From positions 4,117,516 through 4,181,515 of the forward strand of contig NZ_CP022530.1 of NCBI RefSeq assembly GCF_002237535.1: 64,000 nucleotides of DNA. The letters are read 5' to 3'. The position numbers and the translations under genes were made by a program. Each line of letters starts with the position of its first letter. Position 1 is the first letter of the stretch. This DNA is from Bacterioplanes sanyensis. GTDB taxonomy: Bacteria; Pseudomonadota; Gammaproteobacteria; Pseudomonadales; Oceanobacteraceae. This document shows, in pieces, positions 1 through 64,000 of this stretch. The notes beneath the pieces are model-generated. The model saw only the letters and a list, made by a program, of their open reading frames with translations, had not been told where the DNA came from and ran no database searches.

Positions 1-237
1 ACTGTGTCATTTGGGTTAGCGGCCACCTAGGAGAAAGCTTTAGAATTTTTTTGCCAGCAAGGTATCGGACTTTTTAGCAGGCCTCAGTTGGGCCACACTC
101 GGACACGATAGGACAATCGTAGCCAGTGAAGCACGCAAGATAGCAGCACGCTCAAGCCCTTGCACACACGGCGCGCAGCAGTACCAAAGACACCACCAAA
201 TATGGCTTCAGCGCGCGTTACAGCTGGTTAAACAAAG

Positions 238-1476
238 TTAGAGCTGGTTAAACAAAGAAAGACGAGTGATGGTGGTATAGCTCTGTTGCGCCGCTTCCAG
301 CAGGAAGCTTTGTTGCGACAGACGGCTGACGGCTTCGGCAAAATCAACGTCTGACAGTTTAGACAGCACTTCACGACTGACGATACGCACATCCGCCGAC
401 AGGTTTTTGGTGTTTTCCACCGTATTTAGCCGAGCACCAACCTCACTGCGAACAGAGGAAATTGATGTCTGCGCGTTGGACAAGTTGTTCAAGGTGTCTT
501 CGATCAATATGTCCAAGGTGGCCGAATCGGTGGGGTTATCGCCCAAGGTATTCAGCCCTTCGACCAAGCGATAGATGGTGTCGGTGATGCTCTGTTTCGG
601 TGACGACTCGATTAAGACCTGATCGCCGGACTCAGGGTCCCCCGACAGTTTAAAACTCACGCCTTGCACCACAATCTCCACGCCTTCGTTATAGGGCTCT
701 TGAATCTGCCCCTCGAGTACGCGGTTATCGGAAGCTCGGCGCACCGTGTAGTTTGGCCCCGGCGGAGAAATGGCATCTTCTGGATTAAAGGTCACGATGA
801 TGTCGTCAGGGTAGAAGTCACCGTAAATGGATTCATCCACGACAAAACCGGCGTTGATTTGCAGCGAGCCCTCATTCAGCACATTGCTGCGGGTGGTAAA
901 GGTATTTTTGGCCGCCGCCACATCAACGAATAAGCTTTTACCACTGTCGCCAGTGGCCACGGTGGTCGATGCGCCAATTGCAAGAAAACGCTGCCCTTCA
1001 TCGCCTTGATATTCGTATCGGCCAGTAGCATTTTGCTGAAACGGTGCAGTCCCCCCTTTGAAACCCGCAAAAATATGCTCGCCGTTGGGGTCGCGTGTGT
1101 TAAATAAATCCACCAAACTGTTTTGCAGTTGCGACACTTCTGCGGCTATGTACTGACGATCTTCCAAAGTCAGGGCGCCGCCACCGGCCTTCACGGTCAA
1201 CTCCTGTAGCCTGGTAAGCTGATCGGTGACAGACTGCAGCGTGGCATCTTCCAGTTTTAAACGGTTTTCAGCGGCGGTGATGTTACGATCGTATTGATCG
1301 CGCTGCGCTAAGTCCTGTTGCAGCTGCAAAATTTTAGTGGCCGAAATCGGATCGTCGGCAGGCGTTAGTACTTTTCTACCGGTAGAGACCTGCTGCTGGG
1401 TTTTATTCACCGCAGACTGATTATCCATAATCTGATTGAGGCCATTGTTAAACGTCTGAATGGTCGAAATTCTCAT
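238..1476 (-). CDS. flgL: Flagellar hook-associated protein 3 (HAP3), FlgL
   Basis: Flagellin-like N-terminus MRISTIQ...NGLNQ...TGRKV. Position after flgK. GGAG RBS 8 nt before the ATG at 1476. The ORF-track start at 1509 is probably too early. Confidence 0.85.
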   Translation of the reverse strand: MRISTIQTFNNGLNQIMDNQSAVNKTQQQVSTGRKVLTPADDPISATKILQLQQDLAQRDQYDRNITAAENRLKLEDATLQSVTDQLTRLQELTVKAGGGALTLEDRQYIAAEVSQLQNSLVDLFNTRDPNGEHIFAGFKGGTAPFQQNATGRYEYQGDEGQRFLAIGASTTVATGDSGKSLFVDVAAAKNTFTTRSNVLNEGSLQINAGFVVDESIYGDFYPDDIIVTFNPEDAISPPGPNYTVRRASDNRVLEGQIQEPYNEGVEIVVQGVSFKLSGDPESGDQVLIESSPKQSITDTIYRLVEGLNTLGDNPTDSATLDILIEDTLNNLSNAQTSISSVRSEVGARLNTVENTKNLSADVRIVSREVLSKLSDVDFAEAVSRLSQQSFLLEAAQQSYTTITRLSLFNQL

Positions 1477-1492
1477 CACCAAGGCTCCAATA

Positions 1493-4474
1493 TCAGCGGA
1501 AGGTTCCAATCAAGGTATCGAAAATTTGTCGCGCCACCTGAATCACCTGGGCCGAGGCGTTATAAGCCAGTTCATACTGAATCAGGGCCGCGGCTTCTTC
1601 ATCTAGGTTAACGCCGGATGTGCTCGATACCGCATTCTGTGAATTGCGCAATAATACTTCGCTGGAATCACGATTGATTTGCGCACGACTGGTCACCGAA
1701 CCAAGGGTCTCCACCAAGCGTGCGTAAGATTCTGAATAACTGGTATTTCCGGCCACGGTATCTTCGCTTTGCAACGCAGCCAATGAAATGCCGTTACGAC
1801 TGTCCGACGTTCCATCTTGATTAAAGTTAACGCTGAATTCATCGCCAGCGGCCGCTAAGCCACTGATTTCTACTTGATAGCCAAAATGTACGTCTTCACC
1901 AACAGGCTGCTCCGGGAATAAATTATTTCCAGGTGGGGCAATATCCAGGCTGTAGTTAGGGTCCACCACGACTTTGACCTGTCCGCCCATGGCAATTTTA
2001 TTCGATCCATTGGGGCCGGTGCCGTTAACCGGCAGCCGTGGTTGAAAACTGACTTCGCCACGCTCATTGATCGCAACATCGAGGTTACCAGAGAAACTGA
2101 AACCCGCTCGCTCTAGCTCCGTTCGAAAACCGGCCAGCAGGTCATTTCCAGAAGTATAATTGCCCGTCATTTCAATATTGAAAACACCCTGTCCAGGCAC
2201 ATCAAATTCGTAGGTGTACGGCCCACCATTAGTGAAATCAAACCCAGAAAACTCATTCAGCTCGGTGGCCGGTGCCGCACCGGTTTCACGCAGCTGAATA
2301 TCCTGCCCATTGCTGATTGAAAAACCATCACCAGGGTCACCTGTCACATCAAAACTGAGGTCGTCGCCATTTAAAGCGATCACCGTCAGAGTTACACCAT
2401 CACTGCGAGCAACAATACCCAGGTCTTGCATATCGCGACTGGCGTTAATTCTGTCGGCCAAGAAGTCCGGAGTTATTGGATCCGGTACTTGCTCGGGATA
2501 ACCTGGGTCGTATTTATTTTGATTGGGCCCGAGAGAATCCGTCAGCTCGATGCCGTTGAGGCTAACGCCTAAATTCAAGAAAGGATTAGGGTCTGAGGTA
2601 AAGTCGGTCAACTCCACCGTTGTGCGAGCCACGGCTTCGACGCCTTCACGCTGCGACAGCGATGCTGCAATCTCTCGCGCCGAAGCCTGGTAGGGCGTGG
2701 TTAAAATCGGTTGGCTAAAACTTTGACCGGATTCAGGATTGGTAAAGCTGATGCCAATACGCTCTGGGAAAAAACCGTTACCAGCATTAACCGTCGCGGC
2801 CGGTGGCGGCGCCTGATAGGTGGGCGCTGCGGGCAAATAACCACCGAAGCTAGTAAACGCAGTCTTACCTTCATCAATGGGTAAAATACTGTTGCTAATG
2901 CCCGGCGTATACACTTGATTCATCAATGGTGGAAACAGCGGGATTGGATTGCCAGGGTCGCTGTTGTCTAACACATCGTAGCGGTTAGGCGAAGTAAAAC
3001 GAATCAGAATGGGTGGGTTAAGCTCGCCTTCTTGCGACAAATACGGTGTATCAACATCGTAGACCTCACCTTGGGTAATAATGCCGCTGCCATTATTGCC
3101 GATGGCCGCATCGGTACTGATGGGCGATGCCAGTGCCACTTGCTCAGCTCGGGTGATGTTGACCTCCACGTTGGCCGACTCATTGCGCGTTGGCTGAATC
3201 AGAAAGTCATCCCCTTGCTGAAAGCTGCCGCCTTCAAAGCGAATTTCAAAACCATCGATTTCGATCGAATCCGGAAATTCTCCCGACAATGCAGAGGTTT
3301 CTAATACCTCTCCATCAGATTCACGAATCACTCGATACGTAAAATCATCGGGGCCTGGAAACTCCAAACGATAATCGCTGGTGGACAGCGCTCCGGCGTC
3401 GGTGATGTGAATTGAAATCAGCCGATCATCTGGATCGGCATTGTTGCGATCCCCCAGAATGCGCTGATAGGTTTTGGCCGGGGCATTAATATCTTCGAAA
3501 AAGCGCTCGCCTTTTAGGCCGTTATAGTCGATGCCTTTTTGATGCTGCTCGTTAAAGGTTTGACTGATGACCAATGCAATACGCCCGAGCCCGTTAATGG
3601 TTGGGTCCAGCACTTGCTCACGAAAGTCGAGTATACCGCCCAACTGGCCACCCTGAAGCTGATCGGTAATATTCTGAATGGTATCGCCTTTGCGAAAATA
3701 CAGATCACTGCGGCCAGGGTCTTGCGCACCCTGGTCGGTGTATAACTCGTTAAAGTCATTGCCGATCACCAACGCCTGACCATTGCCGATAAACACATTG
3801 ATGACTGAGTCATCCTGCTCAGAGACGTTCACTTCCACCAGCTCAGACAGCTCTTTGAGCAATTGATCGCGTTGGTCTAATAGATCGCTGGGTTCAGTCC
3901 CCTGCGCCGAGGCTGTGGCGAACTGTATCTGCTCATTCAACTCAGCAATGGACTCAGCGATGGTGCTCACTTGCCCGGCGATCACTTCCATTTGGCCGTT
4001 AATAACTTCGTTTTGCTCCACCAAACGGTCATTGATGGATGAGAAACGGTCTGCCAATCCGTTCGCTTCACTGATCAGAACTTCACGTGCTGGCAACGAA
4101 GACGGATCATCCACGGTGGATTGTAACGCGCCAAACATGCGCTCTAAGCCAGGTTGAATACCGGTGCCAGGGTCGGCCAACAAGCTATCGATTTGCTCAG
4201 CGTTGGTTGCCAGAGTGTCAAATTCATTAAAGGTGGAGGTGTCTCTCCTGAGCTGTTCAGTTAAAAACTGATCGTACACTCGGCGCACCGAGTTCACATT
4301 AACGCCAGAGCCAATCCAGTTGCCCGCTTTAAACTGCGGATTATTTTCATTAAAACTGACCTGCTGGCGGCTGTAGCCTTCGGTGCCGGCATTGGTAATG
4401 TTATGGCCGGTGACAGACAGTGCCGCTTGCTGCGCTTTTAAGCCAGAAATACCGATATTCAGCAATTCAGCCAT
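1493..4474 (-). CDS. flgK: Flagellar hook-associated protein 1 (HAP1), FlgK; expanded 993-aa form
   Basis: N-terminus MAELLNIGISGLKAQQAALSVTGHNITNA and C-terminus YELAYNASAQVIQVARQIFDTLIGTFR are the canonical FlgK terminal helices. There is a large central insertion. The start overlaps the flgJ 3' end by 8 bp. Confidence 0.85.
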   Translation of the reverse strand: MAELLNIGISGLKAQQAALSVTGHNITNAGTEGYSRQQVSFNENNPQFKAGNWIGSGVNVNSVRRVYDQFLTEQLRRDTSTFNEFDTLATNAEQIDSLLADPGTGIQPGLERMFGALQSTVDDPSSLPAREVLISEANGLADRFSSINDRLVEQNEVINGQMEVIAGQVSTIAESIAELNEQIQFATASAQGTEPSDLLDQRDQLLKELSELVEVNVSEQDDSVINVFIGNGQALVIGNDFNELYTDQGAQDPGRSDLYFRKGDTIQNITDQLQGGQLGGILDFREQVLDPTINGLGRIALVISQTFNEQHQKGIDYNGLKGERFFEDINAPAKTYQRILGDRNNADPDDRLISIHITDAGALSTSDYRLEFPGPDDFTYRVIRESDGEVLETSALSGEFPDSIEIDGFEIRFEGGSFQQGDDFLIQPTRNESANVEVNITRAEQVALASPISTDAAIGNNGSGIITQGEVYDVDTPYLSQEGELNPPILIRFTSPNRYDVLDNSDPGNPIPLFPPLMNQVYTPGISNSILPIDEGKTAFTSFGGYLPAAPTYQAPPPAATVNAGNGFFPERIGISFTNPESGQSFSQPILTTPYQASAREIAASLSQREGVEAVARTTVELTDFTSDPNPFLNLGVSLNGIELTDSLGPNQNKYDPGYPEQVPDPITPDFLADRINASRDMQDLGIVARSDGVTLTVIALNGDDLSFDVTGDPGDGFSISNGQDIQLRETGAAPATELNEFSGFDFTNGGPYTYEFDVPGQGVFNIEMTGNYTSGNDLLAGFRTELERAGFSFSGNLDVAINERGEVSFQPRLPVNGTGPNGSNKIAMGGQVKVVVDPNYSLDIAPPGNNLFPEQPVGEDVHFGYQVEISGLAAAGDEFSVNFNQDGTSDSRNGISLAALQSEDTVAGNTSYSESYARLVETLGSVTSRAQINRDSSEVLLRNSQNAVSSTSGVNLDEEAAALIQYELAYNASAQVIQVARQIFDTLIGTFR

Positions 4475-5438
4475 CGTTTACCTCCAGCGCCTGCACGGCT
4501 TGCTGCAACAAATCACCCGAAGAAATGCGCTCGATTTTCTGGCCATAGGCAGGATCGGTGGCATAGCCAGCACGCTGCAACGCATGACCATATTGCGAGC
4601 CATCCAAACCTTGATGAATGGCGTCCTGATAGCGCGTATGGTTTTGAAGAAACAGAGCGTAGTCTTGCAAACCCGCTTGCATGGAGTCGTACGAGCGGAA
4701 GCGGGCTTTTTCTTTCACCGCCACGCCGTCACGGTATTCGTGTGTGGTCACTTCCACGGAATCACCAGACCAGCGCGAATCGGCTTTAATGCCAAAAAAG
4801 TTGTAGCTATTGCGGCCGTCGTCGGAGCGAATCATGTGTTTGCCCCAGCCAGTTTCCAGCGCCGCTTGCGCCACAATGGCTTTGGCATCCACCCCCAGTT
4901 GCTCAGCCACTTCTCGAGCTTGTGGGTAAAGTGCGGCAACAAAGGCTTGCGGAGTGGCAAACTGTTGCCCCTTAGAGCCCTCGACGACCGCCGCCTCACT
5001 CGGCTCTTGTGCCAGCACGGCTTCAACCTGGTCAACGGCTTGCTGCCAGCGAATGGCAGATTGAGCCAAGCGACGATCCGCCAATTTGCTGTGATCTAGT
5101 TCAACCGCCGTTTGCTCATTGCCATAGTTATCCAACAACTGGCGATGAATAACATCAGCCAGCCCTAGGCCACGCCCAGTGGATAGACTCAGGCCCAGCT
5201 GCTGATCGTACATATTCTGGTAAAAATCTGATTGCGGCGAGCTCAGCAGTGAATCTTCACTAAAAGCACTGTTGGCTTGGCGCATGGACGACAGCATCAT
5301 ATTGACGAACATGGATTCAAACTGCTTCGCCACTTCCATCAACGCGGCACTCTTATCCTGCTTACCGAGTGTGCGGATGCCCTGCAACGCATTTAAGTCT
5401 GTGTAAACCTGTCCTGCCGATGAGCTGGCCTGAATCAT
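4467..5438 (-). CDS. flgJ: Flagellar rod assembly protein / peptidoglycan hydrolase FlgJ
   Basis: N-terminal rod-binding motif AKQFESMFVNMMLSSMRQ plus a C-terminal glucosaminidase-like domain. GAGGTG RBS before the ATG at 5438. The track start is a GTG at 5447. Confidence 0.8.
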   Translation of the reverse strand: MIQASSSAGQVYTDLNALQGIRTLGKQDKSAALMEVAKQFESMFVNMMLSSMRQANSAFSEDSLLSSPQSDFYQNMYDQQLGLSLSTGRGLGLADVIHRQLLDNYGNEQTAVELDHSKLADRRLAQSAIRWQQAVDQVEAVLAQEPSEAAVVEGSKGQQFATPQAFVAALYPQAREVAEQLGVDAKAIVAQAALETGWGKHMIRSDDGRNSYNFFGIKADSRWSGDSVEVTTHEYRDGVAVKEKARFRSYDSMQAGLQDYALFLQNHTRYQDAIHQGLDGSQYGHALQRAGYATDPAYGQKIERISSGDLLQQAVQALEVNDG

Positions 5439-5674
5439 AATAATCACCTCTGATACGAAAGAAGCAATTAATTTGCCAACTTGTTTTAACTGACTCGTTT
5501 ACCATTGAGGAAGAAAACAGCGAAGCTTTATGACTGGAGCTAGCCGTCGGAAAACCTGCACCGCAGCGCACTGCTGGCGCCGGCCTACAGATTGATAATA
5601 GCCGTGGTTGATCAGTTGGAATGGCCCAGATCGGCAGCAGCATAGAGCGCTTTATGGATACAAAGGAAAGAAGC

Positions 5675-5980
5675 TTATTGATTGCGTGAAATGGTTTGAT
5701 ACGCCGACAGTTTTTTCTTACCGCGCTCATGACCAGACAGCGATTTTTGCTGCTGTTCTAACTCGTCTAACAAGTGTTGTTCTTGCTGCAACAGTTGCTC
5801 TAAAAACTGCTGCTGTTCGTTGGTCAGCCCAATCAACTCATTCACTTGCGCAAACCATTCACGTAGAAGCTCGTTGCGCTGATCAATACGCTCGGAAACA
5901 CCTTCTTTAACGCCTTGTCGAATCAGAGATTGGACCTCCAAGGACAGCAATTTTACCTGCTCAAACAGATCCTGTGTCAT
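5675..5980 (-). CDS. Hypothetical 101-aa Gln/Glu-rich coiled-coil protein inserted between flgI and flgJ
   Basis: ORF with a 4-bp ATGA overlap with the flgI stop, suggesting translational coupling. The sequence is [41 protein letters not shown]. No homolog recognised by eye. Confidence 0.45.
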
Positions 5981-7074
5981 ATTACAATTAACTCCGCTTT
6001 TAATGCCCCGGCCTGCTTCATCGCTTCCAGAATGGCCATTAAGTCACCGGGGGCTGCACCGACTTCATTCACTGCCTTGACGATGCTGTCCAGCGAAATA
6101 CCGGGGCCAAACTTAAACATGCGACTGTCACCGCCGTCATCAATTTGAATATTGGTTTGTGGCACCACCACGGTTTCACCATCCGCCAGCGGGTTGGGTT
6201 GCGCCACCTCAAAGTCTTCCGTAATGGTGACGGTTAAGTTCCCGTGCGTGACCGCTACAGGCTCAATCATCACATTTTGCCCCATAACAATGGTACCGGT
6301 GCGTGAATTAATAATGACCTTGGCACGCTCTTTACCGGTTTCGATTTCCAGGTTTTCAATGACCGACAAATACGCCACACGCTGGCTGGTGTCTCGCGGC
6401 GCACTCACCCGAATAGAGGTTGCATCCAAAGCCTCGGCAGTGCCGGGCCCGAGCAAATCATTGATGCGCTCAACCATAGAGCGGGCTGTGGTGAAGTCTG
6501 GTCGGTCTAGGTTAAATATCAAGCTGTCGCCACGCGAAAAGTTACTCGGCGCGGTCCGCTCCACCGAAGCGCCATTGGGAATCCGTCCCACACTCGGAAC
6601 ATTCACCGTAATACGAGAGCCATCGTTGCCTTCTGCGCCAAAGCCGCCAACCACCAGATTGCCTTGCGCCACGGCATACACTTGATTATCCGCTCCTTTT
6701 AAAGCGGTAAATAACAACGCCCCACCGCGCAAACTTTTAGCATTGCCGAGCGACGACACCGTGACATCAATGCGCTGCCCTGGTTTGGCAAACGGCGGCA
6801 ACTCTGCCATGACCGACACCGCAGCCACATTCTTGAGTTTCGGATCCACACCCGCAGGCAGTGTGATGCCAAACTGATTCATCATGTTGGTAAATGTTTG
6901 CGTAGTAAACGGCGCTTTATCACCCGTGCCATCCAAACCCACCACCAAACCATAACCGATCAGTTGGTTGCTGCGCACACCAGCGATGGAAGTAATGTCC
7001 TTGATGCGTTCAGCCTGTGCTAACCCAGTGACCAGACACAACACACAAACAGCGATTGCACGAAACATCATCAT
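5977..7074 (-). CDS. flgI: Flagellar P-ring protein FlgI
   Basis: Signal peptide followed by [31 protein letters not shown], the typical FlgI sequence. Confidence 0.9.
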
Positions 7075-7079
7075 CTACC

Positions 7080-7769
7080 TCAGAACGGCCACCAGGGCGA
7101 CATAAAGATGCGATCACCCCAGCCCATTTCGGTTGAGTTGTTCAAATTACCGCGACCGCCAAAGGAGATGCGGGCATCGGCCACCTTGGAGGATGGCACG
7201 GTATTGTCTGGTGTAATGTCCGCCGGACGAATCAACCCTTTGATGCGAATGTATTCATCACCATCGCTCAAGGTCAGCCACTTTTCACCACGGATACGCA
7301 AAATACCGTTTGGCAAAATCTCCGACACTGACACACTAATGCGCCCGGTCAGGCTGTTGGAGCGATCCGCCTCGCCCTTGCCAGAAAACTGACGGTCGGT
7401 CTCAGTATCCGTATTTAAACCGATGTTTTTCCAGCCGGGAACCATACCGGCCACGGCGTTAGCTGTCAGTGTGTTGTTTGATGACTTATCGGCCGTTGTT
7501 TCCGCTGATTTTTGCGAGCGATAGCTTTCATCAAAGATAACAGTAATCAAGTCGCCTACCTTGCGCGCTTGTTGGTCTGTATACAAACCAAAGTTAAAGC
7601 GCTCTTGATACAGCGAACCGCTAGACACCGGTGGCGCCTGCAAGCTCTGGGCAGACACCGGCGCAAAATCCGGGTCATCGGGAAAGACATCCTGTTCTAA
7701 AGGCACACTGGTACATCCCACCTGTATCAGCAGCAGCGTCAGTAATGTTACTTTCCAGCCCTGTTTCAT
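7080..7769 (-). CDS. flgH: Flagellar L-ring lipoprotein FlgH
   Basis: MKQGWKVTLLTLLLIQVGC lipobox. AGGAGG RBS before the ATG at 7769. The flgG stop sits at 7793. Confidence 0.85.
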   Translation of the reverse strand: MKQGWKVTLLTLLLIQVGCTSVPLEQDVFPDDPDFAPVSAQSLQAPPVSSGSLYQERFNFGLYTDQQARKVGDLITVIFDESYRSQKSAETTADKSSNNTLTANAVAGMVPGWKNIGLNTDTETDRQFSGKGEADRSNSLTGRISVSVSEILPNGILRIRGEKWLTLSDGDEYIRIKGLIRPADITPDNTVPSSKVADARISFGGRGNLNNSTEMGWGDRIFMSPWWPF

Positions 7770-7792
7770 CTCAGGCCTCCTGCTATTAAGCA

Positions 7793-8578
7793 TTAAGTAT
7801 TCTGCGTCAGGAACTGCAGCATCTGATCGGCGGCAGATACGACTTTCGAATTCATTTCATAAGAGCGCTGTACGGTGATCATTTTCACCAGCTCCTCCAC
7901 CACTTCAACGTTGGAGTTTTCCAGTGCGCCTTGTTCAATGGTGCCAAAACCGTCTTCATTCGGCACACCGGCTTGCGGCGCACCACTGGCGGCGGTCTCT
8001 AAGAAAATATTGCCACCACGCGCTTGCAAACCTGCTGGGTTAATAAAATCCACCACTTCTATTTGTCCCAGCTGCTGCGGGTTTGGATCACCAAATAACG
8101 TGGCCTGCACAATGCCATCTTTACTGATGGTTAATTGGTTGGTTTGATCGGGCACGGTAATTTGTGGCTCCAGCGGATAGCCATTGACGTTGACCACAAT
8201 ACCTTCGTTATTGATATGAAAGGTGCCATCACGGGTGTAACCGATGGTGCCATCTGGATTTAGAATTTGAAAAAATCCACGCCCATTGATGGCCATATCT
8301 AAAGGCTGATCCGTCAGCTCCAGCGAGCCTGTGGTAAATACTTTTTGCGTCCCCGCTGTGCGCACACCGGTGCCTAGCTGTAAACCAGATGGCAGGCGAG
8401 AGTCGGCCGAGGTGTTGGCCCCAGGCTGGCGTTGAATTTGATACAGTAAATCTTCAAACACCGGGCGATCTTTTTTAAAGCCGGTGGTGGATACATTGGC
8501 CAGGTTATTTGAAACCGTGGTTAACGCCAGATCTTGCGCTTCCAGACCGGTTTTACTGACCCAAAGTGCTGGCATCAT
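7793..8578 (-). CDS. flgG: Flagellar distal rod protein FlgG
   Basis: Start MMPALWVSKTGLEAQDLALTTVSNNLANVSTTGFK. Conserved C-terminus QRSYEMNSKVVSAADQML. Confidence 0.9.
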   Translation of the reverse strand: MMPALWVSKTGLEAQDLALTTVSNNLANVSTTGFKKDRPVFEDLLYQIQRQPGANTSADSRLPSGLQLGTGVRTAGTQKVFTTGSLELTDQPLDMAINGRGFFQILNPDGTIGYTRDGTFHINNEGIVVNVNGYPLEPQITVPDQTNQLTISKDGIVQATLFGDPNPQQLGQIEVVDFINPAGLQARGGNIFLETAASGAPQAGVPNEDGFGTIEQGALENSNVEVVEELVKMITVQRSYEMNSKVVSAADQMLQFLTQNT

Positions 8579-8590
8579 AAGTCGTTACTC

Positions 8591-9337
8591 CTACTGGCTG
8601 CCCAGAATCTGGGTGGTCGCAGCCGAGTTTTCATCCGCTGCTTTCATTAATTTAACTTGCATTTCGTATTGGCGATTCAGTTGAATCATGCTGGTGAGCT
8701 CGGTCACGGCATTCACATTGCTGCCTTCAACAAACCCATTTACCAGAGAAATGTTCGGATCAGGCTGCGCCACCGGCGCTTGCGGATCACGGAAGCGGAA
8801 CAAGCCGTCCTCGCCTTTTTCCAACTCACGCACATCTGGACGCACTAGCTTCAATTGAACGGGCTCGGCAACCCCCGCAGGCACATCGCCAAAGGGTTGA
8901 ATGGACACAATGCCCGCGCGGCTGACTTCAATTTGCTCAAACTCAGGTAACACCACCGGGCCAGCATCACCCATCAACTGCAGCCCTTTGCCATTTATTA
9001 GTCGCCCGGCTGGGTCGACGCTCAGATCACCGGCGCGGGTGTAGGCTTCTTCGCCGTCGGGTCCGACCACGGCAAACCAACCGTCGCCTTCAATCGCAAC
9101 GTCCATGCGGCGGCCGGTCTCCTGCAGTGGGCCTTGGCGAAAATCGCTGGCTGGGCGTTCGGTCATGGCGTAAGCACGGCTAGGGAAATGCTCACCAAAC
9201 ACACCCATAGCGCGACTCTGGGTGTAGTCCGAGCGAAAACCCGTGGTACTGGCATTGGCCAAGTTATTGGCGTGCGCAGCCTGACCCAAGGTGTTTTGCT
9301 TGGCGCCAGACATGGCAATGTAGAGTGCTTTGTCCAT
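8591..9337 (-). CDS. flgF: Flagellar proximal rod protein FlgF
   Basis: Start MDKALYIAMSGAKQ...ANNLANASTTGF. Rod C-terminal motif. GAGGA RBS. Confidence 0.85.
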   Translation of the reverse strand: MDKALYIAMSGAKQNTLGQAAHANNLANASTTGFRSDYTQSRAMGVFGEHFPSRAYAMTERPASDFRQGPLQETGRRMDVAIEGDGWFAVVGPDGEEAYTRAGDLSVDPAGRLINGKGLQLMGDAGPVVLPEFEQIEVSRAGIVSIQPFGDVPAGVAEPVQLKLVRPDVRELEKGEDGLFRFRDPQAPVAQPDPNISLVNGFVEGSNVNAVTELTSMIQLNRQYEMQVKLMKAADENSAATTQILGSQ

Positions 9338-9585
9338 GGGTATCCTCGTGGCTTGCGAAGGCCGTTACAACAGTTAGAGGATACAAAGCACAGCCCATGC
9401 CAAGTAACTTAGCAGTTTAAAATCAACAACTTAGAAAGGAGATAGGCATTTTTTTGACGAATATCGACAGCTGGCGGCAGCACCACTCCCTTGCACAGGA
9501 GAAGGCTTGCCGCCAGCGTCAAGGTGAGTGCCGTTTCCGGCGCTCACCTCTGTTTAGATACTGAGTGGCTTAGATATTTAGGGGG

Positions 9586-12500
9586 TTAGATGTTGAGAAT
9601 GGTCTGCGTTACCTGGTCGGTGGTTTCGATGGTTTTAGCGCTGGCCTGGAAGTTACGCTGCGCGATAATTAAACCCACCAGCTCTTCGGACAGATCGACG
9701 TTGGAGTCTTCCAATGCCGATGAGCGTATCTGACCAAAGGCGCCGGTACGCGGTTGGCCCACCGTTGGGTTGCCCGATTCGAACGACTCACCCCAACCGG
9801 TATCCCCCAGTGGCGTCAACCCTTCAGGGTTGCGGAAGCTGGCCAGTGCCACCTGCCCTAGCGTTTGCGCCTGGCCGTTGGTAAAGCGGGCAAAAATAAT
9901 CCCATCCTGATCAATTTCAAGACCAGTTAAGCGGCCCGTGCCGTAACCGTTTTGGTTAATATCATTGGTCGCAAAGGCGCCGCCGTGCTGCGTTGTACCG
10001 GTTAAATCGATCTGAAAGTTTGAATTCACTGGTGGATCCGCCAGCGGCAAACCACCTTCCAACACGTTAGTGGATGATAAGGCACCGGTTGGGTTGCCTT
10101 CAGAATCCACCGGGTCCCAGTTAGTAATAAACATGTCACCAGTGGCCTGAGTGTCTAATGTACCGTCCTGATTAAAGAACAACTCAAACCTAGCCCGGCT
10201 GGGCTCTAAGTTTTGCGGGAACGGTAAAGTTGGATCAGGGTCGCCCACCTCTTGTCCATCGATCAATACATACATGGCCCAAATATTTTGCTCGTTTGGA
10301 CGGGTTGGGTCCAAAGGCTCGCGCACAAAATACTTTGTCATAATGTGCGGCACACCCAGGCTGTCGTAAATCGTGGTTGAGTTGGCGTAATTATAAGTTT
10401 CCTGATCGTTTGGATCGAAGGCATTGAGGGTGTAGGGGGTGAACTCGTCTTCGGTTAATGCACCAAAAATACCCGACACCGCAGGCTGAGGCTGTGACAG
10501 GGTATAACCTTCATTGAAGATGAACGATACCGAACCACCCACGGCTGCCGCTCTGTCGGCGGTCGCCGTACCACCGAGAACAACCGGACCTGTGTTTTCT
10601 GCACCCTGCACCACCAAGGAGTCGGTCGTGACTGGGCTGGTCATTTCAATTTTAATATCACGGCCGATTTGGTTATTAATCACCAAATCGCCCAACTCAT
10701 TCAAACTGGCGGAAAACCCTGGCAAAGTGGTGCTTCTGAAAGAGTTAATCTCATCCGCCATTTCCTGCAAGGTGGCCGACGTCAATGTTTGGCCATTGAC
10801 TGACAAGCGAACTTGTCCAGTCGGACTGTTAAAACTGTTCAGTGGAATGGTCATTTGCGTCGATGCCGACGCTGTCACCCCAGGCTGTTGATTAAACAGA
10901 GAAGCAATAGCATTGGCTTCACTGTTTTCCGGAATCACAATTTCGGTTTCATTGCCTTCAGGATCGGTCAGTACCACCCGCTGCTCTGGGTATTCGTTAT
11001 TAACGCCTTCGATCCCGGTGGTTAATAAGGCGGGATTGTCTTCATCAATCTGCAATACGCCGTACAACTGATCGATGGTGACGTCCTGCCCATTGGCGAT
11101 GAAATCGGAGATAGAAATAATGGACGCTTCACCCGATTCGGTGGCTATAAACTGCAGTTGGAACTGCGGTGGTACCACACGAGGCTCCACTTCCACCGCC
11201 TGCGCCTGCACGCCAATGTAAGCATTAGCATCCTGACTATTTAATTGGCGGTTAATACTGGCCGCCAATTGTTGTACCGAGCGGTATTCTTCATCCAAAG
11301 ACACCACCACGGTACCACTGCGCCCGTCAGGGTCTGGCGCCGGTACGGTGAGTGAAATACGGAAGGAGTTGGAACGGTCTATGGTATCTGTACCCAAGAA
11401 TACCGCCGGGTTATCGAGTTGTAAGGCCTCTAACGAATCCTGGCCTTGTGTACCGGGCAACGTCGGGTTAGCAGACAGTGAGACCGAGTAACCCGCTCCC
11501 ACGTCGGTATTGGTGAATACCAACTGACCGCCAACAGCTTGAACTGTTACCCTTCCTGCTAGGCCACTGGCACCGGTATTAACATCAATTTGCGCCTGAA
11601 TCGCTGCGGCCAAATCGTTTAATGTGGCGTAATTTCCGGGCGTAATGGTGATGTTGTAGGCGTTGGAGTCATCCGCAGGTGTTGGACCCAATACCTGAAG
11701 ACGAAAGGTGTTGTTCGGCAGAATATCAGCCGTACCAGTATCGCTACGGTTAGCCGGAGCAAACCCGATGGTGGACAAGTCAAAGTTAGTGCTCGGCCCT
11801 GGCACCAGCACCAAGCTGTCGCCATTGTCTGGCGTACTGGCGGTAAAGGTCATGGGATGGCCTGCACTTACTGAGACCAAGCCATTTAATGCACCACCGG
11901 CAATTTCGGTGTTTATAAACGCCCGAATTTCTTCCATGGTGACGTTGGCAATATCAACGGCGGGAATTGAGCTGTCTAAGGTAATGGTTTGCGTGGTGGT
12001 AGTACCAGCCAGGTCCGTGACTTCCATATCAAAGACAATGGTATTGCCACCAAGGGCAGAAAAATCACCAATCACCGTGGTACCGTTGTTGACGGTTGAG
12101 GCCACTTGAGCATGATCACCGGCTTGGAAGTCCGTAATGGTCAGTGGCGGTGTTGCCGTGGTTCTGGTGGTCGTTGAGGTGCCAGGAATGCTGCGGAAAT
12201 CGGCAGTGATCGGGCTAGAGCCGGTAAACAACTGCTGTCCAGCCGTCCCTGCCACGGCAGTACCTGTGGTCGGATCACCAAACAAGGTATTCCAGTTACC
12301 CGTTGGCGTGGTCACCGACAGCCCTAAACCATTGGTCGCATCAAAACCAACACGCTCGATCACCAGGTTGGTGGGACTAACCAAAGGGTTGGTGAGCGGT
12401 GACTGGTTGGTCGTGACATTAAATTCATTATTGCCGAACAACGCATCAATTTCAGACTGCAAGGCGTTCAGCACGTTTTGCAAATGTTCCGTTGGGTTAG

Positions 12501-13275
12501 CGCCGACAGTAATAACACCCGCTGCCACGTTGACGACTTGTGGCCCGGTGCCATCCAGCGGATCAATGGTCACGCCAAACGGACCCGGGTCTGCCGGCGT
12601 CGTAATTGCCGCCACTGTGGTTAAGTCCACCGGGTGAGTCAATGTCGCTCGCGTACCAGCCGTCAACGGCTGCCCTGCGGTATTTAATACGGTTTGTGTG
12701 TCTTCAATAATGCCTGCATCAGGAGCCCCAATCGCAAGGCCATTGGTCGTCAATTGCTGACCTTGTTCTTGCAATATTGGCGAAGAGGCATTGAGGTTAT
12801 AAATGGCTGATACCAGTGACGTTAAACGCGGCGGCTGGTTCGCGACCTGAATACGAATATCATCCAATACGCCGTTGACCACGCCATTTTCATTGGCGGC
12901 ATAGCCTTGCAAACGCGCACCACTATTAGCGATGACCCAACCGTCTTTATCCAGCGAAAAAATACCAGAGCGGGTGTAAGAGACCGAGCCCTTGTCATCC
13001 AGTACAAAAAAACCATTGCCATCAATGGCCATATCCAGCGCATTTTCAGTGCCACTGATATTTCCCTGACTGAATTCCTGGCGCACATTATCGACCACCA
13101 CCCCGCTGCCCACCGGTTTGGTGCCCGTGCCTAAAATCGTTGTGGTATAAACGTCGGCAAACTCTGTACGCGATTCCTTAAAGCCAACAGTACTGGCGTT
13201 AGCGACATTGTTACCCGTTACTTCAAGATCCGTTGAAGCAGCCCGAATTCCACTTAAACCTATATTAAATGCCAT
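9586..13275 (-). CDS. flgE: Flagellar hook protein FlgE; giant 1229-aa form
   Basis: N-terminus MAFNIGLSGIRAASTDLEVTGNNVANASTVGFK and C-terminus SALEDSNVDLSEELVGLIIAQRNFQASAKTIETTDQV are canonical FlgE. About 800 aa of Thr/Gly/Asn-rich extra domains sit in the middle. Confidence 0.85.
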   Translation of the reverse strand: MAFNIGLSGIRAASTDLEVTGNNVANASTVGFKESRTEFADVYTTTILGTGTKPVGSGVVVDNVRQEFSQGNISGTENALDMAIDGNGFFVLDDKGSVSYTRSGIFSLDKDGWVIANSGARLQGYAANENGVVNGVLDDIRIQVANQPPRLTSLVSAIYNLNASSPILQEQGQQLTTNGLAIGAPDAGIIEDTQTVLNTAGQPLTAGTRATLTHPVDLTTVAAITTPADPGPFGVTIDPLDGTGPQVVNVAAGVITVGANPTEHLQNVLNALQSEIDALFGNNEFNVTTNQSPLTNPLVSPTNLVIERVGFDATNGLGLSVTTPTGNWNTLFGDPTTGTAVAGTAGQQLFTGSSPITADFRSIPGTSTTTRTTATPPLTITDFQAGDHAQVASTVNNGTTVIGDFSALGGNTIVFDMEVTDLAGTTTTQTITLDSSIPAVDIANVTMEEIRAFINTEIAGGALNGLVSVSAGHPMTFTASTPDNGDSLVLVPGPSTNFDLSTIGFAPANRSDTGTADILPNNTFRLQVLGPTPADDSNAYNITITPGNYATLNDLAAAIQAQIDVNTGASGLAGRVTVQAVGGQLVFTNTDVGAGYSVSLSANPTLPGTQGQDSLEALQLDNPAVFLGTDTIDRSNSFRISLTVPAPDPDGRSGTVVVSLDEEYRSVQQLAASINRQLNSQDANAYIGVQAQAVEVEPRVVPPQFQLQFIATESGEASIISISDFIANGQDVTIDQLYGVLQIDEDNPALLTTGIEGVNNEYPEQRVVLTDPEGNETEIVIPENSEANAIASLFNQQPGVTASASTQMTIPLNSFNSPTGQVRLSVNGQTLTSATLQEMADEINSFRSTTLPGFSASLNELGDLVINNQIGRDIKIEMTSPVTTDSLVVQGAENTGPVVLGGTATADRAAAVGGSVSFIFNEGYTLSQPQPAVSGIFGALTEDEFTPYTLNAFDPNDQETYNYANSTTIYDSLGVPHIMTKYFVREPLDPTRPNEQNIWAMYVLIDGQEVGDPDPTLPFPQNLEPSRARFELFFNQDGTLDTQATGDMFITNWDPVDSEGNPTGALSSTNVLEGGLPLADPPVNSNFQIDLTGTTQHGGAFATNDINQNGYGTGRLTGLEIDQDGIIFARFTNGQAQTLGQVALASFRNPEGLTPLGDTGWGESFESGNPTVGQPRTGAFGQIRSSALEDSNVDLSEELVGLIIAQRNFQASAKTIETTDQVTQTILNI

Positions 13276-13295
13276 AGTGACCTCTCTGCTGCCGC

Positions 13296-14087
13296 TTATG
13301 CGTCCAGAATCTGTTTAACTTCGTCCATAGTGGCGCGCTGGCCACCGGTCAGGTTGAGTGTGACTTGCCCACTCGGAGCCATGGTGACGCTGTCCACTCT
13401 CGAACTCATTTCCATACTGATTTCTTCAGTTTTTCCACCAATCGATGCGTTAAGCTTAAATTTGTACTCACCGGGTGGATAAGCCACCGGAATCGGATTG
13501 CCGTTGTTATCTAAAACCAGATCGCCGTTTTCATCTTTCTGGAAAACCTGTCGGTTTAACTGGCTGTGGTCGATGTCTGCGACCTCACCATCGACCATCA
13601 GGTTGTAACCATCCCAACGCACCGACATGGCGCCAGCACCGTGATTACCCAGCGGAATTTGCTCCAACAGCTCGCCCGATTTGCCCTGAATTTGTAGACG
13701 AATGTCCGTAGCCGATGCCGGAATATCGGTAAAGCCACTGACCACGCCGCCGCCCAATAGCAGCCCGGTATCATTGCCGTCGACAATCACAGACTGCCCC
13801 ACCAAACTCGATGCCTGCAGCGCCGATGCTGAATTTAATTGGCTCATCATCGCTTCTGCGGTGGTGTTCAGGTTATCGATACCCTCAACACTGGAGAACT
13901 GCGCCAGCTGCGCGACAAAAGCTTGGTTGTCGGTGGGCTCCAGCGGATTCTGATTATTCAGCTGCGCCACCATCAACTCTAAAAAGGCGTTTTTACCGAG
14001 CTCATTCGATTTCGGCTCGTCTTTGTTTTTGGTATCTGAACGATACTGATCCAACGCCTGATTGTTACCAATTTCGTTTATGGACAT
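13296..14087 (-). CDS. flgD: Flagellar hook capping/assembly protein FlgD
   Basis: Sequence NAFLELMVAQLNNQNPLEPTDNQAFVAQLAQFSSVEGIDNL. Position between flgC and flgE. Confidence 0.8.
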   Translation of the reverse strand: MSINEIGNNQALDQYRSDTKNKDEPKSNELGKNAFLELMVAQLNNQNPLEPTDNQAFVAQLAQFSSVEGIDNLNTTAEAMMSQLNSASALQASSLVGQSVIVDGNDTGLLLGGGVVSGFTDIPASATDIRLQIQGKSGELLEQIPLGNHGAGAMSVRWDGYNLMVDGEVADIDHSQLNRQVFQKDENGDLVLDNNGNPIPVAYPPGEYKFKLNASIGGKTEEISMEMSSRVDSVTMAPSGQVTLNLTGGQRATMDEVKQILDA

Positions 14088-14097
14088 GACGCTCTCC

Positions 14098-14544
14098 TTA
14101 CTGACCCAAGCTCAAGGTGCGTTGCAGCATTTGCTTGGCGGTCTTCATCACTTCGACATTCATCTGATAACTGCGTGATGAGGACATCATGTCCGTCATC
14201 TCTTCCACCACGTTTACGTTGGGGTAATACACATAGCCGTCTTCATTGGCCATTGGGTGATCTGGTTGAAACTTGGGTTTCAGCGGCGCGTCTTTTTCAA
14301 CAATGTCGAGCACTTGTACGCCCACACCGGTTTGACCTTCCAAGCGCTGAAACTGGCCACGCTCGTTGACCGAGGTAAATTCCTGCTGCATTACCGCAAA
14401 CCAGGGTTTGCGCGCGCGATAGGTTTCTTCCACCGAACTGGAGGCACTTTCGGCATTGGCAATGTTGCTGGCGGTAGTGTTCAGACGAATCGACTGAGCA
14501 TTCATGCCAGAACCGGCGATATCAAAGACATTACTCAGCGACAT
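14098..14544 (-). CDS. flgC: Flagellar basal-body rod protein FlgC
   Basis: Start MSLSNVFDIAGSGMNAQSIRLNTTASNIANAES. C-terminus RSYQMNVEVMKTAKQMLQ. Confidence 0.9.
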   Translation of the reverse strand: MSLSNVFDIAGSGMNAQSIRLNTTASNIANAESASSSVEETYRARKPWFAVMQQEFTSVNERGQFQRLEGQTGVGVQVLDIVEKDAPLKPKFQPDHPMANEDGYVYYPNVNVVEEMTDMMSSSRSYQMNVEVMKTAKQMLQRTLSLGQ

Positions 14545-14546
14545 GA

Positions 14547-14945
14547 TTATTCTCCCCGCAGCGCGTTGCGCATGCCCTTAAACTTACTATTTAAAAATTC
14601 GAAACTGGCGTTGTAGCTCATGGCATTGCGTGCATAAATCGCCTGCTCAACCTGCGTTTCAACGGTATTGCCGTCGATGGCGGGTTGGTTCGGTAAGCGA
14701 TACAGCAGGGAGTCATCACCGCGACTGTTGCCAGCGATATGACCTTGCTGAGTGACTTGCAACGACAGCGACGATTCCTTCTGACTCTCGGCTGCCAAGA
14801 TGGCGCGAAAGTTGATGTCACGAGCTTTGAATCCGGGGGTGTCAGCATTGGCCATATTGTTAGCCAGCACTTCTGCACGCTTGGCTCGCACCAACAGAGC
14901 GTTGTCGTGTATGCCTAAGCCGTTGTTAAAGTTGATTGCACCCAT
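14547..14945 (-). CDS. flgB: Flagellar basal-body rod protein FlgB
   Basis: Sequence ALLVRAKRAEVLANNMANADTPGFKARDINF. First gene of the flgB operon. Confidence 0.9.
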   Translation of the reverse strand: MGAINFNNGLGIHDNALLVRAKRAEVLANNMANADTPGFKARDINFRAILAAESQKESSLSLQVTQQGHIAGNSRGDDSLLYRLPNQPAIDGNTVETQVEQAIYARNAMSYNASFEFLNSKFKGMRNALRGE

Positions 14946-15008
14946 GGTCAGCTCCTCGCTGTCTACACCCGGCTCGGACGGTCTGCCGGACTACTCAGAC
15001 AGAACACA

Positions 15009-15023
15009 GCAAAGGCCGTACCA
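15009..15023 (-). promoter_or_regulatory. Candidate sigma-54 (-24/-12) promoter for flgBCDEFGHI
   Basis: Minus strand reads TGGTAC-N5-TTGC, with GG and GC at the correct spacing, about 65 nt upstream of the flgB ATG. Confidence 0.3.
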
Positions 15024-15225
15024 ATCATCTCGAATATCTTTAAACAGGTGTGGAAGCCGCATGCTCTCTGGCTTTGGCAGAGTTTTTGAGCGACTAACCA
15101 AGAACGATGACGGTCTTGAAGAAAGGGTCACCGGCAAGGCTTTACCGAGCAGCGGCAATGCCCAAAACGAAAAAGCAGCCTAGAGGCTGCTTCAGTAAAA
15201 ACAGGTGGCGAATATGGCAGGAGGC

Positions 15226-16047
15226 TTATTTTGCTCGGTAGACGATGCCAGGGTGGCACTGAACCATTTCGTAGCAATCGCTCAGATTGTTCATCGCCTC
15301 AGATGCCCCCAGCATCAGGTACCCGCCTGGATTTAGGCAGGAGCGCATGCGGCGCAGGATGTCAGTCTTGAGTTCAGGGGAGAAGTAGATCAACACATTG
15401 CGGCAAAAAATAATGTCAAACTTGCCCAACAGTGCAAAGCTTTGCTGCAGGTTTTGCAGTCGAAATTCCACCCGACTTTTGACCACATCGTTGATCTGCC
15501 AGCTCTCGTTATCGCCCGGCTTAAAATACGTTTTCAGATACTGCTCACTCATACCACGGCGAATTGCCAACTGCTGATATTGACCACGGCGAGCATCCGC
15601 CAGAGCCGACGGTGAGATATCTGTCGCTAAAATGCGCTCGCCGTTCATCAGCTTGCCGGGGTTACGGCGTTTAAACTCTTCTATTTCAATACTCAGCGAA
15701 TACGGCTCTTGCCCAGTCGAGCAAGCAGACGACCAAATACGTACTGGCTTGCGGTTCTGCACCAACTCTGGCAACAGCTTTTCGCGGAAAATCCGATAGG
15801 GGTGGTCATCACGAAACCAGAGAGTTTCGTTGGTAGTCATGGCATCGATGACCGATTCTTGCAGCGTTCGATTGCGCGCACAAGCGTCCAGCAGCTCAGC
15901 GATGTTTTTCAGCGATTCTCTTTCCGTTAGCCTGCGCAATCGACTGGTGACCAGGTACTCCTTGCCCTCGCCCAACATAATGCCGCTGCTGCTTTCTAAC
16001 ATTTGCCGGAAACGTCGGTATTCTTCCGGTGTTATCGATAAAGTCAT
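15226..16047 (-). CDS. cheR: Chemotaxis protein methyltransferase CheR
   Basis: CheR N-terminal domain plus SAM-dependent MTase motifs (ILATDISPSAL, FCRNVLIYF). Sits between cheV and flgB, as in Pseudomonas and Vibrio. Confidence 0.85.
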   Translation of the reverse strand: MTLSITPEEYRRFRQMLESSSGIMLGEGKEYLVTSRLRRLTERESLKNIAELLDACARNRTLQESVIDAMTTNETLWFRDDHPYRIFREKLLPELVQNRKPVRIWSSACSTGQEPYSLSIEIEEFKRRNPGKLMNGERILATDISPSALADARRGQYQQLAIRRGMSEQYLKTYFKPGDNESWQINDVVKSRVEFRLQNLQQSFALLGKFDIIFCRNVLIYFSPELKTDILRRMRSCLNPGGYLMLGASEAMNNLSDCYEMVQCHPGIVYRAK

Positions 16048-16063
16048 TCGCTGTCAGTACCTA

Positions 16064-16984
16064 TCAGCTTTCCAATTGTTTTACGACGCGTTCCGCCAAC
16101 ACATCTGGGTCGAACTTGGCGATGAAATCATCTGCGCCGACTTTTTCAACCATGGCTTTGTTGAACACGCCACTCAAAGAAGAGTGTAGAACCACGAAAA
16201 ATCCGTTCATGCGCGAATCGGCCCGCACTCTGGTGGTCAGGGTATAGCCGTCCATTTCCGGCATTTCAATGTCGGAAATAAGCATAATGTAATGGTCTTG
16301 CAGACGTTCGCCATTTTCCACAATGCCGTGCATATGCTCCCAGCATTGCCTGCCGTCGTTCAGCTGCACCACTTCAACGCCGATATGCTCGAGGCAGCGA
16401 CTGATCTGCTTACGTGCGATTTTGGAGTCGTCCACAATCAGCACTTTTTTCTGCCGCGCCACTTCTTGCACGCTTTCGCTGATCAAACCTTCGCGCACAT
16501 CTTCGTTAATCGGTGATACCTCAGCAAGGATTTTCTCCACGTCGATGATTTCAACCAAGTGGTCATCCACTTCGGTCACCGCCGTGAGATAGTGATCACG
16601 GCCTGTGCCTTCTGGTGGTGGATGAATCTCCTCCCAGTTCATATTGATGATGCGATCAACACCGGCGACCAAAAATCCCTGCGTCTGCCCATTGTACTCA
16701 GTAATGATGGTAAAGCTGTTTTCGAGGTTACTCAGCGGCTGGTTACCCGTCGCCATGCTCATGTCCATGATTGGCGTTGTGCCAGAGCGTAAATGCGCCA
16801 CCCCACGAATCACCGGATGGCTGCCCGGCAATACCGTCAATTTCGGGCACTGCAGCACTTCCTTTACTTTAAAAACATTGATTCCGTAAACCTGTGAACC
16901 ATTAACCCGAAACAACAGCAGCTCCAGCCGGTTCTCACCGACCAGCTGCGTTCGCTGGTTAACAGTATCCAGTACGCCAGCCAT
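16064..16984 (-). CDS. cheV: Chemotaxis coupling protein CheV (CheW-like + receiver domain)
   Basis: Start MAGVLDTVNQRTQLVGENRLELLLFRVNG (CheW-like). C-terminal REC domain KVLIVDDS...LISDIEMPEMDGY. The in-frame ATG at 16984 fits the family N-terminus better than the track start at 17107. Confidence 0.8.
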   Translation of the reverse strand: MAGVLDTVNQRTQLVGENRLELLLFRVNGSQVYGINVFKVKEVLQCPKLTVLPGSHPVIRGVAHLRSGTTPIMDMSMATGNQPLSNLENSFTIITEYNGQTQGFLVAGVDRIINMNWEEIHPPPEGTGRDHYLTAVTEVDDHLVEIIDVEKILAEVSPINEDVREGLISESVQEVARQKKVLIVDDSKIARKQISRCLEHIGVEVVQLNDGRQCWEHMHGIVENGERLQDHYIMLISDIEMPEMDGYTLTTRVRADSRMNGFFVVLHSSLSGVFNKAMVEKVGADDFIAKFDPDVLAERVVKQLES

Positions 16985-17112
16985 ACACTGCTCCTGTAAT
17001 AAACCGGCACGACCTTTGCTCATCCATATCAACAATGTCGATGTGACAAAAAACCGCCGGGAACATGACACTCTTAAGATTGCATTACCAGAGCATAGCC
17101 GAAGCAAGGACG

Positions 17113-17802
17113 ATGAGTGGAATTATTCTGATTATTTCCCTGCTCACCTGCCTGCTCAGCCCTCAGGCACGCGCACAAAGCGACAGAGACTGGCGCCAGC
17201 ACATTGAGCAGCAGCTGTTGCAGCAATGGCGTCAGCAAACGGGGATTCGCGATGACGCCAGCATCAGCTTTATCGGCATCAGCCATCAGTATCAGCTGCC
17301 ACAGTGTCAGCTGCCTCTGACCATCGACGCTTTGCGCCCACCGTTGGCTGGCAGAAATAACATCGCCATTCGCTGTGACGCTCCCTACTGGGTTCAGAAC
17401 ATGGCTATCCAGCTGCATCACATGACCAATATGGTGACGCTCAAACGCCCACTGGCGAGCGATCAAGTGATTACTAACAAAGATGTACGTTTAGCGCGCT
17501 TGGATGCGGGTGAGCAAACCAAAGGCTACTACGCCGCTATAGAACAAGTCCTAGGGCAGAAAGCCAAGCGCAGCTTAAGGCCAGGTACGGTGCTGTCCGA
17601 GGACATGCTGTCATTGCCGGACCTTATCCAGCGCCGACAGCGGGTGACCATCCAAGTCGACCGGCCCGGAATCCGGGTAGAAATGCCAGGCGAGGCGCTG
17701 TCTAGCGGGCACTTAGGAGAGAGCATCCGAGTGCGTAACTTGCAATCCCGCAGAATCGTAGAGGCCACCGTGGTGGAAGCGGGGCTAGTTCAAGTGCGAT
17801 GA
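17113..17802 (+). CDS. flgA: Flagellar P-ring assembly chaperone FlgA
   Basis: Signal peptide MSGIILIISLLTCLLSPQARA. C-terminal SAF-domain motif RPGTVLSEDML...GESIRVRNLQSRRIVEATVVEAG. Divergent from cheV. Confidence 0.75.
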   Translation: MSGIILIISLLTCLLSPQARAQSDRDWRQHIEQQLLQQWRQQTGIRDDASISFIGISHQYQLPQCQLPLTIDALRPPLAGRNNIAIRCDAPYWVQNMAIQLHHMTNMVTLKRPLASDQVITNKDVRLARLDAGEQTKGYYAAIEQVLGQKAKRSLRPGTVLSEDMLSLPDLIQRRQRVTIQVDRPGIRVEMPGEALSSGHLGESIRVRNLQSRRIVEATVVEAGLVQVR

Positions 17803-17818
17803 ATCAGCAAAAAAACTT

Positions 17819-17845
17819 TAAAGTTCCAAAACTCAATGCCGATAA
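17819..17845 (+). promoter_or_regulatory. Sigma-28 (FliA) class III promoter for flgMN
   Basis: TAAAGTTC-N11-GCCGATAA, near-perfect against the consensus TAAAGTTT-N11-GCCGATAA, 20 nt upstream of the flgM ATG. Confidence 0.6.
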
Positions 17846-17865
17846 CTACCATGCAGGAGTGTATC

Positions 17866-18198
17866 ATGGGTAACTGGTTCGGAGATCTGAACATGAACAT
17901 CAACAAATTCACCGGTGGGCTTGATCCCAATGCCCGCACGCGGACTGACCAGGTGGCTGACAAGCCTAGCCAGACTCAGGCGCCGCAAAAAGAGCAATCC
18001 GCCAGCTACGCCGATCAGGTAAAGCTGAGCGCGAGTAGCAAAAGCATCCAGCAGATCGAAGCAGAGATTCGCGACATGCCGGAGGTGGACGACGCCACGG
18101 TAGAGCGGATTCGCAGTGCATTGAGCAACGGCGAATATAAGATCGACTATGAGAGACTGGCAGGAAAAATGCTTGATTTTGACGAGCGTTTAAACTGA
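17866..18198 (+). CDS. flgM: Anti-sigma-28 factor FlgM
   Basis: C-terminal VDDATVERIRSALSNGEYKIDYERLAGKML, the FlgM sigma-28-binding region. AGGAG RBS before the ATG at 17866. Preceded by the sigma-28 promoter. Confidence 0.75.
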   Translation: MGNWFGDLNMNINKFTGGLDPNARTRTDQVADKPSQTQAPQKEQSASYADQVKLSASSKSIQQIEAEIRDMPEVDDATVERIRSALSNGEYKIDYERLAGKMLDFDERLN

Positions 18199-18211
18199 CC
18201 GGGATACCCCC

Positions 18212-18682
18212 ATGTCTCTGAACATAGAGCCCTTTGCCCGATACCTGCACACAGAGCTTGAGCTCACCACTGCCCTGCACCAACTGTTGGTCCAGGAACT
18301 GGACGTATTAAAGCAGCAGCAGCTGGAAGAGCTAAAAGCGCTACAGCCTCAAAAGCAGCAACTACTCCAAGACATCCAAGCCTGCGCTGAGCAGCGCCTG
18401 GGCTGGATGACTGAACACCAGTTGCCACATTCTCCGGATTGCCTTGAGCACCCAGACATAGTCAATAGCGGCGAGATCCAGCCACTGTGGCAGCAACTTG
18501 CCAGCCAATACGACGCCAATCGTCATCTGTCCGAGACGCTGTCAGACTTAGTCCTAAAGGCCCGTTACCGCACCCAGCAAAAGCTGCAAATTTTGCGTGG
18601 CGGTAATAATGATCCACACTTATATAATGAACATGGAAAAACCAAAGGTGTGAACAGCGGTCAGGGCTACGTACAAGCCTAA
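18212..18682 (+). CDS. flgN: Flagellar export chaperone FlgN
   Basis: Sequence LHTELELTTALHQLLVQELDVLKQQQLEELKALQPQKQQLL. Position after flgM. Confidence 0.7.
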   Translation: MSLNIEPFARYLHTELELTTALHQLLVQELDVLKQQQLEELKALQPQKQQLLQDIQACAEQRLGWMTEHQLPHSPDCLEHPDIVNSGEIQPLWQQLASQYDANRHLSETLSDLVLKARYRTQQKLQILRGGNNDPHLYNEHGKTKGVNSGQGYVQA

Positions 18683-18699
18683 CCCACAGGCTTAGGATC

Positions 18700-19437
18700 A
18701 TGACGGACGAGAATCAGGAATACACACTGACAGAACCAGAGGATGTCTACGGCGCGCTACGTAAGATTGTCCTGATGGAAGCACCAGTAACCGTGCGCAT
18801 TGATGGCAGCGAGACGGAGTACCACTCCGCCATCACGGACACCGACTTTAAAAGCCGCTCCTTCTTTCTTGATCAAGTCATCCCGCGCGATGGCAACGAT
18901 CATATCCGCGCCGGCAAACGCTTCAGCGTTGAGTGCGATGCGCGTGGCATTCGCATTGAGTTTCGCGCTACCGGTCGGCTCAAGTACCAACCCAGCAAAG
19001 AGCGCTATCGCATTGAGTTGCCAGAACAAGTGCTGTACTTGCAACGTCGCACAGCCTACCGCGTGATGGTACCACCAGCACACGACATACTGGTTAAAGT
19101 GCGCATGAACGACGATGAAGGCGACCTGCTTGGCAACATGATCGACCTCTCCTCCAGCGGCTTCAAAGCTGTCTTCAAAGGCCATGTCAAAAAACGCATG
19201 GACGAACAGCGCGACTTTCCCATCGTGCGTATCCGCTTTAATCGCGAACACACCATGGATTGCAGCTTAGAAGCTCGCCATGTGGTCATTGACGAAAACG
19301 GCAATACTCAATGCGGCTTTGCTTTCACCATGCTCTCCGCCACCGCACAGCGTTATGTCGATCGCCTTATTACCGAGTTTCAATGGGAAGAGCGACGCAT
19401 GATTGAGATGGAAAAAGAGGCGCTCGACGACGAGTGA
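18700..19437 (+). CDS. flgZ: PilZ-domain flagellar brake protein (YcgR/FlgZ-like)
   Basis: N-terminal YcgR (PilZN) domain. PilZ motifs RxxxR (QRRTAYR) and DxSxxG (DLSSSGF). Immediately downstream of flgN, as FlgZ is in Pseudomonas. Confidence 0.75.
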   Translation: MTDENQEYTLTEPEDVYGALRKIVLMEAPVTVRIDGSETEYHSAITDTDFKSRSFFLDQVIPRDGNDHIRAGKRFSVECDARGIRIEFRATGRLKYQPSKERYRIELPEQVLYLQRRTAYRVMVPPAHDILVKVRMNDDEGDLLGNMIDLSSSGFKAVFKGHVKKRMDEQRDFPIVRIRFNREHTMDCSLEARHVVIDENGNTQCGFAFTMLSATAQRYVDRLITEFQWEERRMIEMEKEALDDE

Positions 19438-19473
19438 CAGCCTCACTAACAGCCGTTACAATCCGTCGCCTGC

Positions 19474-19549
19474 CTCCCTATAGCTCAACTGGATAGAGCC
19501 ACCGCCTCCTAAGCGGTAGATCGGGGTTCGAGTCCCTGTGGGGAGGCCA
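19474..19549 (+). tRNA. tRNA-Arg (anticodon CCT)
   Basis: Manual cloverleaf fold. Acceptor CUCCCUA/UGGGGAG with a U-G pair, U8 A9, D-stem GCUC/GAGC, anticodon stem ACCGC/GCGGU, loop CUCCUAA, T-loop UUCGAGU, encoded CCA end. Confidence 0.8.
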
Positions 19550-19828
19550 GTATTTTTCCTTTAAAATCAGTAATTTAGCGTTAGATTGCTACTAATTTTC
19601 GGACATATCAACACTATAAAAAGGCCTAAAAGCCTCCGTAAATACCCTCATAGATGTCAAAAGCATGTCAAATTTTGGCAGCCTTGAGGTGCCTCTGAGA
19701 GGCCACCCCCTGCAATAGTCCAGCAAAAGCTCACATGGTTTTCGAAGCCTATTTAAAAGGCATTCTAGGCCTCTAATTTCTAACCTTACCGAACGCACTT
19801 CCTTGTGCACTCTGCAGTTCAGACACTA

Positions 19829-20956
19829 TTAACCTTCGTGGTTGGATTCCAGCCCCGCGATTGCATGGGTCAGCATGGCGCGTATTTGATCGACCACCGC
19901 CTGTGCTGTTTCGCCGTCGTAACCGCGAATGGCCGGGGTATGAATATGGCCGGTGGGTACATCAATGCCGAGTTGTTGGCCCAGTAAAATACTGCGGTAG
20001 CTGATTTCGTTGGATAAATAGCCGCCTCCTGAGCCAGCAACCGATGTTTGGCCGCTCAAACTGGCCAAACTGTCTGCTAACAAGGCGCCTTTTTCAACCG
20101 TTTCTACCTGCCGGTTGTCGTTAATTTTCCAGCGTCCTTCGGCTTTTTGCATGGCAGCGACGGGCAGCGAAAATTCAACGAACTGCGGGCCAGATAAATC
20201 CTGATCGTATAATTTAGGCGGGATGGGATTCTGCTGCTCGGCTCCGGTGTAAATGTTGCGATTACCCGGCGCCTTGGCACTGCGATTTAAACCGGGAAAG
20301 CGCTCCAGGTCAAAATCCTCACGTCCCATAGAAATGGTGACGATCATATCCACCGACTGGCGCTGCAAATACGGGGTTAGCAGTGATTCGATCATACCCT
20401 GATCAAAGTCCGCAAAACGCACTGGAATCATCGCCGCTTCGATCTCGGCCGTGCGGCCATTCAAGCTCAGTACCTGGCCATCCAGCGACAAGGCCGCCAG
20501 CCCCGAGGGGTTGGCCTGATGCAAATACCGATCAAGAAAAAACGGATCAAAGCCGGTGATTAAAATACGGACATCGGCATTTTGGTCAAACTGAATATCG
20601 TTGATTCCACGCGACGCCAGCTCTAACGGTGCTAAGTCCTTCTCGGTAAGAGCTGCGGCATTTTTTAACTCGCGGCGCAGCCATAAACGTGTCCAATACA
20701 AAGGCCGGTCGTCTGGCTGCCCAGCTTGCACCTGTGTTACAGCTTTGCGCCACAACTGTTGACCCGCTTTGGTTAGCTTCGCTTGGCTATTGGTAGCAGT
20801 GCGTAATTGCTTGAGCTGGTGTTGAGCGCTGTCCTGCAATGGTGACAACAGCTCTGGTAATTGCTGCTCCACCTTAGCGATGCGTTGTTCTTCTGGGTCT
20901 AACGAAGCGGCGTGCAGGTTTATGCTCAGTGCTGCTAATAAAGCCAATACTCGCAT
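19829..20956 (-). CDS. Secreted peptidase-C15 (pyroglutamyl-peptidase I)-like protein
   Basis: Signal peptide MRVLALLAALSINLHAASL. ILITGFDPF resembles the Pcp motif KVLVTGFEPF. The GGGYLSNEISY segment resembles the catalytic SAGTFVCNHVMY region but with Ser in place of Cys. The start is uncertain; the track start is 21028. Confidence 0.5.
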   Translation of the reverse strand: MRVLALLAALSINLHAASLDPEEQRIAKVEQQLPELLSPLQDSAQHQLKQLRTATNSQAKLTKAGQQLWRKAVTQVQAGQPDDRPLYWTRLWLRRELKNAAALTEKDLAPLELASRGINDIQFDQNADVRILITGFDPFFLDRYLHQANPSGLAALSLDGQVLSLNGRTAEIEAAMIPVRFADFDQGMIESLLTPYLQRQSVDMIVTISMGREDFDLERFPGLNRSAKAPGNRNIYTGAEQQNPIPPKLYDQDLSGPQFVEFSLPVAAMQKAEGRWKINDNRQVETVEKGALLADSLASLSGQTSVAGSGGGYLSNEISYRSILLGQQLGIDVPTGHIHTPAIRGYDGETAQAVVDQIRAMLTHAIAGLESNHEG

Positions 20957-21080
20957 GGGGATCTTCTGTGCCAATAAAAGCGCAAAGCCTATCACACTCT
21001 GTCGTTTGGCCATGGATAAAACCACCACAAGGCGCGGCCTCGTGGTGGTATTGCGTCTGCGTTACTGGCTGATTCCTGAA

Positions 21081-22046
21081 TTAGTCGGCAGTCATGTCGA
21101 TGACGATCTTGCCCACAGCAAGCTGTGCTTCGCTGCGCTGGATGGCGTCATTAATGCGGCGCAGTGAATACACGCTGTCGAGATGAACCTGAATATCGCC
21201 CTGATCGATCAACTCGCCAATACGTGCTAAGTCGCTGCCGCTGGGCTGCACCCACATGCGACTGAAATGAACATCGTGCTGGGCGACAAATTCTGCTTCC
21301 ACATCGTCCAGCGTCGACACCACATGGCCACAGCTTTTGACCACTTTAAAAGCGCGTTTGACCAAGTCTCCACCGCTGCTGATGACAAATACCAGGTCGA
21401 CTTCTTTTACCACTTCGGCAAAGTCGGTGGTTTTGTAATCGATGAATTCATCCGCGCCCAAGCTTTTCACATAAGCTGCATTTTTGCCCGAGGCGCTGGC
21501 GATCACCTGCGCGCCTAACGATTTGGCGATTTGCACAGCAAAGCCACCCACACCGCCCGAGGCGCCCAAAATCAGCACGCTTTGTCCGGCGGACAACTGC
21601 CCGTCCTGCACCAACCCTTGCCATGCTGTGACTGCGGCCAAGGGCACACCAGCACTTTCCAGCGCGGTCAGGCTGCGCGGCTTTGGCGCCACCAAGCTGG
21701 CATCGACGCTGATAAAGCCAGCATAACTGCCCTGGCGATCGATGGGCGCAAACACAAACACCTCATCGCCGATGGCGTGCTGACTGACTTGCTCGCCTTT
21801 AGCCACCACAGTGCCCGCGGCGTCCCAGCCCAAAATCAGTGGCAAGGTGTGGGCACCGGTATCGGCAATCATGCCGTTGCGAATATGGAAATCGACCGGG
21901 TTTACGCCTGCAGCCTTCACTTCGATCAGTACTTCATTTGCCGCTGGCTTGGGCGTTGGCAATTGACCGATAACCAGTGGCTGCTGTTGGCCGTAGCCTT
22001 CAATGTAAGCGGCGATCATGGTGTTTTCAGTGTTGTTAGTGCTCAT
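21081..22046 (-). CDS. Zinc-binding alcohol dehydrogenase family / NADPH:quinone oxidoreductase
   Basis: MDR family motifs EVLIEVKAAGVNPVD and LILGASGGVGGFAVQIAKSLGAQVIA. AAGGA RBS before the ATG at 22046. Confidence 0.8.
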   Translation of the reverse strand: MSTNNTENTMIAAYIEGYGQQQPLVIGQLPTPKPAANEVLIEVKAAGVNPVDFHIRNGMIADTGAHTLPLILGWDAAGTVVAKGEQVSQHAIGDEVFVFAPIDRQGSYAGFISVDASLVAPKPRSLTALESAGVPLAAVTAWQGLVQDGQLSAGQSVLILGASGGVGGFAVQIAKSLGAQVIASASGKNAAYVKSLGADEFIDYKTTDFAEVVKEVDLVFVISSGGDLVKRAFKVVKSCGHVVSTLDDVEAEFVAQHDVHFSRMWVQPSGSDLARIGELIDQGDIQVHLDSVYSLRRINDAIQRSEAQLAVGKIVIDMTAD

Positions 22047-22174
22047 CTCAATATCCTTCAGGGTTTGCTTCAGTTGTGTGTGTTTCAAGTGATGAGGCTA
22101 TTGTTGTGCAACACTTTAATACGGTCTAATTGATAGGTAGTATACTTTGCATTGATTCACATGATGATTTAGAC

Positions 22175-23104
22175 GTGGCGAAAACCGATTTGAATCTGGT
22201 GGTGATCTTTGACGCCATCATGCGTGAACAGTCTGTCACCGCGGCCGCCGAGCGTTTGGCGATGACCCAACCCTCGGTGTCCAACGCGTTATCGCGCATG
22301 CGCCACGTCTGGCGTGATCCGTTATTTGTAAAAGACGGCCGTGGCATTCGCCCAACTCCCTATGCCGAGCGTTTATGGCGACAAATCGCTCATCCGCTGT
22401 CGGACATACGCGATGCCGTTAATCCGACAGCCTTTGACCCAGGCAGCCATCAACGCTGCTTTCGCATTGCACTGACCGATGGTTTAACCGGCATGTTCTG
22501 GACGCCGCTGCGGCAGTTCATTGAAAACAATGCCCCCAACATCGACATTCATGCCGTGCCTTACACGGGCGCGCTGGAACAGCAGTTAATGAGTGCCGAC
22601 GTCGATATGGTGGTGGGGCACTACTTTGGCCGCCATGCTCACATTGCCGCTCGGGCGCTGTTTGAAAATCCCTTCGTGGTGGTGATGCGCCCAGATCATG
22701 CACTTACCCAAGGCGCACTGACGCTGGAGCGTTTCGTCGCCGCCGATCAGTTGCTGGTATCACTGTCAGGCGATGCCGAAGGTTCGGTGGACATTGCCTT
22801 GGCTGAAAAAGGCCTCAAGCGCCGCCTGGCGATGACCCTCAATACCTTTGCTGGCGCCGCTGAGCTGGTGCGTGAAACTCAATTGATTACCGTCTTGCCC
22901 TACCCTGTGGTCGCCAAATACCTGCAACGCGGCGAATTAGTGGCGCGCGCGGCGCCGTTATCCATTCCCACCCCAATGATGTACATGGCCTGGCACAAGC
23001 GTGATGAGCGTGACCCGGCAATCTTGTGGTTGCGCGGTGTTATTCAGGCCATTACCGATCAGGTCAACGACGACATCGAACGCCAGCGAGTGCCTTTGCG
23101 CTAG
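22175..23104 (+). CDS. LysR-family transcriptional regulator
   Basis: HTH region DLNLVVIFDAIMREQSVTAAAERLAMTQPSVSNALSRMR. LysR substrate-binding domain. Divergent from the oxidoreductase. A GTG start at 22175 is assumed. Confidence 0.75.
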   Translation: MAKTDLNLVVIFDAIMREQSVTAAAERLAMTQPSVSNALSRMRHVWRDPLFVKDGRGIRPTPYAERLWRQIAHPLSDIRDAVNPTAFDPGSHQRCFRIALTDGLTGMFWTPLRQFIENNAPNIDIHAVPYTGALEQQLMSADVDMVVGHYFGRHAHIAARALFENPFVVVMRPDHALTQGALTLERFVAADQLLVSLSGDAEGSVDIALAEKGLKRRLAMTLNTFAGAAELVRETQLITVLPYPVVAKYLQRGELVARAAPLSIPTPMMYMAWHKRDERDPAILWLRGVIQAITDQVNDDIERQRVPLR

Positions 23105-23427
23105 CGCCTGAACCGATTTGGCAGAGCAACACCGCTCCATAGCTACTGTGAGTCCAGCGCCGCGGCGATGCTGTGCTCAATCGGCGTGGTGGCACGGCCG
23201 ATCAAGCGGCTCAAACTGGCACTGCTGTCGGCCATCCAACCCTCGCTGGCATACACTTCGGCATCCGCTAGAGCGACAGCAAAGTCCGCCAGCGATCAGC
23301 CCCTGCAGCAACAACATCGCTGGGTGCTGCTGCAGCAAACCAGCCACGACAATTTGATTCGCTTGCGCCAGCACGGCCACATGATCGACATTCGACCAAG
23401 CAGCTATTACCGCTGCAACTTCCACTG

Positions 23428-23643
23428 ATGCTGCAACACATGGTGGCACGGGGTTTAGGGTTGGGGGTGATGCTGCCCACCAGTGTGCGCCAGGAACTGA
23501 GTGAGCACGCCGTCACGCAGGTGATGCCCAGCATCAGCAGCGAGCCATTGGTGTTTGCTCTGATGCCCCCGTCGAGGCGCCAACTGCCGCAACGCACACG
23601 CGCTGTGATCGACTATTTGCTCAACACGCGTTTGTTTCAGTGA
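23428..23643 (+). pseudogene. Remnant of a second LysR-family regulator (C-terminal about 70 aa)
   Basis: ARGLGLGVMLPTSVRQELSE...LVFALMPPSRRQLPQRTRAVIDYL is a typical LysR C-terminus. There is no HTH domain. The upstream frame (23118..23428) is broken. Confidence 0.4.
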
Positions 23644-23692
23644 GGTTTACTGCGGTGGCGCACTCAGGCTTGGCTTGCCGAGATACTCAGCA

Positions 23693-23878
23693 TTACTTGT
23701 TGTCGCTTTGCTCGTGCTGCTGAATGTCGCGATACAGGCTGTCCGCTTCACTGCTCAATTGAGCATAGCTGCGCATATCGCCGTTACGCTGGGCTTGCAT
23801 CGCTTGCTCCAGCTTGCGCTGGTACTGCTGGCGCAGTTTTTTGGTTGGGTCGGTTTTGAAGAAAGAAAACATGGCCAC
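23693..23878 (-). CDS. Small conserved hypothetical protein (DUF6435/Lacal_2735-like)
   Basis: MFSFFKTDPTKKLRQQYQRKLEQAMQAQRNGDMRSYAQL matches, from memory, a widespread 50-60-aa family. Confidence 0.5.
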   Translation of the reverse strand: MAMFSFFKTDPTKKLRQQYQRKLEQAMQAQRNGDMRSYAQLSSEADSLYRDIQQHEQSDNK

Positions 23879-23950
23879 CTCCTAAGTTATACAGGATTGT
23901 ACAACACTTATACCTAGCGTATTAAGGGGTCTGGCCTGAAGTTTTTTTAT

Positions 23951-24026
23951 GCGGGTACGTCTGTGGGTATGGGTATGGGTGCGGGTACTTATGTGGTCAT
24001 GAGTGCGGATACGTCTGTGGGTATGA
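23951..24026. repeat. Cluster of short G/T-rich direct repeats
   Basis: GCGGGTACGTCTGTGGGTATG at 23951..23971 recurs as GCGGATACGTCTGTGGGTATG at 24006..24026. GGGTATG/GGGTGCG units lie between them. Confidence 0.4.
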
Positions 24027-24106
24027 GAACGGCAAAGTGACGACATCGGCGCTGTAGACGCAGTTTGTTATGGCTGGCCACCACTTAGGTCGCCAGCCAT
24101 GGCATG

Positions 24107-24346
24107 TTACAGGTCGTATTCGGCCTTCAGCTCGTCGACGCGACGGCGCAGCTCTCCGCGCAACTCTTTGTCTGACAAGCGACCGATGATGTTCGACAGA
24201 ACGCGTTTTTCGTTGTCGTCCACCACGCCATCACGCTTGGCGATATCGAGGATCTTCTCCAACTCGTTAACGTCCAGAGTGCCATCGTTGGCAAAGCAGT
24301 TGATGGAATGGAAGGACATTTCCAAGTAATCGCGATTTTCTTTCAT
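24107..24346 (-). CDS. Hypothetical 79-aa protein (TerB/DjlA-N-like helical domain?)
   Basis: Strong RBS TAAGGAGAAAACC before the ATG. The sequence is GTLDVNELEKILDIAKRDGVVDDNEKRVLSNIIGRL. Sits 76 bp downstream of the zinc-ribbon gene on the same strand. Confidence 0.5.
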   Translation of the reverse strand: MKENRDYLEMSFHSINCFANDGTLDVNELEKILDIAKRDGVVDDNEKRVLSNIIGRLSDKELRGELRRRVDELKAEYDL

Positions 24347-24422
24347 GGTTTTCTCCTTAGGATTGATCTAGCTGTTATACAACACTCAATATCGCCGTCA
24401 ATGAAGGCGGCGATTATCCGTA

Positions 24423-24974
24423 TTATTCACACGTACTGTTACTGGCCGGACGAATCGACAAATATTGCAGAATGTCCGCCTTACCCTGCTGCTGGTTTAA
24501 CCACTGGCGAAACTCATCGGCCTTGGCAAACTGCACTTCACCCAAGCGGTTACGGAAGTTTTCTCTGACACTGGCTTCTTGCTCAGTTAAACGAATCAGG
24601 CGCTGCCAGGCGTCGGTAAATATTCTCGGCAACTGCTGATGCATTTCGCACGATTTCAGCAATGACCACTCACCAGCGTCGAGCCAGGCTTCGTCACACG
24701 TCGCGCACAGCTCCAAGCGATTATCCTGATCGTGACCGATGCGATATTTGCTCATTAAGCGGGCGCATTTGGGGCACAGTTTGGCACCTGCAGAGTCTTC
24801 GGCGGAAAACTCATTGTCCTTCTCAATACTGTGCTGCTCGGTGGTTTGCTGCCAATAACGATAATTCAGCAGCGGTAGCAAGCTGCCACCACACTGCAGG
24901 CATCCCGCTGCGACCAGCCCAGTCTCTAGAGTAACCGGCTGTAACTGGCTGCCCTTGCATTGCGGACACTGCAT
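24423..24974 (-). CDS. Double zinc-ribbon (zf-TFIIB-like) domain protein
   Basis: Two CPxC...C..C units (CPQCKGS...CLQCGG; CPKCARLM...CATCDEAWLDAGEW), which resemble Pfam zf-TFIIB-type bacterial zinc ribbons. AGGAGA RBS. The stop is 9 bp after the rhomboid gene. Confidence 0.6.
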   Translation of the reverse strand: MQCPQCKGSQLQPVTLETGLVAAGCLQCGGSLLPLLNYRYWQQTTEQHSIEKDNEFSAEDSAGAKLCPKCARLMSKYRIGHDQDNRLELCATCDEAWLDAGEWSLLKSCEMHQQLPRIFTDAWQRLIRLTEQEASVRENFRNRLGEVQFAKADEFRQWLNQQQGKADILQYLSIRPASNSTCE

Positions 24975-24983
24975 AATCTTCTC

Positions 24984-25556
24984 CTACTCAATTTCTGTTT
25001 CTGGCTTACCACGACTGAGAGAACTTAAAAAAGCAAATAATCCTCCCGCGACGGCACCCGCGATATGGGCTTCAAATGACACCCCAGGGTGATTCGGAAG
25101 CAAGCCATACACCAAGCCGCCGTAAGCAAACACCACCAGCAACGCCACCATGACATTGACAAAACTGCGTGCGAACAACGCCAGTGCTATTTGCCAGGCC
25201 CAAAGCCCAAAAATCCAGCCGCTGGCGCCAATATGAATGGCCGGCCGAGCAAACAGCCAGACCAAGGCACCAGAGACCACAACAATAAACACACTGGCCA
25301 TCAAGTATTGACGCACCGAATGACGCAAACTGATCAAGCTCAGCATCAGCAGACCGGTCAGGTTGTTAAATAAATGCCACCATTCGCTATGAACAAAAGG
25401 CGCCAACACAATGTGAAACCAGGCGCTGGCTTCGCGTGGCTGGATACCAAAGCGATTCAGCGCCCCACCGACCACGGCGTTTACAGCAAACACCGCAATC
25501 AGTATCAGCGCCAATGAACACAGCAGCAGCAAACGGCGCTTAAGCTGCAACATCAT
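24984..25556 (-). CDS. Rhomboid-family intramembrane serine protease
   Basis: Six TM helices. GASGWIFGLW is the GxSG catalytic Ser motif. HIAGAVAGGL carries the catalytic His. HSEWWHLFNN matches the rhomboid loop. ATGA overlap with the stop of the upstream giant gene. Confidence 0.8.
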   Translation of the reverse strand: MMLQLKRRLLLLCSLALILIAVFAVNAVVGGALNRFGIQPREASAWFHIVLAPFVHSEWWHLFNNLTGLLMLSLISLRHSVRQYLMASVFIVVVSGALVWLFARPAIHIGASGWIFGLWAWQIALALFARSFVNVMVALLVVFAYGGLVYGLLPNHPGVSFEAHIAGAVAGGLFAFLSSLSRGKPETEIE

Positions 25557-28500
25557 GGCTCAGCTGAGCCCTTGGCTGCTGTTGAGGTTTTCGCTCTGTC
25601 AGTCTGGCTTTTTTCAGGCTGGCTTTCTTCAGAGTGGCTTTTGTCGATTTGGCGAGTGCTAGCCAAATCGGTTTCTAACACCCGCAATTGCTCGGATATA
25701 TCGCGCATTTTGCCGTGTGTGCGCAGATCGATTTCGAGCTTTTTATCCATGCTGCGCACCAGCGGGAAAATGCTGTTTTCGATGGTTTCTGCCAGTACTG
25801 CCAGCACTTTATCAATACCAGGCACCGGTTCATTCACCACTTTTACCTTCGGCTGGATTTGTTTTACTGCTTCGGCAAATTGATTCAGACCTTTCAGCAT
25901 GGCTTTGGCGACGATCTCATTTTGACCAGCACTGCTCTGACCCAGTTGTTGAGCGCTGCCGGACAGTGCCTGCACGCCTTCGACCAAATCCGACAGTTGC
26001 GCCACCACTTTGGCACCGGTATCAGCACCGTCGCCGCCCATGGCTTTATTGCGTAAAAAGTCCTTTTTAATTTGTTGCCAGCGCTCGGCTTGTTCTGTGG
26101 TCATGTTGCCACGCAGCTCGGCCAGCTTCAGCAGATTGTCTTCAGCACCAGTGGTCAGCAGTTGCGATTCACCCAGGTAATGATCCGCGATCATTTGCAT
26201 CAGTTCGCGATCATTCATAACGGCGGAGATTTTCTCCGTCATTTTATTCATGTTGCGATAACTGCCCTGCAGCTTAAAGGCAGGCTCAGTGCGATATTTA
26301 TCGTCTTGTGCCGCAGAGGCAATGTACTGCTGGTTAATCTTCAGCACGACTTCCTGCACCACCATCATTTTTTGCAACACGGAAGTCATTTCATTGATTT
26401 CCGCGCCACTGTACTGGTGAGACAAATCGGTGGTGGCGACCTCGCGACCTTTGGCCATATCGATTAACTTATACACATCGTCCATTTCGCGCACCGCCAT
26501 CGGTGCCAGAACCGGGTTAGAGGTCAGCGCGTTTTCGATGTAACTCAGCGCAAACTGCTCATCCATGCCACCTAAGATGTCGCCTAGGTTATAAATATCG
26601 GCACGGTTAGCGAGCATGTCTGGAATCTTAAAGGCTTCGCCCGATTCCGTGTACGGGTTACCCGCCATCACGACACAGAACTTGCGCCCGCGCATGTCGT
26701 AGGTTTTGGTTTTGCCTTTCCAAACACCGTCAATACGACGCGTGCCGTCACACAAGGAGATAAATTTCTGCAAAAACTCTGGATCCGTGTGCTGAATATC
26801 ATCCAGATACAGCATCACATTGTTGCCCATCTCTAACCCGAGGTTGAGCTTTTCCAACTCTTTTCTGGAAGTCGCATCCGGCGCTTGCTGCGGATCTAAT
26901 GACGTCACTTCATGACCCAGCGACGGGCAGTTGATCTTCATGAAGATTAAGCCCAACCGGCTGGCAACGTATTCCATTAATGTGGTTTTACCGTAGCCAG
27001 GCGGCGAGATCATCATCAATAAGCCCATCAAATCGGTACGTTTATTATCACCGATGGTACCCATTTGTTTGGCTAGGTTGTCGCCAATCAAAGGCAAATA
27101 TGACTCGTTAATCAGGCGGTTACGCACAAATGAGCTCAAAGGTTTCGGCTTAAATTCGTCCAACCGCAGTGCTTCGCGTTGTTCTGCGATCACCTGTTGG
27201 CGCACAGCCAAATAGCGATGATACGCAGGCACCACCTCAAAGCGGTGATGCTCCATCTTCAGCAAAAAAGCATCCAGGCCAAAGTGCAACGCTTGCTGCT
27301 CAATCAACGCATGATCGCCCATCAAGCCCGCTACCGATAGCTCCAAATCCACTTCGGTAAAACGTCGTTCAAGGCGCTCATTGGCGTTAATTAATGCCAC
27401 CGCCTCTGGAATGTAACGCTGCAAACCGTCCAGTTGTTTGTCTTTTACCAGCGCTTGCAGCCAGGCTGATGTCAGGTTCCAGCGCTCGGCTGGCCAGCCC
27501 ATCATTTTATCCAGCGCCATCTGATAACGGCGCCAGGTTTCGTCGTCCATCGAACGCTTCAGTTCGTCTACTAACTGAGTGGCGTATTTGCTGCCAATAA
27601 ACTCCAACCGTTCACGCCCCATTTCGGCCACCAGATAGTCGGCAGCGCGCCGGATATCCAGCTCGGTGACCTCAATAGGATGTTGCGCCACAAACTCCTG
27701 CAGCGAGACAAACACTTCTTCCACCAGCAGCTCGACTGCTTCGTTGCTGCGAAATACTGAGCCCATTTGCGCCGCAGACTGAGCACGCTCAGGCCAGGTG
27801 GTAAAACACAAGGTCGCGCGATCTTGCTCGGCGCTTTTCTGACTGCGAGTCAGACCTTTAATATTGGACCAAAACACCTGCGCCAAGCCACGACATAACG
27901 GGTCGTAGCGCAACAAATCAGCACCGTCTAATGCCGGAATCAGTACTTTCAGCAGCAAGACGGCATCATGGTCGTGGATGCCTTTTTCGTATCCTTCCTT
28001 GTAGCGCGGGCTAGCAAACTGACGCACCAACTCCGTCAGTTTGTTATCTTCCAGCAGTGCCGTGCGCAATTGCTGCAGCGATAAACCGTCGCTGTGTTTT
28101 TTTGCCGCTTCGAGAATTAAAAATGCGAGGTATTCAGAGCGATAGACAGCCGGAGTCTCTGACTCCAGGTTCATATCCCAATAATCGCGCAGCGCCAACA
28201 GCTCGGCCTGTTCAATGGGCTCGTAATAATCGGTGCCGGTGAGGTGAATATTCAGCATGCCATCACGCGGAATGATGGTCAGATCCAGCTCCTGAGTATT
28301 AACTGAGAACTTATGACGTGGCCCCAGTTTGATGACATTACCGCCATCTTCATAAATATCGCTTTTGTCTCGTAACGAGCGCAGCGCTTGTTCTTTAATG
28401 GCTTTTAACCGGGCCTCGATATCATCGGCTTTCACCGCCGCATCCAGCTGCCGCAGCTGCTCCACCTGCTCGCGAATCTTCATCACCAGTGCATCAGAGG

Positions 28501-30916
28501 CGAAGTAGGTATTCAGCTCATCTTGCTCGGTGAACTTCAGCGAACGCTTTTCAATGCTACTGAGAATACGACTGGCAGCATCAGACACCGATTGCGCTTT
28601 ACGTTGCAGTTCGTCAATCAGCTGTTGTTTGTGATTTTCAAACGATTCATATACTTCCTCGCGTTTATCCATAATGTCAGCGAGGAATTCATCAAATTCA
28701 CTGTATTGGCTTTCCAGCTCTTCCAGCTGTACCAACAGACGCGACAGTTGCTCATCACACTTTTCTGGCGTATTGGCCATGCCCAGTGCATTGGCAATGC
28801 TCTGCGAGAACAGCTTAAACTGAGCTCCGAATTGCGCTATGGCTTCGGCCGAGCCCAATGATTTTTGCTTATGCTTGGTTTTTGCTTTGCTTTGATTGAG
28901 CTGCGCATAAATCTGCGAAATGGCATCAATGATACGCGTGCGTACCGTTGCATCGTCGACTTTGAGCGTGCCCATTAACTCGGACAGCAGATCCAGACCC
29001 GAAGCGGTGGTTTCGATCACTTCAACCAAGGGCTGCAACTCTGCCATCGTGGTGGCTTGTTCAACACTGTGATTAATGTCATCAATTTTCGCCTGATACG
29101 GCTCCAGCGCTTTATCGTCCGCAAGAAACGCCACAGTGCGCTCGCTCAGCGACGCTTCCAGTGTTTTTAACTCATCGTCCAGCTGTTCAATGGCGGCAAC
29201 ATCGATATAACGCAGCTCGCGAATGGTCATCAAATGACCGCGCTGGCGGCGAATGGCACCTAATGCATCGACGTATTCGGTGGTGGTTTCCCAGCTTTCG
29301 GTACGCACGGTTTGCAGCAGTGCTTGTTGCGACTGCTGCGCTTCGCGCATGGCTTCATCGGATTGCTGGCGGATGCTTTGAACTTTTTCAAATTCATCAA
29401 TCACCAATTCAGCCGTACTGCCAATGTCATGCAGCAGCTCGGCAATGGTGCTGGTTTCTGTTTCTGCCAGCCAATAATGATCGTCAAATGCTTTACGCGC
29501 CGCTTTACTCAACTCTTCATATAACCGCGCAGACACACTTTGCTGGCTGATCATACGCACAACGCTGTACAAGTCCGACACACCGCGCACTAACTCTGCG
29601 TTACCGATACGGCCATAAAAGGTCTGACTGGCTGGTGCCCGACTGGCATGCTCATCGCTTTCATACGGGGTTTGCCAGATTTGCATCGGATGAACGCGAG
29701 TCGGTTCATTTTCGGCAGAAAAGATCACCAACCTGCCATTGTCTGCCAAAGCATAACCATGGGCATACACTGGGTTTTGCAGGCTTTTATCAATCAGGTT
29801 GTACGCCAACAAACACAGCTCGCCATTTTCTGGCTGATAGAAGACGTACAGCATGTCTTCACCGTTGGGGGAGCGCACTTTGCGCTTGAAGCGCAAACCG
29901 TCGACGCCGTCGTCAAACTGCTTTAGCTCACCGCTGCTAAGGTAATACCCCCCAGGGAAAATCAGACCATGATCTTCCGGTAGCTGTACGCAGGAATCAC
30001 CAATGGCATCAATGCGATGGACACTTTCATCCAGTGGGTTGTAAATAAAATGGCGTGCTTGCTCTTCGCGGTAAGGAAGGATTTTCAACAAAATCAGCTC
30101 GCCAATGTGGGCATAGCTGATATCTGCGTCATCCAATGACTGGGTTTTATCTTCTACCGGTTCCTGATAAATACCCAAGCCATCTTCGGTGTTGTTTTCT
30201 ACCTTGATGGTCAGATCGCCACCCACGGTTTCAACGAACAGGGTATCTAAAATATTGATATGCGGATGACGACCATTCACTGTATCATCGCGGGTAGTAG
30301 AGGTCCATTCAAAATCAAAGGCGGGGGGTAACTGAATGTCACGCTCTCCGCGATTGTCCAGATACTCCACCGTTCTCCCATCAGCCGATACCGACCAACG
30401 AAAAACACGAATATCTTCCAAACGCTCGCCGATTTGGAAACCGGCCAACAGCTTGCCTTTTTTTACCGTAAGCTCTACCAGCTTAGTATGCTTGTAATAG
30501 CGATACAGCTCTTCAAAATCATTAACAAACCCAGGGTCGGCTAGAAAGGTGCCCTGGGCTGGTACTTCTACCAGCTCAAACTGTCCGTCATTTTCGGTGA
30601 CGTCAAACAGAGCAAAAACATCGCTTACCTGAGTTTCTTTTTTCAGGCCAATAAATACGTTGTAACCAAACAGCAAGTGGCCACCCACTTGCACCATGTC
30701 CCGCGCCACACAGTTATTTTCAGTGCGTACTCGAGTTCTGGCCACGACTTGCATATCTGAGCTGCCAAACTCGGCGGTACGTGCCTCGTTCAACGCGGAA
30801 ATGGCTTGCTCCAGTTGACTGCCTTGATCCTGCAAACGCTTTTTGATGATGTCGTAAGCACCACCTTCAGCAACGGCATTGTCAACGACGTCCGTAGATT
30901 GCTTTTGCTCTACCAT
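25553..30916 (-). CDS. Giant 1787-aa multidomain protein with a single embedded AAA+ ATPase module
   Basis: Uninterrupted ORF. Walker A ISPPGYGKTTL (DNA about 26985..27010). Walker B VMLYLDDIQ. A MoxR/AAA_5-like sensor and arginine region CVVMAGNPYTESGEAFKIPDMLANRADIY. Long coiled-coil-rich flanking regions. No N-terminal GTPase P-loop. Confidence 0.8.
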   Translation of the reverse strand: MVEQKQSTDVVDNAVAEGGAYDIIKKRLQDQGSQLEQAISALNEARTAEFGSSDMQVVARTRVRTENNCVARDMVQVGGHLLFGYNVFIGLKKETQVSDVFALFDVTENDGQFELVEVPAQGTFLADPGFVNDFEELYRYYKHTKLVELTVKKGKLLAGFQIGERLEDIRVFRWSVSADGRTVEYLDNRGERDIQLPPAFDFEWTSTTRDDTVNGRHPHINILDTLFVETVGGDLTIKVENNTEDGLGIYQEPVEDKTQSLDDADISYAHIGELILLKILPYREEQARHFIYNPLDESVHRIDAIGDSCVQLPEDHGLIFPGGYYLSSGELKQFDDGVDGLRFKRKVRSPNGEDMLYVFYQPENGELCLLAYNLIDKSLQNPVYAHGYALADNGRLVIFSAENEPTRVHPMQIWQTPYESDEHASRAPASQTFYGRIGNAELVRGVSDLYSVVRMISQQSVSARLYEELSKAARKAFDDHYWLAETETSTIAELLHDIGSTAELVIDEFEKVQSIRQQSDEAMREAQQSQQALLQTVRTESWETTTEYVDALGAIRRQRGHLMTIRELRYIDVAAIEQLDDELKTLEASLSERTVAFLADDKALEPYQAKIDDINHSVEQATTMAELQPLVEVIETTASGLDLLSELMGTLKVDDATVRTRIIDAISQIYAQLNQSKAKTKHKQKSLGSAEAIAQFGAQFKLFSQSIANALGMANTPEKCDEQLSRLLVQLEELESQYSEFDEFLADIMDKREEVYESFENHKQQLIDELQRKAQSVSDAASRILSSIEKRSLKFTEQDELNTYFASDALVMKIREQVEQLRQLDAAVKADDIEARLKAIKEQALRSLRDKSDIYEDGGNVIKLGPRHKFSVNTQELDLTIIPRDGMLNIHLTGTDYYEPIEQAELLALRDYWDMNLESETPAVYRSEYLAFLILEAAKKHSDGLSLQQLRTALLEDNKLTELVRQFASPRYKEGYEKGIHDHDAVLLLKVLIPALDGADLLRYDPLCRGLAQVFWSNIKGLTRSQKSAEQDRATLCFTTWPERAQSAAQMGSVFRSNEAVELLVEEVFVSLQEFVAQHPIEVTELDIRRAADYLVAEMGRERLEFIGSKYATQLVDELKRSMDDETWRRYQMALDKMMGWPAERWNLTSAWLQALVKDKQLDGLQRYIPEAVALINANERLERRFTEVDLELSVAGLMGDHALIEQQALHFGLDAFLLKMEHHRFEVVPAYHRYLAVRQQVIAEQREALRLDEFKPKPLSSFVRNRLINESYLPLIGDNLAKQMGTIGDNKRTDLMGLLMMISPPGYGKTTLMEYVASRLGLIFMKINCPSLGHEVTSLDPQQAPDATSRKELEKLNLGLEMGNNVMLYLDDIQHTDPEFLQKFISLCDGTRRIDGVWKGKTKTYDMRGRKFCVVMAGNPYTESGEAFKIPDMLANRADIYNLGDILGGMDEQFALSYIENALTSNPVLAPMAVREMDDVYKLIDMAKGREVATTDLSHQYSGAEINEMTSVLQKMMVVQEVVLKINQQYIASAAQDDKYRTEPAFKLQGSYRNMNKMTEKISAVMNDRELMQMIADHYLGESQLLTTGAEDNLLKLAELRGNMTTEQAERWQQIKKDFLRNKAMGGDGADTGAKVVAQLSDLVEGVQALSGSAQQLGQSSAGQNEIVAKAMLKGLNQFAEAVKQIQPKVKVVNEPVPGIDKVLAVLAETIENSIFPLVRSMDKKLEIDLRTHGKMRDISEQLRVLETDLASTRQIDKSHSEESQPEKSQTDRAKTSTAAKGSAEP

Positions 30917-30986
30917 TCCTTAATCCTTTTTTCCAACTGCTCAGATTTGACCATCGATATGCGGGACAGTAACTTTCACTGCAATC

Positions 30987-31021
30987 GCAGCACCGGGCCT
31001 TTGAAAGCTCTCCGGTGCTGC
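30987..31021 (-). promoter_or_regulatory. Perfect 10-bp stem-loop in the flotillin-to-giant-gene intergenic region
   Basis: GCAGCACCGG...(15 nt)...CCGGTGCTGC, with no U-tract. Could be an attenuator or RNA-processing element modulating downstream expression. Confidence 0.35.
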
Positions 31022-31030
31022 ACAAGCAGA

Positions 31031-32971
31031 TTACTGCTGGGTTTCGTTATTACTACTGGATGATTCCATCACTTTGCTCAGCAAGGCTTGAATGGTATTG
31101 CTCTTGCCAGCAAAACCATCGATGGCTTTACCAATAGACAGCGACTTAGCAAAGTTATCGAAGAAATGATCTTCGCCACCAACGATATCAATTTTGGCTT
31201 TCTGCAAGGCCACCGCCAGTACTTCAGCATTTTCACGGGCAATGTCTTTGCCGGCTTCAATCGAAGCCATGGCTTCTTTCAGTGCAGTTTCCAGACCCAT
31301 GCGATACTCTTCGTGCGAGCGTGCTTCAGCGCTCATGTTATTCATGGCATCAAACTTCTCGACCAAACCATCGGCTTCGGCTTTGTATTGCTCGCGGGTG
31401 ACAGCGGCGTTGGCCATACCAATTTCACGTGCGGCGGTAGCTTCTGAGTTACCTTTGGCAGCAATCACATCCGCTTCTGCTTTACCCGTGCCCAACAAGG
31501 CATCGGCTTCCGCATCGCCTTTGGCTTTGATCACATTGGCTTCGGCCAGGCCTTCTTTTTCGAATGCATCAGCCTTAGCCGATTGCACTTTGGCTTCCGC
31601 CAAACCACGCGCAGCTTGCTCTGCCTGGGTACCTTCAGCCAGTTTTTTCTTAGCATCGGCTTCTTTGGCAGACGCTTCCAGCTCTGCTTGCGCTATAGTC
31701 GTCAACTCCACGGCACGGTGCTTAGCCGAAAGCTCTTTGGCTTCTGCTTCTTTGACTTGCTTAACTTTTTCTTCTTCCGCCAGCGCCTCAGCAGCCAGTA
31801 CTTGCGTTTGTTTAGCACGGTCCGCTTCAGAGACTTCGCGCACTTCTTTAATGCGCTCCTCTTCCACCGCGACGGTTTTATCAACCGCTACACGCTCGCG
31901 CACCACGTTGGCGATTTCTTTGCGCTCGACCTCAATGGCCTTTTCCGCTTCGATTTTCTGGATTTCGACTTCGCGCTCACGCGACACCACTTCCAGATCC
32001 CGTGCACGAGTTACTTTTTCAACTTCGATGGCCACAGCGCGCTGGCGATTTTGCTCGGCTACTTCAATTTCACGCTGCTGGTTTTCACGCTGCACCGCCA
32101 AGTCTTTTTCTACTTGGATGGTGGTTGCCTCTGCCTTGCGACGCTCTTCTTCCTGAACTTTTTTGGTTTCGGCTTCTTCGCGTGCGCGTATGGTAGCGAC
32201 TTCGCGTTCTTGCTTGGCTTCAGCGTCCGATTGCTGACGCTCCAGCTCTAACATGGCTTCGACGGTTTCTACGTTCTTTTTCTTGATCGCCAGTTCTTCG
32301 TCACGTTCCAGGTTGTTGGTGATTACATTCTGGTTGGCGGTCAATTGGGTAATCTTTTTAATACCCTCAGCATCAAGAATGTTGCTGGAGTCTAATGACG
32401 ACTTTGGTGTTTGCTCCAGGTAATCAATAGCGACGTCTTCCAACACATAGCCGTTTAAGTCTTCACCGATCACCTCAATGATTTTGTCACGAAAATCCTG
32501 ACGGTTTTCAAACAGGGCCACAAACTCAATTTGCTTACCCACTGTCTTCAACGCTTCTGAGAACTTGGCGTTAAATAATTCATTGACCGCGGCTTTATCG
32601 GATGCACGGCTAGCACCGATGGATTTGGCAACCTTGAGCACATCTTCAGCGGTTTCATTCACTCGCAGATAGAAAGCGACGGTGATGTCTGCGCGCATAT
32701 TGTCAGCACAGATCAGACCGTCTTTACCTCGTCTGTCTACCTCCAAGGTAATCAGCGAGATTTTCATCAGCTCTTTTTTATAGATGATCGGGTAGACCAA
32801 GGCGCCAGTGAAATGCACCTTTGGCTGAGAGGTCATATCATTGACAATCAGCGCCGTGCCCTGCTCCACCTTATAATAAAAGGCTTTAAACAGCGCAGCC
32901 ATACCCATCAAGATGACGAATACGATACCAACGCCCGTCAGAATTGGCATTAATACAGATAAATCTGCCAT
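31031..32971 (-). CDS. Flotillin-family SPFH/band-7 protein (YqiK/FloT-like)
   Basis: N-terminal TM helix, then an SPFH domain (ALVYPIIYKKELMKISLITLEVDRRGKDGLICADNMRADITVAFYLRVN), then a very long EA-rich coiled coil. Same architecture as E. coli YqiK. Confidence 0.85.
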   Translation of the reverse strand: MADLSVLMPILTGVGIVFVILMGMAALFKAFYYKVEQGTALIVNDMTSQPKVHFTGALVYPIIYKKELMKISLITLEVDRRGKDGLICADNMRADITVAFYLRVNETAEDVLKVAKSIGASRASDKAAVNELFNAKFSEALKTVGKQIEFVALFENRQDFRDKIIEVIGEDLNGYVLEDVAIDYLEQTPKSSLDSSNILDAEGIKKITQLTANQNVITNNLERDEELAIKKKNVETVEAMLELERQQSDAEAKQEREVATIRAREEAETKKVQEEERRKAEATTIQVEKDLAVQRENQQREIEVAEQNRQRAVAIEVEKVTRARDLEVVSREREVEIQKIEAEKAIEVERKEIANVVRERVAVDKTVAVEEERIKEVREVSEADRAKQTQVLAAEALAEEEKVKQVKEAEAKELSAKHRAVELTTIAQAELEASAKEADAKKKLAEGTQAEQAARGLAEAKVQSAKADAFEKEGLAEANVIKAKGDAEADALLGTGKAEADVIAAKGNSEATAAREIGMANAAVTREQYKAEADGLVEKFDAMNNMSAEARSHEEYRMGLETALKEAMASIEAGKDIARENAEVLAVALQKAKIDIVGGEDHFFDNFAKSLSIGKAIDGFAGKSNTIQALLSKVMESSSSNNETQQ

Positions 32972-33002
32972 GTTCAGTTACTCCACTTCCTGTTTTATAT
33001 AG

Positions 33003-33698
33003 TTAGTCGATTTGAGTGAACTCTTGTTCGGATATCACTCGATAAGCGTTTTCTTCTGTCAGATATTCCAATAGAACGACCCGATCTCCTTTTTTAAAGC
33101 GCTCCTCTGCGCCCGCTCGAACCTTTAAAATCAGCCCTGCGCCACCATCGGCCAACATGGCTTCTCCAAACGCTTGGTCAACACGCGAGGTACGTACAAT
33201 CGCGGTTTGCCCTAATACGTGTTTGCCGGCTTGCTGCTGAGTTTTATGGAAAAATGGTCTTAGTGGTTTAATCACTTGCGCCGTGATCATCACTGCAACA
33301 TATAGAGAGGCAAGAAAGATAGGCACGCCCGCCAGCCACTGCAATAAACCGTGTGGTATTAAGGCAAAGCTGAAGTGCACCAGGTAATAACAAATCAACC
33401 AACCAAACAATGTAATCAGCGAGACGATAATGGTCACTGGGACACCCACCAGACCAAATCGCATTAATAAACCCGCTAATACGTTGGGGCCACCATGCTC
33501 ATGTGCGCTGGATAGCTCTAAATCACCATCCGCTTCCGGTAAATCCACATCCAGCACGTCGATATCTACCAGCCCCAGCACCGCCACCAACCAATACAGC
33601 ACGATCAATGCGAGCATAAAGGTGAAAATGGCCGTGGGAAACGACGCAATATTCTGATAAAAAGGGTTCATTCCCTCAGTGAAAAATACTGCAAACAT
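33003..33698 (-). CDS. NfeD/YqiJ-like membrane protein (OB-fold C-terminus)
   Basis: Multi-TM N-terminus. C-terminal GQTAIVRTSRVDQAFGEAMLADGGAGLILKVRAGAEERFKKGDRVVLLEY is an NfeD-type OB-fold. Sits immediately upstream of the flotillin, as in yqiJ-yqiK. Confidence 0.6.
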   Translation of the reverse strand: MFAVFFTEGMNPFYQNIASFPTAIFTFMLALIVLYWLVAVLGLVDIDVLDVDLPEADGDLELSSAHEHGGPNVLAGLLMRFGLVGVPVTIIVSLITLFGWLICYYLVHFSFALIPHGLLQWLAGVPIFLASLYVAVMITAQVIKPLRPFFHKTQQQAGKHVLGQTAIVRTSRVDQAFGEAMLADGGAGLILKVRAGAEERFKKGDRVVLLEYLTEENAYRVISEQEFTQID

Positions 33699-33818
33699 CC
33701 CTTATTCCTTGTTTATTGTGCGAGCACATTGATACAAGCTGGCGGGCCCATATGGGCACCGCCTTAGTTGCTTAATCCGTGATCTGAATAACGGCCCCCC
33801 CCGCAATGCGATAGAGTG

Positions 33819-34523
33819 TTATTCAGCTGCTCCGCCGCTTTTTCTAGTTTTAATCCGCGCCAGTATGTCTTCTGAACGGTTACCCTGCACCCGAATACCG
33901 GCTTGCTCTAATTTATTCTGCAAAGACAGCTCAGGGGCTTCCTCTGCCAGTTCGCTGGCGGCTGCCAGCTCAGCATCACGCAAGGCTTGTTTTTCCTTGA
34001 TGCGTTGCAGGGAATCCATCGCCGTGCGTAATTTTGCATGTGATCCACTGTGACGCTGGGCCACAGCGGCTTGCGCGCGGTGCACGCTTTCACTCGCCTT
34101 GACGGTATCCAGCTGTTGTTTTAACCGTTGAATGTTACGCTGGGTTTGCACAATGGCGGTTTTCATTTGCGTAACACTGTCGGCATAGCTGTTGGCCGCC
34201 GCCTGCTCTTGGCTGTGCTGCTGCTCCAGCTCGGCAATTTTCTCTGCCACTTCCAGCGCTAAGGCTTCATCACCTTGTTCCAGCGCTTGCAGGGCGTAGC
34301 CTTCATGCGTCTCAATGTGTTGACGCAGCTGCTCGCTTTTATCCTGCGATACTTTCTGTCGCGCCATCATTTCCGCCAAACTGTTTTTGGATTGATCCAG
34401 TTCGGCGGCCGCTTCGCGCACTTCCTGATCCAAAATGCGCAGCGCTTGGCTGTCGACGATGGCTTCGCCTGCTTCGTTTACACCTCCGCGCAGCGCGGTC
34501 ATCATCTTCGCCCAGATGTTCAT
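33819..34523 (-). CDS. PspA/IM30 (Vipp1) family protein, ESCRT-III superfamily (YjfJ-like)
   Basis: N-terminus MNIWAKMMTALRGGVNEAGEAIVDSQALRILDQEVREAAAELDQSK is the PspA helix alpha0/alpha1 pattern. Coiled coil throughout. Confidence 0.8.
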   Translation of the reverse strand: MNIWAKMMTALRGGVNEAGEAIVDSQALRILDQEVREAAAELDQSKNSLAEMMARQKVSQDKSEQLRQHIETHEGYALQALEQGDEALALEVAEKIAELEQQHSQEQAAANSYADSVTQMKTAIVQTQRNIQRLKQQLDTVKASESVHRAQAAVAQRHSGSHAKLRTAMDSLQRIKEKQALRDAELAAASELAEEAPELSLQNKLEQAGIRVQGNRSEDILARIKTRKSGGAAE

Positions 34524-34537
34524 ACAAACTCCTCGCC

Positions 34538-35164
34538 TTAGCCGGCGGCAGCGGTGACGGTTAAAAACTCGTTGTATGCTTCCGTCGCCTGAATCACGTT
34601 GCTGGTAAGCACCTCAATTTCGAACACGACATTACTGAGGATTGAGCTTGCACTCAAGGCACCAAACATATGGTAATAATCCTCTCCGTCAATGTTATCC
34701 AGGCTGATGGTGGATAGCGGCAGATACTTATGGGTGCGTAGCACCGCGTCGTTAAAGCGTGCTTTATCGGTGACGTCACTGGCAGGCCATAGCAGCGACT
34801 CGACAATAATCTGATCGCCGGAAACGGTCAAAAACAGCGGTAAATCACCGTATTCGTGCATGGTGACATGCAAGGCTGGCTCAGCGCCATCGATCATTTC
34901 AATGGCTGCGGTTCCTTGAGCAAACCAATCAGACTGTTGCAGTGCCTGAAACAGGCTTTGGGTTGTCCAGCGCTCTACTTGATGCGTCATGTCCATTTCT
35001 CCTGGTGGCTCAAACATATCGCCACGGCGGCGCAGCTGTTTTTCCACAGCCGCCAAGTGCTTGGCGTTCTCGGGAAGAATCCAGACCTCTTTCTTCACCA
35101 GTCCCTGCTGGCGCAGGCGCCGACGATACTCTCGCTGATAATGTGCCGAAGACTTTGCTTTCAT
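34538..35164 (-). CDS. DUF2170 (YjfI-like) protein with a basic 50-aa N-terminal extension
   Basis: C-terminal about 150 aa (LPLFLTVSGDQIIVESLLWP...YLPLSTISL...GALSASS) resembles E. coli YjfI, which also precedes the PspA-like yjfJ. The N-terminus MKAKSSAHYQREYRRRLRQQGLVKK is Arg/Lys-rich. Confidence 0.55.
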   Translation of the reverse strand: MKAKSSAHYQREYRRRLRQQGLVKKEVWILPENAKHLAAVEKQLRRRGDMFEPPGEMDMTHQVERWTTQSLFQALQQSDWFAQGTAAIEMIDGAEPALHVTMHEYGDLPLFLTVSGDQIIVESLLWPASDVTDKARFNDAVLRTHKYLPLSTISLDNIDGEDYYHMFGALSASSILSNVVFEIEVLTSNVIQATEAYNEFLTVTAAAG

Positions 35165-35180
35165 GGTGCCAAATTACCGC

Positions 35181-35236
35181 ATTACATGTAACAAAGCAAA
35201 CATCACATGTAATACAAAAACCATTACATGTAATAC
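35181..35236. promoter_or_regulatory. Triple palindromic operator ATTACATGTAAT at 21-bp phasing
   Basis: TTACATGTAA at 35182..35191, TCACATGTAA at 35203..35212 and TTACATGTAA at 35224..35233. Extended consensus cATTACATGTAATAC. The first copy is 18 bp upstream of the DUF2170 ATG. Confidence 0.5.
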
Positions 35237-35306
35237 GATAAACCTTCGTATAAAGACGGCATGGAAGCTGAATGAGGGCTGCAGGCAGCACTAACGGACG
35301 ATAAAG

Positions 35307-37238
35307 TCAGTCAGATGCGGTGTGGCGATAGGGTAAGGTAATGCGGAATGCCACACCGTGTCCGAGTTCACTGTCGCAGCGAATCTGGCCATGAAGATCT
35401 TGCACCACCAGGTTGTAGATCATGTTCAAGCCCAAACCTGTGTTGCCAGCATGGCGCCGGGTGGTAAAGAAGGGATTAAAGATCAGCGGCAAATCATCCG
35501 CGGCGATGCCTTTGCCATTGTCGCGATAACAAATGGATACATGATCTGTCGCCGCCTCAACTTCAATATCGATGCGCCCTTGCATTCGCTTATCAAAACC
35601 GTGATGCAAGGAGTTCATTACCAGGTTGGTAAAAATTTGCCACAGCACTCCGGGATAGCTGTGTACAACAATGCCTTCATCCCCAACGATATGCCACTCC
35701 AGTGCATACTCCTTGATCGCCGGGCGCAGGCTGGCAACGATGTCATTCAAATACTCCACCAGCGCGATATCCGCCAGATGATCCTGGTTCTGATTGGCCG
35801 CAGTACGTTTAAAGCGCCCGACCAACTCCACCGCCCGGCTGAGATTCACTTGCAGAATCTCAGCCACTTCGGCGCTTTGGGTTAAAAAGTCGGCCAGGTC
35901 TGTGCGCGTCATCTCACCGCGCTCAAACTTTTGCTGCAAAGCGGGAACGGTTTCCTGCAACACAGAATTGGCCGTGACCGACACACCGATGGGGGTGTTT
36001 ATTTCATGCGACACACCCGCAACAATATTACCCAGCGCCGCCATTTTTTCGCTTTCGATTAATTGTTGCTGAGTACACTTGAGTTCGTCATAGGCCTGGC
36101 GCAATTGCTCTTGTTGTTGTTTGTCGTTATCCACCACGTCTTTGTAGTGATTAAACCAATGTACCAGCTGTTTGATTTCGCGAATGGAGGTTTGCGCTTC
36201 AAGGCTGTTCAGACATTGCTCGTTATTTCTGGCTATCTCGGTAATGGTTTCAATGGGGTGCACCACTTTTTTTGCCAGGTAATACACCGCCGCCACCATC
36301 ACCAGCAGCGCAAAGGCAAAACACACAATGGTCAGTTGACCAATGGTCGTTGCTCGGCTTTGCATGGCATCAATGGACACCACGCCGGCCAACGACCATC
36401 CCATGGCCGGAATTTTATTAATAAATACACGCACCGAGCGCCCATCCAGCATGGTATCGATGGGACCGACGGTACCCTGGTGAGCGTCTGCCAATGCAAA
36501 GGGGGTTTTAAGTCGGGATTTTTGCGGGTGATAAACGATGCGCTGCTCGCCGTCGTACAGTAGATGGTAAATCAAATTGGAGTCTCGCTCATGCACTCGC
36601 GAATACAATGTCTCGATATTGTATTTGAGCACCATATAAGCCTGAGTGACATAGCGCCCGCTGACGTCGTCGAACTCCATCAGCTGCGCGATGGCTGGTA
36701 CCACCAGGCCATTGCGGGAGTCGACATGTGTGTTGCTTTCAATGCCCGGCCAACACAGGCCGCGCTGACTGGCTGTACAGGCCGTCAGCCACTGCTCAAA
36801 CAGCTCCATGTCATAACGATCACCGGCGGATAAATCACCGACGCTGAACACCGCACCATTAGCAATCACATCAATCGAGATCAGCCCTTGCAAGCTGATC
36901 ACCGAGCTTAATTTATCCTCCAGATTGGCGCGCAAACGCAGTCTTTCAATAGCGTCCAAGCCATCTGCACGGTATGCGCTATCGACCATGGATTGAATCG
37001 AGGGCGATTCACGTAAATCTCGCGCCAGCCGCCTGGCATCCAACGCAAAGCGCTCCATATTGCTCACTTCCTGGCGAAAGATGGCGGCCGTTAATTCGTT
37101 GGCCTGGCTGTTTAACCCTTCAACTGACAGCCGGTAGGAATACACACCCAGCACCGTAAGAGGCACCAAGGTGCTGATGAACATGTAGACGATGAGTCGG
37201 TTCTGCAGTGATTGAAACCAGGACAAGCGCGCTAACAT
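35307..37238 (-). CDS. Sensor histidine kinase with a large periplasmic sensing domain
   Basis: TM helix, periplasmic domain, TM helix. H-box AALGNIVAGVSHEINTPIG. HATPase_c motifs (GLGLNMIYNLV). No receiver domain. Confidence 0.8.
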   Translation of the reverse strand: MLARLSWFQSLQNRLIVYMFISTLVPLTVLGVYSYRLSVEGLNSQANELTAAIFRQEVSNMERFALDARRLARDLRESPSIQSMVDSAYRADGLDAIERLRLRANLEDKLSSVISLQGLISIDVIANGAVFSVGDLSAGDRYDMELFEQWLTACTASQRGLCWPGIESNTHVDSRNGLVVPAIAQLMEFDDVSGRYVTQAYMVLKYNIETLYSRVHERDSNLIYHLLYDGEQRIVYHPQKSRLKTPFALADAHQGTVGPIDTMLDGRSVRVFINKIPAMGWSLAGVVSIDAMQSRATTIGQLTIVCFAFALLVMVAAVYYLAKKVVHPIETITEIARNNEQCLNSLEAQTSIREIKQLVHWFNHYKDVVDNDKQQQEQLRQAYDELKCTQQQLIESEKMAALGNIVAGVSHEINTPIGVSVTANSVLQETVPALQQKFERGEMTRTDLADFLTQSAEVAEILQVNLSRAVELVGRFKRTAANQNQDHLADIALVEYLNDIVASLRPAIKEYALEWHIVGDEGIVVHSYPGVLWQIFTNLVMNSLHHGFDKRMQGRIDIEVEAATDHVSICYRDNGKGIAADDLPLIFNPFFTTRRHAGNTGLGLNMIYNLVVQDLHGQIRCDSELGHGVAFRITLPYRHTASD

Positions 37239-37250
37239 GCTAATGCCTAC

Positions 37251-38201
37251 TCAATCCGTGACCACCAGTACGTCCACCAGTACGGTCGGATCCACCGATG
37301 TCGATTCCAATAAATCCAATGCCGTCATCACGCCACGATAACCTTGCTGGTCCGCTTGCTGGTCAACGGTAACCTTGAGCCAGCCACTTTTTACCGCGCT
37401 GGCGGCATCGGGAATATTGTCGTAACCGCCGATTAGCCAGTCACTCAGCTCGTTTTCTTGTGCGTATAAAATCGCGCCCAGCGCCATCATGTCGTTGGCG
37501 GCAAAAACTAGGTTGATGTCCGGGTACTTGGCGTGCATTTGCTTGGTTAATGCGTAGGCTTGCTCCAGCTTCCAGTGCGCCGGCTCAGCCGCCACCAACT
37601 CAATATTGCCCGCCTGCTCAAAGGCAGCCAGCGCGCCATTGCGGCGCTGAATGGCATTTTTTGCACTGCGTGGCCCTTCAATGACCAGTGCCTTGGCCTC
37701 CCCGTCCACCAGCGAGGCTAGGTATTTGGCTGCCAAGAAGCCACCGCGTTCGTTGTCCACCGACACAAATGGAATCGGCGGCAAACCGGCTGCCGCTGCG
37801 GCCATCGGGTCCACCTGATTGTCGATGTTTACGACTTTTACCCCTTGCTGATGCGCGCGCAGCAGCACGGGAATGATTTCAACCGAGTTGGCCGGCGCGA
37901 TAACCAATGCATCGATACCGCTGGCCAGATGCTCGTCGATGATTTCAATTTGCTGCTCGACCAGGGTCTCGTTGGTACCGGAGCGCACAATCAACTGCGC
38001 GGCGCGGATTTCTGCGGCTTGGCGCGCGCCCTTTTCCATCGCTGCATAAAACGGATTTACCAGCGACTTCATCACTAGCAAGACTTTAGCTCGCTCATCC
38101 ACCGTCGGCGAGACAACCTCGGCCTCATCCTGTTGATCACACCCCAGCAAACCCAACGACAGCCACAATACTGCGCAGCAAGCAAAGCGAGCCATGATCA
38201 T
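37251..38201 (-). CDS. Periplasmic solute-binding protein (sugar-binding PBP type I) partnered with the sensor kinase
   Basis: Lipoprotein-like signal MIMARFACCAVLWLSLGLLGC. Peripla_BP-like fold (KVLLVMKSLVNPFYAAMEKGARQAA...GIDALVIAP...GVKVVNIDN). Sits 12 bp upstream of the kinase, an arrangement like TorT/TorS or LuxP/LuxQ. Confidence 0.75.
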   Translation of the reverse strand: MIMARFACCAVLWLSLGLLGCDQQDEAEVVSPTVDERAKVLLVMKSLVNPFYAAMEKGARQAAEIRAAQLIVRSGTNETLVEQQIEIIDEHLASGIDALVIAPANSVEIIPVLLRAHQQGVKVVNIDNQVDPMAAAAAGLPPIPFVSVDNERGGFLAAKYLASLVDGEAKALVIEGPRSAKNAIQRRNGALAAFEQAGNIELVAAEPAHWKLEQAYALTKQMHAKYPDINLVFAANDMMALGAILYAQENELSDWLIGGYDNIPDAASAVKSGWLKVTVDQQADQQGYRGVMTALDLLESTSVDPTVLVDVLVVTD

Positions 38202-38344
38202 TCCTTTTTAAACAGTGGGACTTCCTGAACTATAGCAGCGTCACTTTACTGCGCTTCGGTTAACCACAGCGGTATCCGTGCGCAGCCGCCACCAGTGACA
38301 AAACTCAGGTAAACTGACGGCAGAGCAACCGCACAAGAAGCCCC

Positions 38345-38860
38345 ATGACAACACCTTCGAATCAGACTCCTGCAAACCCGGCACCTTCAAATCCGGCACC
38401 ATCAGACCCGGCGCTTTCAGACCCAGCGCCAGGCAGCAATCCATTGGCATTGGATAATCAGCTTTGCTTTGCCCTGTACTCAACCTCACTGGCGATGACG
38501 CAGATGTACAAAGAGCTGCTGACACCGATCGGGCTGACCTATCCGCAGTACACCATCATGCTGATTCTATGGGAGCAAGACGGCGTGACGCTCAAGCACA
38601 TCGCTGAGCGCTTGGGGCAAAAGTCCGGCTCCCTCACCCCAGTGATCAAACGCCTGGAAACCGACGGTTTCATTCGCCGTCAACGCGGCAAAGACGATGA
38701 CCGCTCACTCAGTATTGAGCTGACACACGCCGGCCAAGTGTTGCGCGAACAAGGGCTGCAAGTGAATCAGTGCATATTAGAAGCGTGCGATCTGCCGCTA
38801 AAGAATCTGGTCGACTTACGTGACAACCTCAACGAGCTAAAACAACAGTTGCTGAAATAA
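38345..38860 (+). CDS. ohrR: MarR-family regulator, OhrR-like, with a Pro-rich N-terminal repeat extension
   Basis: LDNQLCFALYSTSLAMTQMYKELLTPIGLTYPQYTIMLIL carries the reactive Cys in the CFALY context. Upstream of ohr. The N-terminal PANPAPSNPAPSDPALSDPAPGS is encoded by 15-bp x4 tandem repeats at 38375..38434. Confidence 0.75.
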   Translation: MTTPSNQTPANPAPSNPAPSDPALSDPAPGSNPLALDNQLCFALYSTSLAMTQMYKELLTPIGLTYPQYTIMLILWEQDGVTLKHIAERLGQKSGSLTPVIKRLETDGFIRRQRGKDDDRSLSIELTHAGQVLREQGLQVNQCILEACDLPLKNLVDLRDNLNELKQQLLK

Positions 38861-38876
38861 CCCTTGCACCAAATTA

Positions 38877-38952
38877 GTTATCGCGATAACTTAACTTCAA
38901 TCAGCGCTGCATCGGCAGCATTTTTTTAAGCCAGATAGTTATCGCGATAACA
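38877..38952. promoter_or_regulatory. Two copies of the perfect 14-bp palindrome GTTATCGCGATAAC (candidate OhrR operators)
   Basis: Copy 1 is centred near 38885 and copy 2 near 38945, both within the ohrR-ohr intergenic region upstream of the ohr ATG at 38986. Confidence 0.5.
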
Positions 38953-38985
38953 ATTAGCGATAAGACGACGCATCGAGGTGACACA

Positions 38986-39411
38986 ATGAAAGCCCTTTTC
39001 CAAACTACCATGACTTCAACCGGCGGCCGTGACGGACGCTCCAGCGCCGCCGATGGCAGCTTAGAGCTGGCATTATCCACACCAAAAGAGCTGGGCGGCG
39101 CCGGTGGTGATGGCACCAATCCAGAGCAGCTGTTTGCCGCAGGCTACTCAGCCTGTTACATCGGTGCGTTAAAGTACGTGGCGGGCCAACAAAAGATTAA
39201 GCTGCCGGCCGATTTATCCGTCAGCGCCACCATTGGCATTGGCGAAAACACCCGTGGTAGCGGTTTTGCGATCAGTGCCGATCTGCAGGTATCTTTACCT
39301 GGCATGGAGCTTGCTGCAGCGCAACAGCTGAGCGACGATGCCCACCAAGTATGCCCTTATTCCAACGCCACGCGCGGCAATATTGATGTCACCACTGAGG
39401 TAACCGTTTAA
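38986..39411 (+). CDS. ohr: Organic hydroperoxide resistance protein Ohr (OsmC/Ohr family)
   Basis: [17 protein letters not shown]...[15 protein letters not shown]...[15 protein letters not shown], with the two conserved Cys. Confidence 0.85.
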
Positions 39412-39538
39412 TCGTTGCCTGCGCCCCATGGCCGATAGCCAAACGAGCAAATCGGTCACTGTTGGCGCTCACTGCCGCCATTGGCACACATCCTCTCTGT
39501 GGTTAGCATCCCAGCGAATCCACAGAGAGGATCAAGGT

Positions 39539-39979
39539 TTGAAACCCAGCAAGCAGCAACTGCAAGAGTTTTTCACACGCGACTTTCCACAAGCCAATTT
39601 CAGCATTGATGACGTTGGTGAACGCAGCGCCACGGTGCGCAAAAAAATCGCCTTTGAGCATTTACGCCCTGGTGGCACCGTGTCTGGCCCAGTGATGATG
39701 GAAGTGGCAGATACCGCTCTGTATGTGGCGATTTTGCACGAAATTGGTTTGGTTGCTTTGGCCGTCACCACCAATTTGAACATCAACTTTCTCAACAAAC
39801 CTGTGGCGGATAAAGATCTGGTGGCGCGTTGCCAGCTGATTAAAGTCGGCAAAACTCTGATCATTGGGGATGTATTCATTTATTCAGATGGTCAGGATGC
39901 ACCGGTAGCACACGCCGTTGGTACCTATTCCATCCCGCCGAAACGTAATGACCACTTAGGGTCTGTTAACACTATTTAG
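39539..39979 (+). CDS. PaaI-family hotdog-fold thioesterase
   Basis: GPVMMEVADTALYVAILHEIGLVALAVTTNLNINFLNKPV is a hotdog-fold motif. The long track ORF (39428) has no ATG. A TTG at 39539 with a GAGAGG RBS is proposed as the start. Confidence 0.6.
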   Translation: MKPSKQQLQEFFTRDFPQANFSIDDVGERSATVRKKIAFEHLRPGGTVSGPVMMEVADTALYVAILHEIGLVALAVTTNLNINFLNKPVADKDLVARCQLIKVGKTLIIGDVFIYSDGQDAPVAHAVGTYSIPPKRNDHLGSVNTI

Positions 39980-40327
39980 CCCTTTGCTGCTGGAAGTCAG
40001 TTTTTCTTGAGAAGGCATAAGGCGTGTGGTTTAGCTGGTTATATAAGCAACGAATAACGCGACTCCGGGAAAAAAGGACCCCAGCCCTTCGGGGTATGGC
40101 TGAATATCCAGACCATACCGCCCGTCCGAACGTCATCGGTTATGCGGCTTAGTTCTCTGCGTTGCCGTTTCCGCTCATCCACGAGCGTGAGAGGCTAATT
40201 CTTGCGGAGCCGCTGCTCCTAATACGCCCTAGACTGGGCGCCTGAATTGCCCTCGCCGCACAAGCGCGTTTGCGGGCAACACATGACGACCAATTTCCCT
40301 CACATCACTGACAAGGAGTTAGCTGTT

Positions 40328-41059
40328 ATGAGCGTTCGTTCTATTGTGGGACTGCTGCTGTTGTGGATGTCTGCCAGCGCCCTAACCGACCCAATACTCG
40401 ACTACACTGCGGCCACTTACAAAGCGGCTTGGTACCCCAACTTCTACCAACAGCAAGGTCCGATGACGTGCCCACAGACCTGCGAAGTTTGGACCCAGGG
40501 CGCTGGCATCGCTGAGCAGGAAAAGGCCAACGAACCCACTGGCCAGTTCGAAACCACCCACGTGTGCAAAATTTCCAGCAACGAAAAAGCCATTTATTAC
40601 GGTAAAGATGATCCAGATGCACGCTGGTTGTATGGCAATCAGTTTGACCAGCTGCAAGCTTGCTTTACCGCCACACCAGACGACATTTTAAAGTCGGATT
40701 TGTACATGTGCCTGTGTGTGTATCGCTGCCAACAGCCCGATCTGATTGTCAGCAAAATACACGACCCCACGTGGGATCACGCCAACAATCGCTCGGTGGT
40801 ACAAGTCACCATTAGCAACATAGGTACGCAAGCCGCGGCGGCCAGCCACCTGCGCCTGACCGATACTGGCAACGGCTCTTGGACGGTGGCAGCAACACCG
40901 GCATTAGCCGCCGGCGCCTCCGTCACACTGACGCTGTACTTCAACGGTTATTGGGTGTTTGATCCCAATGCAGAGCTGAAAGCCGAAGCAGACTACAAGG
41001 GCGAAGTCGACGAGTGCGATGAAAGCAACAATACCTTGGAGTATTTCAAAATGGGCTAA
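40328..41059 (+). CDS. Secreted protein with a C-terminal CARDB-like domain
   Basis: AAGGAG RBS. Signal peptide MSVRSIVGLLLLWMSASALT. C-terminal PDLIVSKIHDP...SVVQVTISNIGTQAAAAS...CDESNNTLEY matches the CARDB pattern. Confidence 0.6.
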   Translation: MSVRSIVGLLLLWMSASALTDPILDYTAATYKAAWYPNFYQQQGPMTCPQTCEVWTQGAGIAEQEKANEPTGQFETTHVCKISSNEKAIYYGKDDPDARWLYGNQFDQLQACFTATPDDILKSDLYMCLCVYRCQQPDLIVSKIHDPTWDHANNRSVVQVTISNIGTQAAAASHLRLTDTGNGSWTVAATPALAAGASVTLTLYFNGYWVFDPNAELKAEADYKGEVDECDESNNTLEYFKMG

Positions 41060-41151
41060 CAGCCAAGCTGCACAGTTAGCCTAGGAGGTCTGAACCCCCA
41101 CAACCAAGGCGACACAAGAACATAAAAAAACACAAGTATAAAAAATCATTT

Positions 41152-41175
41152 GCGCGTCAACATGGCGCGCTTTTT
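41152..41175. terminator. Bidirectional rho-independent terminator between the CARDB gene and merR
   Basis: GCGCG-tcaacatgg-CGCGC stem-loop, flanked by an A-run upstream and TTTTTAT downstream. Confidence 0.55.
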
Positions 41176-41191
41176 ATAAAAAATATTTTAA

Positions 41192-41548
41192 TCAGTTATC
41201 CGCCGCCTCAATTTCCCGCAAAAAATTCGCCAGTACTTGGCGGTTATTTTGAAGTTTTTGCAGAGTATCGTCGGTTTGGTGAATTTGCTGCTTGAGCAAC
41301 TTTCTCAGTTCGTCACAAGGTTCAAACACCGGCCCGTCACTACGAATACAGGGTAAAAACACCTGAATGGTGGACAGGGGCATCCCTGCGTCACTTAACA
41401 GCTTAATTCTTGTCACGGTTGCCACCTCGGAGTCGCGATAGTCACGATAACCTGCCACCGTGCGCTTGGGCTGTAACAAACCTTGCTCTTCGTAATAGCG
41501 CAACATACGAATGCTGACGGCGGTACGCTGCGATAACTCGCCAATTTT
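41192..41548 (-). CDS. MerR-family transcriptional regulator
   Basis: Start MKIGELSQRTAVSIRMLRYYEEQGLL (HTH_MerR). C-terminal Cys pair LPCIRSDGPVFEPCDE. Divergent from the aminotransferase-like gene. Confidence 0.75.
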   Translation of the reverse strand, partial: KIGELSQRTAVSIRMLRYYEEQGLLQPKRTVAGYRDYRDSEVATVTRIKLLSDAGMPLSTIQVFLPCIRSDGPVFEPCDELRKLLKQQIHQTDDTLQKLQNNRQVLANFLREIEAADN

Positions 41549-41664
41549 CATTTTGCTATTGATCCTCAACTGTGAGCTCTGAGCTATTGACTCTGACCCA
41601 TTGACTCTAACATTAGTGTCAGGGTTGATACTGGCGACATTATCAAACGCAACTAGGAAAACCC

Positions 41665-42519
41665 ATGTCGGCGACTAACGAACACTACCCAGTCATACTA
41701 AACGGCAAGCCGCTTGAACAAGGCGAGCTGGCCAATTTGGCCTTTGCAGGATTCGCTCATTTCACTGCCCTACAAGTACGCCAACGTGCCATCAAAGGGT
41801 GGGACTTACATTTAGCACGGTTACAACAAGCGTCGCGAGCCTTGTTTCAGCAAACTTTGAGCGACGAATATCTATCTGCAGCCCTATGCGCTGCGATTAA
41901 TTCCGGCCCAGCAGCGCAGTCGCTCACCGCCACGTTATTTGTCGACCAAGGTGAATTTAGTGGCCACAGTGCCAATGCCTTACCATCGCTGCTCATTCGT
42001 GCATCCGAACCACGCGATGGTCCACCAAGGCCTCTACGTTTAGCGGCGTTTGAGTATCAACGCCCGTTAGCCCATATAAAACACGTCGGTGAAATCGGCA
42101 AAACCTATTATCTTCATCAGGCAATACAGCGCGGCTTTGACGACGCTCTGTTTATTACACCAACGGGAGATGTCAGCGAAAGCAGCATCTGGAATCTGGC
42201 TTTTTGGGACGGCGACAGCGTGATCTGGCCAAAAGCCCCAATGCTAACAGGAACCATGATGGGCATCGTTACACGACAACTCAAACGCCTGGGAATATCG
42301 CAGCGCACTGAGGTAATACCTATAAACCAGCTCGGGTCTTATTGCGGCGCTGCCGTGATGAACTCTTGGACGGCCGGCATCGAAGTCGCCGCCATTGAAG
42401 AGACAAGGTTTGCACATTCGGATCAGCTGGTGGCGCTACTGCAGCAAGCTTACCAAGCAGAACCAAACAGCCGGTTAATCGAGTCCATTGGCCGCAGCAG
42501 CAATGCCGAGTTGGCATAA
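41665..42519 (+). CDS. Aminotransferase class IV (fold-type IV PLP enzyme) family protein
   Basis: HIKHVGEIGKTYYLHQAIQRGFDDALFITPTGDVSESSIWNLAF matches the fold-type IV pattern (K...NY...A...G.DEAL.L...G.V.E.S..N.F). Confidence 0.65.
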   Translation: MSATNEHYPVILNGKPLEQGELANLAFAGFAHFTALQVRQRAIKGWDLHLARLQQASRALFQQTLSDEYLSAALCAAINSGPAAQSLTATLFVDQGEFSGHSANALPSLLIRASEPRDGPPRPLRLAAFEYQRPLAHIKHVGEIGKTYYLHQAIQRGFDDALFITPTGDVSESSIWNLAFWDGDSVIWPKAPMLTGTMMGIVTRQLKRLGISQRTEVIPINQLGSYCGAAVMNSWTAGIEVAAIEETRFAHSDQLVALLQQAYQAEPNSRLIESIGRSSNAELA

Positions 42520-42604
42520 GCTCCTATACCGCTAAAAAGTAGCGATAGTCGTCACGATTGATCATGTTGCAATACAAGCGCATCCACTGCGCTTTTATTG
42601 CAGG

Positions 42605-43924
42605 TCAGGAGAAGAAATTTATATTCTCGGCGTCTAGCGGAAATTGCTGACTGACAGCGTGATTTTCAATACCCGCTAAACGGCGCATGGCCTGTTGAAT
42701 GTGTTTTGGCTGCAACACCACGCCAGACGAAGACAGTTGCAAACTCGTCGGGTCAATGGCCTGTGCTTCATGCGCGGCGGTGGTTTGCCCCACCACACGA
42801 TTCGCCCAACTGACGTTGCGTGCCATAATCAGCGCACTGGTAATGGGCCAATGATCTTTGCCATTGCCATCGTTGTATTCTGGCGTGCGGCCAAAGTCCG
42901 ACTGCACCAATACAATCAGACGATCAGCTATACCAAGGCGCTCAGCCTCGCTCCATAAATATTCAATACCATTTTGCAAGCGCTGCATGGCTTGCGTCTG
43001 CTCGTTGTCGTGATCAGCGTGCGTATCAAATCCCCAAGTGACCAAATCGGCGCTGACACACAAACCCGAGCGATAAGCCGCCAACGCAATTTGTGCTTGT
43101 CGGCGCAGTGGATTCCAATAGCCATCGTCGTCGGTATTACTGACGAGTGTGGCTGGAATGTAATCCGCCAGCGCCTGCAACTGCGATTGGCCGGCATGAG
43201 CGGTGGCAAATTGATTTAATGCTTGCTCAATTCGTGGCGCCATGTGCGGCTGATTTTGCAACCGGGCCAGCCGCTCGGCTTTGTAGCGGTTGAGAATGTC
43301 GCGCGTGGCTTTACGATGAAAAAACTTAGGCGCATCCCAATCATTGGGGTCGTAGTCTAAAAACTGTTCCTGATACACCAATTTATTCAGCGCACTGGGG
43401 TCTTGCATCAGGGTATAGGTCACCAAACCACCCGTCTGGTTGTAACCACCATTGGATAAATACGCCAACGGTAACTGCGGCCCCAAGGCACCGGCGGCCA
43501 TGGCCGCAAACGATGGATATCCTTCGGCTAACCGCCCGCTCCAACTGTGACGCCGTCCCGCTTGGTGTGCATTGGTTTGCGTATCAATACCATTAATTAC
43601 CAAAGTATCGGCGTAATGTTTATTAAAAAAGCGCTGATTGTGGGCAAAAGGCGCGTACTGAATGGGGCTGCCATTAATGCTTTGAACACCGCTGGTTTGC
43701 GCCCAGCGATTAATGGCTGGCGTGGCTTTGGGGTCGCAGAAACTGGTGACGTCCCACCCACCTTCGGCTTCAATGCTGACAAAAAATGGGCCAGTGTAGG
43801 GTTGCGCCTCACCCGCGGCATGACTGCGCAGTGACCAAGGCAGCGACGCACTGAGCCCTGCTGCCGCCATTGCTTGCAGAAATTGTCGACGTTTCAAACT
43901 TGCAGACGACATATCACACCTCAC
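42605..43924 (-). CDS. DUF1501-family protein with Tat signal (sulfatase-like fold)
   Basis: Twin-arginine signal LKRRQFLQAMAAAGLSA. The length and motifs (DTHADH, LVQSDFGRTP) are typical of DUF1501. 4-bp overlap with the upstream PSCyt gene. Confidence 0.7.
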   Translation of the reverse strand: MRCDMSSASLKRRQFLQAMAAAGLSASLPWSLRSHAAGEAQPYTGPFFVSIEAEGGWDVTSFCDPKATPAINRWAQTSGVQSINGSPIQYAPFAHNQRFFNKHYADTLVINGIDTQTNAHQAGRRHSWSGRLAEGYPSFAAMAAGALGPQLPLAYLSNGGYNQTGGLVTYTLMQDPSALNKLVYQEQFLDYDPNDWDAPKFFHRKATRDILNRYKAERLARLQNQPHMAPRIEQALNQFATAHAGQSQLQALADYIPATLVSNTDDDGYWNPLRRQAQIALAAYRSGLCVSADLVTWGFDTHADHDNEQTQAMQRLQNGIEYLWSEAERLGIADRLIVLVQSDFGRTPEYNDGNGKDHWPITSALIMARNVSWANRVVGQTTAAHEAQAIDPTSLQLSSSGVVLQPKHIQQAMRRLAGIENHAVSQQFPLDAENINFFS

Positions 43925-46407
43925 TCATGTAAAACGGCAAAATCGGCGAGCAAATAACTCAACACCGCCATCCAAGCACGCAGGGTGTGATTCGGATCGC
44001 GCAGCAAAGCGCCATTGTCGGCGTTGTCCCAATCCAAGCGGCAGTACTCGTCGTTATCGTCATGCGGCTCATTGGCATCGTTATAGAATAAATAATCACT
44101 GGGGGCTGAATTTAATCGCGATTGCCACACTTCTTCGAACAAGGCATACACCTGTGTTTGCTCAGTGTTTAAATCGGTCAGCGGGTTACCCCACAGGCGA
44201 TCAATTAAGCGATTGACTTGCAAGCGCACGCTGGTCGCATTGCTTTGCGGTGTGTCGGTGCTTTCCACCTCGGTGAACAACACACGCTGACTTTGCGGTT
44301 GCTCAAATTCGTTCACCACCAAACTGCACACCATTTCACTCGACATGCGATTGGCCACGGCGTACATCATGGTGTTCAGCTGGCGACCGCGCTCCACCAC
44401 AGTGTCCGAATCAATGCCGCCATAAATGCCGTAATAGGCATCCAACAGCAGCGCATCGTCTTCATTCCAAACATGATGCCAACGCCCGCCCGTTGACGCT
44501 TCCAGTTTCCGATTCAGTTGTTCGGCGGTTAATAACTGGCCGCGGCCCATATCGCTGGCCAACGGCGTACTGCCAGGCACCACAGTGTCGGCGCGAAACG
44601 CCGGGCTAACAGCCATGTCGACCAGCATATCTTTTAGGTTGTAAGCACCATTTCCGGACGCGCCACTGCGCAAGCGCTGCGCGAAGTCGGCAATCATGCG
44701 CTGCTGTTCCTGATACACAGCCAGCCGCTGTGCATAGTCCTGATCCGATGTTTCGGTCGGCGCCGCCAACGGCTCAGCAGCAAACACAGCTGGCCACCAA
44801 AACTGCACGGTACCGCTGGCGAAACGGGCATCGGCGACCATCTGTTGCGCCAGCCACTGCAGGCCCTGTGACTGTTGTGACTGAGGCAGCTCGGCACCGT
44901 TAAAACCCGGTATGCGCATATCGCGATACCACAAATCGCCCTCTTGGTAGAGGCCGCTGTCCTTGTAGGTGTCGGGCAAGGAGTCGTCGCCATCCCAGGC
45001 GTCGCGATACAACCCACTGTCGCCAAAGTTTTGGAATGCTCCGGCCACTGGGTCCATCACCGTATGACAGCCGGTACACGCCGGGTTGTTCATGGTCGGA
45101 TTGTTGTTGTCTGCCAATGCATCTGGATCCATGGAGCGCACCGCCAGCCCTTCGATATCAACACCGAGGAAGAAATAATAGGCCCAGCGCGAGCGCGCGC
45201 GGTTGCGGTTGGTGTCCGTCGATGGATAACGCGCTAGGAACATCTGTGACGACAGCACACCAGCATGCGGCAAAGGCCCAAGAGAGTAGCCGCTGGTAAT
45301 ACGCGCCGGGCGCCAATCGTCCTCATTTTGATCGTTCGCAAAACTAACACCGGTGTTATACACATCATTGGAATACGGATTGACCATGATGTAGTCGGCG
45401 GTCAGCACTTCGGTATAAGGCCGCTCCGAAGTCACTATGTAGCGGATCAACTGCAGAGGCGCCATGGCCAACGCTTCATTGGTGCGTTCCCAGGCTTGGT
45501 TGCGAGCACGTTCTGCCGCCTCCCGTTGCGCTTCGCTGGTGGCGTTGTTGACCGCCTCGTTCAATGGCTGCAAGCGCGCTTCGATATAAGGGAAGCGATC
45601 ACCGCCGTCGTAAAGAAGATCCAGCGCTGGTGTGCGACCGTTGGCCCATTTATTGGTCAACAAGCGATCATTGGCGCCTTCCAGCACAAACTGATCAAAA
45701 CCTTCGCCGGTCATCAGCCCACGAATCACCCGTCGCAATGACTCGTCACTGCCGTCACCGAGTGATTGCACTTCGGCGGCGGTGGGCAAACGTCCAGCAA
45801 ATAGCAGCGCCGCTTTGCGCAAGGTGTCGCTGGCGCCGGCATTGTTGACGCCCTGCCAGACACTGCCGATTTGCTTATCGGGCGCTTCAGGTTCCTCGCC
45901 ATCAGTGCTGCAGCTGACAGGGTCGGTTTGCAACCAAGTGAGCATCGCTTGATGTTCGGCGCTGTTGGGCGAAATCACCGCACCACCACCGTGAGCCACT
46001 TGCCCCAAAGGCTTTTGTACCAGCAAGCCACTGCCATTTGAGGCAATGTAGTCAGACACGCGCTGTAAGTTGGTGCTTAAGGCCGTGCTGTCATTGCCTG
46101 CCTGCAACACCAACCCAGAGCTGGCAGCGATGCCGCCACTTTGATGGCAGGTTAAACAGCTGCCAGACAGCACTGGCTGCCACAGCTGTTCAGCAAAACG
46201 ATCCACCTCGGCGCTACAATCGGTGTTGCTCACGTCGTCTGGCGTTTCTGGCACATCGGGCTGCGGCGTACTGGGTTGATCGGTCGTACCGTCACCCGAG
46301 CCGCCCTCCGTCGCCAACTCGCCATCGTAGTCGTTGCCACCACCACCGCAGGCGGCCAACATCAGTGCTAGTACTGCACCACACCCAATGTGTGTCCACT
46401 GTTTCAT
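43921..46407 (-). CDS. DUF1549/DUF1553 (PSCyt-type) lipoprotein with two CxxCH heme-binding motifs
   Basis: Lipobox MKQWTHIGCGAVLALMLAACGG. The CxxCH motifs are CLTCHQ and CTGCHTV. 828 aa. Partner of DUF1501, as described for Planctomycetes. Confidence 0.7.
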   Translation of the reverse strand: MKQWTHIGCGAVLALMLAACGGGGNDYDGELATEGGSGDGTTDQPSTPQPDVPETPDDVSNTDCSAEVDRFAEQLWQPVLSGSCLTCHQSGGIAASSGLVLQAGNDSTALSTNLQRVSDYIASNGSGLLVQKPLGQVAHGGGAVISPNSAEHQAMLTWLQTDPVSCSTDGEEPEAPDKQIGSVWQGVNNAGASDTLRKAALLFAGRLPTAAEVQSLGDGSDESLRRVIRGLMTGEGFDQFVLEGANDRLLTNKWANGRTPALDLLYDGGDRFPYIEARLQPLNEAVNNATSEAQREAAERARNQAWERTNEALAMAPLQLIRYIVTSERPYTEVLTADYIMVNPYSNDVYNTGVSFANDQNEDDWRPARITSGYSLGPLPHAGVLSSQMFLARYPSTDTNRNRARSRWAYYFFLGVDIEGLAVRSMDPDALADNNNPTMNNPACTGCHTVMDPVAGAFQNFGDSGLYRDAWDGDDSLPDTYKDSGLYQEGDLWYRDMRIPGFNGAELPQSQQSQGLQWLAQQMVADARFASGTVQFWWPAVFAAEPLAAPTETSDQDYAQRLAVYQEQQRMIADFAQRLRSGASGNGAYNLKDMLVDMAVSPAFRADTVVPGSTPLASDMGRGQLLTAEQLNRKLEASTGGRWHHVWNEDDALLLDAYYGIYGGIDSDTVVERGRQLNTMMYAVANRMSSEMVCSLVVNEFEQPQSQRVLFTEVESTDTPQSNATSVRLQVNRLIDRLWGNPLTDLNTEQTQVYALFEEVWQSRLNSAPSDYLFYNDANEPHDDNDEYCRLDWDNADNGALLRDPNHTLRAWMAVLSYLLADFAVLHE

Positions 46408-46607
46408 GCTGGCCTCGCTTGCTCGAAGTTCTTAGACGGATACAGCCAGTATTGACGTCATTTTTCGTGCTGTCCGTAACAGTCAGTAACGGTACTGAGG
46501 GAATAGAGCGATCTGAGAGTTGGGTCACATGGCAACTGTGACATCGAGTCACAGTTGCCAGCCGCACTGGCAAGCGGCGACGACTGACCTACGCTAACAA
46601 CACGAGC

Positions 46608-48158
46608 TTGTTGTCAGGAACAGCCATGTACAGTGTTCGCTTCCGTTTGGCTGCTCAGCTGGTGTTTGTGGTCACCTTGCTGTTGGCTGCGTTCGGTTAT
46701 TACAGTTATCAACAGGCCGAAGCTAACTTAATGGCAGAGTTCGAACGCCAAATTGCAGCCTCGGCCAAACGCACTCAACTGAGCTTGCCAGGTCCGATCT
46801 GGAACTTTAACGAGCAGATGACGCAGTCGGTGATTCAGTCTGAGTTGGCCTATGAGGGCATTATTGCCATCGAGGTCATCAATACCGATGGTGAGCGCAC
46901 ACTGCTGTTCACCCTCAGCGATAACCCCGAAGAACCGATCACCGCGTTGGAAGAGCCACCCGCCCTCGACGATGTGCGCGAGTTTGCCCTGCAATATGAA
47001 GATTACGGCGAAATGAACGACGTTGGCATCGCCAATTACTACGTCGACGCGGCCTTTATTCAGCCCCAGCTGACGCGGCTAATGTGGCGCCAGGTGGCCT
47101 TAGTGGTGGTGTTGGATCTGGTCATTGGCGCCATGTTGTTGATCTTGATGGGGCGCACCTTGATGGGCCCATTGCAGCGCATCACTACTGCCGTGGACGC
47201 TGTTGCCAGCGGCGATGGCGATCTGACGCGACGGTTGCCCACCCCCAGAGCAGTCGAACTGCAACCGCTGAGCCTCGGCATCAACACCTTTATCGAATCG
47301 GTGCAGGACATCGTTCAACAAACCACTCACGACGCCAAAGCGCTGGAAGCGCAAGCCGGTAGCGCGCGCCAGCAAGCAGCCGACACCTCAGGCTACAGCC
47401 AGCAACAGCAAACCTTGCTGACTAACATGCGTTCGGCGAGTGAGCATTTACGCGAGTCCATCGTCGCCATCGATCAGCAAGCGCAATCTGCGCTGGATAA
47501 AATCTCCACCACAGAGCACGCCGCCGATCAGGGGGTGCAAATGATCGCGCAGCTGGTGCGCCGAGTGGATGAGCTGGTTGAGCAAATTGCTGCCGTTAGC
47601 AACAGCGCTAATCAGCTGATTGCTGAGGGCCAGCAAATCAGCGACATTCTTGGTGTTATTCGCTCCATAGCCGAGCAAACCAACTTACTGGCACTCAATG
47701 CCGCCATCGAAGCCGCCCGCGCTGGCGAAGCCGGGCGCGGCTTTGCCGTAGTGGCGGATGAAGTACGCAACCTGTCTGCTCGCACTGAGCAATCAACCGA
47801 CGAAATTGATCAACACATCGGCACCATGCGCCAGGTCAGCAGCCAGTTGGAAGCAGGCCTACATAACTTAAGTGATGCCACCCAAAGCACCGTCAGCCTG
47901 TGCGACGACGCCAACACCTCCATTGCCGCCATCAGCACCGCCAGCTCTGACACCGCCGAATGCAACCGCCAGATCAGCCACACCACACAGGAACAAACCT
48001 CAGCGGTCAGCGATATGAGTACCACCATTGAAGAGGTTTCCGACAGCGCCTCTTCCATGCACCAATTGGCTGTCGACTCGTCAGATAACGCAGAGCAAGT
48101 CAGTCAGCTGGCCGCTTCCGTACTGCGTCAGCTGCAACGCTTCAAAGTCGATTCTTAG
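46608..48158 (+). CDS. Methyl-accepting chemotaxis protein
   Basis: Two TM helices with a periplasmic domain. HAMP domain. Highly conserved signalling domain [37 protein letters not shown]. Confidence 0.85.
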
Positions 48159-48169
48159 GAGAAACACCA

Positions 48170-48891
48170 TGCGTATGCTTATTCTAATCACCAGTCTGAT
48201 CCTGTGGTCGTGCAATAGCCTGGCAGAGACCGTAACCGCCGCCCAAGACCCCTGGCCACCCTTTGTTCAAGAGGGCAATCCTCCCGGTATTTCGGTAGAA
48301 GTGGTGCAAGAAGCGATGAAGACCCAAGGCTACACCGTCGACATGAAACTCACCCCTTGGGCACGTGCCATCGAGGACGTCAAAAACGGCAATGTCGACT
48401 TTCTAATTGGCACCTGGTTCACCCAGGAGCGCTCAGCGTACTTACGCTACAGCGACCACTACGCCATCAACCAAGTTAAGTTCATCACCAAAGCAGACAG
48501 CAGCTTCGAGTACACCGGCATGGACAGTCTGGCGGGAAAATCCGTGGGGATTGTGCGCGGCTACGGCTATGGCGATGAGTTTTTAACCGCCGGGCACTTT
48601 GCGCGCCCGGAGGCAAACAATCTGGTGCTGAACTTGCGCAAACTAATGGCCGGGCGTATTGATATGACACTGGAAGACGAAATCGTCGCGCGTTCGCAAA
48701 TGACCGGCGCTGGTCTGGACGTCAGTCAGTTCCGTTTTACCAGCAACTCATTGTCGGAAAATAAGCTGCATGTTACCTCAGGGCTGGCCAACGCCCGCAG
48801 CGAAGAACTGATTAACGCTTTTAACAAAGGCCTGGCCGCCATCAAAGCCAACGGCACCTTTGATGCCATTATGAAAAAATACGGCATCTAA
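48170..48891 (+). CDS. Orphan periplasmic substrate-binding protein (SBP_bac_3-like)
   Basis: GGAGAAA RBS. Signal peptide MRMLILITSLILWSCNSLA. No permease or ATPase genes nearby. Sits 12 bp after the MCP. Confidence 0.65.
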
Positions 48892-48945
48892 CCGCTCATC
48901 AATACACTGGGATTGCTGCCTGCAGAATCCTGCGTTTCTCAAGCG

Positions 48946-48971
48946 ACGAGCCCACGAAACTGGGCTCGTTT
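48946..48971 (+). terminator. Rho-independent terminator after the SBP gene
   Basis: CGAGCCCA-cgaaac-TGGGCTCG followed by TTTT. Confidence 0.55.
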
Positions 48972-49165
48972 TGCATCCAGCATCCACGATGCAAACAGAT
49001 ACGACTCACTTTCCGCTTCATTCATTGGCGTTAGACGCAAGCCGCCCAAGCGATCACTATGAACGGCCGTCAGGTTAAGTTGATGCCATCTCAAGTGCCG
49101 CCACCGGGCTTTTGCGTTAGAATGACCGCCCGTAAAATTTGCCAGAACGACATGAGGAAGCCCTG

Positions 49166-50428
<1,263 letters not shown>

Positions 50429-50552
50429 GCCGCCTTCCGTCTGAGCGACTGCTCAAACGCCACAGCAGGCCATCCAGCAATGGCCTGCTGTCATACAAAT
50501 TTCACACTCCCTTGTTAGTGTCGCAGGCTCGGACTTTGAGAGCTGCGCCCTG

Positions 50553-50899
50553 ATGGATCACTGGACCCCGATCACCGACACCGAATTGCACACCGTGCTG
50601 CAGCAAATCGAACAGCTGCCCGCCAACCAGCAGCATCTGTGGCGCATGTTACGCCTGCCTTGGCCTGAGCTGTGGCAACAGCATCCCTGGGGGATGAAGG
50701 CTGCGGTTTTTGGGTGGTCGCGGTGGCCGGCAAGCGGTGCTTGTATTACAACGACATCAGCGCACGTTTTTGCCAAAGCAGTTTTGAGCGCTGGGGGCAG
50801 ATAGATCATTTTGACCCCGACGGTCAGAGCCTGGCAGAACAGCTGCAAAACTGGCTCGACCTGCTTAATCAGGTGCAACCCAGCCCGCTTATCAATTAG
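50553..50899 (+). pseudogene. Hypothetical ORF apparently split by a +1/-1 frameshift near 50700-50800
   Basis: Two overlapping same-strand ORFs (50553..50804 and 50672..50899) with no recognisable family. This could be a sequencing error or a decaying gene. Confidence 0.25.
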
Positions 50900-51206
50900 C
50901 TCCAGCCATTAACTGACCCCGTTAACGCAATGGCTTATTCGCCTCTCGTTAATCAAACCCGTTAATCAAACCCGTTTGTTAAGCCCGTTCTTTAGCCCCA
51001 TATCGAACGTGCACAGGCGAGTGCACCCGTGCGAGCAGTCGCACCCAAGATAGCCGCCGATTCTGTGTCTGCTGCGACGGCTGTGCGATACTACGGCGCT
51101 GCAATGCTGTCCTTGCACCAGCTAACTGATCCTAGTTGTGCCACAGTAAACGCTGTTGGCATGCAAGCCATATTGGATGCCTCAGCACTCAACCTTGGAG
51201 CCTTCT

Positions 51207-51980
51207 ATGCGCAGCATTGGCGCATGCCGTGCACAGACACTCGCGACAGAGCCACATCGGCACAGCCATCATCACCACCAGGTGGTGCTCGGTTTGCACG
51301 GACAAGTGTGGTTTGAATTGCCGCCAGCGCAACAGCGCCACTTTGGGCCTGGCCACGGCTGCTTGCTGCCCAGCGACTGCGAACATTCGTTTCATGGCGA
51401 CGGCGACAATGCCGTTTTTATTATCGACGTCAGCGTGAAAGACGAATCGCCGCTGTTGATCGAAGCCAGTCTATTCCAACAGCTGTTTTCGCAGCCGCGA
51501 TTTATCGAACTGGACGACAATCTTCAGCGCCTAATAGCAAGCCTGGCGTCAGAACTGCAGCTGCGCCCTCACGACTTACCGCTGCAACAACACATCAGTG
51601 CTGTGCTGCTGCACAGCGTGTTTCATCGCATTGCGCCCTATCGCAACCCGACTCAAGCCAGCAGCGGGCGCATCGATCTGGCGATGCTCGATCAACTGAT
51701 TGCCGAGCGCCTGACGGATAAAATCAGCGTCGATGAGCTGGCCAACGCCTGTCACATGAGTAGTAGCCAGTTTCATCTGCGCTTTCGTCAACTAACCGGC
51801 ATGACGCCGTATCAATACGTGCTGCAGCAACGCGTACAACAAGCCGCTTGGCTGCTGCAAAACTCTTCCATGAGCATCAGCGCGGTGGCCGCCGAAACCG
51901 GCTTTGCCAACCAAAGTGCGCTCAACCATGCGATCAAAGCTCGCTTTGATTTATCCCCAGGTCAGCTGCGACGAAAGTAG
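51207..51980 (+). CDS. AraC-family transcriptional regulator (PruR-like, upstream of putA)
   Basis: N-terminal cupin with a His-rich segment. C-terminal HTH_AraC (ELANACHMSSSQFHLRFRQLTGMTPYQYVLQQRVQQAAWLL). GGAG RBS before the ATG at 51207. Confidence 0.75.
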   Translation: MRSIGACRAQTLATEPHRHSHHHHQVVLGLHGQVWFELPPAQQRHFGPGHGCLLPSDCEHSFHGDGDNAVFIIDVSVKDESPLLIEASLFQQLFSQPRFIELDDNLQRLIASLASELQLRPHDLPLQQHISAVLLHSVFHRIAPYRNPTQASSGRIDLAMLDQLIAERLTDKISVDELANACHMSSSQFHLRFRQLTGMTPYQYVLQQRVQQAAWLLQNSSMSISAVAAETGFANQSALNHAIKARFDLSPGQLRRK

Positions 51981-52133
51981 TACGAAACTCGAGCAATCGG
52001 CCGATTATCGGAGTTTTTGACAAAACTGCCGGAACATCTGACAAGTTTTACCCCGCAGGCCCGCGTACCTTTGATCGTTAACTGTGCAACAAGTGCGGCC
52101 TTTTGCCGCCATAACAACGAACAGGAGTGCGCG

Positions 52134-55100
52134 ATGAGCGGTTTTGATGTCTCTACGCTGTTTAACACGACTGCCAAACTCAGTGCTGCTGAGTGGTACC
52201 AAGCCATTGAGCAACAGTACGCCGTCGACGAAGACAGCTACATGGCCCAGCTGGTAGAGCTGGCCGAGCCTAATGACGACATTCGTCATCAAACCGAAGT
52301 GCGGGCCCGCCGTATTGTTGAAGCCATTCGAGCCGAAGGTGACGTCGCCCACGCCGTCGACAAGCTGCTGCAAGAGTACAGCCTCGACAACGAAGAAGGC
52401 GTGATTCTGATGTGTCTGGCCGAAGCGCTGATGCGGGTGCCCGATGCCGATACCGCCGATGCTTTAATCCGCGACAAACTGTCTGCCGCCGCCTGGGACG
52501 AGCATATGGGCCGCTCGGACTCGTTGTTGGTCAACGCCTCCACTTGGGGTTTGATGCTGACCGGCAAAGTGACCGGCATTTCCAACCGCGAAAGCTCACC
52601 AGGCAACTTGCTATCCGGATTGATTCAACGCGCCGGTGAACCGGTCATTCGCGCCGCCATGAACCAAGCCATGAAGATCATGGGCAAGCAGTTCGTATTG
52701 GGTCGCAGCATTACCGAGGCGATTAAAAACAGTAAGTCGTATCGCGCCAAAGGCTACACCTACTCCTTCGATATGCTCGGTGAAGCCGCCTTTACCGATG
52801 CCGATGCCGAGCGTTACTTCAACGCCTACATGGATGCCGTCAAAGCACTGGCAGACAGCAAAAGCCAGTGGCGCGACGACCGCCCGGCGCCCAGCATTTC
52901 GATCAAGTTATCAGCGCTGCACCCGCGCTACGAAGAGTCCCATCAGCAAGCCGTGATGGACGAGCTGGCAGCCCGTGTCAGCGAACTGGTGGCCGAAGCC
53001 CGCCGTCATGACATTGCCCTGACCATTGATGCCGAAGAAGCCGACCGCCTGGAGCTGTCGATGCGCTTGTTCCAAAAGGTCTACAACAGCGCAGTCGCCA
53101 AAGGTTGGGATAAGTTTGGTTTGGTGGTGCAGGCCTACTCCAAGCGTGCCACAGCCGTGTTGGGCTTCCTCAACGCATTGGCCCGTGAGCAAGGCGATGA
53201 GATCCCGATTCGATTGGTCAAAGGCGCCTACTGGGACAGCGAAATTAAGCACTCACAGCAGTTGGGCTTAGCCGACTACCCGGTGTTTACTCGCAAAGAA
53301 AATTCCGACGTCTCCTACATGGTGTGCGCGCGCTACCTACTGAGCGAGCAAACCGATGGTTGCCTGTACCCACAGTTTGCTACCCATAATGCTCATACCG
53401 TAGCAGCGGTAGCCGAGCTGGCGCAGCTCAACCCTAACCGCGCCTTTGAGTTCCAACGCCTGCACGGCATGGGCGATGCGCTGTACGACAACCTGTTAAG
53501 CCAAGATCGCATCAACGTGCGCATCTATGCCCCAGTGGGAGCGCACAAAGACTTGTTGCCTTACCTGGTACGCCGCTTGTTGGAAAACGGCGCCAACTCA
53601 TCCTTTGTACACCGCTTGGTTGATGCTGAAACCCCAGTTTCCGATCTGGTGCAGTCGCCGGTCGCGACGGCATCACGCCATGCCGTGTTCCGCAACCCAC
53701 GTATTCCTCGTGCCGGCGAAATGTTTGGCACCGAACGCAGTAACTCCCAGGGGTATAACTTGTCCGTCGCCTTCGAACGTGAGCCGTTGCTCAACAGCAT
53801 TCGCGCTTTTGATGACAAACAGTGGCAGCTAAAGCCGATTATCAACGGCAAAGCCGTAGACGGCGGTGACAAGCACCCAGTACTGAGCCCGTTTGATCAG
53901 CGTCAGGTGGTCGGTGAAGTGACCTGGACCTGCGCTGAACAGGCGTTAGAAGCATTAGACGTGGCCGACAAAGCTTGGTTTGGCTGGAACCGCACCGCGG
54001 TGGTCGAGCGTGCCGCATGCTTGGATCGCATGGCCGATCTGATGGAAAAACACACCGACGAGCTGATGGCTCTGTGTGCGCGCGAAGCCGGCAAAAGCCT
54101 GCAAGACAGCATTGATGAGATCCGTGAAGCGGTGGACTTCTGCCGTTATTACGCCCAGCAAGCACGTCAGAACATGGCGCTGCCGACGGCATTGCCGGGG
54201 CCGACAGGGGAAAGCAACGAACACTACTACGAAGGCCGTGGCGTGTTCTTATGTATTAGCCCATGGAACTTCCCACTGGCCATCTTTATGGGCCAGGTAG
54301 TCGCTGCTCTGGTGGCGGGTAATACCGTGCTGGCCAAACCTGCCGAATCAACCTCATTGATTGCTGGTCGCGCCATTGAAATGCTCTACGAGGCGGGCAT
54401 TCCAAAAGACGTACTGCACTACCTGCCTGGCTCAGGTGCCACCATCGGTAATGCCTTGGTGCCGGACAACCGCGTTACCGGTATCGCCTTCACCGGCTCG
54501 ACCGAAACCGCACAACTGATCAACCGCACGCTGGCCGAGCGTGATGGCGCATTGGCCACCTTCATCGCCGAGACTGGCGGCCAAAATGCCATGATCGTTG
54601 ACTCCACCGCTTTGCCAGAGCAAGTGGTTGCCGACGTCATGCACTCAGCCTTTGCCAGTGCCGGTCAGCGCTGCTCGGCGCTTAGGGTTCTGTGTGTGCA
54701 AGACGATATTGCCGATCGCATCGTGACCTTAATCGACGGCGCCCTGCAGCGCATCGAAATCGGCGATCCACAGCACTACAGCACAGATTGCGGTCCTGTG
54801 ATCGACGACAAAGCAAAAACCAACCTGACCTCGTATGTTGAGCGCTGGCGCGCCGCTGGCCGTATTTTGGCGGAAGCACAGTTGCCAGAAGAATGCGCAC
54901 ACGGCCACTTTGTGGCACCGGTCGCGATTGGTATCTCGGCACTGTCGGATTTGGGCCGCGAGCAATTCGGTCCAGTACTGCACATTTACCGCTACAAAGC
55001 CAATGAGCTGGATAAGGTCATTGCCGACATCAATGGCACTGGTTACGGCCTGACGTTGGGCATTCACAGCCGTAACGAAGCCACCGCCGCCTACATTGAG

Positions 55101-55316
55101 TCGCGCGTGCGCGTCGGTAACTGCTACGTTAATCGTAATCAGATTGGCGCCGTGGTCGGGGTACAGCCGTTTGGCGGCCGAGGCTTGTCGGGTACCGGCC
55201 CCAAAGCCGGTGGTCCAAACTACCTGAAGCGTTTCGCCACCGAGCGAGTGCGCACCATTAACACCACAGCGGTGGGCGGCAATGCGTCGCTGCTGTCGTT
55301 GCAGGCGGACGACTGA
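52134..55316 (+). CDS. putA: Bifunctional proline dehydrogenase / delta-1-pyrroline-5-carboxylate dehydrogenase PutA (no RHH DNA-binding domain)
   Basis: PRODH domain and ALDH domain (FTGSTETAQLI, EtGGQNAMIVDSTA). 1060 aa. AGGAG RBS. Confidence 0.9.
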   Translation: MSGFDVSTLFNTTAKLSAAEWYQAIEQQYAVDEDSYMAQLVELAEPNDDIRHQTEVRARRIVEAIRAEGDVAHAVDKLLQEYSLDNEEGVILMCLAEALMRVPDADTADALIRDKLSAAAWDEHMGRSDSLLVNASTWGLMLTGKVTGISNRESSPGNLLSGLIQRAGEPVIRAAMNQAMKIMGKQFVLGRSITEAIKNSKSYRAKGYTYSFDMLGEAAFTDADAERYFNAYMDAVKALADSKSQWRDDRPAPSISIKLSALHPRYEESHQQAVMDELAARVSELVAEARRHDIALTIDAEEADRLELSMRLFQKVYNSAVAKGWDKFGLVVQAYSKRATAVLGFLNALAREQGDEIPIRLVKGAYWDSEIKHSQQLGLADYPVFTRKENSDVSYMVCARYLLSEQTDGCLYPQFATHNAHTVAAVAELAQLNPNRAFEFQRLHGMGDALYDNLLSQDRINVRIYAPVGAHKDLLPYLVRRLLENGANSSFVHRLVDAETPVSDLVQSPVATASRHAVFRNPRIPRAGEMFGTERSNSQGYNLSVAFEREPLLNSIRAFDDKQWQLKPIINGKAVDGGDKHPVLSPFDQRQVVGEVTWTCAEQALEALDVADKAWFGWNRTAVVERAACLDRMADLMEKHTDELMALCAREAGKSLQDSIDEIREAVDFCRYYAQQARQNMALPTALPGPTGESNEHYYEGRGVFLCISPWNFPLAIFMGQVVAALVAGNTVLAKPAESTSLIAGRAIEMLYEAGIPKDVLHYLPGSGATIGNALVPDNRVTGIAFTGSTETAQLINRTLAERDGALATFIAETGGQNAMIVDSTALPEQVVADVMHSAFASAGQRCSALRVLCVQDDIADRIVTLIDGALQRIEIGDPQHYSTDCGPVIDDKAKTNLTSYVERWRAAGRILAEAQLPEECAHGHFVAPVAIGISALSDLGREQFGPVLHIYRYKANELDKVIADINGTGYGLTLGIHSRNEATAAYIESRVRVGNCYVNRNQIGAVVGVQPFGGRGLSGTGPKAGGPNYLKRFATERVRTINTTAVGGNASLLSLQADD

Positions 55317-55469
55317 TCTCGCAGTCACCGCCGAATCAGCCGCCACGGATGCCATGTCCGTGGCGGAAAACACAGCCAGCGGTGTGCTCTTTCGCCGTTG
55401 GCTGCACTCTCGCCCAAGCCAGCCTAGCGGCTTGGAGCGAACTATAACAATGAGAAACAGGAGCGCAGT

Positions 55470-56927
55470 ATGAGTACGAGCTTTTCTATTCTGATTACCT
55501 TCATCGCCTACCTTGGCGGGATGTTGTGGATCGGTGTTTGGGCCTATCGCAAAACCAACGATTTATCTGACTATATTCTCGGCGGCCGTTCCTTAGGCGC
55601 CTGGCCGTCGGCACTGTCGGCCGGTGCGTCGGACATGTCAGGCTGGCTGTTGCTGGGCATGCCTGGCTACGCTTATGCATCTGGCTGGGAAGCGTCCTGG
55701 CTGGCCGGTGGCCTGCTGCTGGGCACCTACCTCAACTGGTTGATTGTGGCGCCGCGCCTGCGGGTGTATTCCGAGTTGGCCGACAACAGCCTGACTTTAC
55801 CGGAGTACTTCAGCAATCGCTTTGATGACCAAGCGGCGATCCGCGTCATTTCAGCTTTCTTTATCTTGCTGTTCTTCTTGTTCTACACCAGCTCTGGTTT
55901 GGTGGCCGGCGGCAAGCTGTTCGAAACCGTATTCGGTCTGGACTACACCCTGGCGGTGACACTGGGCACCATCGCGGTGGTGTCTTACACCCTGTTTGGT
56001 GGTTACCTGGCCGTCTCCTGGACCGACCTGGTGCAAGGCCTGTTGATGGCAGCAGCGCTGATTATTGTGCCCATTGCCGCCTTCAATGCCGTTGGCGCAG
56101 GTCCTAACGAGTTGCTGCAAGCCAAGAACCCAGAAATGCTGGATCCATGGACCAACACCGCTGGTGAAGCGCTGGGCTGGATGGGGATTGTCTCGCTGGC
56201 GGCTTGGGGCTTGGGCTACTTCGGTCAGCCGCACATTCTGGCGCGCTTCAAAGGCATCAAGAGCCGTGACGAAGTCAAAACCGCACGTCGCATTGCCGTC
56301 AGCTGGACCTTTCTCGGCCTGATGGGTGCTTTCTTTGTCGGTGTTGCGGGTATCGGTTACTTCGATACGCCGTTGGCAGACCCAGAAACCGTGTTCATGG
56401 ACCTGGTTCAAGCACTGTTCCACCCACTGGTGGCCGGTATCTTGCTCGCTGCCATTTTGGCTGCCGTCATGTCGACCGCGGATTCGCAGCTGCTGGTATC
56501 GTCTTCCGCTCTGACCGAAGACTTCTACAAAGCGCTGATCAACCAAAACGCGGATCAGGCAACTCTGGTGAAGATCGGCCGCTTTGCCGTGGCAGGTATT
56601 GCCATCATTGCTTGGGCGCTGGCACTGAACCCTGACAGCACCGTTCTCGGCCTGGTGTCGTACGCTTGGGCAGGCTTTGGCGCGGCGTTTGGCCCGGCGG
56701 TGATTCTGTCGCTGTTCTGGAGCCGTATGAACCGGTTCGGCTGTCTGGCCGGTATCGTAGTTGGTGGCATCACCGTGGTGGTGTGGAAGCAGCTCAGTGG
56801 CGGCCTGTTCGATTTGTATGAAATCGTACCGGGCTTTATTGCCGCGACCGTGGCCATCATCGCGGTCAGCCTGGCAACGCCTGCACCTGAGAGCAAGATC
56901 ACCGACACCTTCGCACAAGTGAAGTGA
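55470..56927 (+). CDS. putP: Sodium/proline symporter PutP
   Basis: SSF family. Start MSTSFSILITFIAYLGGMLWIGVWAYRKTNDLSDYILGGRSLG. Downstream of putA. Confidence 0.9.
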   Translation: MSTSFSILITFIAYLGGMLWIGVWAYRKTNDLSDYILGGRSLGAWPSALSAGASDMSGWLLLGMPGYAYASGWEASWLAGGLLLGTYLNWLIVAPRLRVYSELADNSLTLPEYFSNRFDDQAAIRVISAFFILLFFLFYTSSGLVAGGKLFETVFGLDYTLAVTLGTIAVVSYTLFGGYLAVSWTDLVQGLLMAAALIIVPIAAFNAVGAGPNELLQAKNPEMLDPWTNTAGEALGWMGIVSLAAWGLGYFGQPHILARFKGIKSRDEVKTARRIAVSWTFLGLMGAFFVGVAGIGYFDTPLADPETVFMDLVQALFHPLVAGILLAAILAAVMSTADSQLLVSSSALTEDFYKALINQNADQATLVKIGRFAVAGIAIIAWALALNPDSTVLGLVSYAWAGFGAAFGPAVILSLFWSRMNRFGCLAGIVVGGITVVVWKQLSGGLFDLYEIVPGFIAATVAIIAVSLATPAPESKITDTFAQVK

Positions 56928-57105
56928 CCCTCCCCCGTTCGCTTGTTTCTCCTGAGCAAGCGAATCGCCGCATGGCTTGGCCATGCGGCACCCTCGCCAT
57001 AACACGCCATGCGCGCATACACGCGGACTTTCGTTTGTTTTCTGGCGTCAACTGCCCTAAAATCGCGCAACTTTTGCTCACTCGTTAAAGAAGCCGCTCT
57101 TTACC

Positions 57106-57603
57106 ATGCATTGCCCCTTTTGCGCTCATCCGGAAACCAAGGTGATCGATTCACGATTGGTCGCTGCTGGCGAACAAATTCGCCGTCGTCGCGCCTGCAA
57201 TGCCTGTGGTGAACGCTTTACCACCTTTGAAACCGCCGAACTGGTGATGCCACGCATCGTCAAAACCGACGGCACCCGTGAGCCATTCAACGAAGACAAA
57301 CTGCGCAGCGGCATTCAACGCGCACTGGAAAAGCGTCCGGTCAGTGTCGAAGCCATTGAGGCCGCCCTGGGCCGCATCAAGCATCGCCTGCGCAGCACTG
57401 GCGAGCGTGAGCTCGATAGCCGTGTGGTGGGCGAGTGCGTGATGACCGAGCTGCGCCAACTCGACCAAGTGGCATATGTGCGCTTTGCCTCGGTGTATCG
57501 CAGCTTCCAAGACCTGGACGAGTTCCGCGCTGAGATCGAGCGCATCTCAGACCCAGAATGCCCCGCCGACGACCACCCGCAAGGCCACCCTTATGACGCA
57601 TGA
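57106..57603 (+). CDS. nrdR: Transcriptional repressor NrdR
   Basis: Start [42 protein letters not shown] (zinc ribbon + ATP-cone). Confidence 0.9.
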
Positions 57604-58708
57604 AGCCTATATGGCTGAAGCGCTGCAGTTGGCGCGCCAGGGCCTCTACTCTACCAGCCCCAATCCACGCGTCGGCTGCGTTATCGTGCAGCAAGACCAG
57701 GTGGTGGGGCGTGGCTGGCATCAACAAGCCGGCGGCCCTCACGCCGAAGTGCATGCCCTGCGACAAGCGGGTGAACAAGCCCGCGGCGCGACCGCCTATG
57801 TGACCTTAGAGCCATGCAGCCATTATGGCCGCACGCCGCCCTGCGCCGATGCCTTGATTCAAGCCGGAGTGGCGCGCGTTGTCGGCGCCTGCCGGGATGC
57901 CAATCCGCAAGTGGCGGACCAAGGCTATCAACGCCTACGCGATGCCGGCATCGAAGTGATCGAGGGCGTACTGCAAGCGCAGGCCGAAGAATTAAATCAC
58001 GGTTTTCTCAAGCGCATGCGCTGCGGCCTGCCTTGGGTGCGCATTAAAATGGCCAGCAGCCTGGATGGGCGTACAGCCATGGCCAGCGGAGAAAGCCAAT
58101 GGATTACCGGCGCCGCGGCCCGCGCAGACGTGCAGCACTGGCGAGCACGCTCCTGCGCCGTTATTACTGGCGTTGATTCGGTGTTGATCGACAACCCGTC
58201 GATGACCGTGCGCCCGCAAGATAGCCACATAGAGCAAGACGAGCATTTATGGCGCCAACCACTGCGCGTGGTGGTGGACAGTCAGCAGCGCTTAGCGCTC
58301 GACTGTAAACTGCTGCAACAAGTTGGCAAGGTGCTGTGGGCATCGACTCAACCTGCCATCAACGCCCACCGCGCAAGTGAGTTGGGCGAGCTGCAGCAAT
58401 GGCAAGCGCCAGCCAATAACGGCCATGTCGATCTGCACGCTCTGCTGCGTCACTTGGCTGAGCAAGGTTGCAACGAAGTGTTGATCGAAAGTGGTGCCCA
58501 ACTGGCTGGGGCATTCGTGCAGGCGGGACTGGTCGATGAGCTGGTGCTGTATCAAGCTCCGACCTTGCTCGGTAGCCAGGCGCGGCCACTGCTATCCTTG
58601 CCCTTTGAACAGATGCAACAGCAATTGCGCTGGCAGTGGCACGATGTGCGTCAGATCGGCGACGACATTCGCTTTATTTTACGAGCCCCCACGGGCTCAT
58701 CCAGCTGA
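57593..58708 (+). CDS. ribD: Bifunctional riboflavin biosynthesis deaminase/reductase RibD
   Basis: Sequence [32 protein letters not shown]...[11 protein letters not shown]...[13 protein letters not shown]. 11-nt overlap with nrdR. Confidence 0.85.
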
Positions 58709-58718
58709 CGGGAGCGTC

Positions 58719-59375
58719 ATGTTTACCGGAATTATTGAAGCCATTGGCACGGTTGCCAGTGTGGAGCTGCGCCAAGGCGATATTCGTTTGCGCATCGACA
58801 GCGGCGCATTGGATTTAAACGACGTGCAACTGGGCGACTCCATCGCCACCAACGGCGTCTGTTTGACCGTGGTCGAACTGCCCGGCAATGGTTTTGTCGC
58901 CGACGTATCACGCGAGTCTTTGCAGCACACCTTGATCGGCCAATGGCAAACCGGGCACCGCGTGAACCTGGAAAAAGCCCTGACACCAAGTACACGCATG
59001 GGCGGCCACATTGTCACCGGCCATGTTGATGGTGTCGGTGAAGTGCGGGAACGTCAGGCCGATGCGCGCTCTATTCGCCTGACCGTGAAGCCACCGGCCA
59101 GCTTGGAAAAATACATTGCCGCTAAGGGCTCGATCACCGTTGACGGCATCAGCCTCACGGCCAATGCCATTGCTGAGCGCGGCTTTGAGCTCAACATAGT
59201 GCCGCATACCGCCGAGCAAACAACTCTGTTCCACGCCCGAGTGGGCCAGCATGTGCACCTCGAAGTTGATATTATTGCGCGCTACCTTGAGCAGCTGTTT
59301 AAAGGTGAACAACGCCACGACAGCAACAGCCGTTTGTCACCGGCGTTCCTCGCCGAACATGGATTCTGGAAGTAA
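58719..59375 (+). CDS. ribE: Riboflavin synthase alpha subunit
   Basis: Start MFTGIIEAIGTVASV...NGVCLTVV. Two lumazine-binding repeats. Confidence 0.85.
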   Translation: MFTGIIEAIGTVASVELRQGDIRLRIDSGALDLNDVQLGDSIATNGVCLTVVELPGNGFVADVSRESLQHTLIGQWQTGHRVNLEKALTPSTRMGGHIVTGHVDGVGEVRERQADARSIRLTVKPPASLEKYIAAKGSITVDGISLTANAIAERGFELNIVPHTAEQTTLFHARVGQHVHLEVDIIARYLEQLFKGEQRHDSNSRLSPAFLAEHGFWK

Positions 59376-59380
59376 GTGTT

Positions 59381-60496
59381 ATGCCACTGAACAAGATCGA
59401 AGACATTATTGAAGACATTCGCGACGGCAAGATGGTCATCCTGATGGATGATGAAGATCGCGAAAACGAAGGCGACATCATTGTTGCTGCAGAAAAAGTA
59501 ACGCCAGACATCATTAACTTTATGGTCACCGAAGCGCGTGGCCTGGTGTGCCTGACATTGACCGGCGAGCGCTGCGACTATTTAGGCCTGCCGTCGATGG
59601 TGACCGGTAACGGTGCCAAATTCTCCACCCCATTCACCGTATCAATTGAAGCCGCCGAAGGCGTCACCACCGGTATTTCAGCAGCGGACCGCGCGCATAC
59701 CATTCGCGTGGCGGTCAATGCCATGAGTAAGCCTGAAGACATCGTTCAGCCTGGCCATATTTTCCCGCTGCGCGCTCGTCCTGGCGGTGTTTTGAGCCGT
59801 GCAGGTCATACCGAAGCAGGTTGTGATCTGGCACGTTTGGCCGGCTTAACGCCTGCGTCTGCCATCGTTGAAATTATGAATCCAGATGGCACCATGGCGC
59901 GCCGCCCGGATCTGGAAAAATTTGCCGAAAAACACGACATTAAAATCGGCACCATTGCCGATTTAATTCACTACCGCATTGCCAATGAGCAAACGGTAGA
60001 ACTGCTGGGCAAAGAAGCGGTGCACACCGAGTTTGGTGAGTTCACTCTGCACACCTTCCGCGACACCATTCAAAACGAAACTCACTTGGCGCTGACGCTG
60101 GGCGACATCAACCCAGACGAGCCGACTCTGGTGCGGGTGCAAAATACTCAGGTATTGCGCGATGTGCTGGGGGTGCGCCAATCCGATTCAGAAAGCTGGT
60201 CTTCGACCAAAGCACTGGCACGCATTGCCGCCGAAGGCAAAGGTGCGTTGGTGTTATTGTCGGCCGGTCAGGGTGAATTAATCGGCGACAGTTTGGATCA
60301 ACATTTTGGTCGCTGCCGCCCAAGCCGCAGCCCCAACACCGACAGCTCCGGCGCCTTTTTAACCATCGGTACTGGTTCGCAAATCTTGCGCTCACTGAAC
60401 GTCAAAAATATGCGCCTGCTCAGCTCCGAAACTAAATACAGCGGTATTTCCGGCTTTGATCTGGAAATTACTGAATACATCCCCTTCAGCGAATAA
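59381..60496 (+). CDS. ribBA: Bifunctional DHBP synthase / GTP cyclohydrolase II-like RibBA
   Basis: Sequence [31 protein letters not shown]...[16 protein letters not shown] (DHBP synthase). Confidence 0.85.
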
Positions 60497-60513
60497 CTGC
60501 GACTGGAATTATT

Positions 60514-60990
60514 ATGAAACATATTCAAACCATTGAAGGAAACCTGACGCCCAACGACGGCCGCTACGCCATTGTTGTTGGTCGCTGGAACGCCTTTGTT
60601 GTAGAAAGCCTGTTGGAAGGCGCCGTTGACTCATTGCTGCGTCACGGTGTGGAAGAAGAAAACATCACCATCATTCGTGCACCAGGCGCGTTTGAAATTC
60701 CACTGGTGGTAAAAAAAGCCGCTGAAAGCCAAAATTACGATGCCATCATCGCTTTGGGCGCCGTTATTCGCGGTGGCACCCCGCACTTTGAATACGTCGC
60801 GGGCGAGTGCACCAAAGGTTTGGCATCGGCCTCGATGGAAGCGAACATCCCAGTGTCGTTCGGCGTACTGACCGTCGACAGCATCGAGCAAGCCATCGAG
60901 CGCAGTGGCACCAAAGCCGGCAATAAAGGCGAAGAAGCCGCCATGTCTGCGTTTGAAATGGTGTCCTTGCTGCAAGCCATGGAGGCCTGA
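60514..60990 (+). CDS. ribH: 6,7-dimethyl-8-ribityllumazine synthase
   Basis: Sequence [21 protein letters not shown]...[22 protein letters not shown]. Confidence 0.9.
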
Positions 60991-60995
60991 TCGGC

Positions 60996-61454
60996 ATGTC
61001 TCGCACTTCCGGCAAAAACAAGCCCAGCGCAGCCGCCCGACGAAAAGCCCGTCGTTACGCTGTACAAGCCATTTACCAATGGCAGCTGGCCGGTGCCGAC
61101 CTGGCACAAATTGAGGCCGAATTCCGCGCCGATAACGACATGAGCAGCGTCGACTTGGAATATTTCCATGAGATTTTGTTCGGAGTGCCGCGCGCCAAGC
61201 AGGAGTTAGACACGCATCTGACGCCACTGGTGGACCGCGCCCTGGAAGAAATGACGCCCGTCGAACTGGCCATTTTGCGCTTGGGTGCGTTTGAAATGCT
61301 GCACCGCATTGATGTGCCGTACAAAGTGGTCATCAACGAAGCGGTTGAGCTGACCAAAACCTTTGGTGCCACCGACGCGCACAAGTTCGTCAACGGCGTC
61401 CTGGATCGTTTAGCGCAGCGCAGCCGCACGGTAGAGCTGCGCCAAAAGCGCTAG
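60996..61454 (+). CDS. nusB: Transcription antitermination factor NusB
   Basis: Sequence [20 protein letters not shown]...[13 protein letters not shown]. Confidence 0.9.
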
Positions 61455-61517
61455 CAACATCCAGTACATGAGCGATGCGATGAACGGTGCGATGAGCGCA
61501 ACCATGCAGAGTAGCGC

Positions 61518-62462
61518 ATGAGCGGTCATGAGTTTGCGCTGATTCGTCGCCATTTTGCCGACGGCTACCCACTCTCACCGCAGACCGTATTGGCCGTGGG
61601 TGACGATGCCTCCATCGTTGCTCCGCCAGTCGGCGCCCAACTGGTGCAAAGCATCGACACGCAAGTGGCCGATGTGCACTTTCCCGCCACCGCTCCTGCT
61701 CAGCTGATTGCCGCTAGAGCGCTGCGTTGTGCCGCCAGTGACTTGGCGGCCATGGGCGCCACACCGCAAGGGTTTCACCTGGCGCTAACGCTACCGGATG
61801 CTAAAGCCGAATGGCTGCAAGATTTTGCAACAGGGCTGCGCCAGCACGCGCATCAATTGGATTTACAACTACTCGGCGGTGATACCACCCGCGGCCAGCA
61901 GCTGGTGATCAGTATTGCAGTGCAAGGTTGGGTCGATGACGGCACAGCGCTGCGCCGCGACGGTGCCCAAGCCGGCGAGCAGTTATGGCTATCAGGCCCT
62001 CTAGGCGCTGCGGCCCTTGCACTGCCTGAGGTACTTAAAACACCCGGCAAGAGTACGGGTTGGGCCAGCCATTATTATTTCCCGGCGGTGCACACCGAAC
62101 TTGGACTGGCATTGCGTGGCATCGCTTCTTCTTGTTTGGATATTAGCGACGGCCTATTACAAGACGCCGGGCATATCGCCCGCGCGTCTGATGTAACAAT
62201 CATGATCGACGCTGAAAAAGTAGAAACCGCAATCGATCAGGCAGATACACGCTGGCCGCTGTGCTTTAGTGGCGGCGATGACTATCAACTATTATTTAGC
62301 GTTTCCCTACAGCAAGCCAGCGTTATGCAGACGCTGCAGCAATCGTTTCCCAATATGCACTGCATTGGTGAAGCTCAAGCAGCGAACGGCAATCCTTGCG
62401 TGATACTTCATAAAGATGGTCAGCCGCTGGATTTACAACAAACAGGTTTTCAGCATTTCTAA
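61518..62462 (+). CDS. thiL: Thiamine-monophosphate kinase
   Basis: Sequence MSGHEFALIRRHFADGYPLSPQTVLAVGDDASIV. Confidence 0.85.
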   Translation: MSGHEFALIRRHFADGYPLSPQTVLAVGDDASIVAPPVGAQLVQSIDTQVADVHFPATAPAQLIAARALRCAASDLAAMGATPQGFHLALTLPDAKAEWLQDFATGLRQHAHQLDLQLLGGDTTRGQQLVISIAVQGWVDDGTALRRDGAQAGEQLWLSGPLGAAALALPEVLKTPGKSTGWASHYYFPAVHTELGLALRGIASSCLDISDGLLQDAGHIARASDVTIMIDAEKVETAIDQADTRWPLCFSGGDDYQLLFSVSLQQASVMQTLQQSFPNMHCIGEAQAANGNPCVILHKDGQPLDLQQTGFQHF

Positions 62463-62539
62463 ATCGTCGTCATATCGCATTTCCTAGGAATTTTTCTTTT
62501 ATTGCTTCCCATCAAGCTGAAAAAAACCTGAAGTTTTTC

Positions 62540-62831
62540 GGTGTTTAGCATATCACGGTGTGAATGACACACCGCTGCCTGAGGGCATTGAAAGCAGGGA
62601 TACAGTAAATGCTATTTTGGGGCGAATGCGTGGCGTCTTAACCAGTGATTTAGTGGATGATCAGGGAGAATAGCTTACCCAAGTAATTATCCGAGCTATG
62701 CAAAAGTCAAAGCAAACCCACTCTAGCAAAACCACGTAGACAGTAAAGGACACGAGCGCGGGATTTTTAGTAATTTCGCTGAAATACGATACGCGCATCA
62801 GCTCGGCACCCAAAGTGATATGCTAAACACC
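62540..62831. mobile_element. MITE-like 292-bp element bounded by perfect 17-bp terminal inverted repeats
   Basis: GGTGTTTAGCATATCAC at 62540..62556 and its exact reverse complement GTGATATGCTAAACACC at 62815..62831. The interior has no ORF. An internal palindrome GGTGTGAATGACACACC lies next to the left IR. Confidence 0.45.
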
Positions 62832-62978
62832 TGCATATATAATTATAGATGGCTCAATAACCCCTAGCGAAATCCTGACCAGACAGTACAATCCGCGCCG
62901 CAACCGATTTATAACCGTGCTGGCGCTATTCGTCGTTTAGCGTCATACGTACTAACCTAGCGGAGATGAGACCCTGGT

Positions 62979-63713
62979 ATGAATAAACTGTTCGCCATCA
63001 CAGCCCTATTTCTGGCCTTAAATATTCAGGCAGCTGAAAAGCTTTATTTTTTTACCGAGCAATTCCCGCCCTATCACATGACGCTGGATGGCCACCCGTT
63101 TGCTCATGATGGCGAAAACATCACTGGCTTGTGCTCGCAAATGGTGAAGCGTTTGGCAGAGGAGGTGCCCTATGAAATGAAGATGAAACTGCGTAACTGG
63201 AATTCCGGCCTGGAGCGAGTAAAACGCAAAGCCAACCATGGTATCTTCTGCACGGTGCGCTCAGAACAACGCGAAGACTGGTTCGAGTGGGTTGGTCCTT
63301 TGACCAATACTGGCTGGGCATTATTCGCCAAACCAGGTTCGGGCATCACATTGAGCTCATTGGAGGATGCCAAGCAGTACGAGATTGGTGGTTACAAAGG
63401 CGACGTCAGAACAAATTACCTAATGGAACATGGTTTTAATGTCTCTGTCATCACTGAAGATGCACAAAACCCACGGCGTTTACAGCTGGATCAAATCGAT
63501 CTGTGGGTCTCAGATGAGCTGGCGGGCCCCTATACGGCTTCGGATGCAGGCGACATTGAAGTAGAAAAGCTGCTGACGTTTAAGCGAGTGCCACTGTACT
63601 TGGCAATCAATAAAGATACAGACCCCAAAATCGTTAAGGCGCTACAAAGAGCGGCAGACAAGCTCACCAAAGATGGCTCTTTCGAAAGCATTGAGCACAT
63701 CTACGGTCGCTGA
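62979..63713 (+). CDS. Orphan periplasmic substrate-binding protein (SBP_bac_3-like)
   Basis: Signal peptide MNKLFAITALFLALNIQAA. Second paralog of the 48170 protein (shared motifs LYFFTEQFPPY / WxPFVQE). No transporter genes adjacent. Confidence 0.65.
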   Translation: MNKLFAITALFLALNIQAAEKLYFFTEQFPPYHMTLDGHPFAHDGENITGLCSQMVKRLAEEVPYEMKMKLRNWNSGLERVKRKANHGIFCTVRSEQREDWFEWVGPLTNTGWALFAKPGSGITLSSLEDAKQYEIGGYKGDVRTNYLMEHGFNVSVITEDAQNPRRLQLDQIDLWVSDELAGPYTASDAGDIEVEKLLTFKRVPLYLAINKDTDPKIVKALQRAADKLTKDGSFESIEHIYGR

Positions 63714-63845
63714 TGTTTTAGCTTAAATCATTGATGTAAAGCCGAGCTCAAATTCGGCTTTACATCACAAGTGATTTCAAATACGAAAGAGCTGCAATAT
63801 TTATTTAGAAAAGTGCAGACTAAGCAGTACAGACTAGAAGCTGTT

Positions 63846-64000
63846 TCACAACTTCTTTAGCACGATCATCATGCAGGCGGCGTGAAAGAAGGCTCGATAC
63901 ATTGAGAGCTTTCTTTCCCATCGAACCACTAATCGCCGATAATTTCCAAGCCAAGCAAAAGTGCGCTCTACTTTCCAGCGACGGTCGTACCTTCTCAGCT
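63846..64000 (-). mobile_element. 3' end of an IS5-family (DDE_Tnp_1) transposase gene, truncated by the window edge
   Basis: Minus-strand translation gives ...LRRYDRRWKVERTFAWLGNYRRLVVRWERKLSMYRAFFHAACMMIVLKKL-stop, the hallmark IS5/IS903-group transposase C-terminus. It is not in the ORF track because there is no start codon in the window. Confidence 0.6.

Follow-up and report, generated by a model that had tools for sequence, protein, structure and literature searches.

An ortholog of the Pseudomonas aeruginosa bac operon in Bacterioplanes sanyensis, with recurrent accessory genes and putative BacA operators

The window analyzed here is a 64-kb stretch of Bacterioplanes sanyensis DNA. Eight tightly spaced ORFs occupy its minus strand between positions 24107 and 35164, and all eight members of the cluster proposed in the initial annotation were found there. 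Counted in gene order from bacA, the intergenic gaps are 14, 120, 31, 114, −4, 9, and 76 nt; the −4 value corresponds to an ATGA overlap of the stop of the giant gene (bacE) with the start of the rhomboid gene. The genes and the stem-loop beyond them are:

34538..35164, minus strand: bacA, 208 aa; basic N-terminal domain of about 48 aa, variable linker, and DUF2170/CesT-like domain
33819..34523, minus strand: bacB, 234 aa; PspA/IM30 family, YjfJ type
33003..33698, minus strand: bacC, 231 aa; YqiJ/short-NfeD-like membrane protein
31031..32971, minus strand: bacD, 646 aa; YqiK-type flotillin with an N-terminal TM helix, a divergent SPFH region, and a long coiled coil
25553..30916, minus strand: bacE, 1787 aa; DUF3686 (residues 35-481), DUF7902 (602-686), long helical middle part, AAA+ module (about 1295-1480), and helical C-terminus
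24984..25556, minus strand: rhomboid protease gene, 190 aa; start overlapping the bacE stop
24423..24974, minus strand: double zinc-ribbon gene, 183 aa; conserved C-terminal helical part
24107..24346, minus strand: 79-aa gene; small acidic protein with two DGxxDxxE-type repeats
24070..24100, minus strand: stem-loop with a 9-bp stem ATGGCTGGC/GCCAGCCAT, directly after the last stop, no U-tract

BLASTP comparison of the products of the first five genes with the P. paraeruginosa A–E proteins gave identities of 55, 53, 44, 66, and 58%, respectively, over nearly the full length of the proteins (205 aa in the case of BacA). The cluster is the B. sanyensis ortholog of the P. aeruginosa bacABCDE operon, an envelope-stress operon published by Macé 2008 and Wallart 2024 (PMC2587700; PMC10948618). 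The combination of genes had been regarded as undescribed; this view had to be abandoned, since the core is this published operon and also falls into an operon class defined by Ravi et al. 2024 (PMC11237479), composed of CesT/Tir-PspA, a TM-band-7-flotillin, YqiJ/YuaF, and a novel AAA+ protein. The general reading, in which a PspA/ESCRT-III-type protein, an NfeD-flotillin scaffold, and a giant AAA+ protein are brought together at the membrane, was right.

Profile searches agreed with the families assigned by eye to the DUF2170, PspA, AAA+, rhomboid, and zinc-ribbon proteins. BacA matched DUF2170 (1.6e-53) and the NCBIfam model NF050185, ‘biofilm formation regulator BacA’ (324 bits vs. a cut-off of 300). 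In BacB, residues 2-228 aligned with positions 1-218 of the 220 positions of PspA_IM30 (2.3e-43), and the protein is 36% identical to E. coli YjfJ (8e-36); no significant BLASTP match was obtained with E. coli PspA itself. For the NfeD-like and flotillin assignments, family-profile alignments to E. coli YqiJ and YqiK were supportive, while Pfam was borderline for the former and silent for the latter. BacC reached 23.6 bits for YqiJ_N against a cut-off of 23, and its family profile aligned with YqiJ over residues 68-217 (hhalign probability 90.6%, E 1.3e-6), a weak but consistent result; the P. aeruginosa ortholog is named short NfeD in the literature. BacD, the ortholog of P. aeruginosa PaFlo3, gave zero Pfam matches even at E ≤ 10, and among its 23 homologs Band_7 was matched by one and Flot by two. 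Nevertheless, the profile built from these 23 homologs aligned with YqiK residues 25-439, the SPFH region included, at 99.9% probability (hhalign, E 2.3e-33). The AlphaFold2 model of BacD showed pLDDT values below 50 over residues 31-196, and the quality of both AlphaFold models made was too poor for use.

The giant protein BacE matched DUF3686 (1.4e-206), DUF7902, and, at residues 1300-1423, AAA (1.3e-7) and AAA_5 (6.7e-6). Its Walker A (GYGKT), Walker B (LYLDD), and the sensor-1 Asn in AGN are invariant in 12 homologs. PspA proper is reported to adopt the ESCRT-III fold, to polymerize, and to remodel membranes (10.1101/2020.09.23.309765), linkage between the giant AAA+ gene and the PspA and flotillin genes is tight, and Ravi et al. 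(PMC11237479) leave assembly control open for PspA homologs without an AAA+ partner; such data would suit an undescribed membrane-remodeling system in which BacE is a Vps4-like disassembly motor acting on ESCRT-III-like PspA. We consider this explanation unlikely. As a claim of an undescribed system it is refuted by the published bac operon and the Ravi et al. class, and the resemblance to classical motors is short: the PF00004 match comprises 40 residues around Walker A (124 for AAA_5), and hhalign aligned BacE with FtsH, a member of the classical clade, over only 31 columns around the same motif, and with RavA over 109 columns at 4% probability. Full-length similarity to a Vps4/FtsH/katanin-type domain was not found, and none of these comparisons places BacE in the classical AAA clade; taken by itself, a Vps4-like motor is an unsupported though possible role. 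In addition, the giant gene is linked to the NfeD-flotillin pair in 62 of 67 loci vs. 45 of 67 for PspA, so that flotillin is no less likely than PspA to be the client of BacE.

Downstream of bacE, the rhomboid protein (profile match 1.4e-17) retains the GxSG motif (GASG), the TM6 His, and the TM2 H..N at a conservation of at least 95% among 36 sequences. The double zinc-ribbon protein matched Zn_ribbon_TFIIB (1.4e-7) in two stretches, and both Cys pairs are conserved. For the 79-aa protein, TerB matches stayed below the cut-off (0.006 and 0.018); the gene has 24 clear homologs, which take three different operon positions across lineages, and was independently called in a relative. A tblastn search with 25 PLD homologs detected no PLD gene (bacF) in the 64-kb window. 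The rhomboid gene, the zinc-ribbon gene, and the 79-aa gene recur as accessories; as the papers examined do not mention them, they constitute a modest addition to a known system. The stem-loop that follows the last stop (−28.3 kcal/mol, z −2.7) probably marks the 3′ end of the unit; the next gene is preceded by a promoter-like site and a Shine-Dalgarno sequence of its own.

A survey of gene neighborhoods, with the giant protein as anchor, covered 80 loci, 67 of them with full flanks. The grouping is not due to chance: dozens of genomes belonging to several orders share this gene order. The NfeD-flotillin-giant core is near-universal (bacC in 72 and bacD in 76 of the 80 loci), and about two thirds of the loci have BacA-PspA ahead of it. 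Within the 67 full-flank loci, the co-directional run with the giant gene includes C and D in 62, A and B in 44 and 45, the rhomboid gene in 29, PLD/HKD in 24, the 79-aa gene in 23, and the zinc-ribbon gene in 16 cases, the last four being recurrent but shuffled accessories. The histidine kinase and sugar-binding protein genes located upstream of the cluster do not recur (9 and 3 of the 80 loci).

The C-D-E genes stand alone in about a third of the loci, the accessory set differs even among close relatives, and both long gaps (B-C and D-E) contain hairpins that are possible partial terminators. It could thus be argued that the genes lie together by chance, or as a mosaic of independent A-B, C-D-E, and rhomboid-zinc-ribbon-79-aa units, and have no joint function. 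This appears very unlikely, as A-B immediately precedes C-D-E in 44 of 67 loci from several orders, the 79-aa gene stays linked while shifting its position within the operon, and the rhomboid start overlaps the bacE stop by 4 nt in 15 of 27 loci. Furthermore, the P. aeruginosa bac genes are co-transcribed, as determined by RT-PCR (Wallart 2024), loss of bacA raises BacB-F 6-13-fold in the mutant proteome, and PA3728-PA3732 are co-induced by phage infection. PA3731 is also induced by osmotic shock. In B. sanyensis, the putative transcription unit is marked out by the gene spacing, a single promoter-like region, and the distal hairpin. The induction by phage, together with the database name of the giant protein (‘DNA repair ATPase’) and the nuclease-like PLD/HKD gene in 24 of 67 loci, might indicate an anti-phage defense or DNA-repair system. 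We regard this as the least credible of the alternatives and highly improbable: the ‘DNA repair’ label derives only from the title of Pfam DUF3686, the partner proteins are membrane proteins, none of the eight proteins matched a PADLOC model apart from weak coiled-coil matches (BacB to JetC/LmuB), and the Pseudomonas locus belongs to conserved core synteny adjoining recJ and lasB rather than to an island.

Upstream of bacA we identified promoter-like and palindromic elements:

35171..35233, minus strand: promoter-operator region with three TTACATGTAA palindromes and −35-like and −10-like elements
35224-35233, 35203-35212, and 35182-35191, minus strand: TTACATGTAA copies at 21-bp spacing
35194-35199, minus strand: −35-like TTGCTT, 17 nt from the −10-like element
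35171-35176, minus strand: −10-like TAATTT, ending 6 nt before the bacA ATG

Apart from these three copies, TTACATGTAA has no match in the whole 64-kb window, and no Shine-Dalgarno sequence precedes the bacA start. The arrangement is conserved in 43-51 loci with respect to the palindromes (two or three per sigma-70-type promoter), the positions of TTGA and TAnnnT, the distance to the ATG, and the missing Shine-Dalgarno sequence, giving the common layout TTGAnn-N17-TAnnnT with the ATG 6-7 nt downstream. A Shine-Dalgarno-like motif was found at 3 of 51 bacA starts vs. 57-81% for other genes. Across 1.82 Mb, 88 of 90 palindrome matches are located at bacA promoters; none were detected in 28 loci without bacA, nor in two loci whose BacA lacks the N-terminal domain. 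The 48 N-terminal residues of BacA are conserved in about 50 loci, with all lineages represented, and are also found as stand-alone small proteins. They resemble the plasmid repressors UrfF and RepC (17 of 19 N-domains matched UrfF, ‘plasmid repression protein F’, with a best E of 3.8e-6) and may be considered a putative DNA-binding module. The published 146-aa BacA annotation and the crystallized P. aeruginosa DUF2170 chain (PDB 8q8o; 4e-41) are without this conserved domain, the latter aligning with BacA residues 64-202 only. The BacA studied so far appears to be a form without its N-terminal domain.

As the palindromes occur only where the N-domain does, and the promoter is of the sigma-70 type and followed by a start without a Shine-Dalgarno sequence, these features point to BacA autorepression of a leaderless operon instead of the sigma-54 control proposed for P. 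aeruginosa. In the latter, Psp-like model, which has been published in two proposals of a sigma-54 site upstream of bacA, BacA would be only a chaperone-type post-transcriptional regulator. Matching strings can be found, namely TGGCAC-N5-AAGC overlapping the bacA ATG in the 64-kb window and GG-N10-GC within the N-domain coding region of P. paraeruginosa. However, the TGGCAC positions are not conserved across loci, no gene for an enhancer-binding protein is linked to the operon, and the element that is conserved is the sigma-70-type −35/−10 pair with its operators. The published site was looked for in front of an internal Met, taken as the start in an annotation that leaves out the conserved N-domain. 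We therefore hold the sigma-54 model to be improbable. The evidence from the BacA N-domain and the palindromes for a self-repressor appears to be the new and most useful feature of this locus.

Taken together, we find it likely that the locus is a bac ortholog in which three accessory genes replace the PLD-type bacF, and that it is regulated and acts in the following manner. BacA dimers would use their conserved N-terminal domain to bind the TTACATGTAA palindromes. Because these lie on both sides of the −35 element and occupy the spacer of the sigma-70-type promoter, such binding would repress the leaderless operon. The CesT-like domain of BacA would bind the PspA-like BacB, and recruitment of BacB to the stressed membrane would change repression by BacA. 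BacC and BacD may form a membrane-anchored NfeD-flotillin scaffold that positions BacB, as an ESCRT-III-fold polymer, at the damaged membrane; this step is proposed by analogy to B. subtilis, where the SPFH protein YdjI recruits PspA to the membrane and a biofilm phenotype is known. BacE would use ATP to assemble, remodel, or dismantle such polymers, and the rhomboid protease may trim a membrane component. The marginal phenotypes of the PaFlo3 deletion in P. aeruginosa count against this model.

A more ambitious version, combining BacA as a two-part switch, BacE as an ATP-driven remodeler of PspA and flotillin, and the rhomboid as a proteolytic reset, is speculative, and as a whole rather doubtful. 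If true, the UrfF-like N-terminal domain would shut the leaderless sigma-70 operon and the CesT-like domain would read free BacB; this would overturn both the sigma-54 model of the literature and the annotation of a truncated BacA, and BacE would be the missing ATP-driven remodeler of bacterial ESCRT-III (PspA) and/or flotillin assemblies. The published bac system affects biofilm formation and virulence of P. aeruginosa. Our data suggest that its operon may be driven by a leaderless sigma-70 promoter operated by BacA and not by sigma-54, and that its accessory set (rhomboid, PLD, double zinc ribbon, and 79-aa protein) is modular and wider than published. The points on BacA, the promoter, and the accessories could be tested at little cost and would give work on bac a new direction.

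The closest known system, P. aeruginosa bacABCDEF (PA3732-PA3727 / PA14_16140-16200), has the same five core genes in the same order on one strand, i.e., BacA with DUF2170, PspA-like BacB, the short NfeD BacC, the flotillin PaFlo3 (BacD), and the giant ATPase BacE, as well as the same upstream palindromes and promoter layout. The sixth gene differs, being PLD/HKD in P. (para)aeruginosa, while B. sanyensis has the rhomboid, double zinc-ribbon, and 79-aa genes instead; in other Pseudomonas species the 79-aa gene lies between bacD and bacE, and rhomboid and PLD genes follow bacE. The class of Ravi et al. (PMC11237479) has exactly the same domain set, including abbreviated flotillin-YqiJ-AAA+ operons with an optional PLD gene, a pattern reproduced by our 80-locus survey. 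That paper also covers the link of this operon class to yjfI/yjfJ and yqiJ/yqiK and the absence of pspF/pspBC. Neither the rhomboid and the 79-aa protein nor the BacA N-terminal domain and the operators appear in its main text.

In E. coli, yjfI-yjfJ and yqiJ-yqiK are two separate loci, which in B. sanyensis form one array. BacA is 34% identical to YjfI (7e-25), a protein of 133 aa without the N-terminal domain; BacB resembles YjfJ and, by profile comparison, BacC and BacD resemble YqiJ and YqiK. In addition, yjfIJ sits within a polyamine-linked operon, and no giant AAA+ gene lies beside yqiK in K-12. With canonical Psp (PspF-PspABC) the cluster shares a PspA/IM30-family effector and, possibly, an effector-regulator partner-switch logic. 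The Psp regulator, however, is an activator at a sigma-54 promoter, whereas here a putative repressor, BacA, would act at a sigma-70-type promoter; as had been noted initially, no pspF, pspB, or pspC genes are present in or adjoining the cluster. The likeness to ESCRT-III/Vps4 lies in a putative ESCRT-III-fold polymer-former encoded beside an AAA+ ATPase, but BacE differs in its size of 1787 aa and its DUF3686 N-terminal domain, and no MIT domain was detected in it. Finally, B. subtilis pspA-ydjGHI (samGHI) is without the CesT-like BacA, the giant AAA+ protein, and the rhomboid, its YdjH is a TPM-domain protein rather than YqiJ-like, and YdjI is a soluble SPFH protein; yet there, as in this cluster, the PspA gene is accompanied by genes for an SPFH protein, a double zinc-ribbon protein, and a membrane partner.

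Scanning the window for open reading frames revealed eight minus-strand ORFs between 24107 and 35164, separated, from bacA to the 79-aa gene, by 14, 120, 31, 114, -4, 9, and 76 nt. This agrees with the initial annotation, which had described a co-directional, tightly spaced cluster, and the ATGA overlap reported there was located at the -4-nt junction between the giant and rhomboid genes, where the bacE stop overlaps the rhomboid start.

Genes and features of the cluster and its flanks (window positions)
35307-38201, minus strand: histidine kinase (643 aa) and periplasmic sugar-binding protein (316 aa) genes, directly upstream and co-directional
34538-35164, minus strand: bacA, DUF2170 protein
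33819-34523, minus strand: bacB, PspA-like protein
33699-33818, minus strand: stable hairpin without U-tract in the bacB-bacC gap, z -2.5
33003-33698, minus strand: bacC, YqiJ/NfeD-like protein
31031-32971, minus strand: bacD, flotillin
30917-31030, minus strand: stable hairpin without U-tract in the bacD-bacE gap, z -2.2, 11-bp GC-rich stem
25553-30916, minus strand: bacE, giant protein (1787 aa)
24984-25556, minus strand: rhomboid gene
24423-24974, minus strand: double zinc-ribbon gene
24107-24346, minus strand: 79-aa gene
24070-24100, minus strand: hairpin without U-tract, immediately 3' of the final stop codon of the cluster

The promoter-site scan gave no noteworthy sigma-70-like site inside the cluster. 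The hairpins in the bacB-bacC and bacD-bacE gaps may act as attenuators or mRNA stabilisers that set expression ratios. The first gene beyond the operon, a 61-aa ORF (MFSFFKTDPTKKLRQQYQRKLEQAMQ...), has its own promoter-like site (sigma-70-like, TTAATA-18-TACAAT) and a strong Shine-Dalgarno sequence. In this region just downstream of the operon (23949-24022 and 23693-23925, both minus), two direct copies of CCCACAGACGTAYCCGCA and ACCCAT runs precede the sigma-70-like site of this ORF. A tRNA-Arg gene (anticodon CCT, 19474-19549, plus strand) was the sole Rfam or ARAGORN match in the 64-kb window, and G+C content increased to 0.55-0.60 over 44000-62000, falling to 0.47 at 62000-64000.

Pfam profile searches confirmed most of the families that had been assigned by eye: DUF2170 for BacA (1.6e-53), PspA_IM30 for BacB (2.3e-43), Rhomboid (1.4e-17), Zn_ribbon_TFIIB for the double zinc-ribbon protein (1.4e-7), and, for the giant protein BacE, DUF3686 (1.4e-206) with DUF7902 and an AAA/AAA_5 module at residues 1300-1423. 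The flotillin and NfeD-like assignments did not receive such direct confirmation and were supported instead by family profiles against YqiK and YqiJ. The 646-aa BacD had zero Pfam matches even at E<=10, and Band_7 matched only 1 of its 23 homologues; the hhalign profile built from these homologues aligned to residues 25-439 of E. coli YqiK with 99.9% probability (E 2.3e-33), which makes BacD a divergent YqiK-type flotillin. For the 231-aa BacC, the YqiJ_N score was just at the Pfam cut-off, and its family profile matched E. coli YqiJ with 90.6% probability (hhalign). For BacC, BacD, BacE and the N-domain of BacA, PDB sequence and profile searches yielded no useful match, and an exact-sequence look-up of the giant protein returned no record. 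Since the alignments were little diverse, AlphaFold2 models were poor for both BacD (mean pLDDT 57, SPFH region <50; 30 sequences, all >=80% identical) and BacE residues 1190-1787 (pLDDT 49; nine sequences). BacB is of the YjfJ type (36% identity to YjfJ), whereas BLASTP against E. coli PspA gave no significant hit. The C-terminal domain of BacA is YjfI-like. The rhomboid retains its catalytic Ser and His and is probably active. The 79-aa protein was TerB-like below threshold only; its assignment as a TerB or EF-hand member was not retained, as all such matches were below threshold.

Scanning one genome per species with the giant-protein alignment yielded 80 loci, which are the best-scoring ones and not a random sample, from Cellvibrionales, Pseudomonas and relatives, Xanthomonadales, Enterobacterales/Orbales, Betaproteobacteria, a Zetaproteobacterium and Longimicrobium. 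Neighbours were counted by running the window proteins as iterated HMM queries on every ORF of the loci (starts are longest-ORF calls). In the 67 loci whose flanks were complete, a gene was scored as linked if it belonged to the same co-directional run as the giant gene. With the giant protein as anchor, co-occurrence with flotillin (62/67), PspA (45/67) and rhomboid (29/67) genes was recovered. The NfeD-like gene was linked as often as flotillin (62/67), followed by bacA (44/67), a PLD/HKD gene (24/67), the 79-aa gene (23/67) and the zinc-ribbon gene (16/67). The two upstream genes, for the histidine kinase and the sugar-binding protein, served as controls; they recurred in 9/80 and 3/80 loci only and were rejected as parts of the system. 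This recurrent gene order makes it unlikely that the cluster is a mosaic of unrelated units, and expression data from P. aeruginosa also speak against it.

In 15 of 27 loci the end of bacE and the beginning of the rhomboid gene share 4 nt. The 79-aa gene changes place and keeps its linkage: Hahella has it behind bacB, Pseudomonas between bacD and bacE, and Cellvibrionales, like the window, downstream of bacE or of the zinc-ribbon gene. One close relative has the set A-B-C-D-E-79aa only. These linkage counts, together with variable presence and position, identify the rhomboid, zinc-ribbon and 79-aa genes as recurrent but optional accessories. The gene next after bacE in P. paraeruginosa encodes a PLDc_2 protein (1e-29), which gives the identity of bacF; no PLD gene occurs in the 64-kb window. 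In three loci (L011, L036, L044; about 15.4-16.9 kb) an MscS-like mechanosensitive-channel gene lies between the 79-aa and zinc-ribbon genes, and in three others (L033, L038, L061) a PHA_gran_rgn gene follows the giant gene.

BacA has 208 aa in the window, and the published 146-aa crystal chain aligns to residues 64-202 only. Its first ~48 residues, KSSAHYQREYRRRLREQGLVKKEVWILPENAKxLAxxEKxLR, are conserved in ~50 loci of all lineages and are followed by a variable linker. Because the P. paraeruginosa ORF (locus L037, 5695-6315, conserved 206 aa) also carries this N-domain, the published and annotated P. aeruginosa BacA (146 aa, 16 kDa) would begin at an internal Met. A GG-N10-GC string is present at L037 5819-5832, within the N-domain-containing coding region. 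The NCBIfam model UrfF, 'plasmid repression protein F', matched 17 of 19 N-domains (best E 3.8e-6) and IncL/M RepC matched seven of the 19; the search of open-access papers gave nothing usable on UrfF or DUF3686. The N-domain also exists by itself, in proteins of 46-82 aa. These include metagenomic P0295, P0298, P0301 and P0304 (46-67 aa), which consist solely of the motif xYRxRLRxxGLVxKEVWIxPE..., and the domain can thus be regarded as an independent module.

Directly upstream of the bacA ATG the perfect palindrome TTACATGTAA occurs three times with 21-bp spacing; these are the sole matches in the window. The pattern T[TC]ACATGT[GA]A matched 90 times in 1.82 Mb of loci, 88 of them at bacA promoters, vs. 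~7 in shuffled sequence; neither the 28 loci that lack bacA nor the two with a BacA devoid of the N-domain contain it. In Xanthomonadales loci L063, L064, L067 and L074, a single proximal site, or a site changed to TTTCATGTAA, goes along with an altered N-domain (STLHVRNYRERMR / SSTEYVREFRERMR); operator and N-domain may co-vary here. Alignment of 43 loci on the proximal palindrome revealed a common TTGA at -10..-7 and TA...T at +13..+18 relative to it, positions that may be read as TTGAnn-N17-TAnnnT with the palindrome within the spacer (in the window, TTGCTT 35194-35199 and TAATTT 35171-35176). In these 43 loci the -10 element ends 6-7 nt upstream of the bacA ATG, and of 51 bacA starts, 3 have a Shine-Dalgarno-like motif in front of them, vs. 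57-81% for bacB-E. The most economical interpretation is a leaderless promoter of the sigma-70 type that would be repressed by BacA through its N-domain, DNA binding and transcription start both being predicted from sequence. Such repression fits the derepression in a bacA mutant (Wallart et al., 2024), but disagrees with the sigma-54 site that was suggested to lie upstream of the short bacA annotation (Macé et al., 2008; Wallart et al., 2024). The bacA ATG is overlapped by TGGCAC, a conceivable sigma-54 -24 element; this reading was rejected, as the positions are not conserved.

In the BacE ATPase the GYGKT, LYLDD and AGN motifs are invariant in the homologue alignment, and AAA_5 covers 124 residues vs. 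40 for PF00004. By eye, NPYTESGEAFKIPDMLANRAD looks similar to the MoxR/AAA_5 signature; hhalign comparisons with RavA, FtsH and PspF of E. coli gave no clade assignment. [quoted passage not shown] By analogy, BacC and BacD would form a membrane scaffold, BacB would be the polymerising effector, and BacE would supply ATP-driven assembly or disassembly. That BacE is a Vps4-like motor is possible but unsupported; as bacE shows closer linkage to the NfeD-flotillin pair than to the PspA gene, flotillin is no less likely than PspA to be the BacE client. Assignment of the cluster to defence or DNA repair has no support beyond the database name of the giant protein, the PLD partner and the co-induction of PA3728-PA3732 by phage infection, while PADLOC gave no match and the operon is a core synteny locus in Pseudomonas.

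The cluster is real and its family-level reading correct, but it belongs to an already known kind of system. BacA scores 324 bits (cut-off 300) for the NCBIfam 'biofilm formation regulator BacA', and its DUF2170 part matches PDB 8q8o from P. aeruginosa, whose flotillin orthologue is PaFlo3. Neither the rhomboid nor the 79-aa protein came up in the search of open-access papers on the bac/PspA-flotillin system. The N-domain with its operators and putative leaderless promoter appears to be new; together with the corrected bacA start and the accessory gene set, it is what our analysis adds. The bac cluster PA3729-PA3732 was defined around the PspA-like PA3731; osmotic shock was reported as an inducer, and the phenotypes concerned biofilm, swarming, rhamnolipid and virulence (Macé et al., 2008). 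RT-PCR extended it to bacABCDEF, BacB-F rose 6-13-fold in a bacA mutant, the solved BacA structure is CesT-like, and this CesT-like domain interacts strongly with BacB (unpublished data of those authors) (Wallart et al., 2024). Since this operon and the class of Ravi et al. (2024; PMC11237479) were already published, the earlier view that the combination was not a described system was mistaken: that class joins CesT/Tir-PspA with band-7/flotillin, YqiJ and a novel AAA+ protein, sometimes with PLD, and has abbreviated flotillin-YqiJ-AAA+ versions elsewhere.
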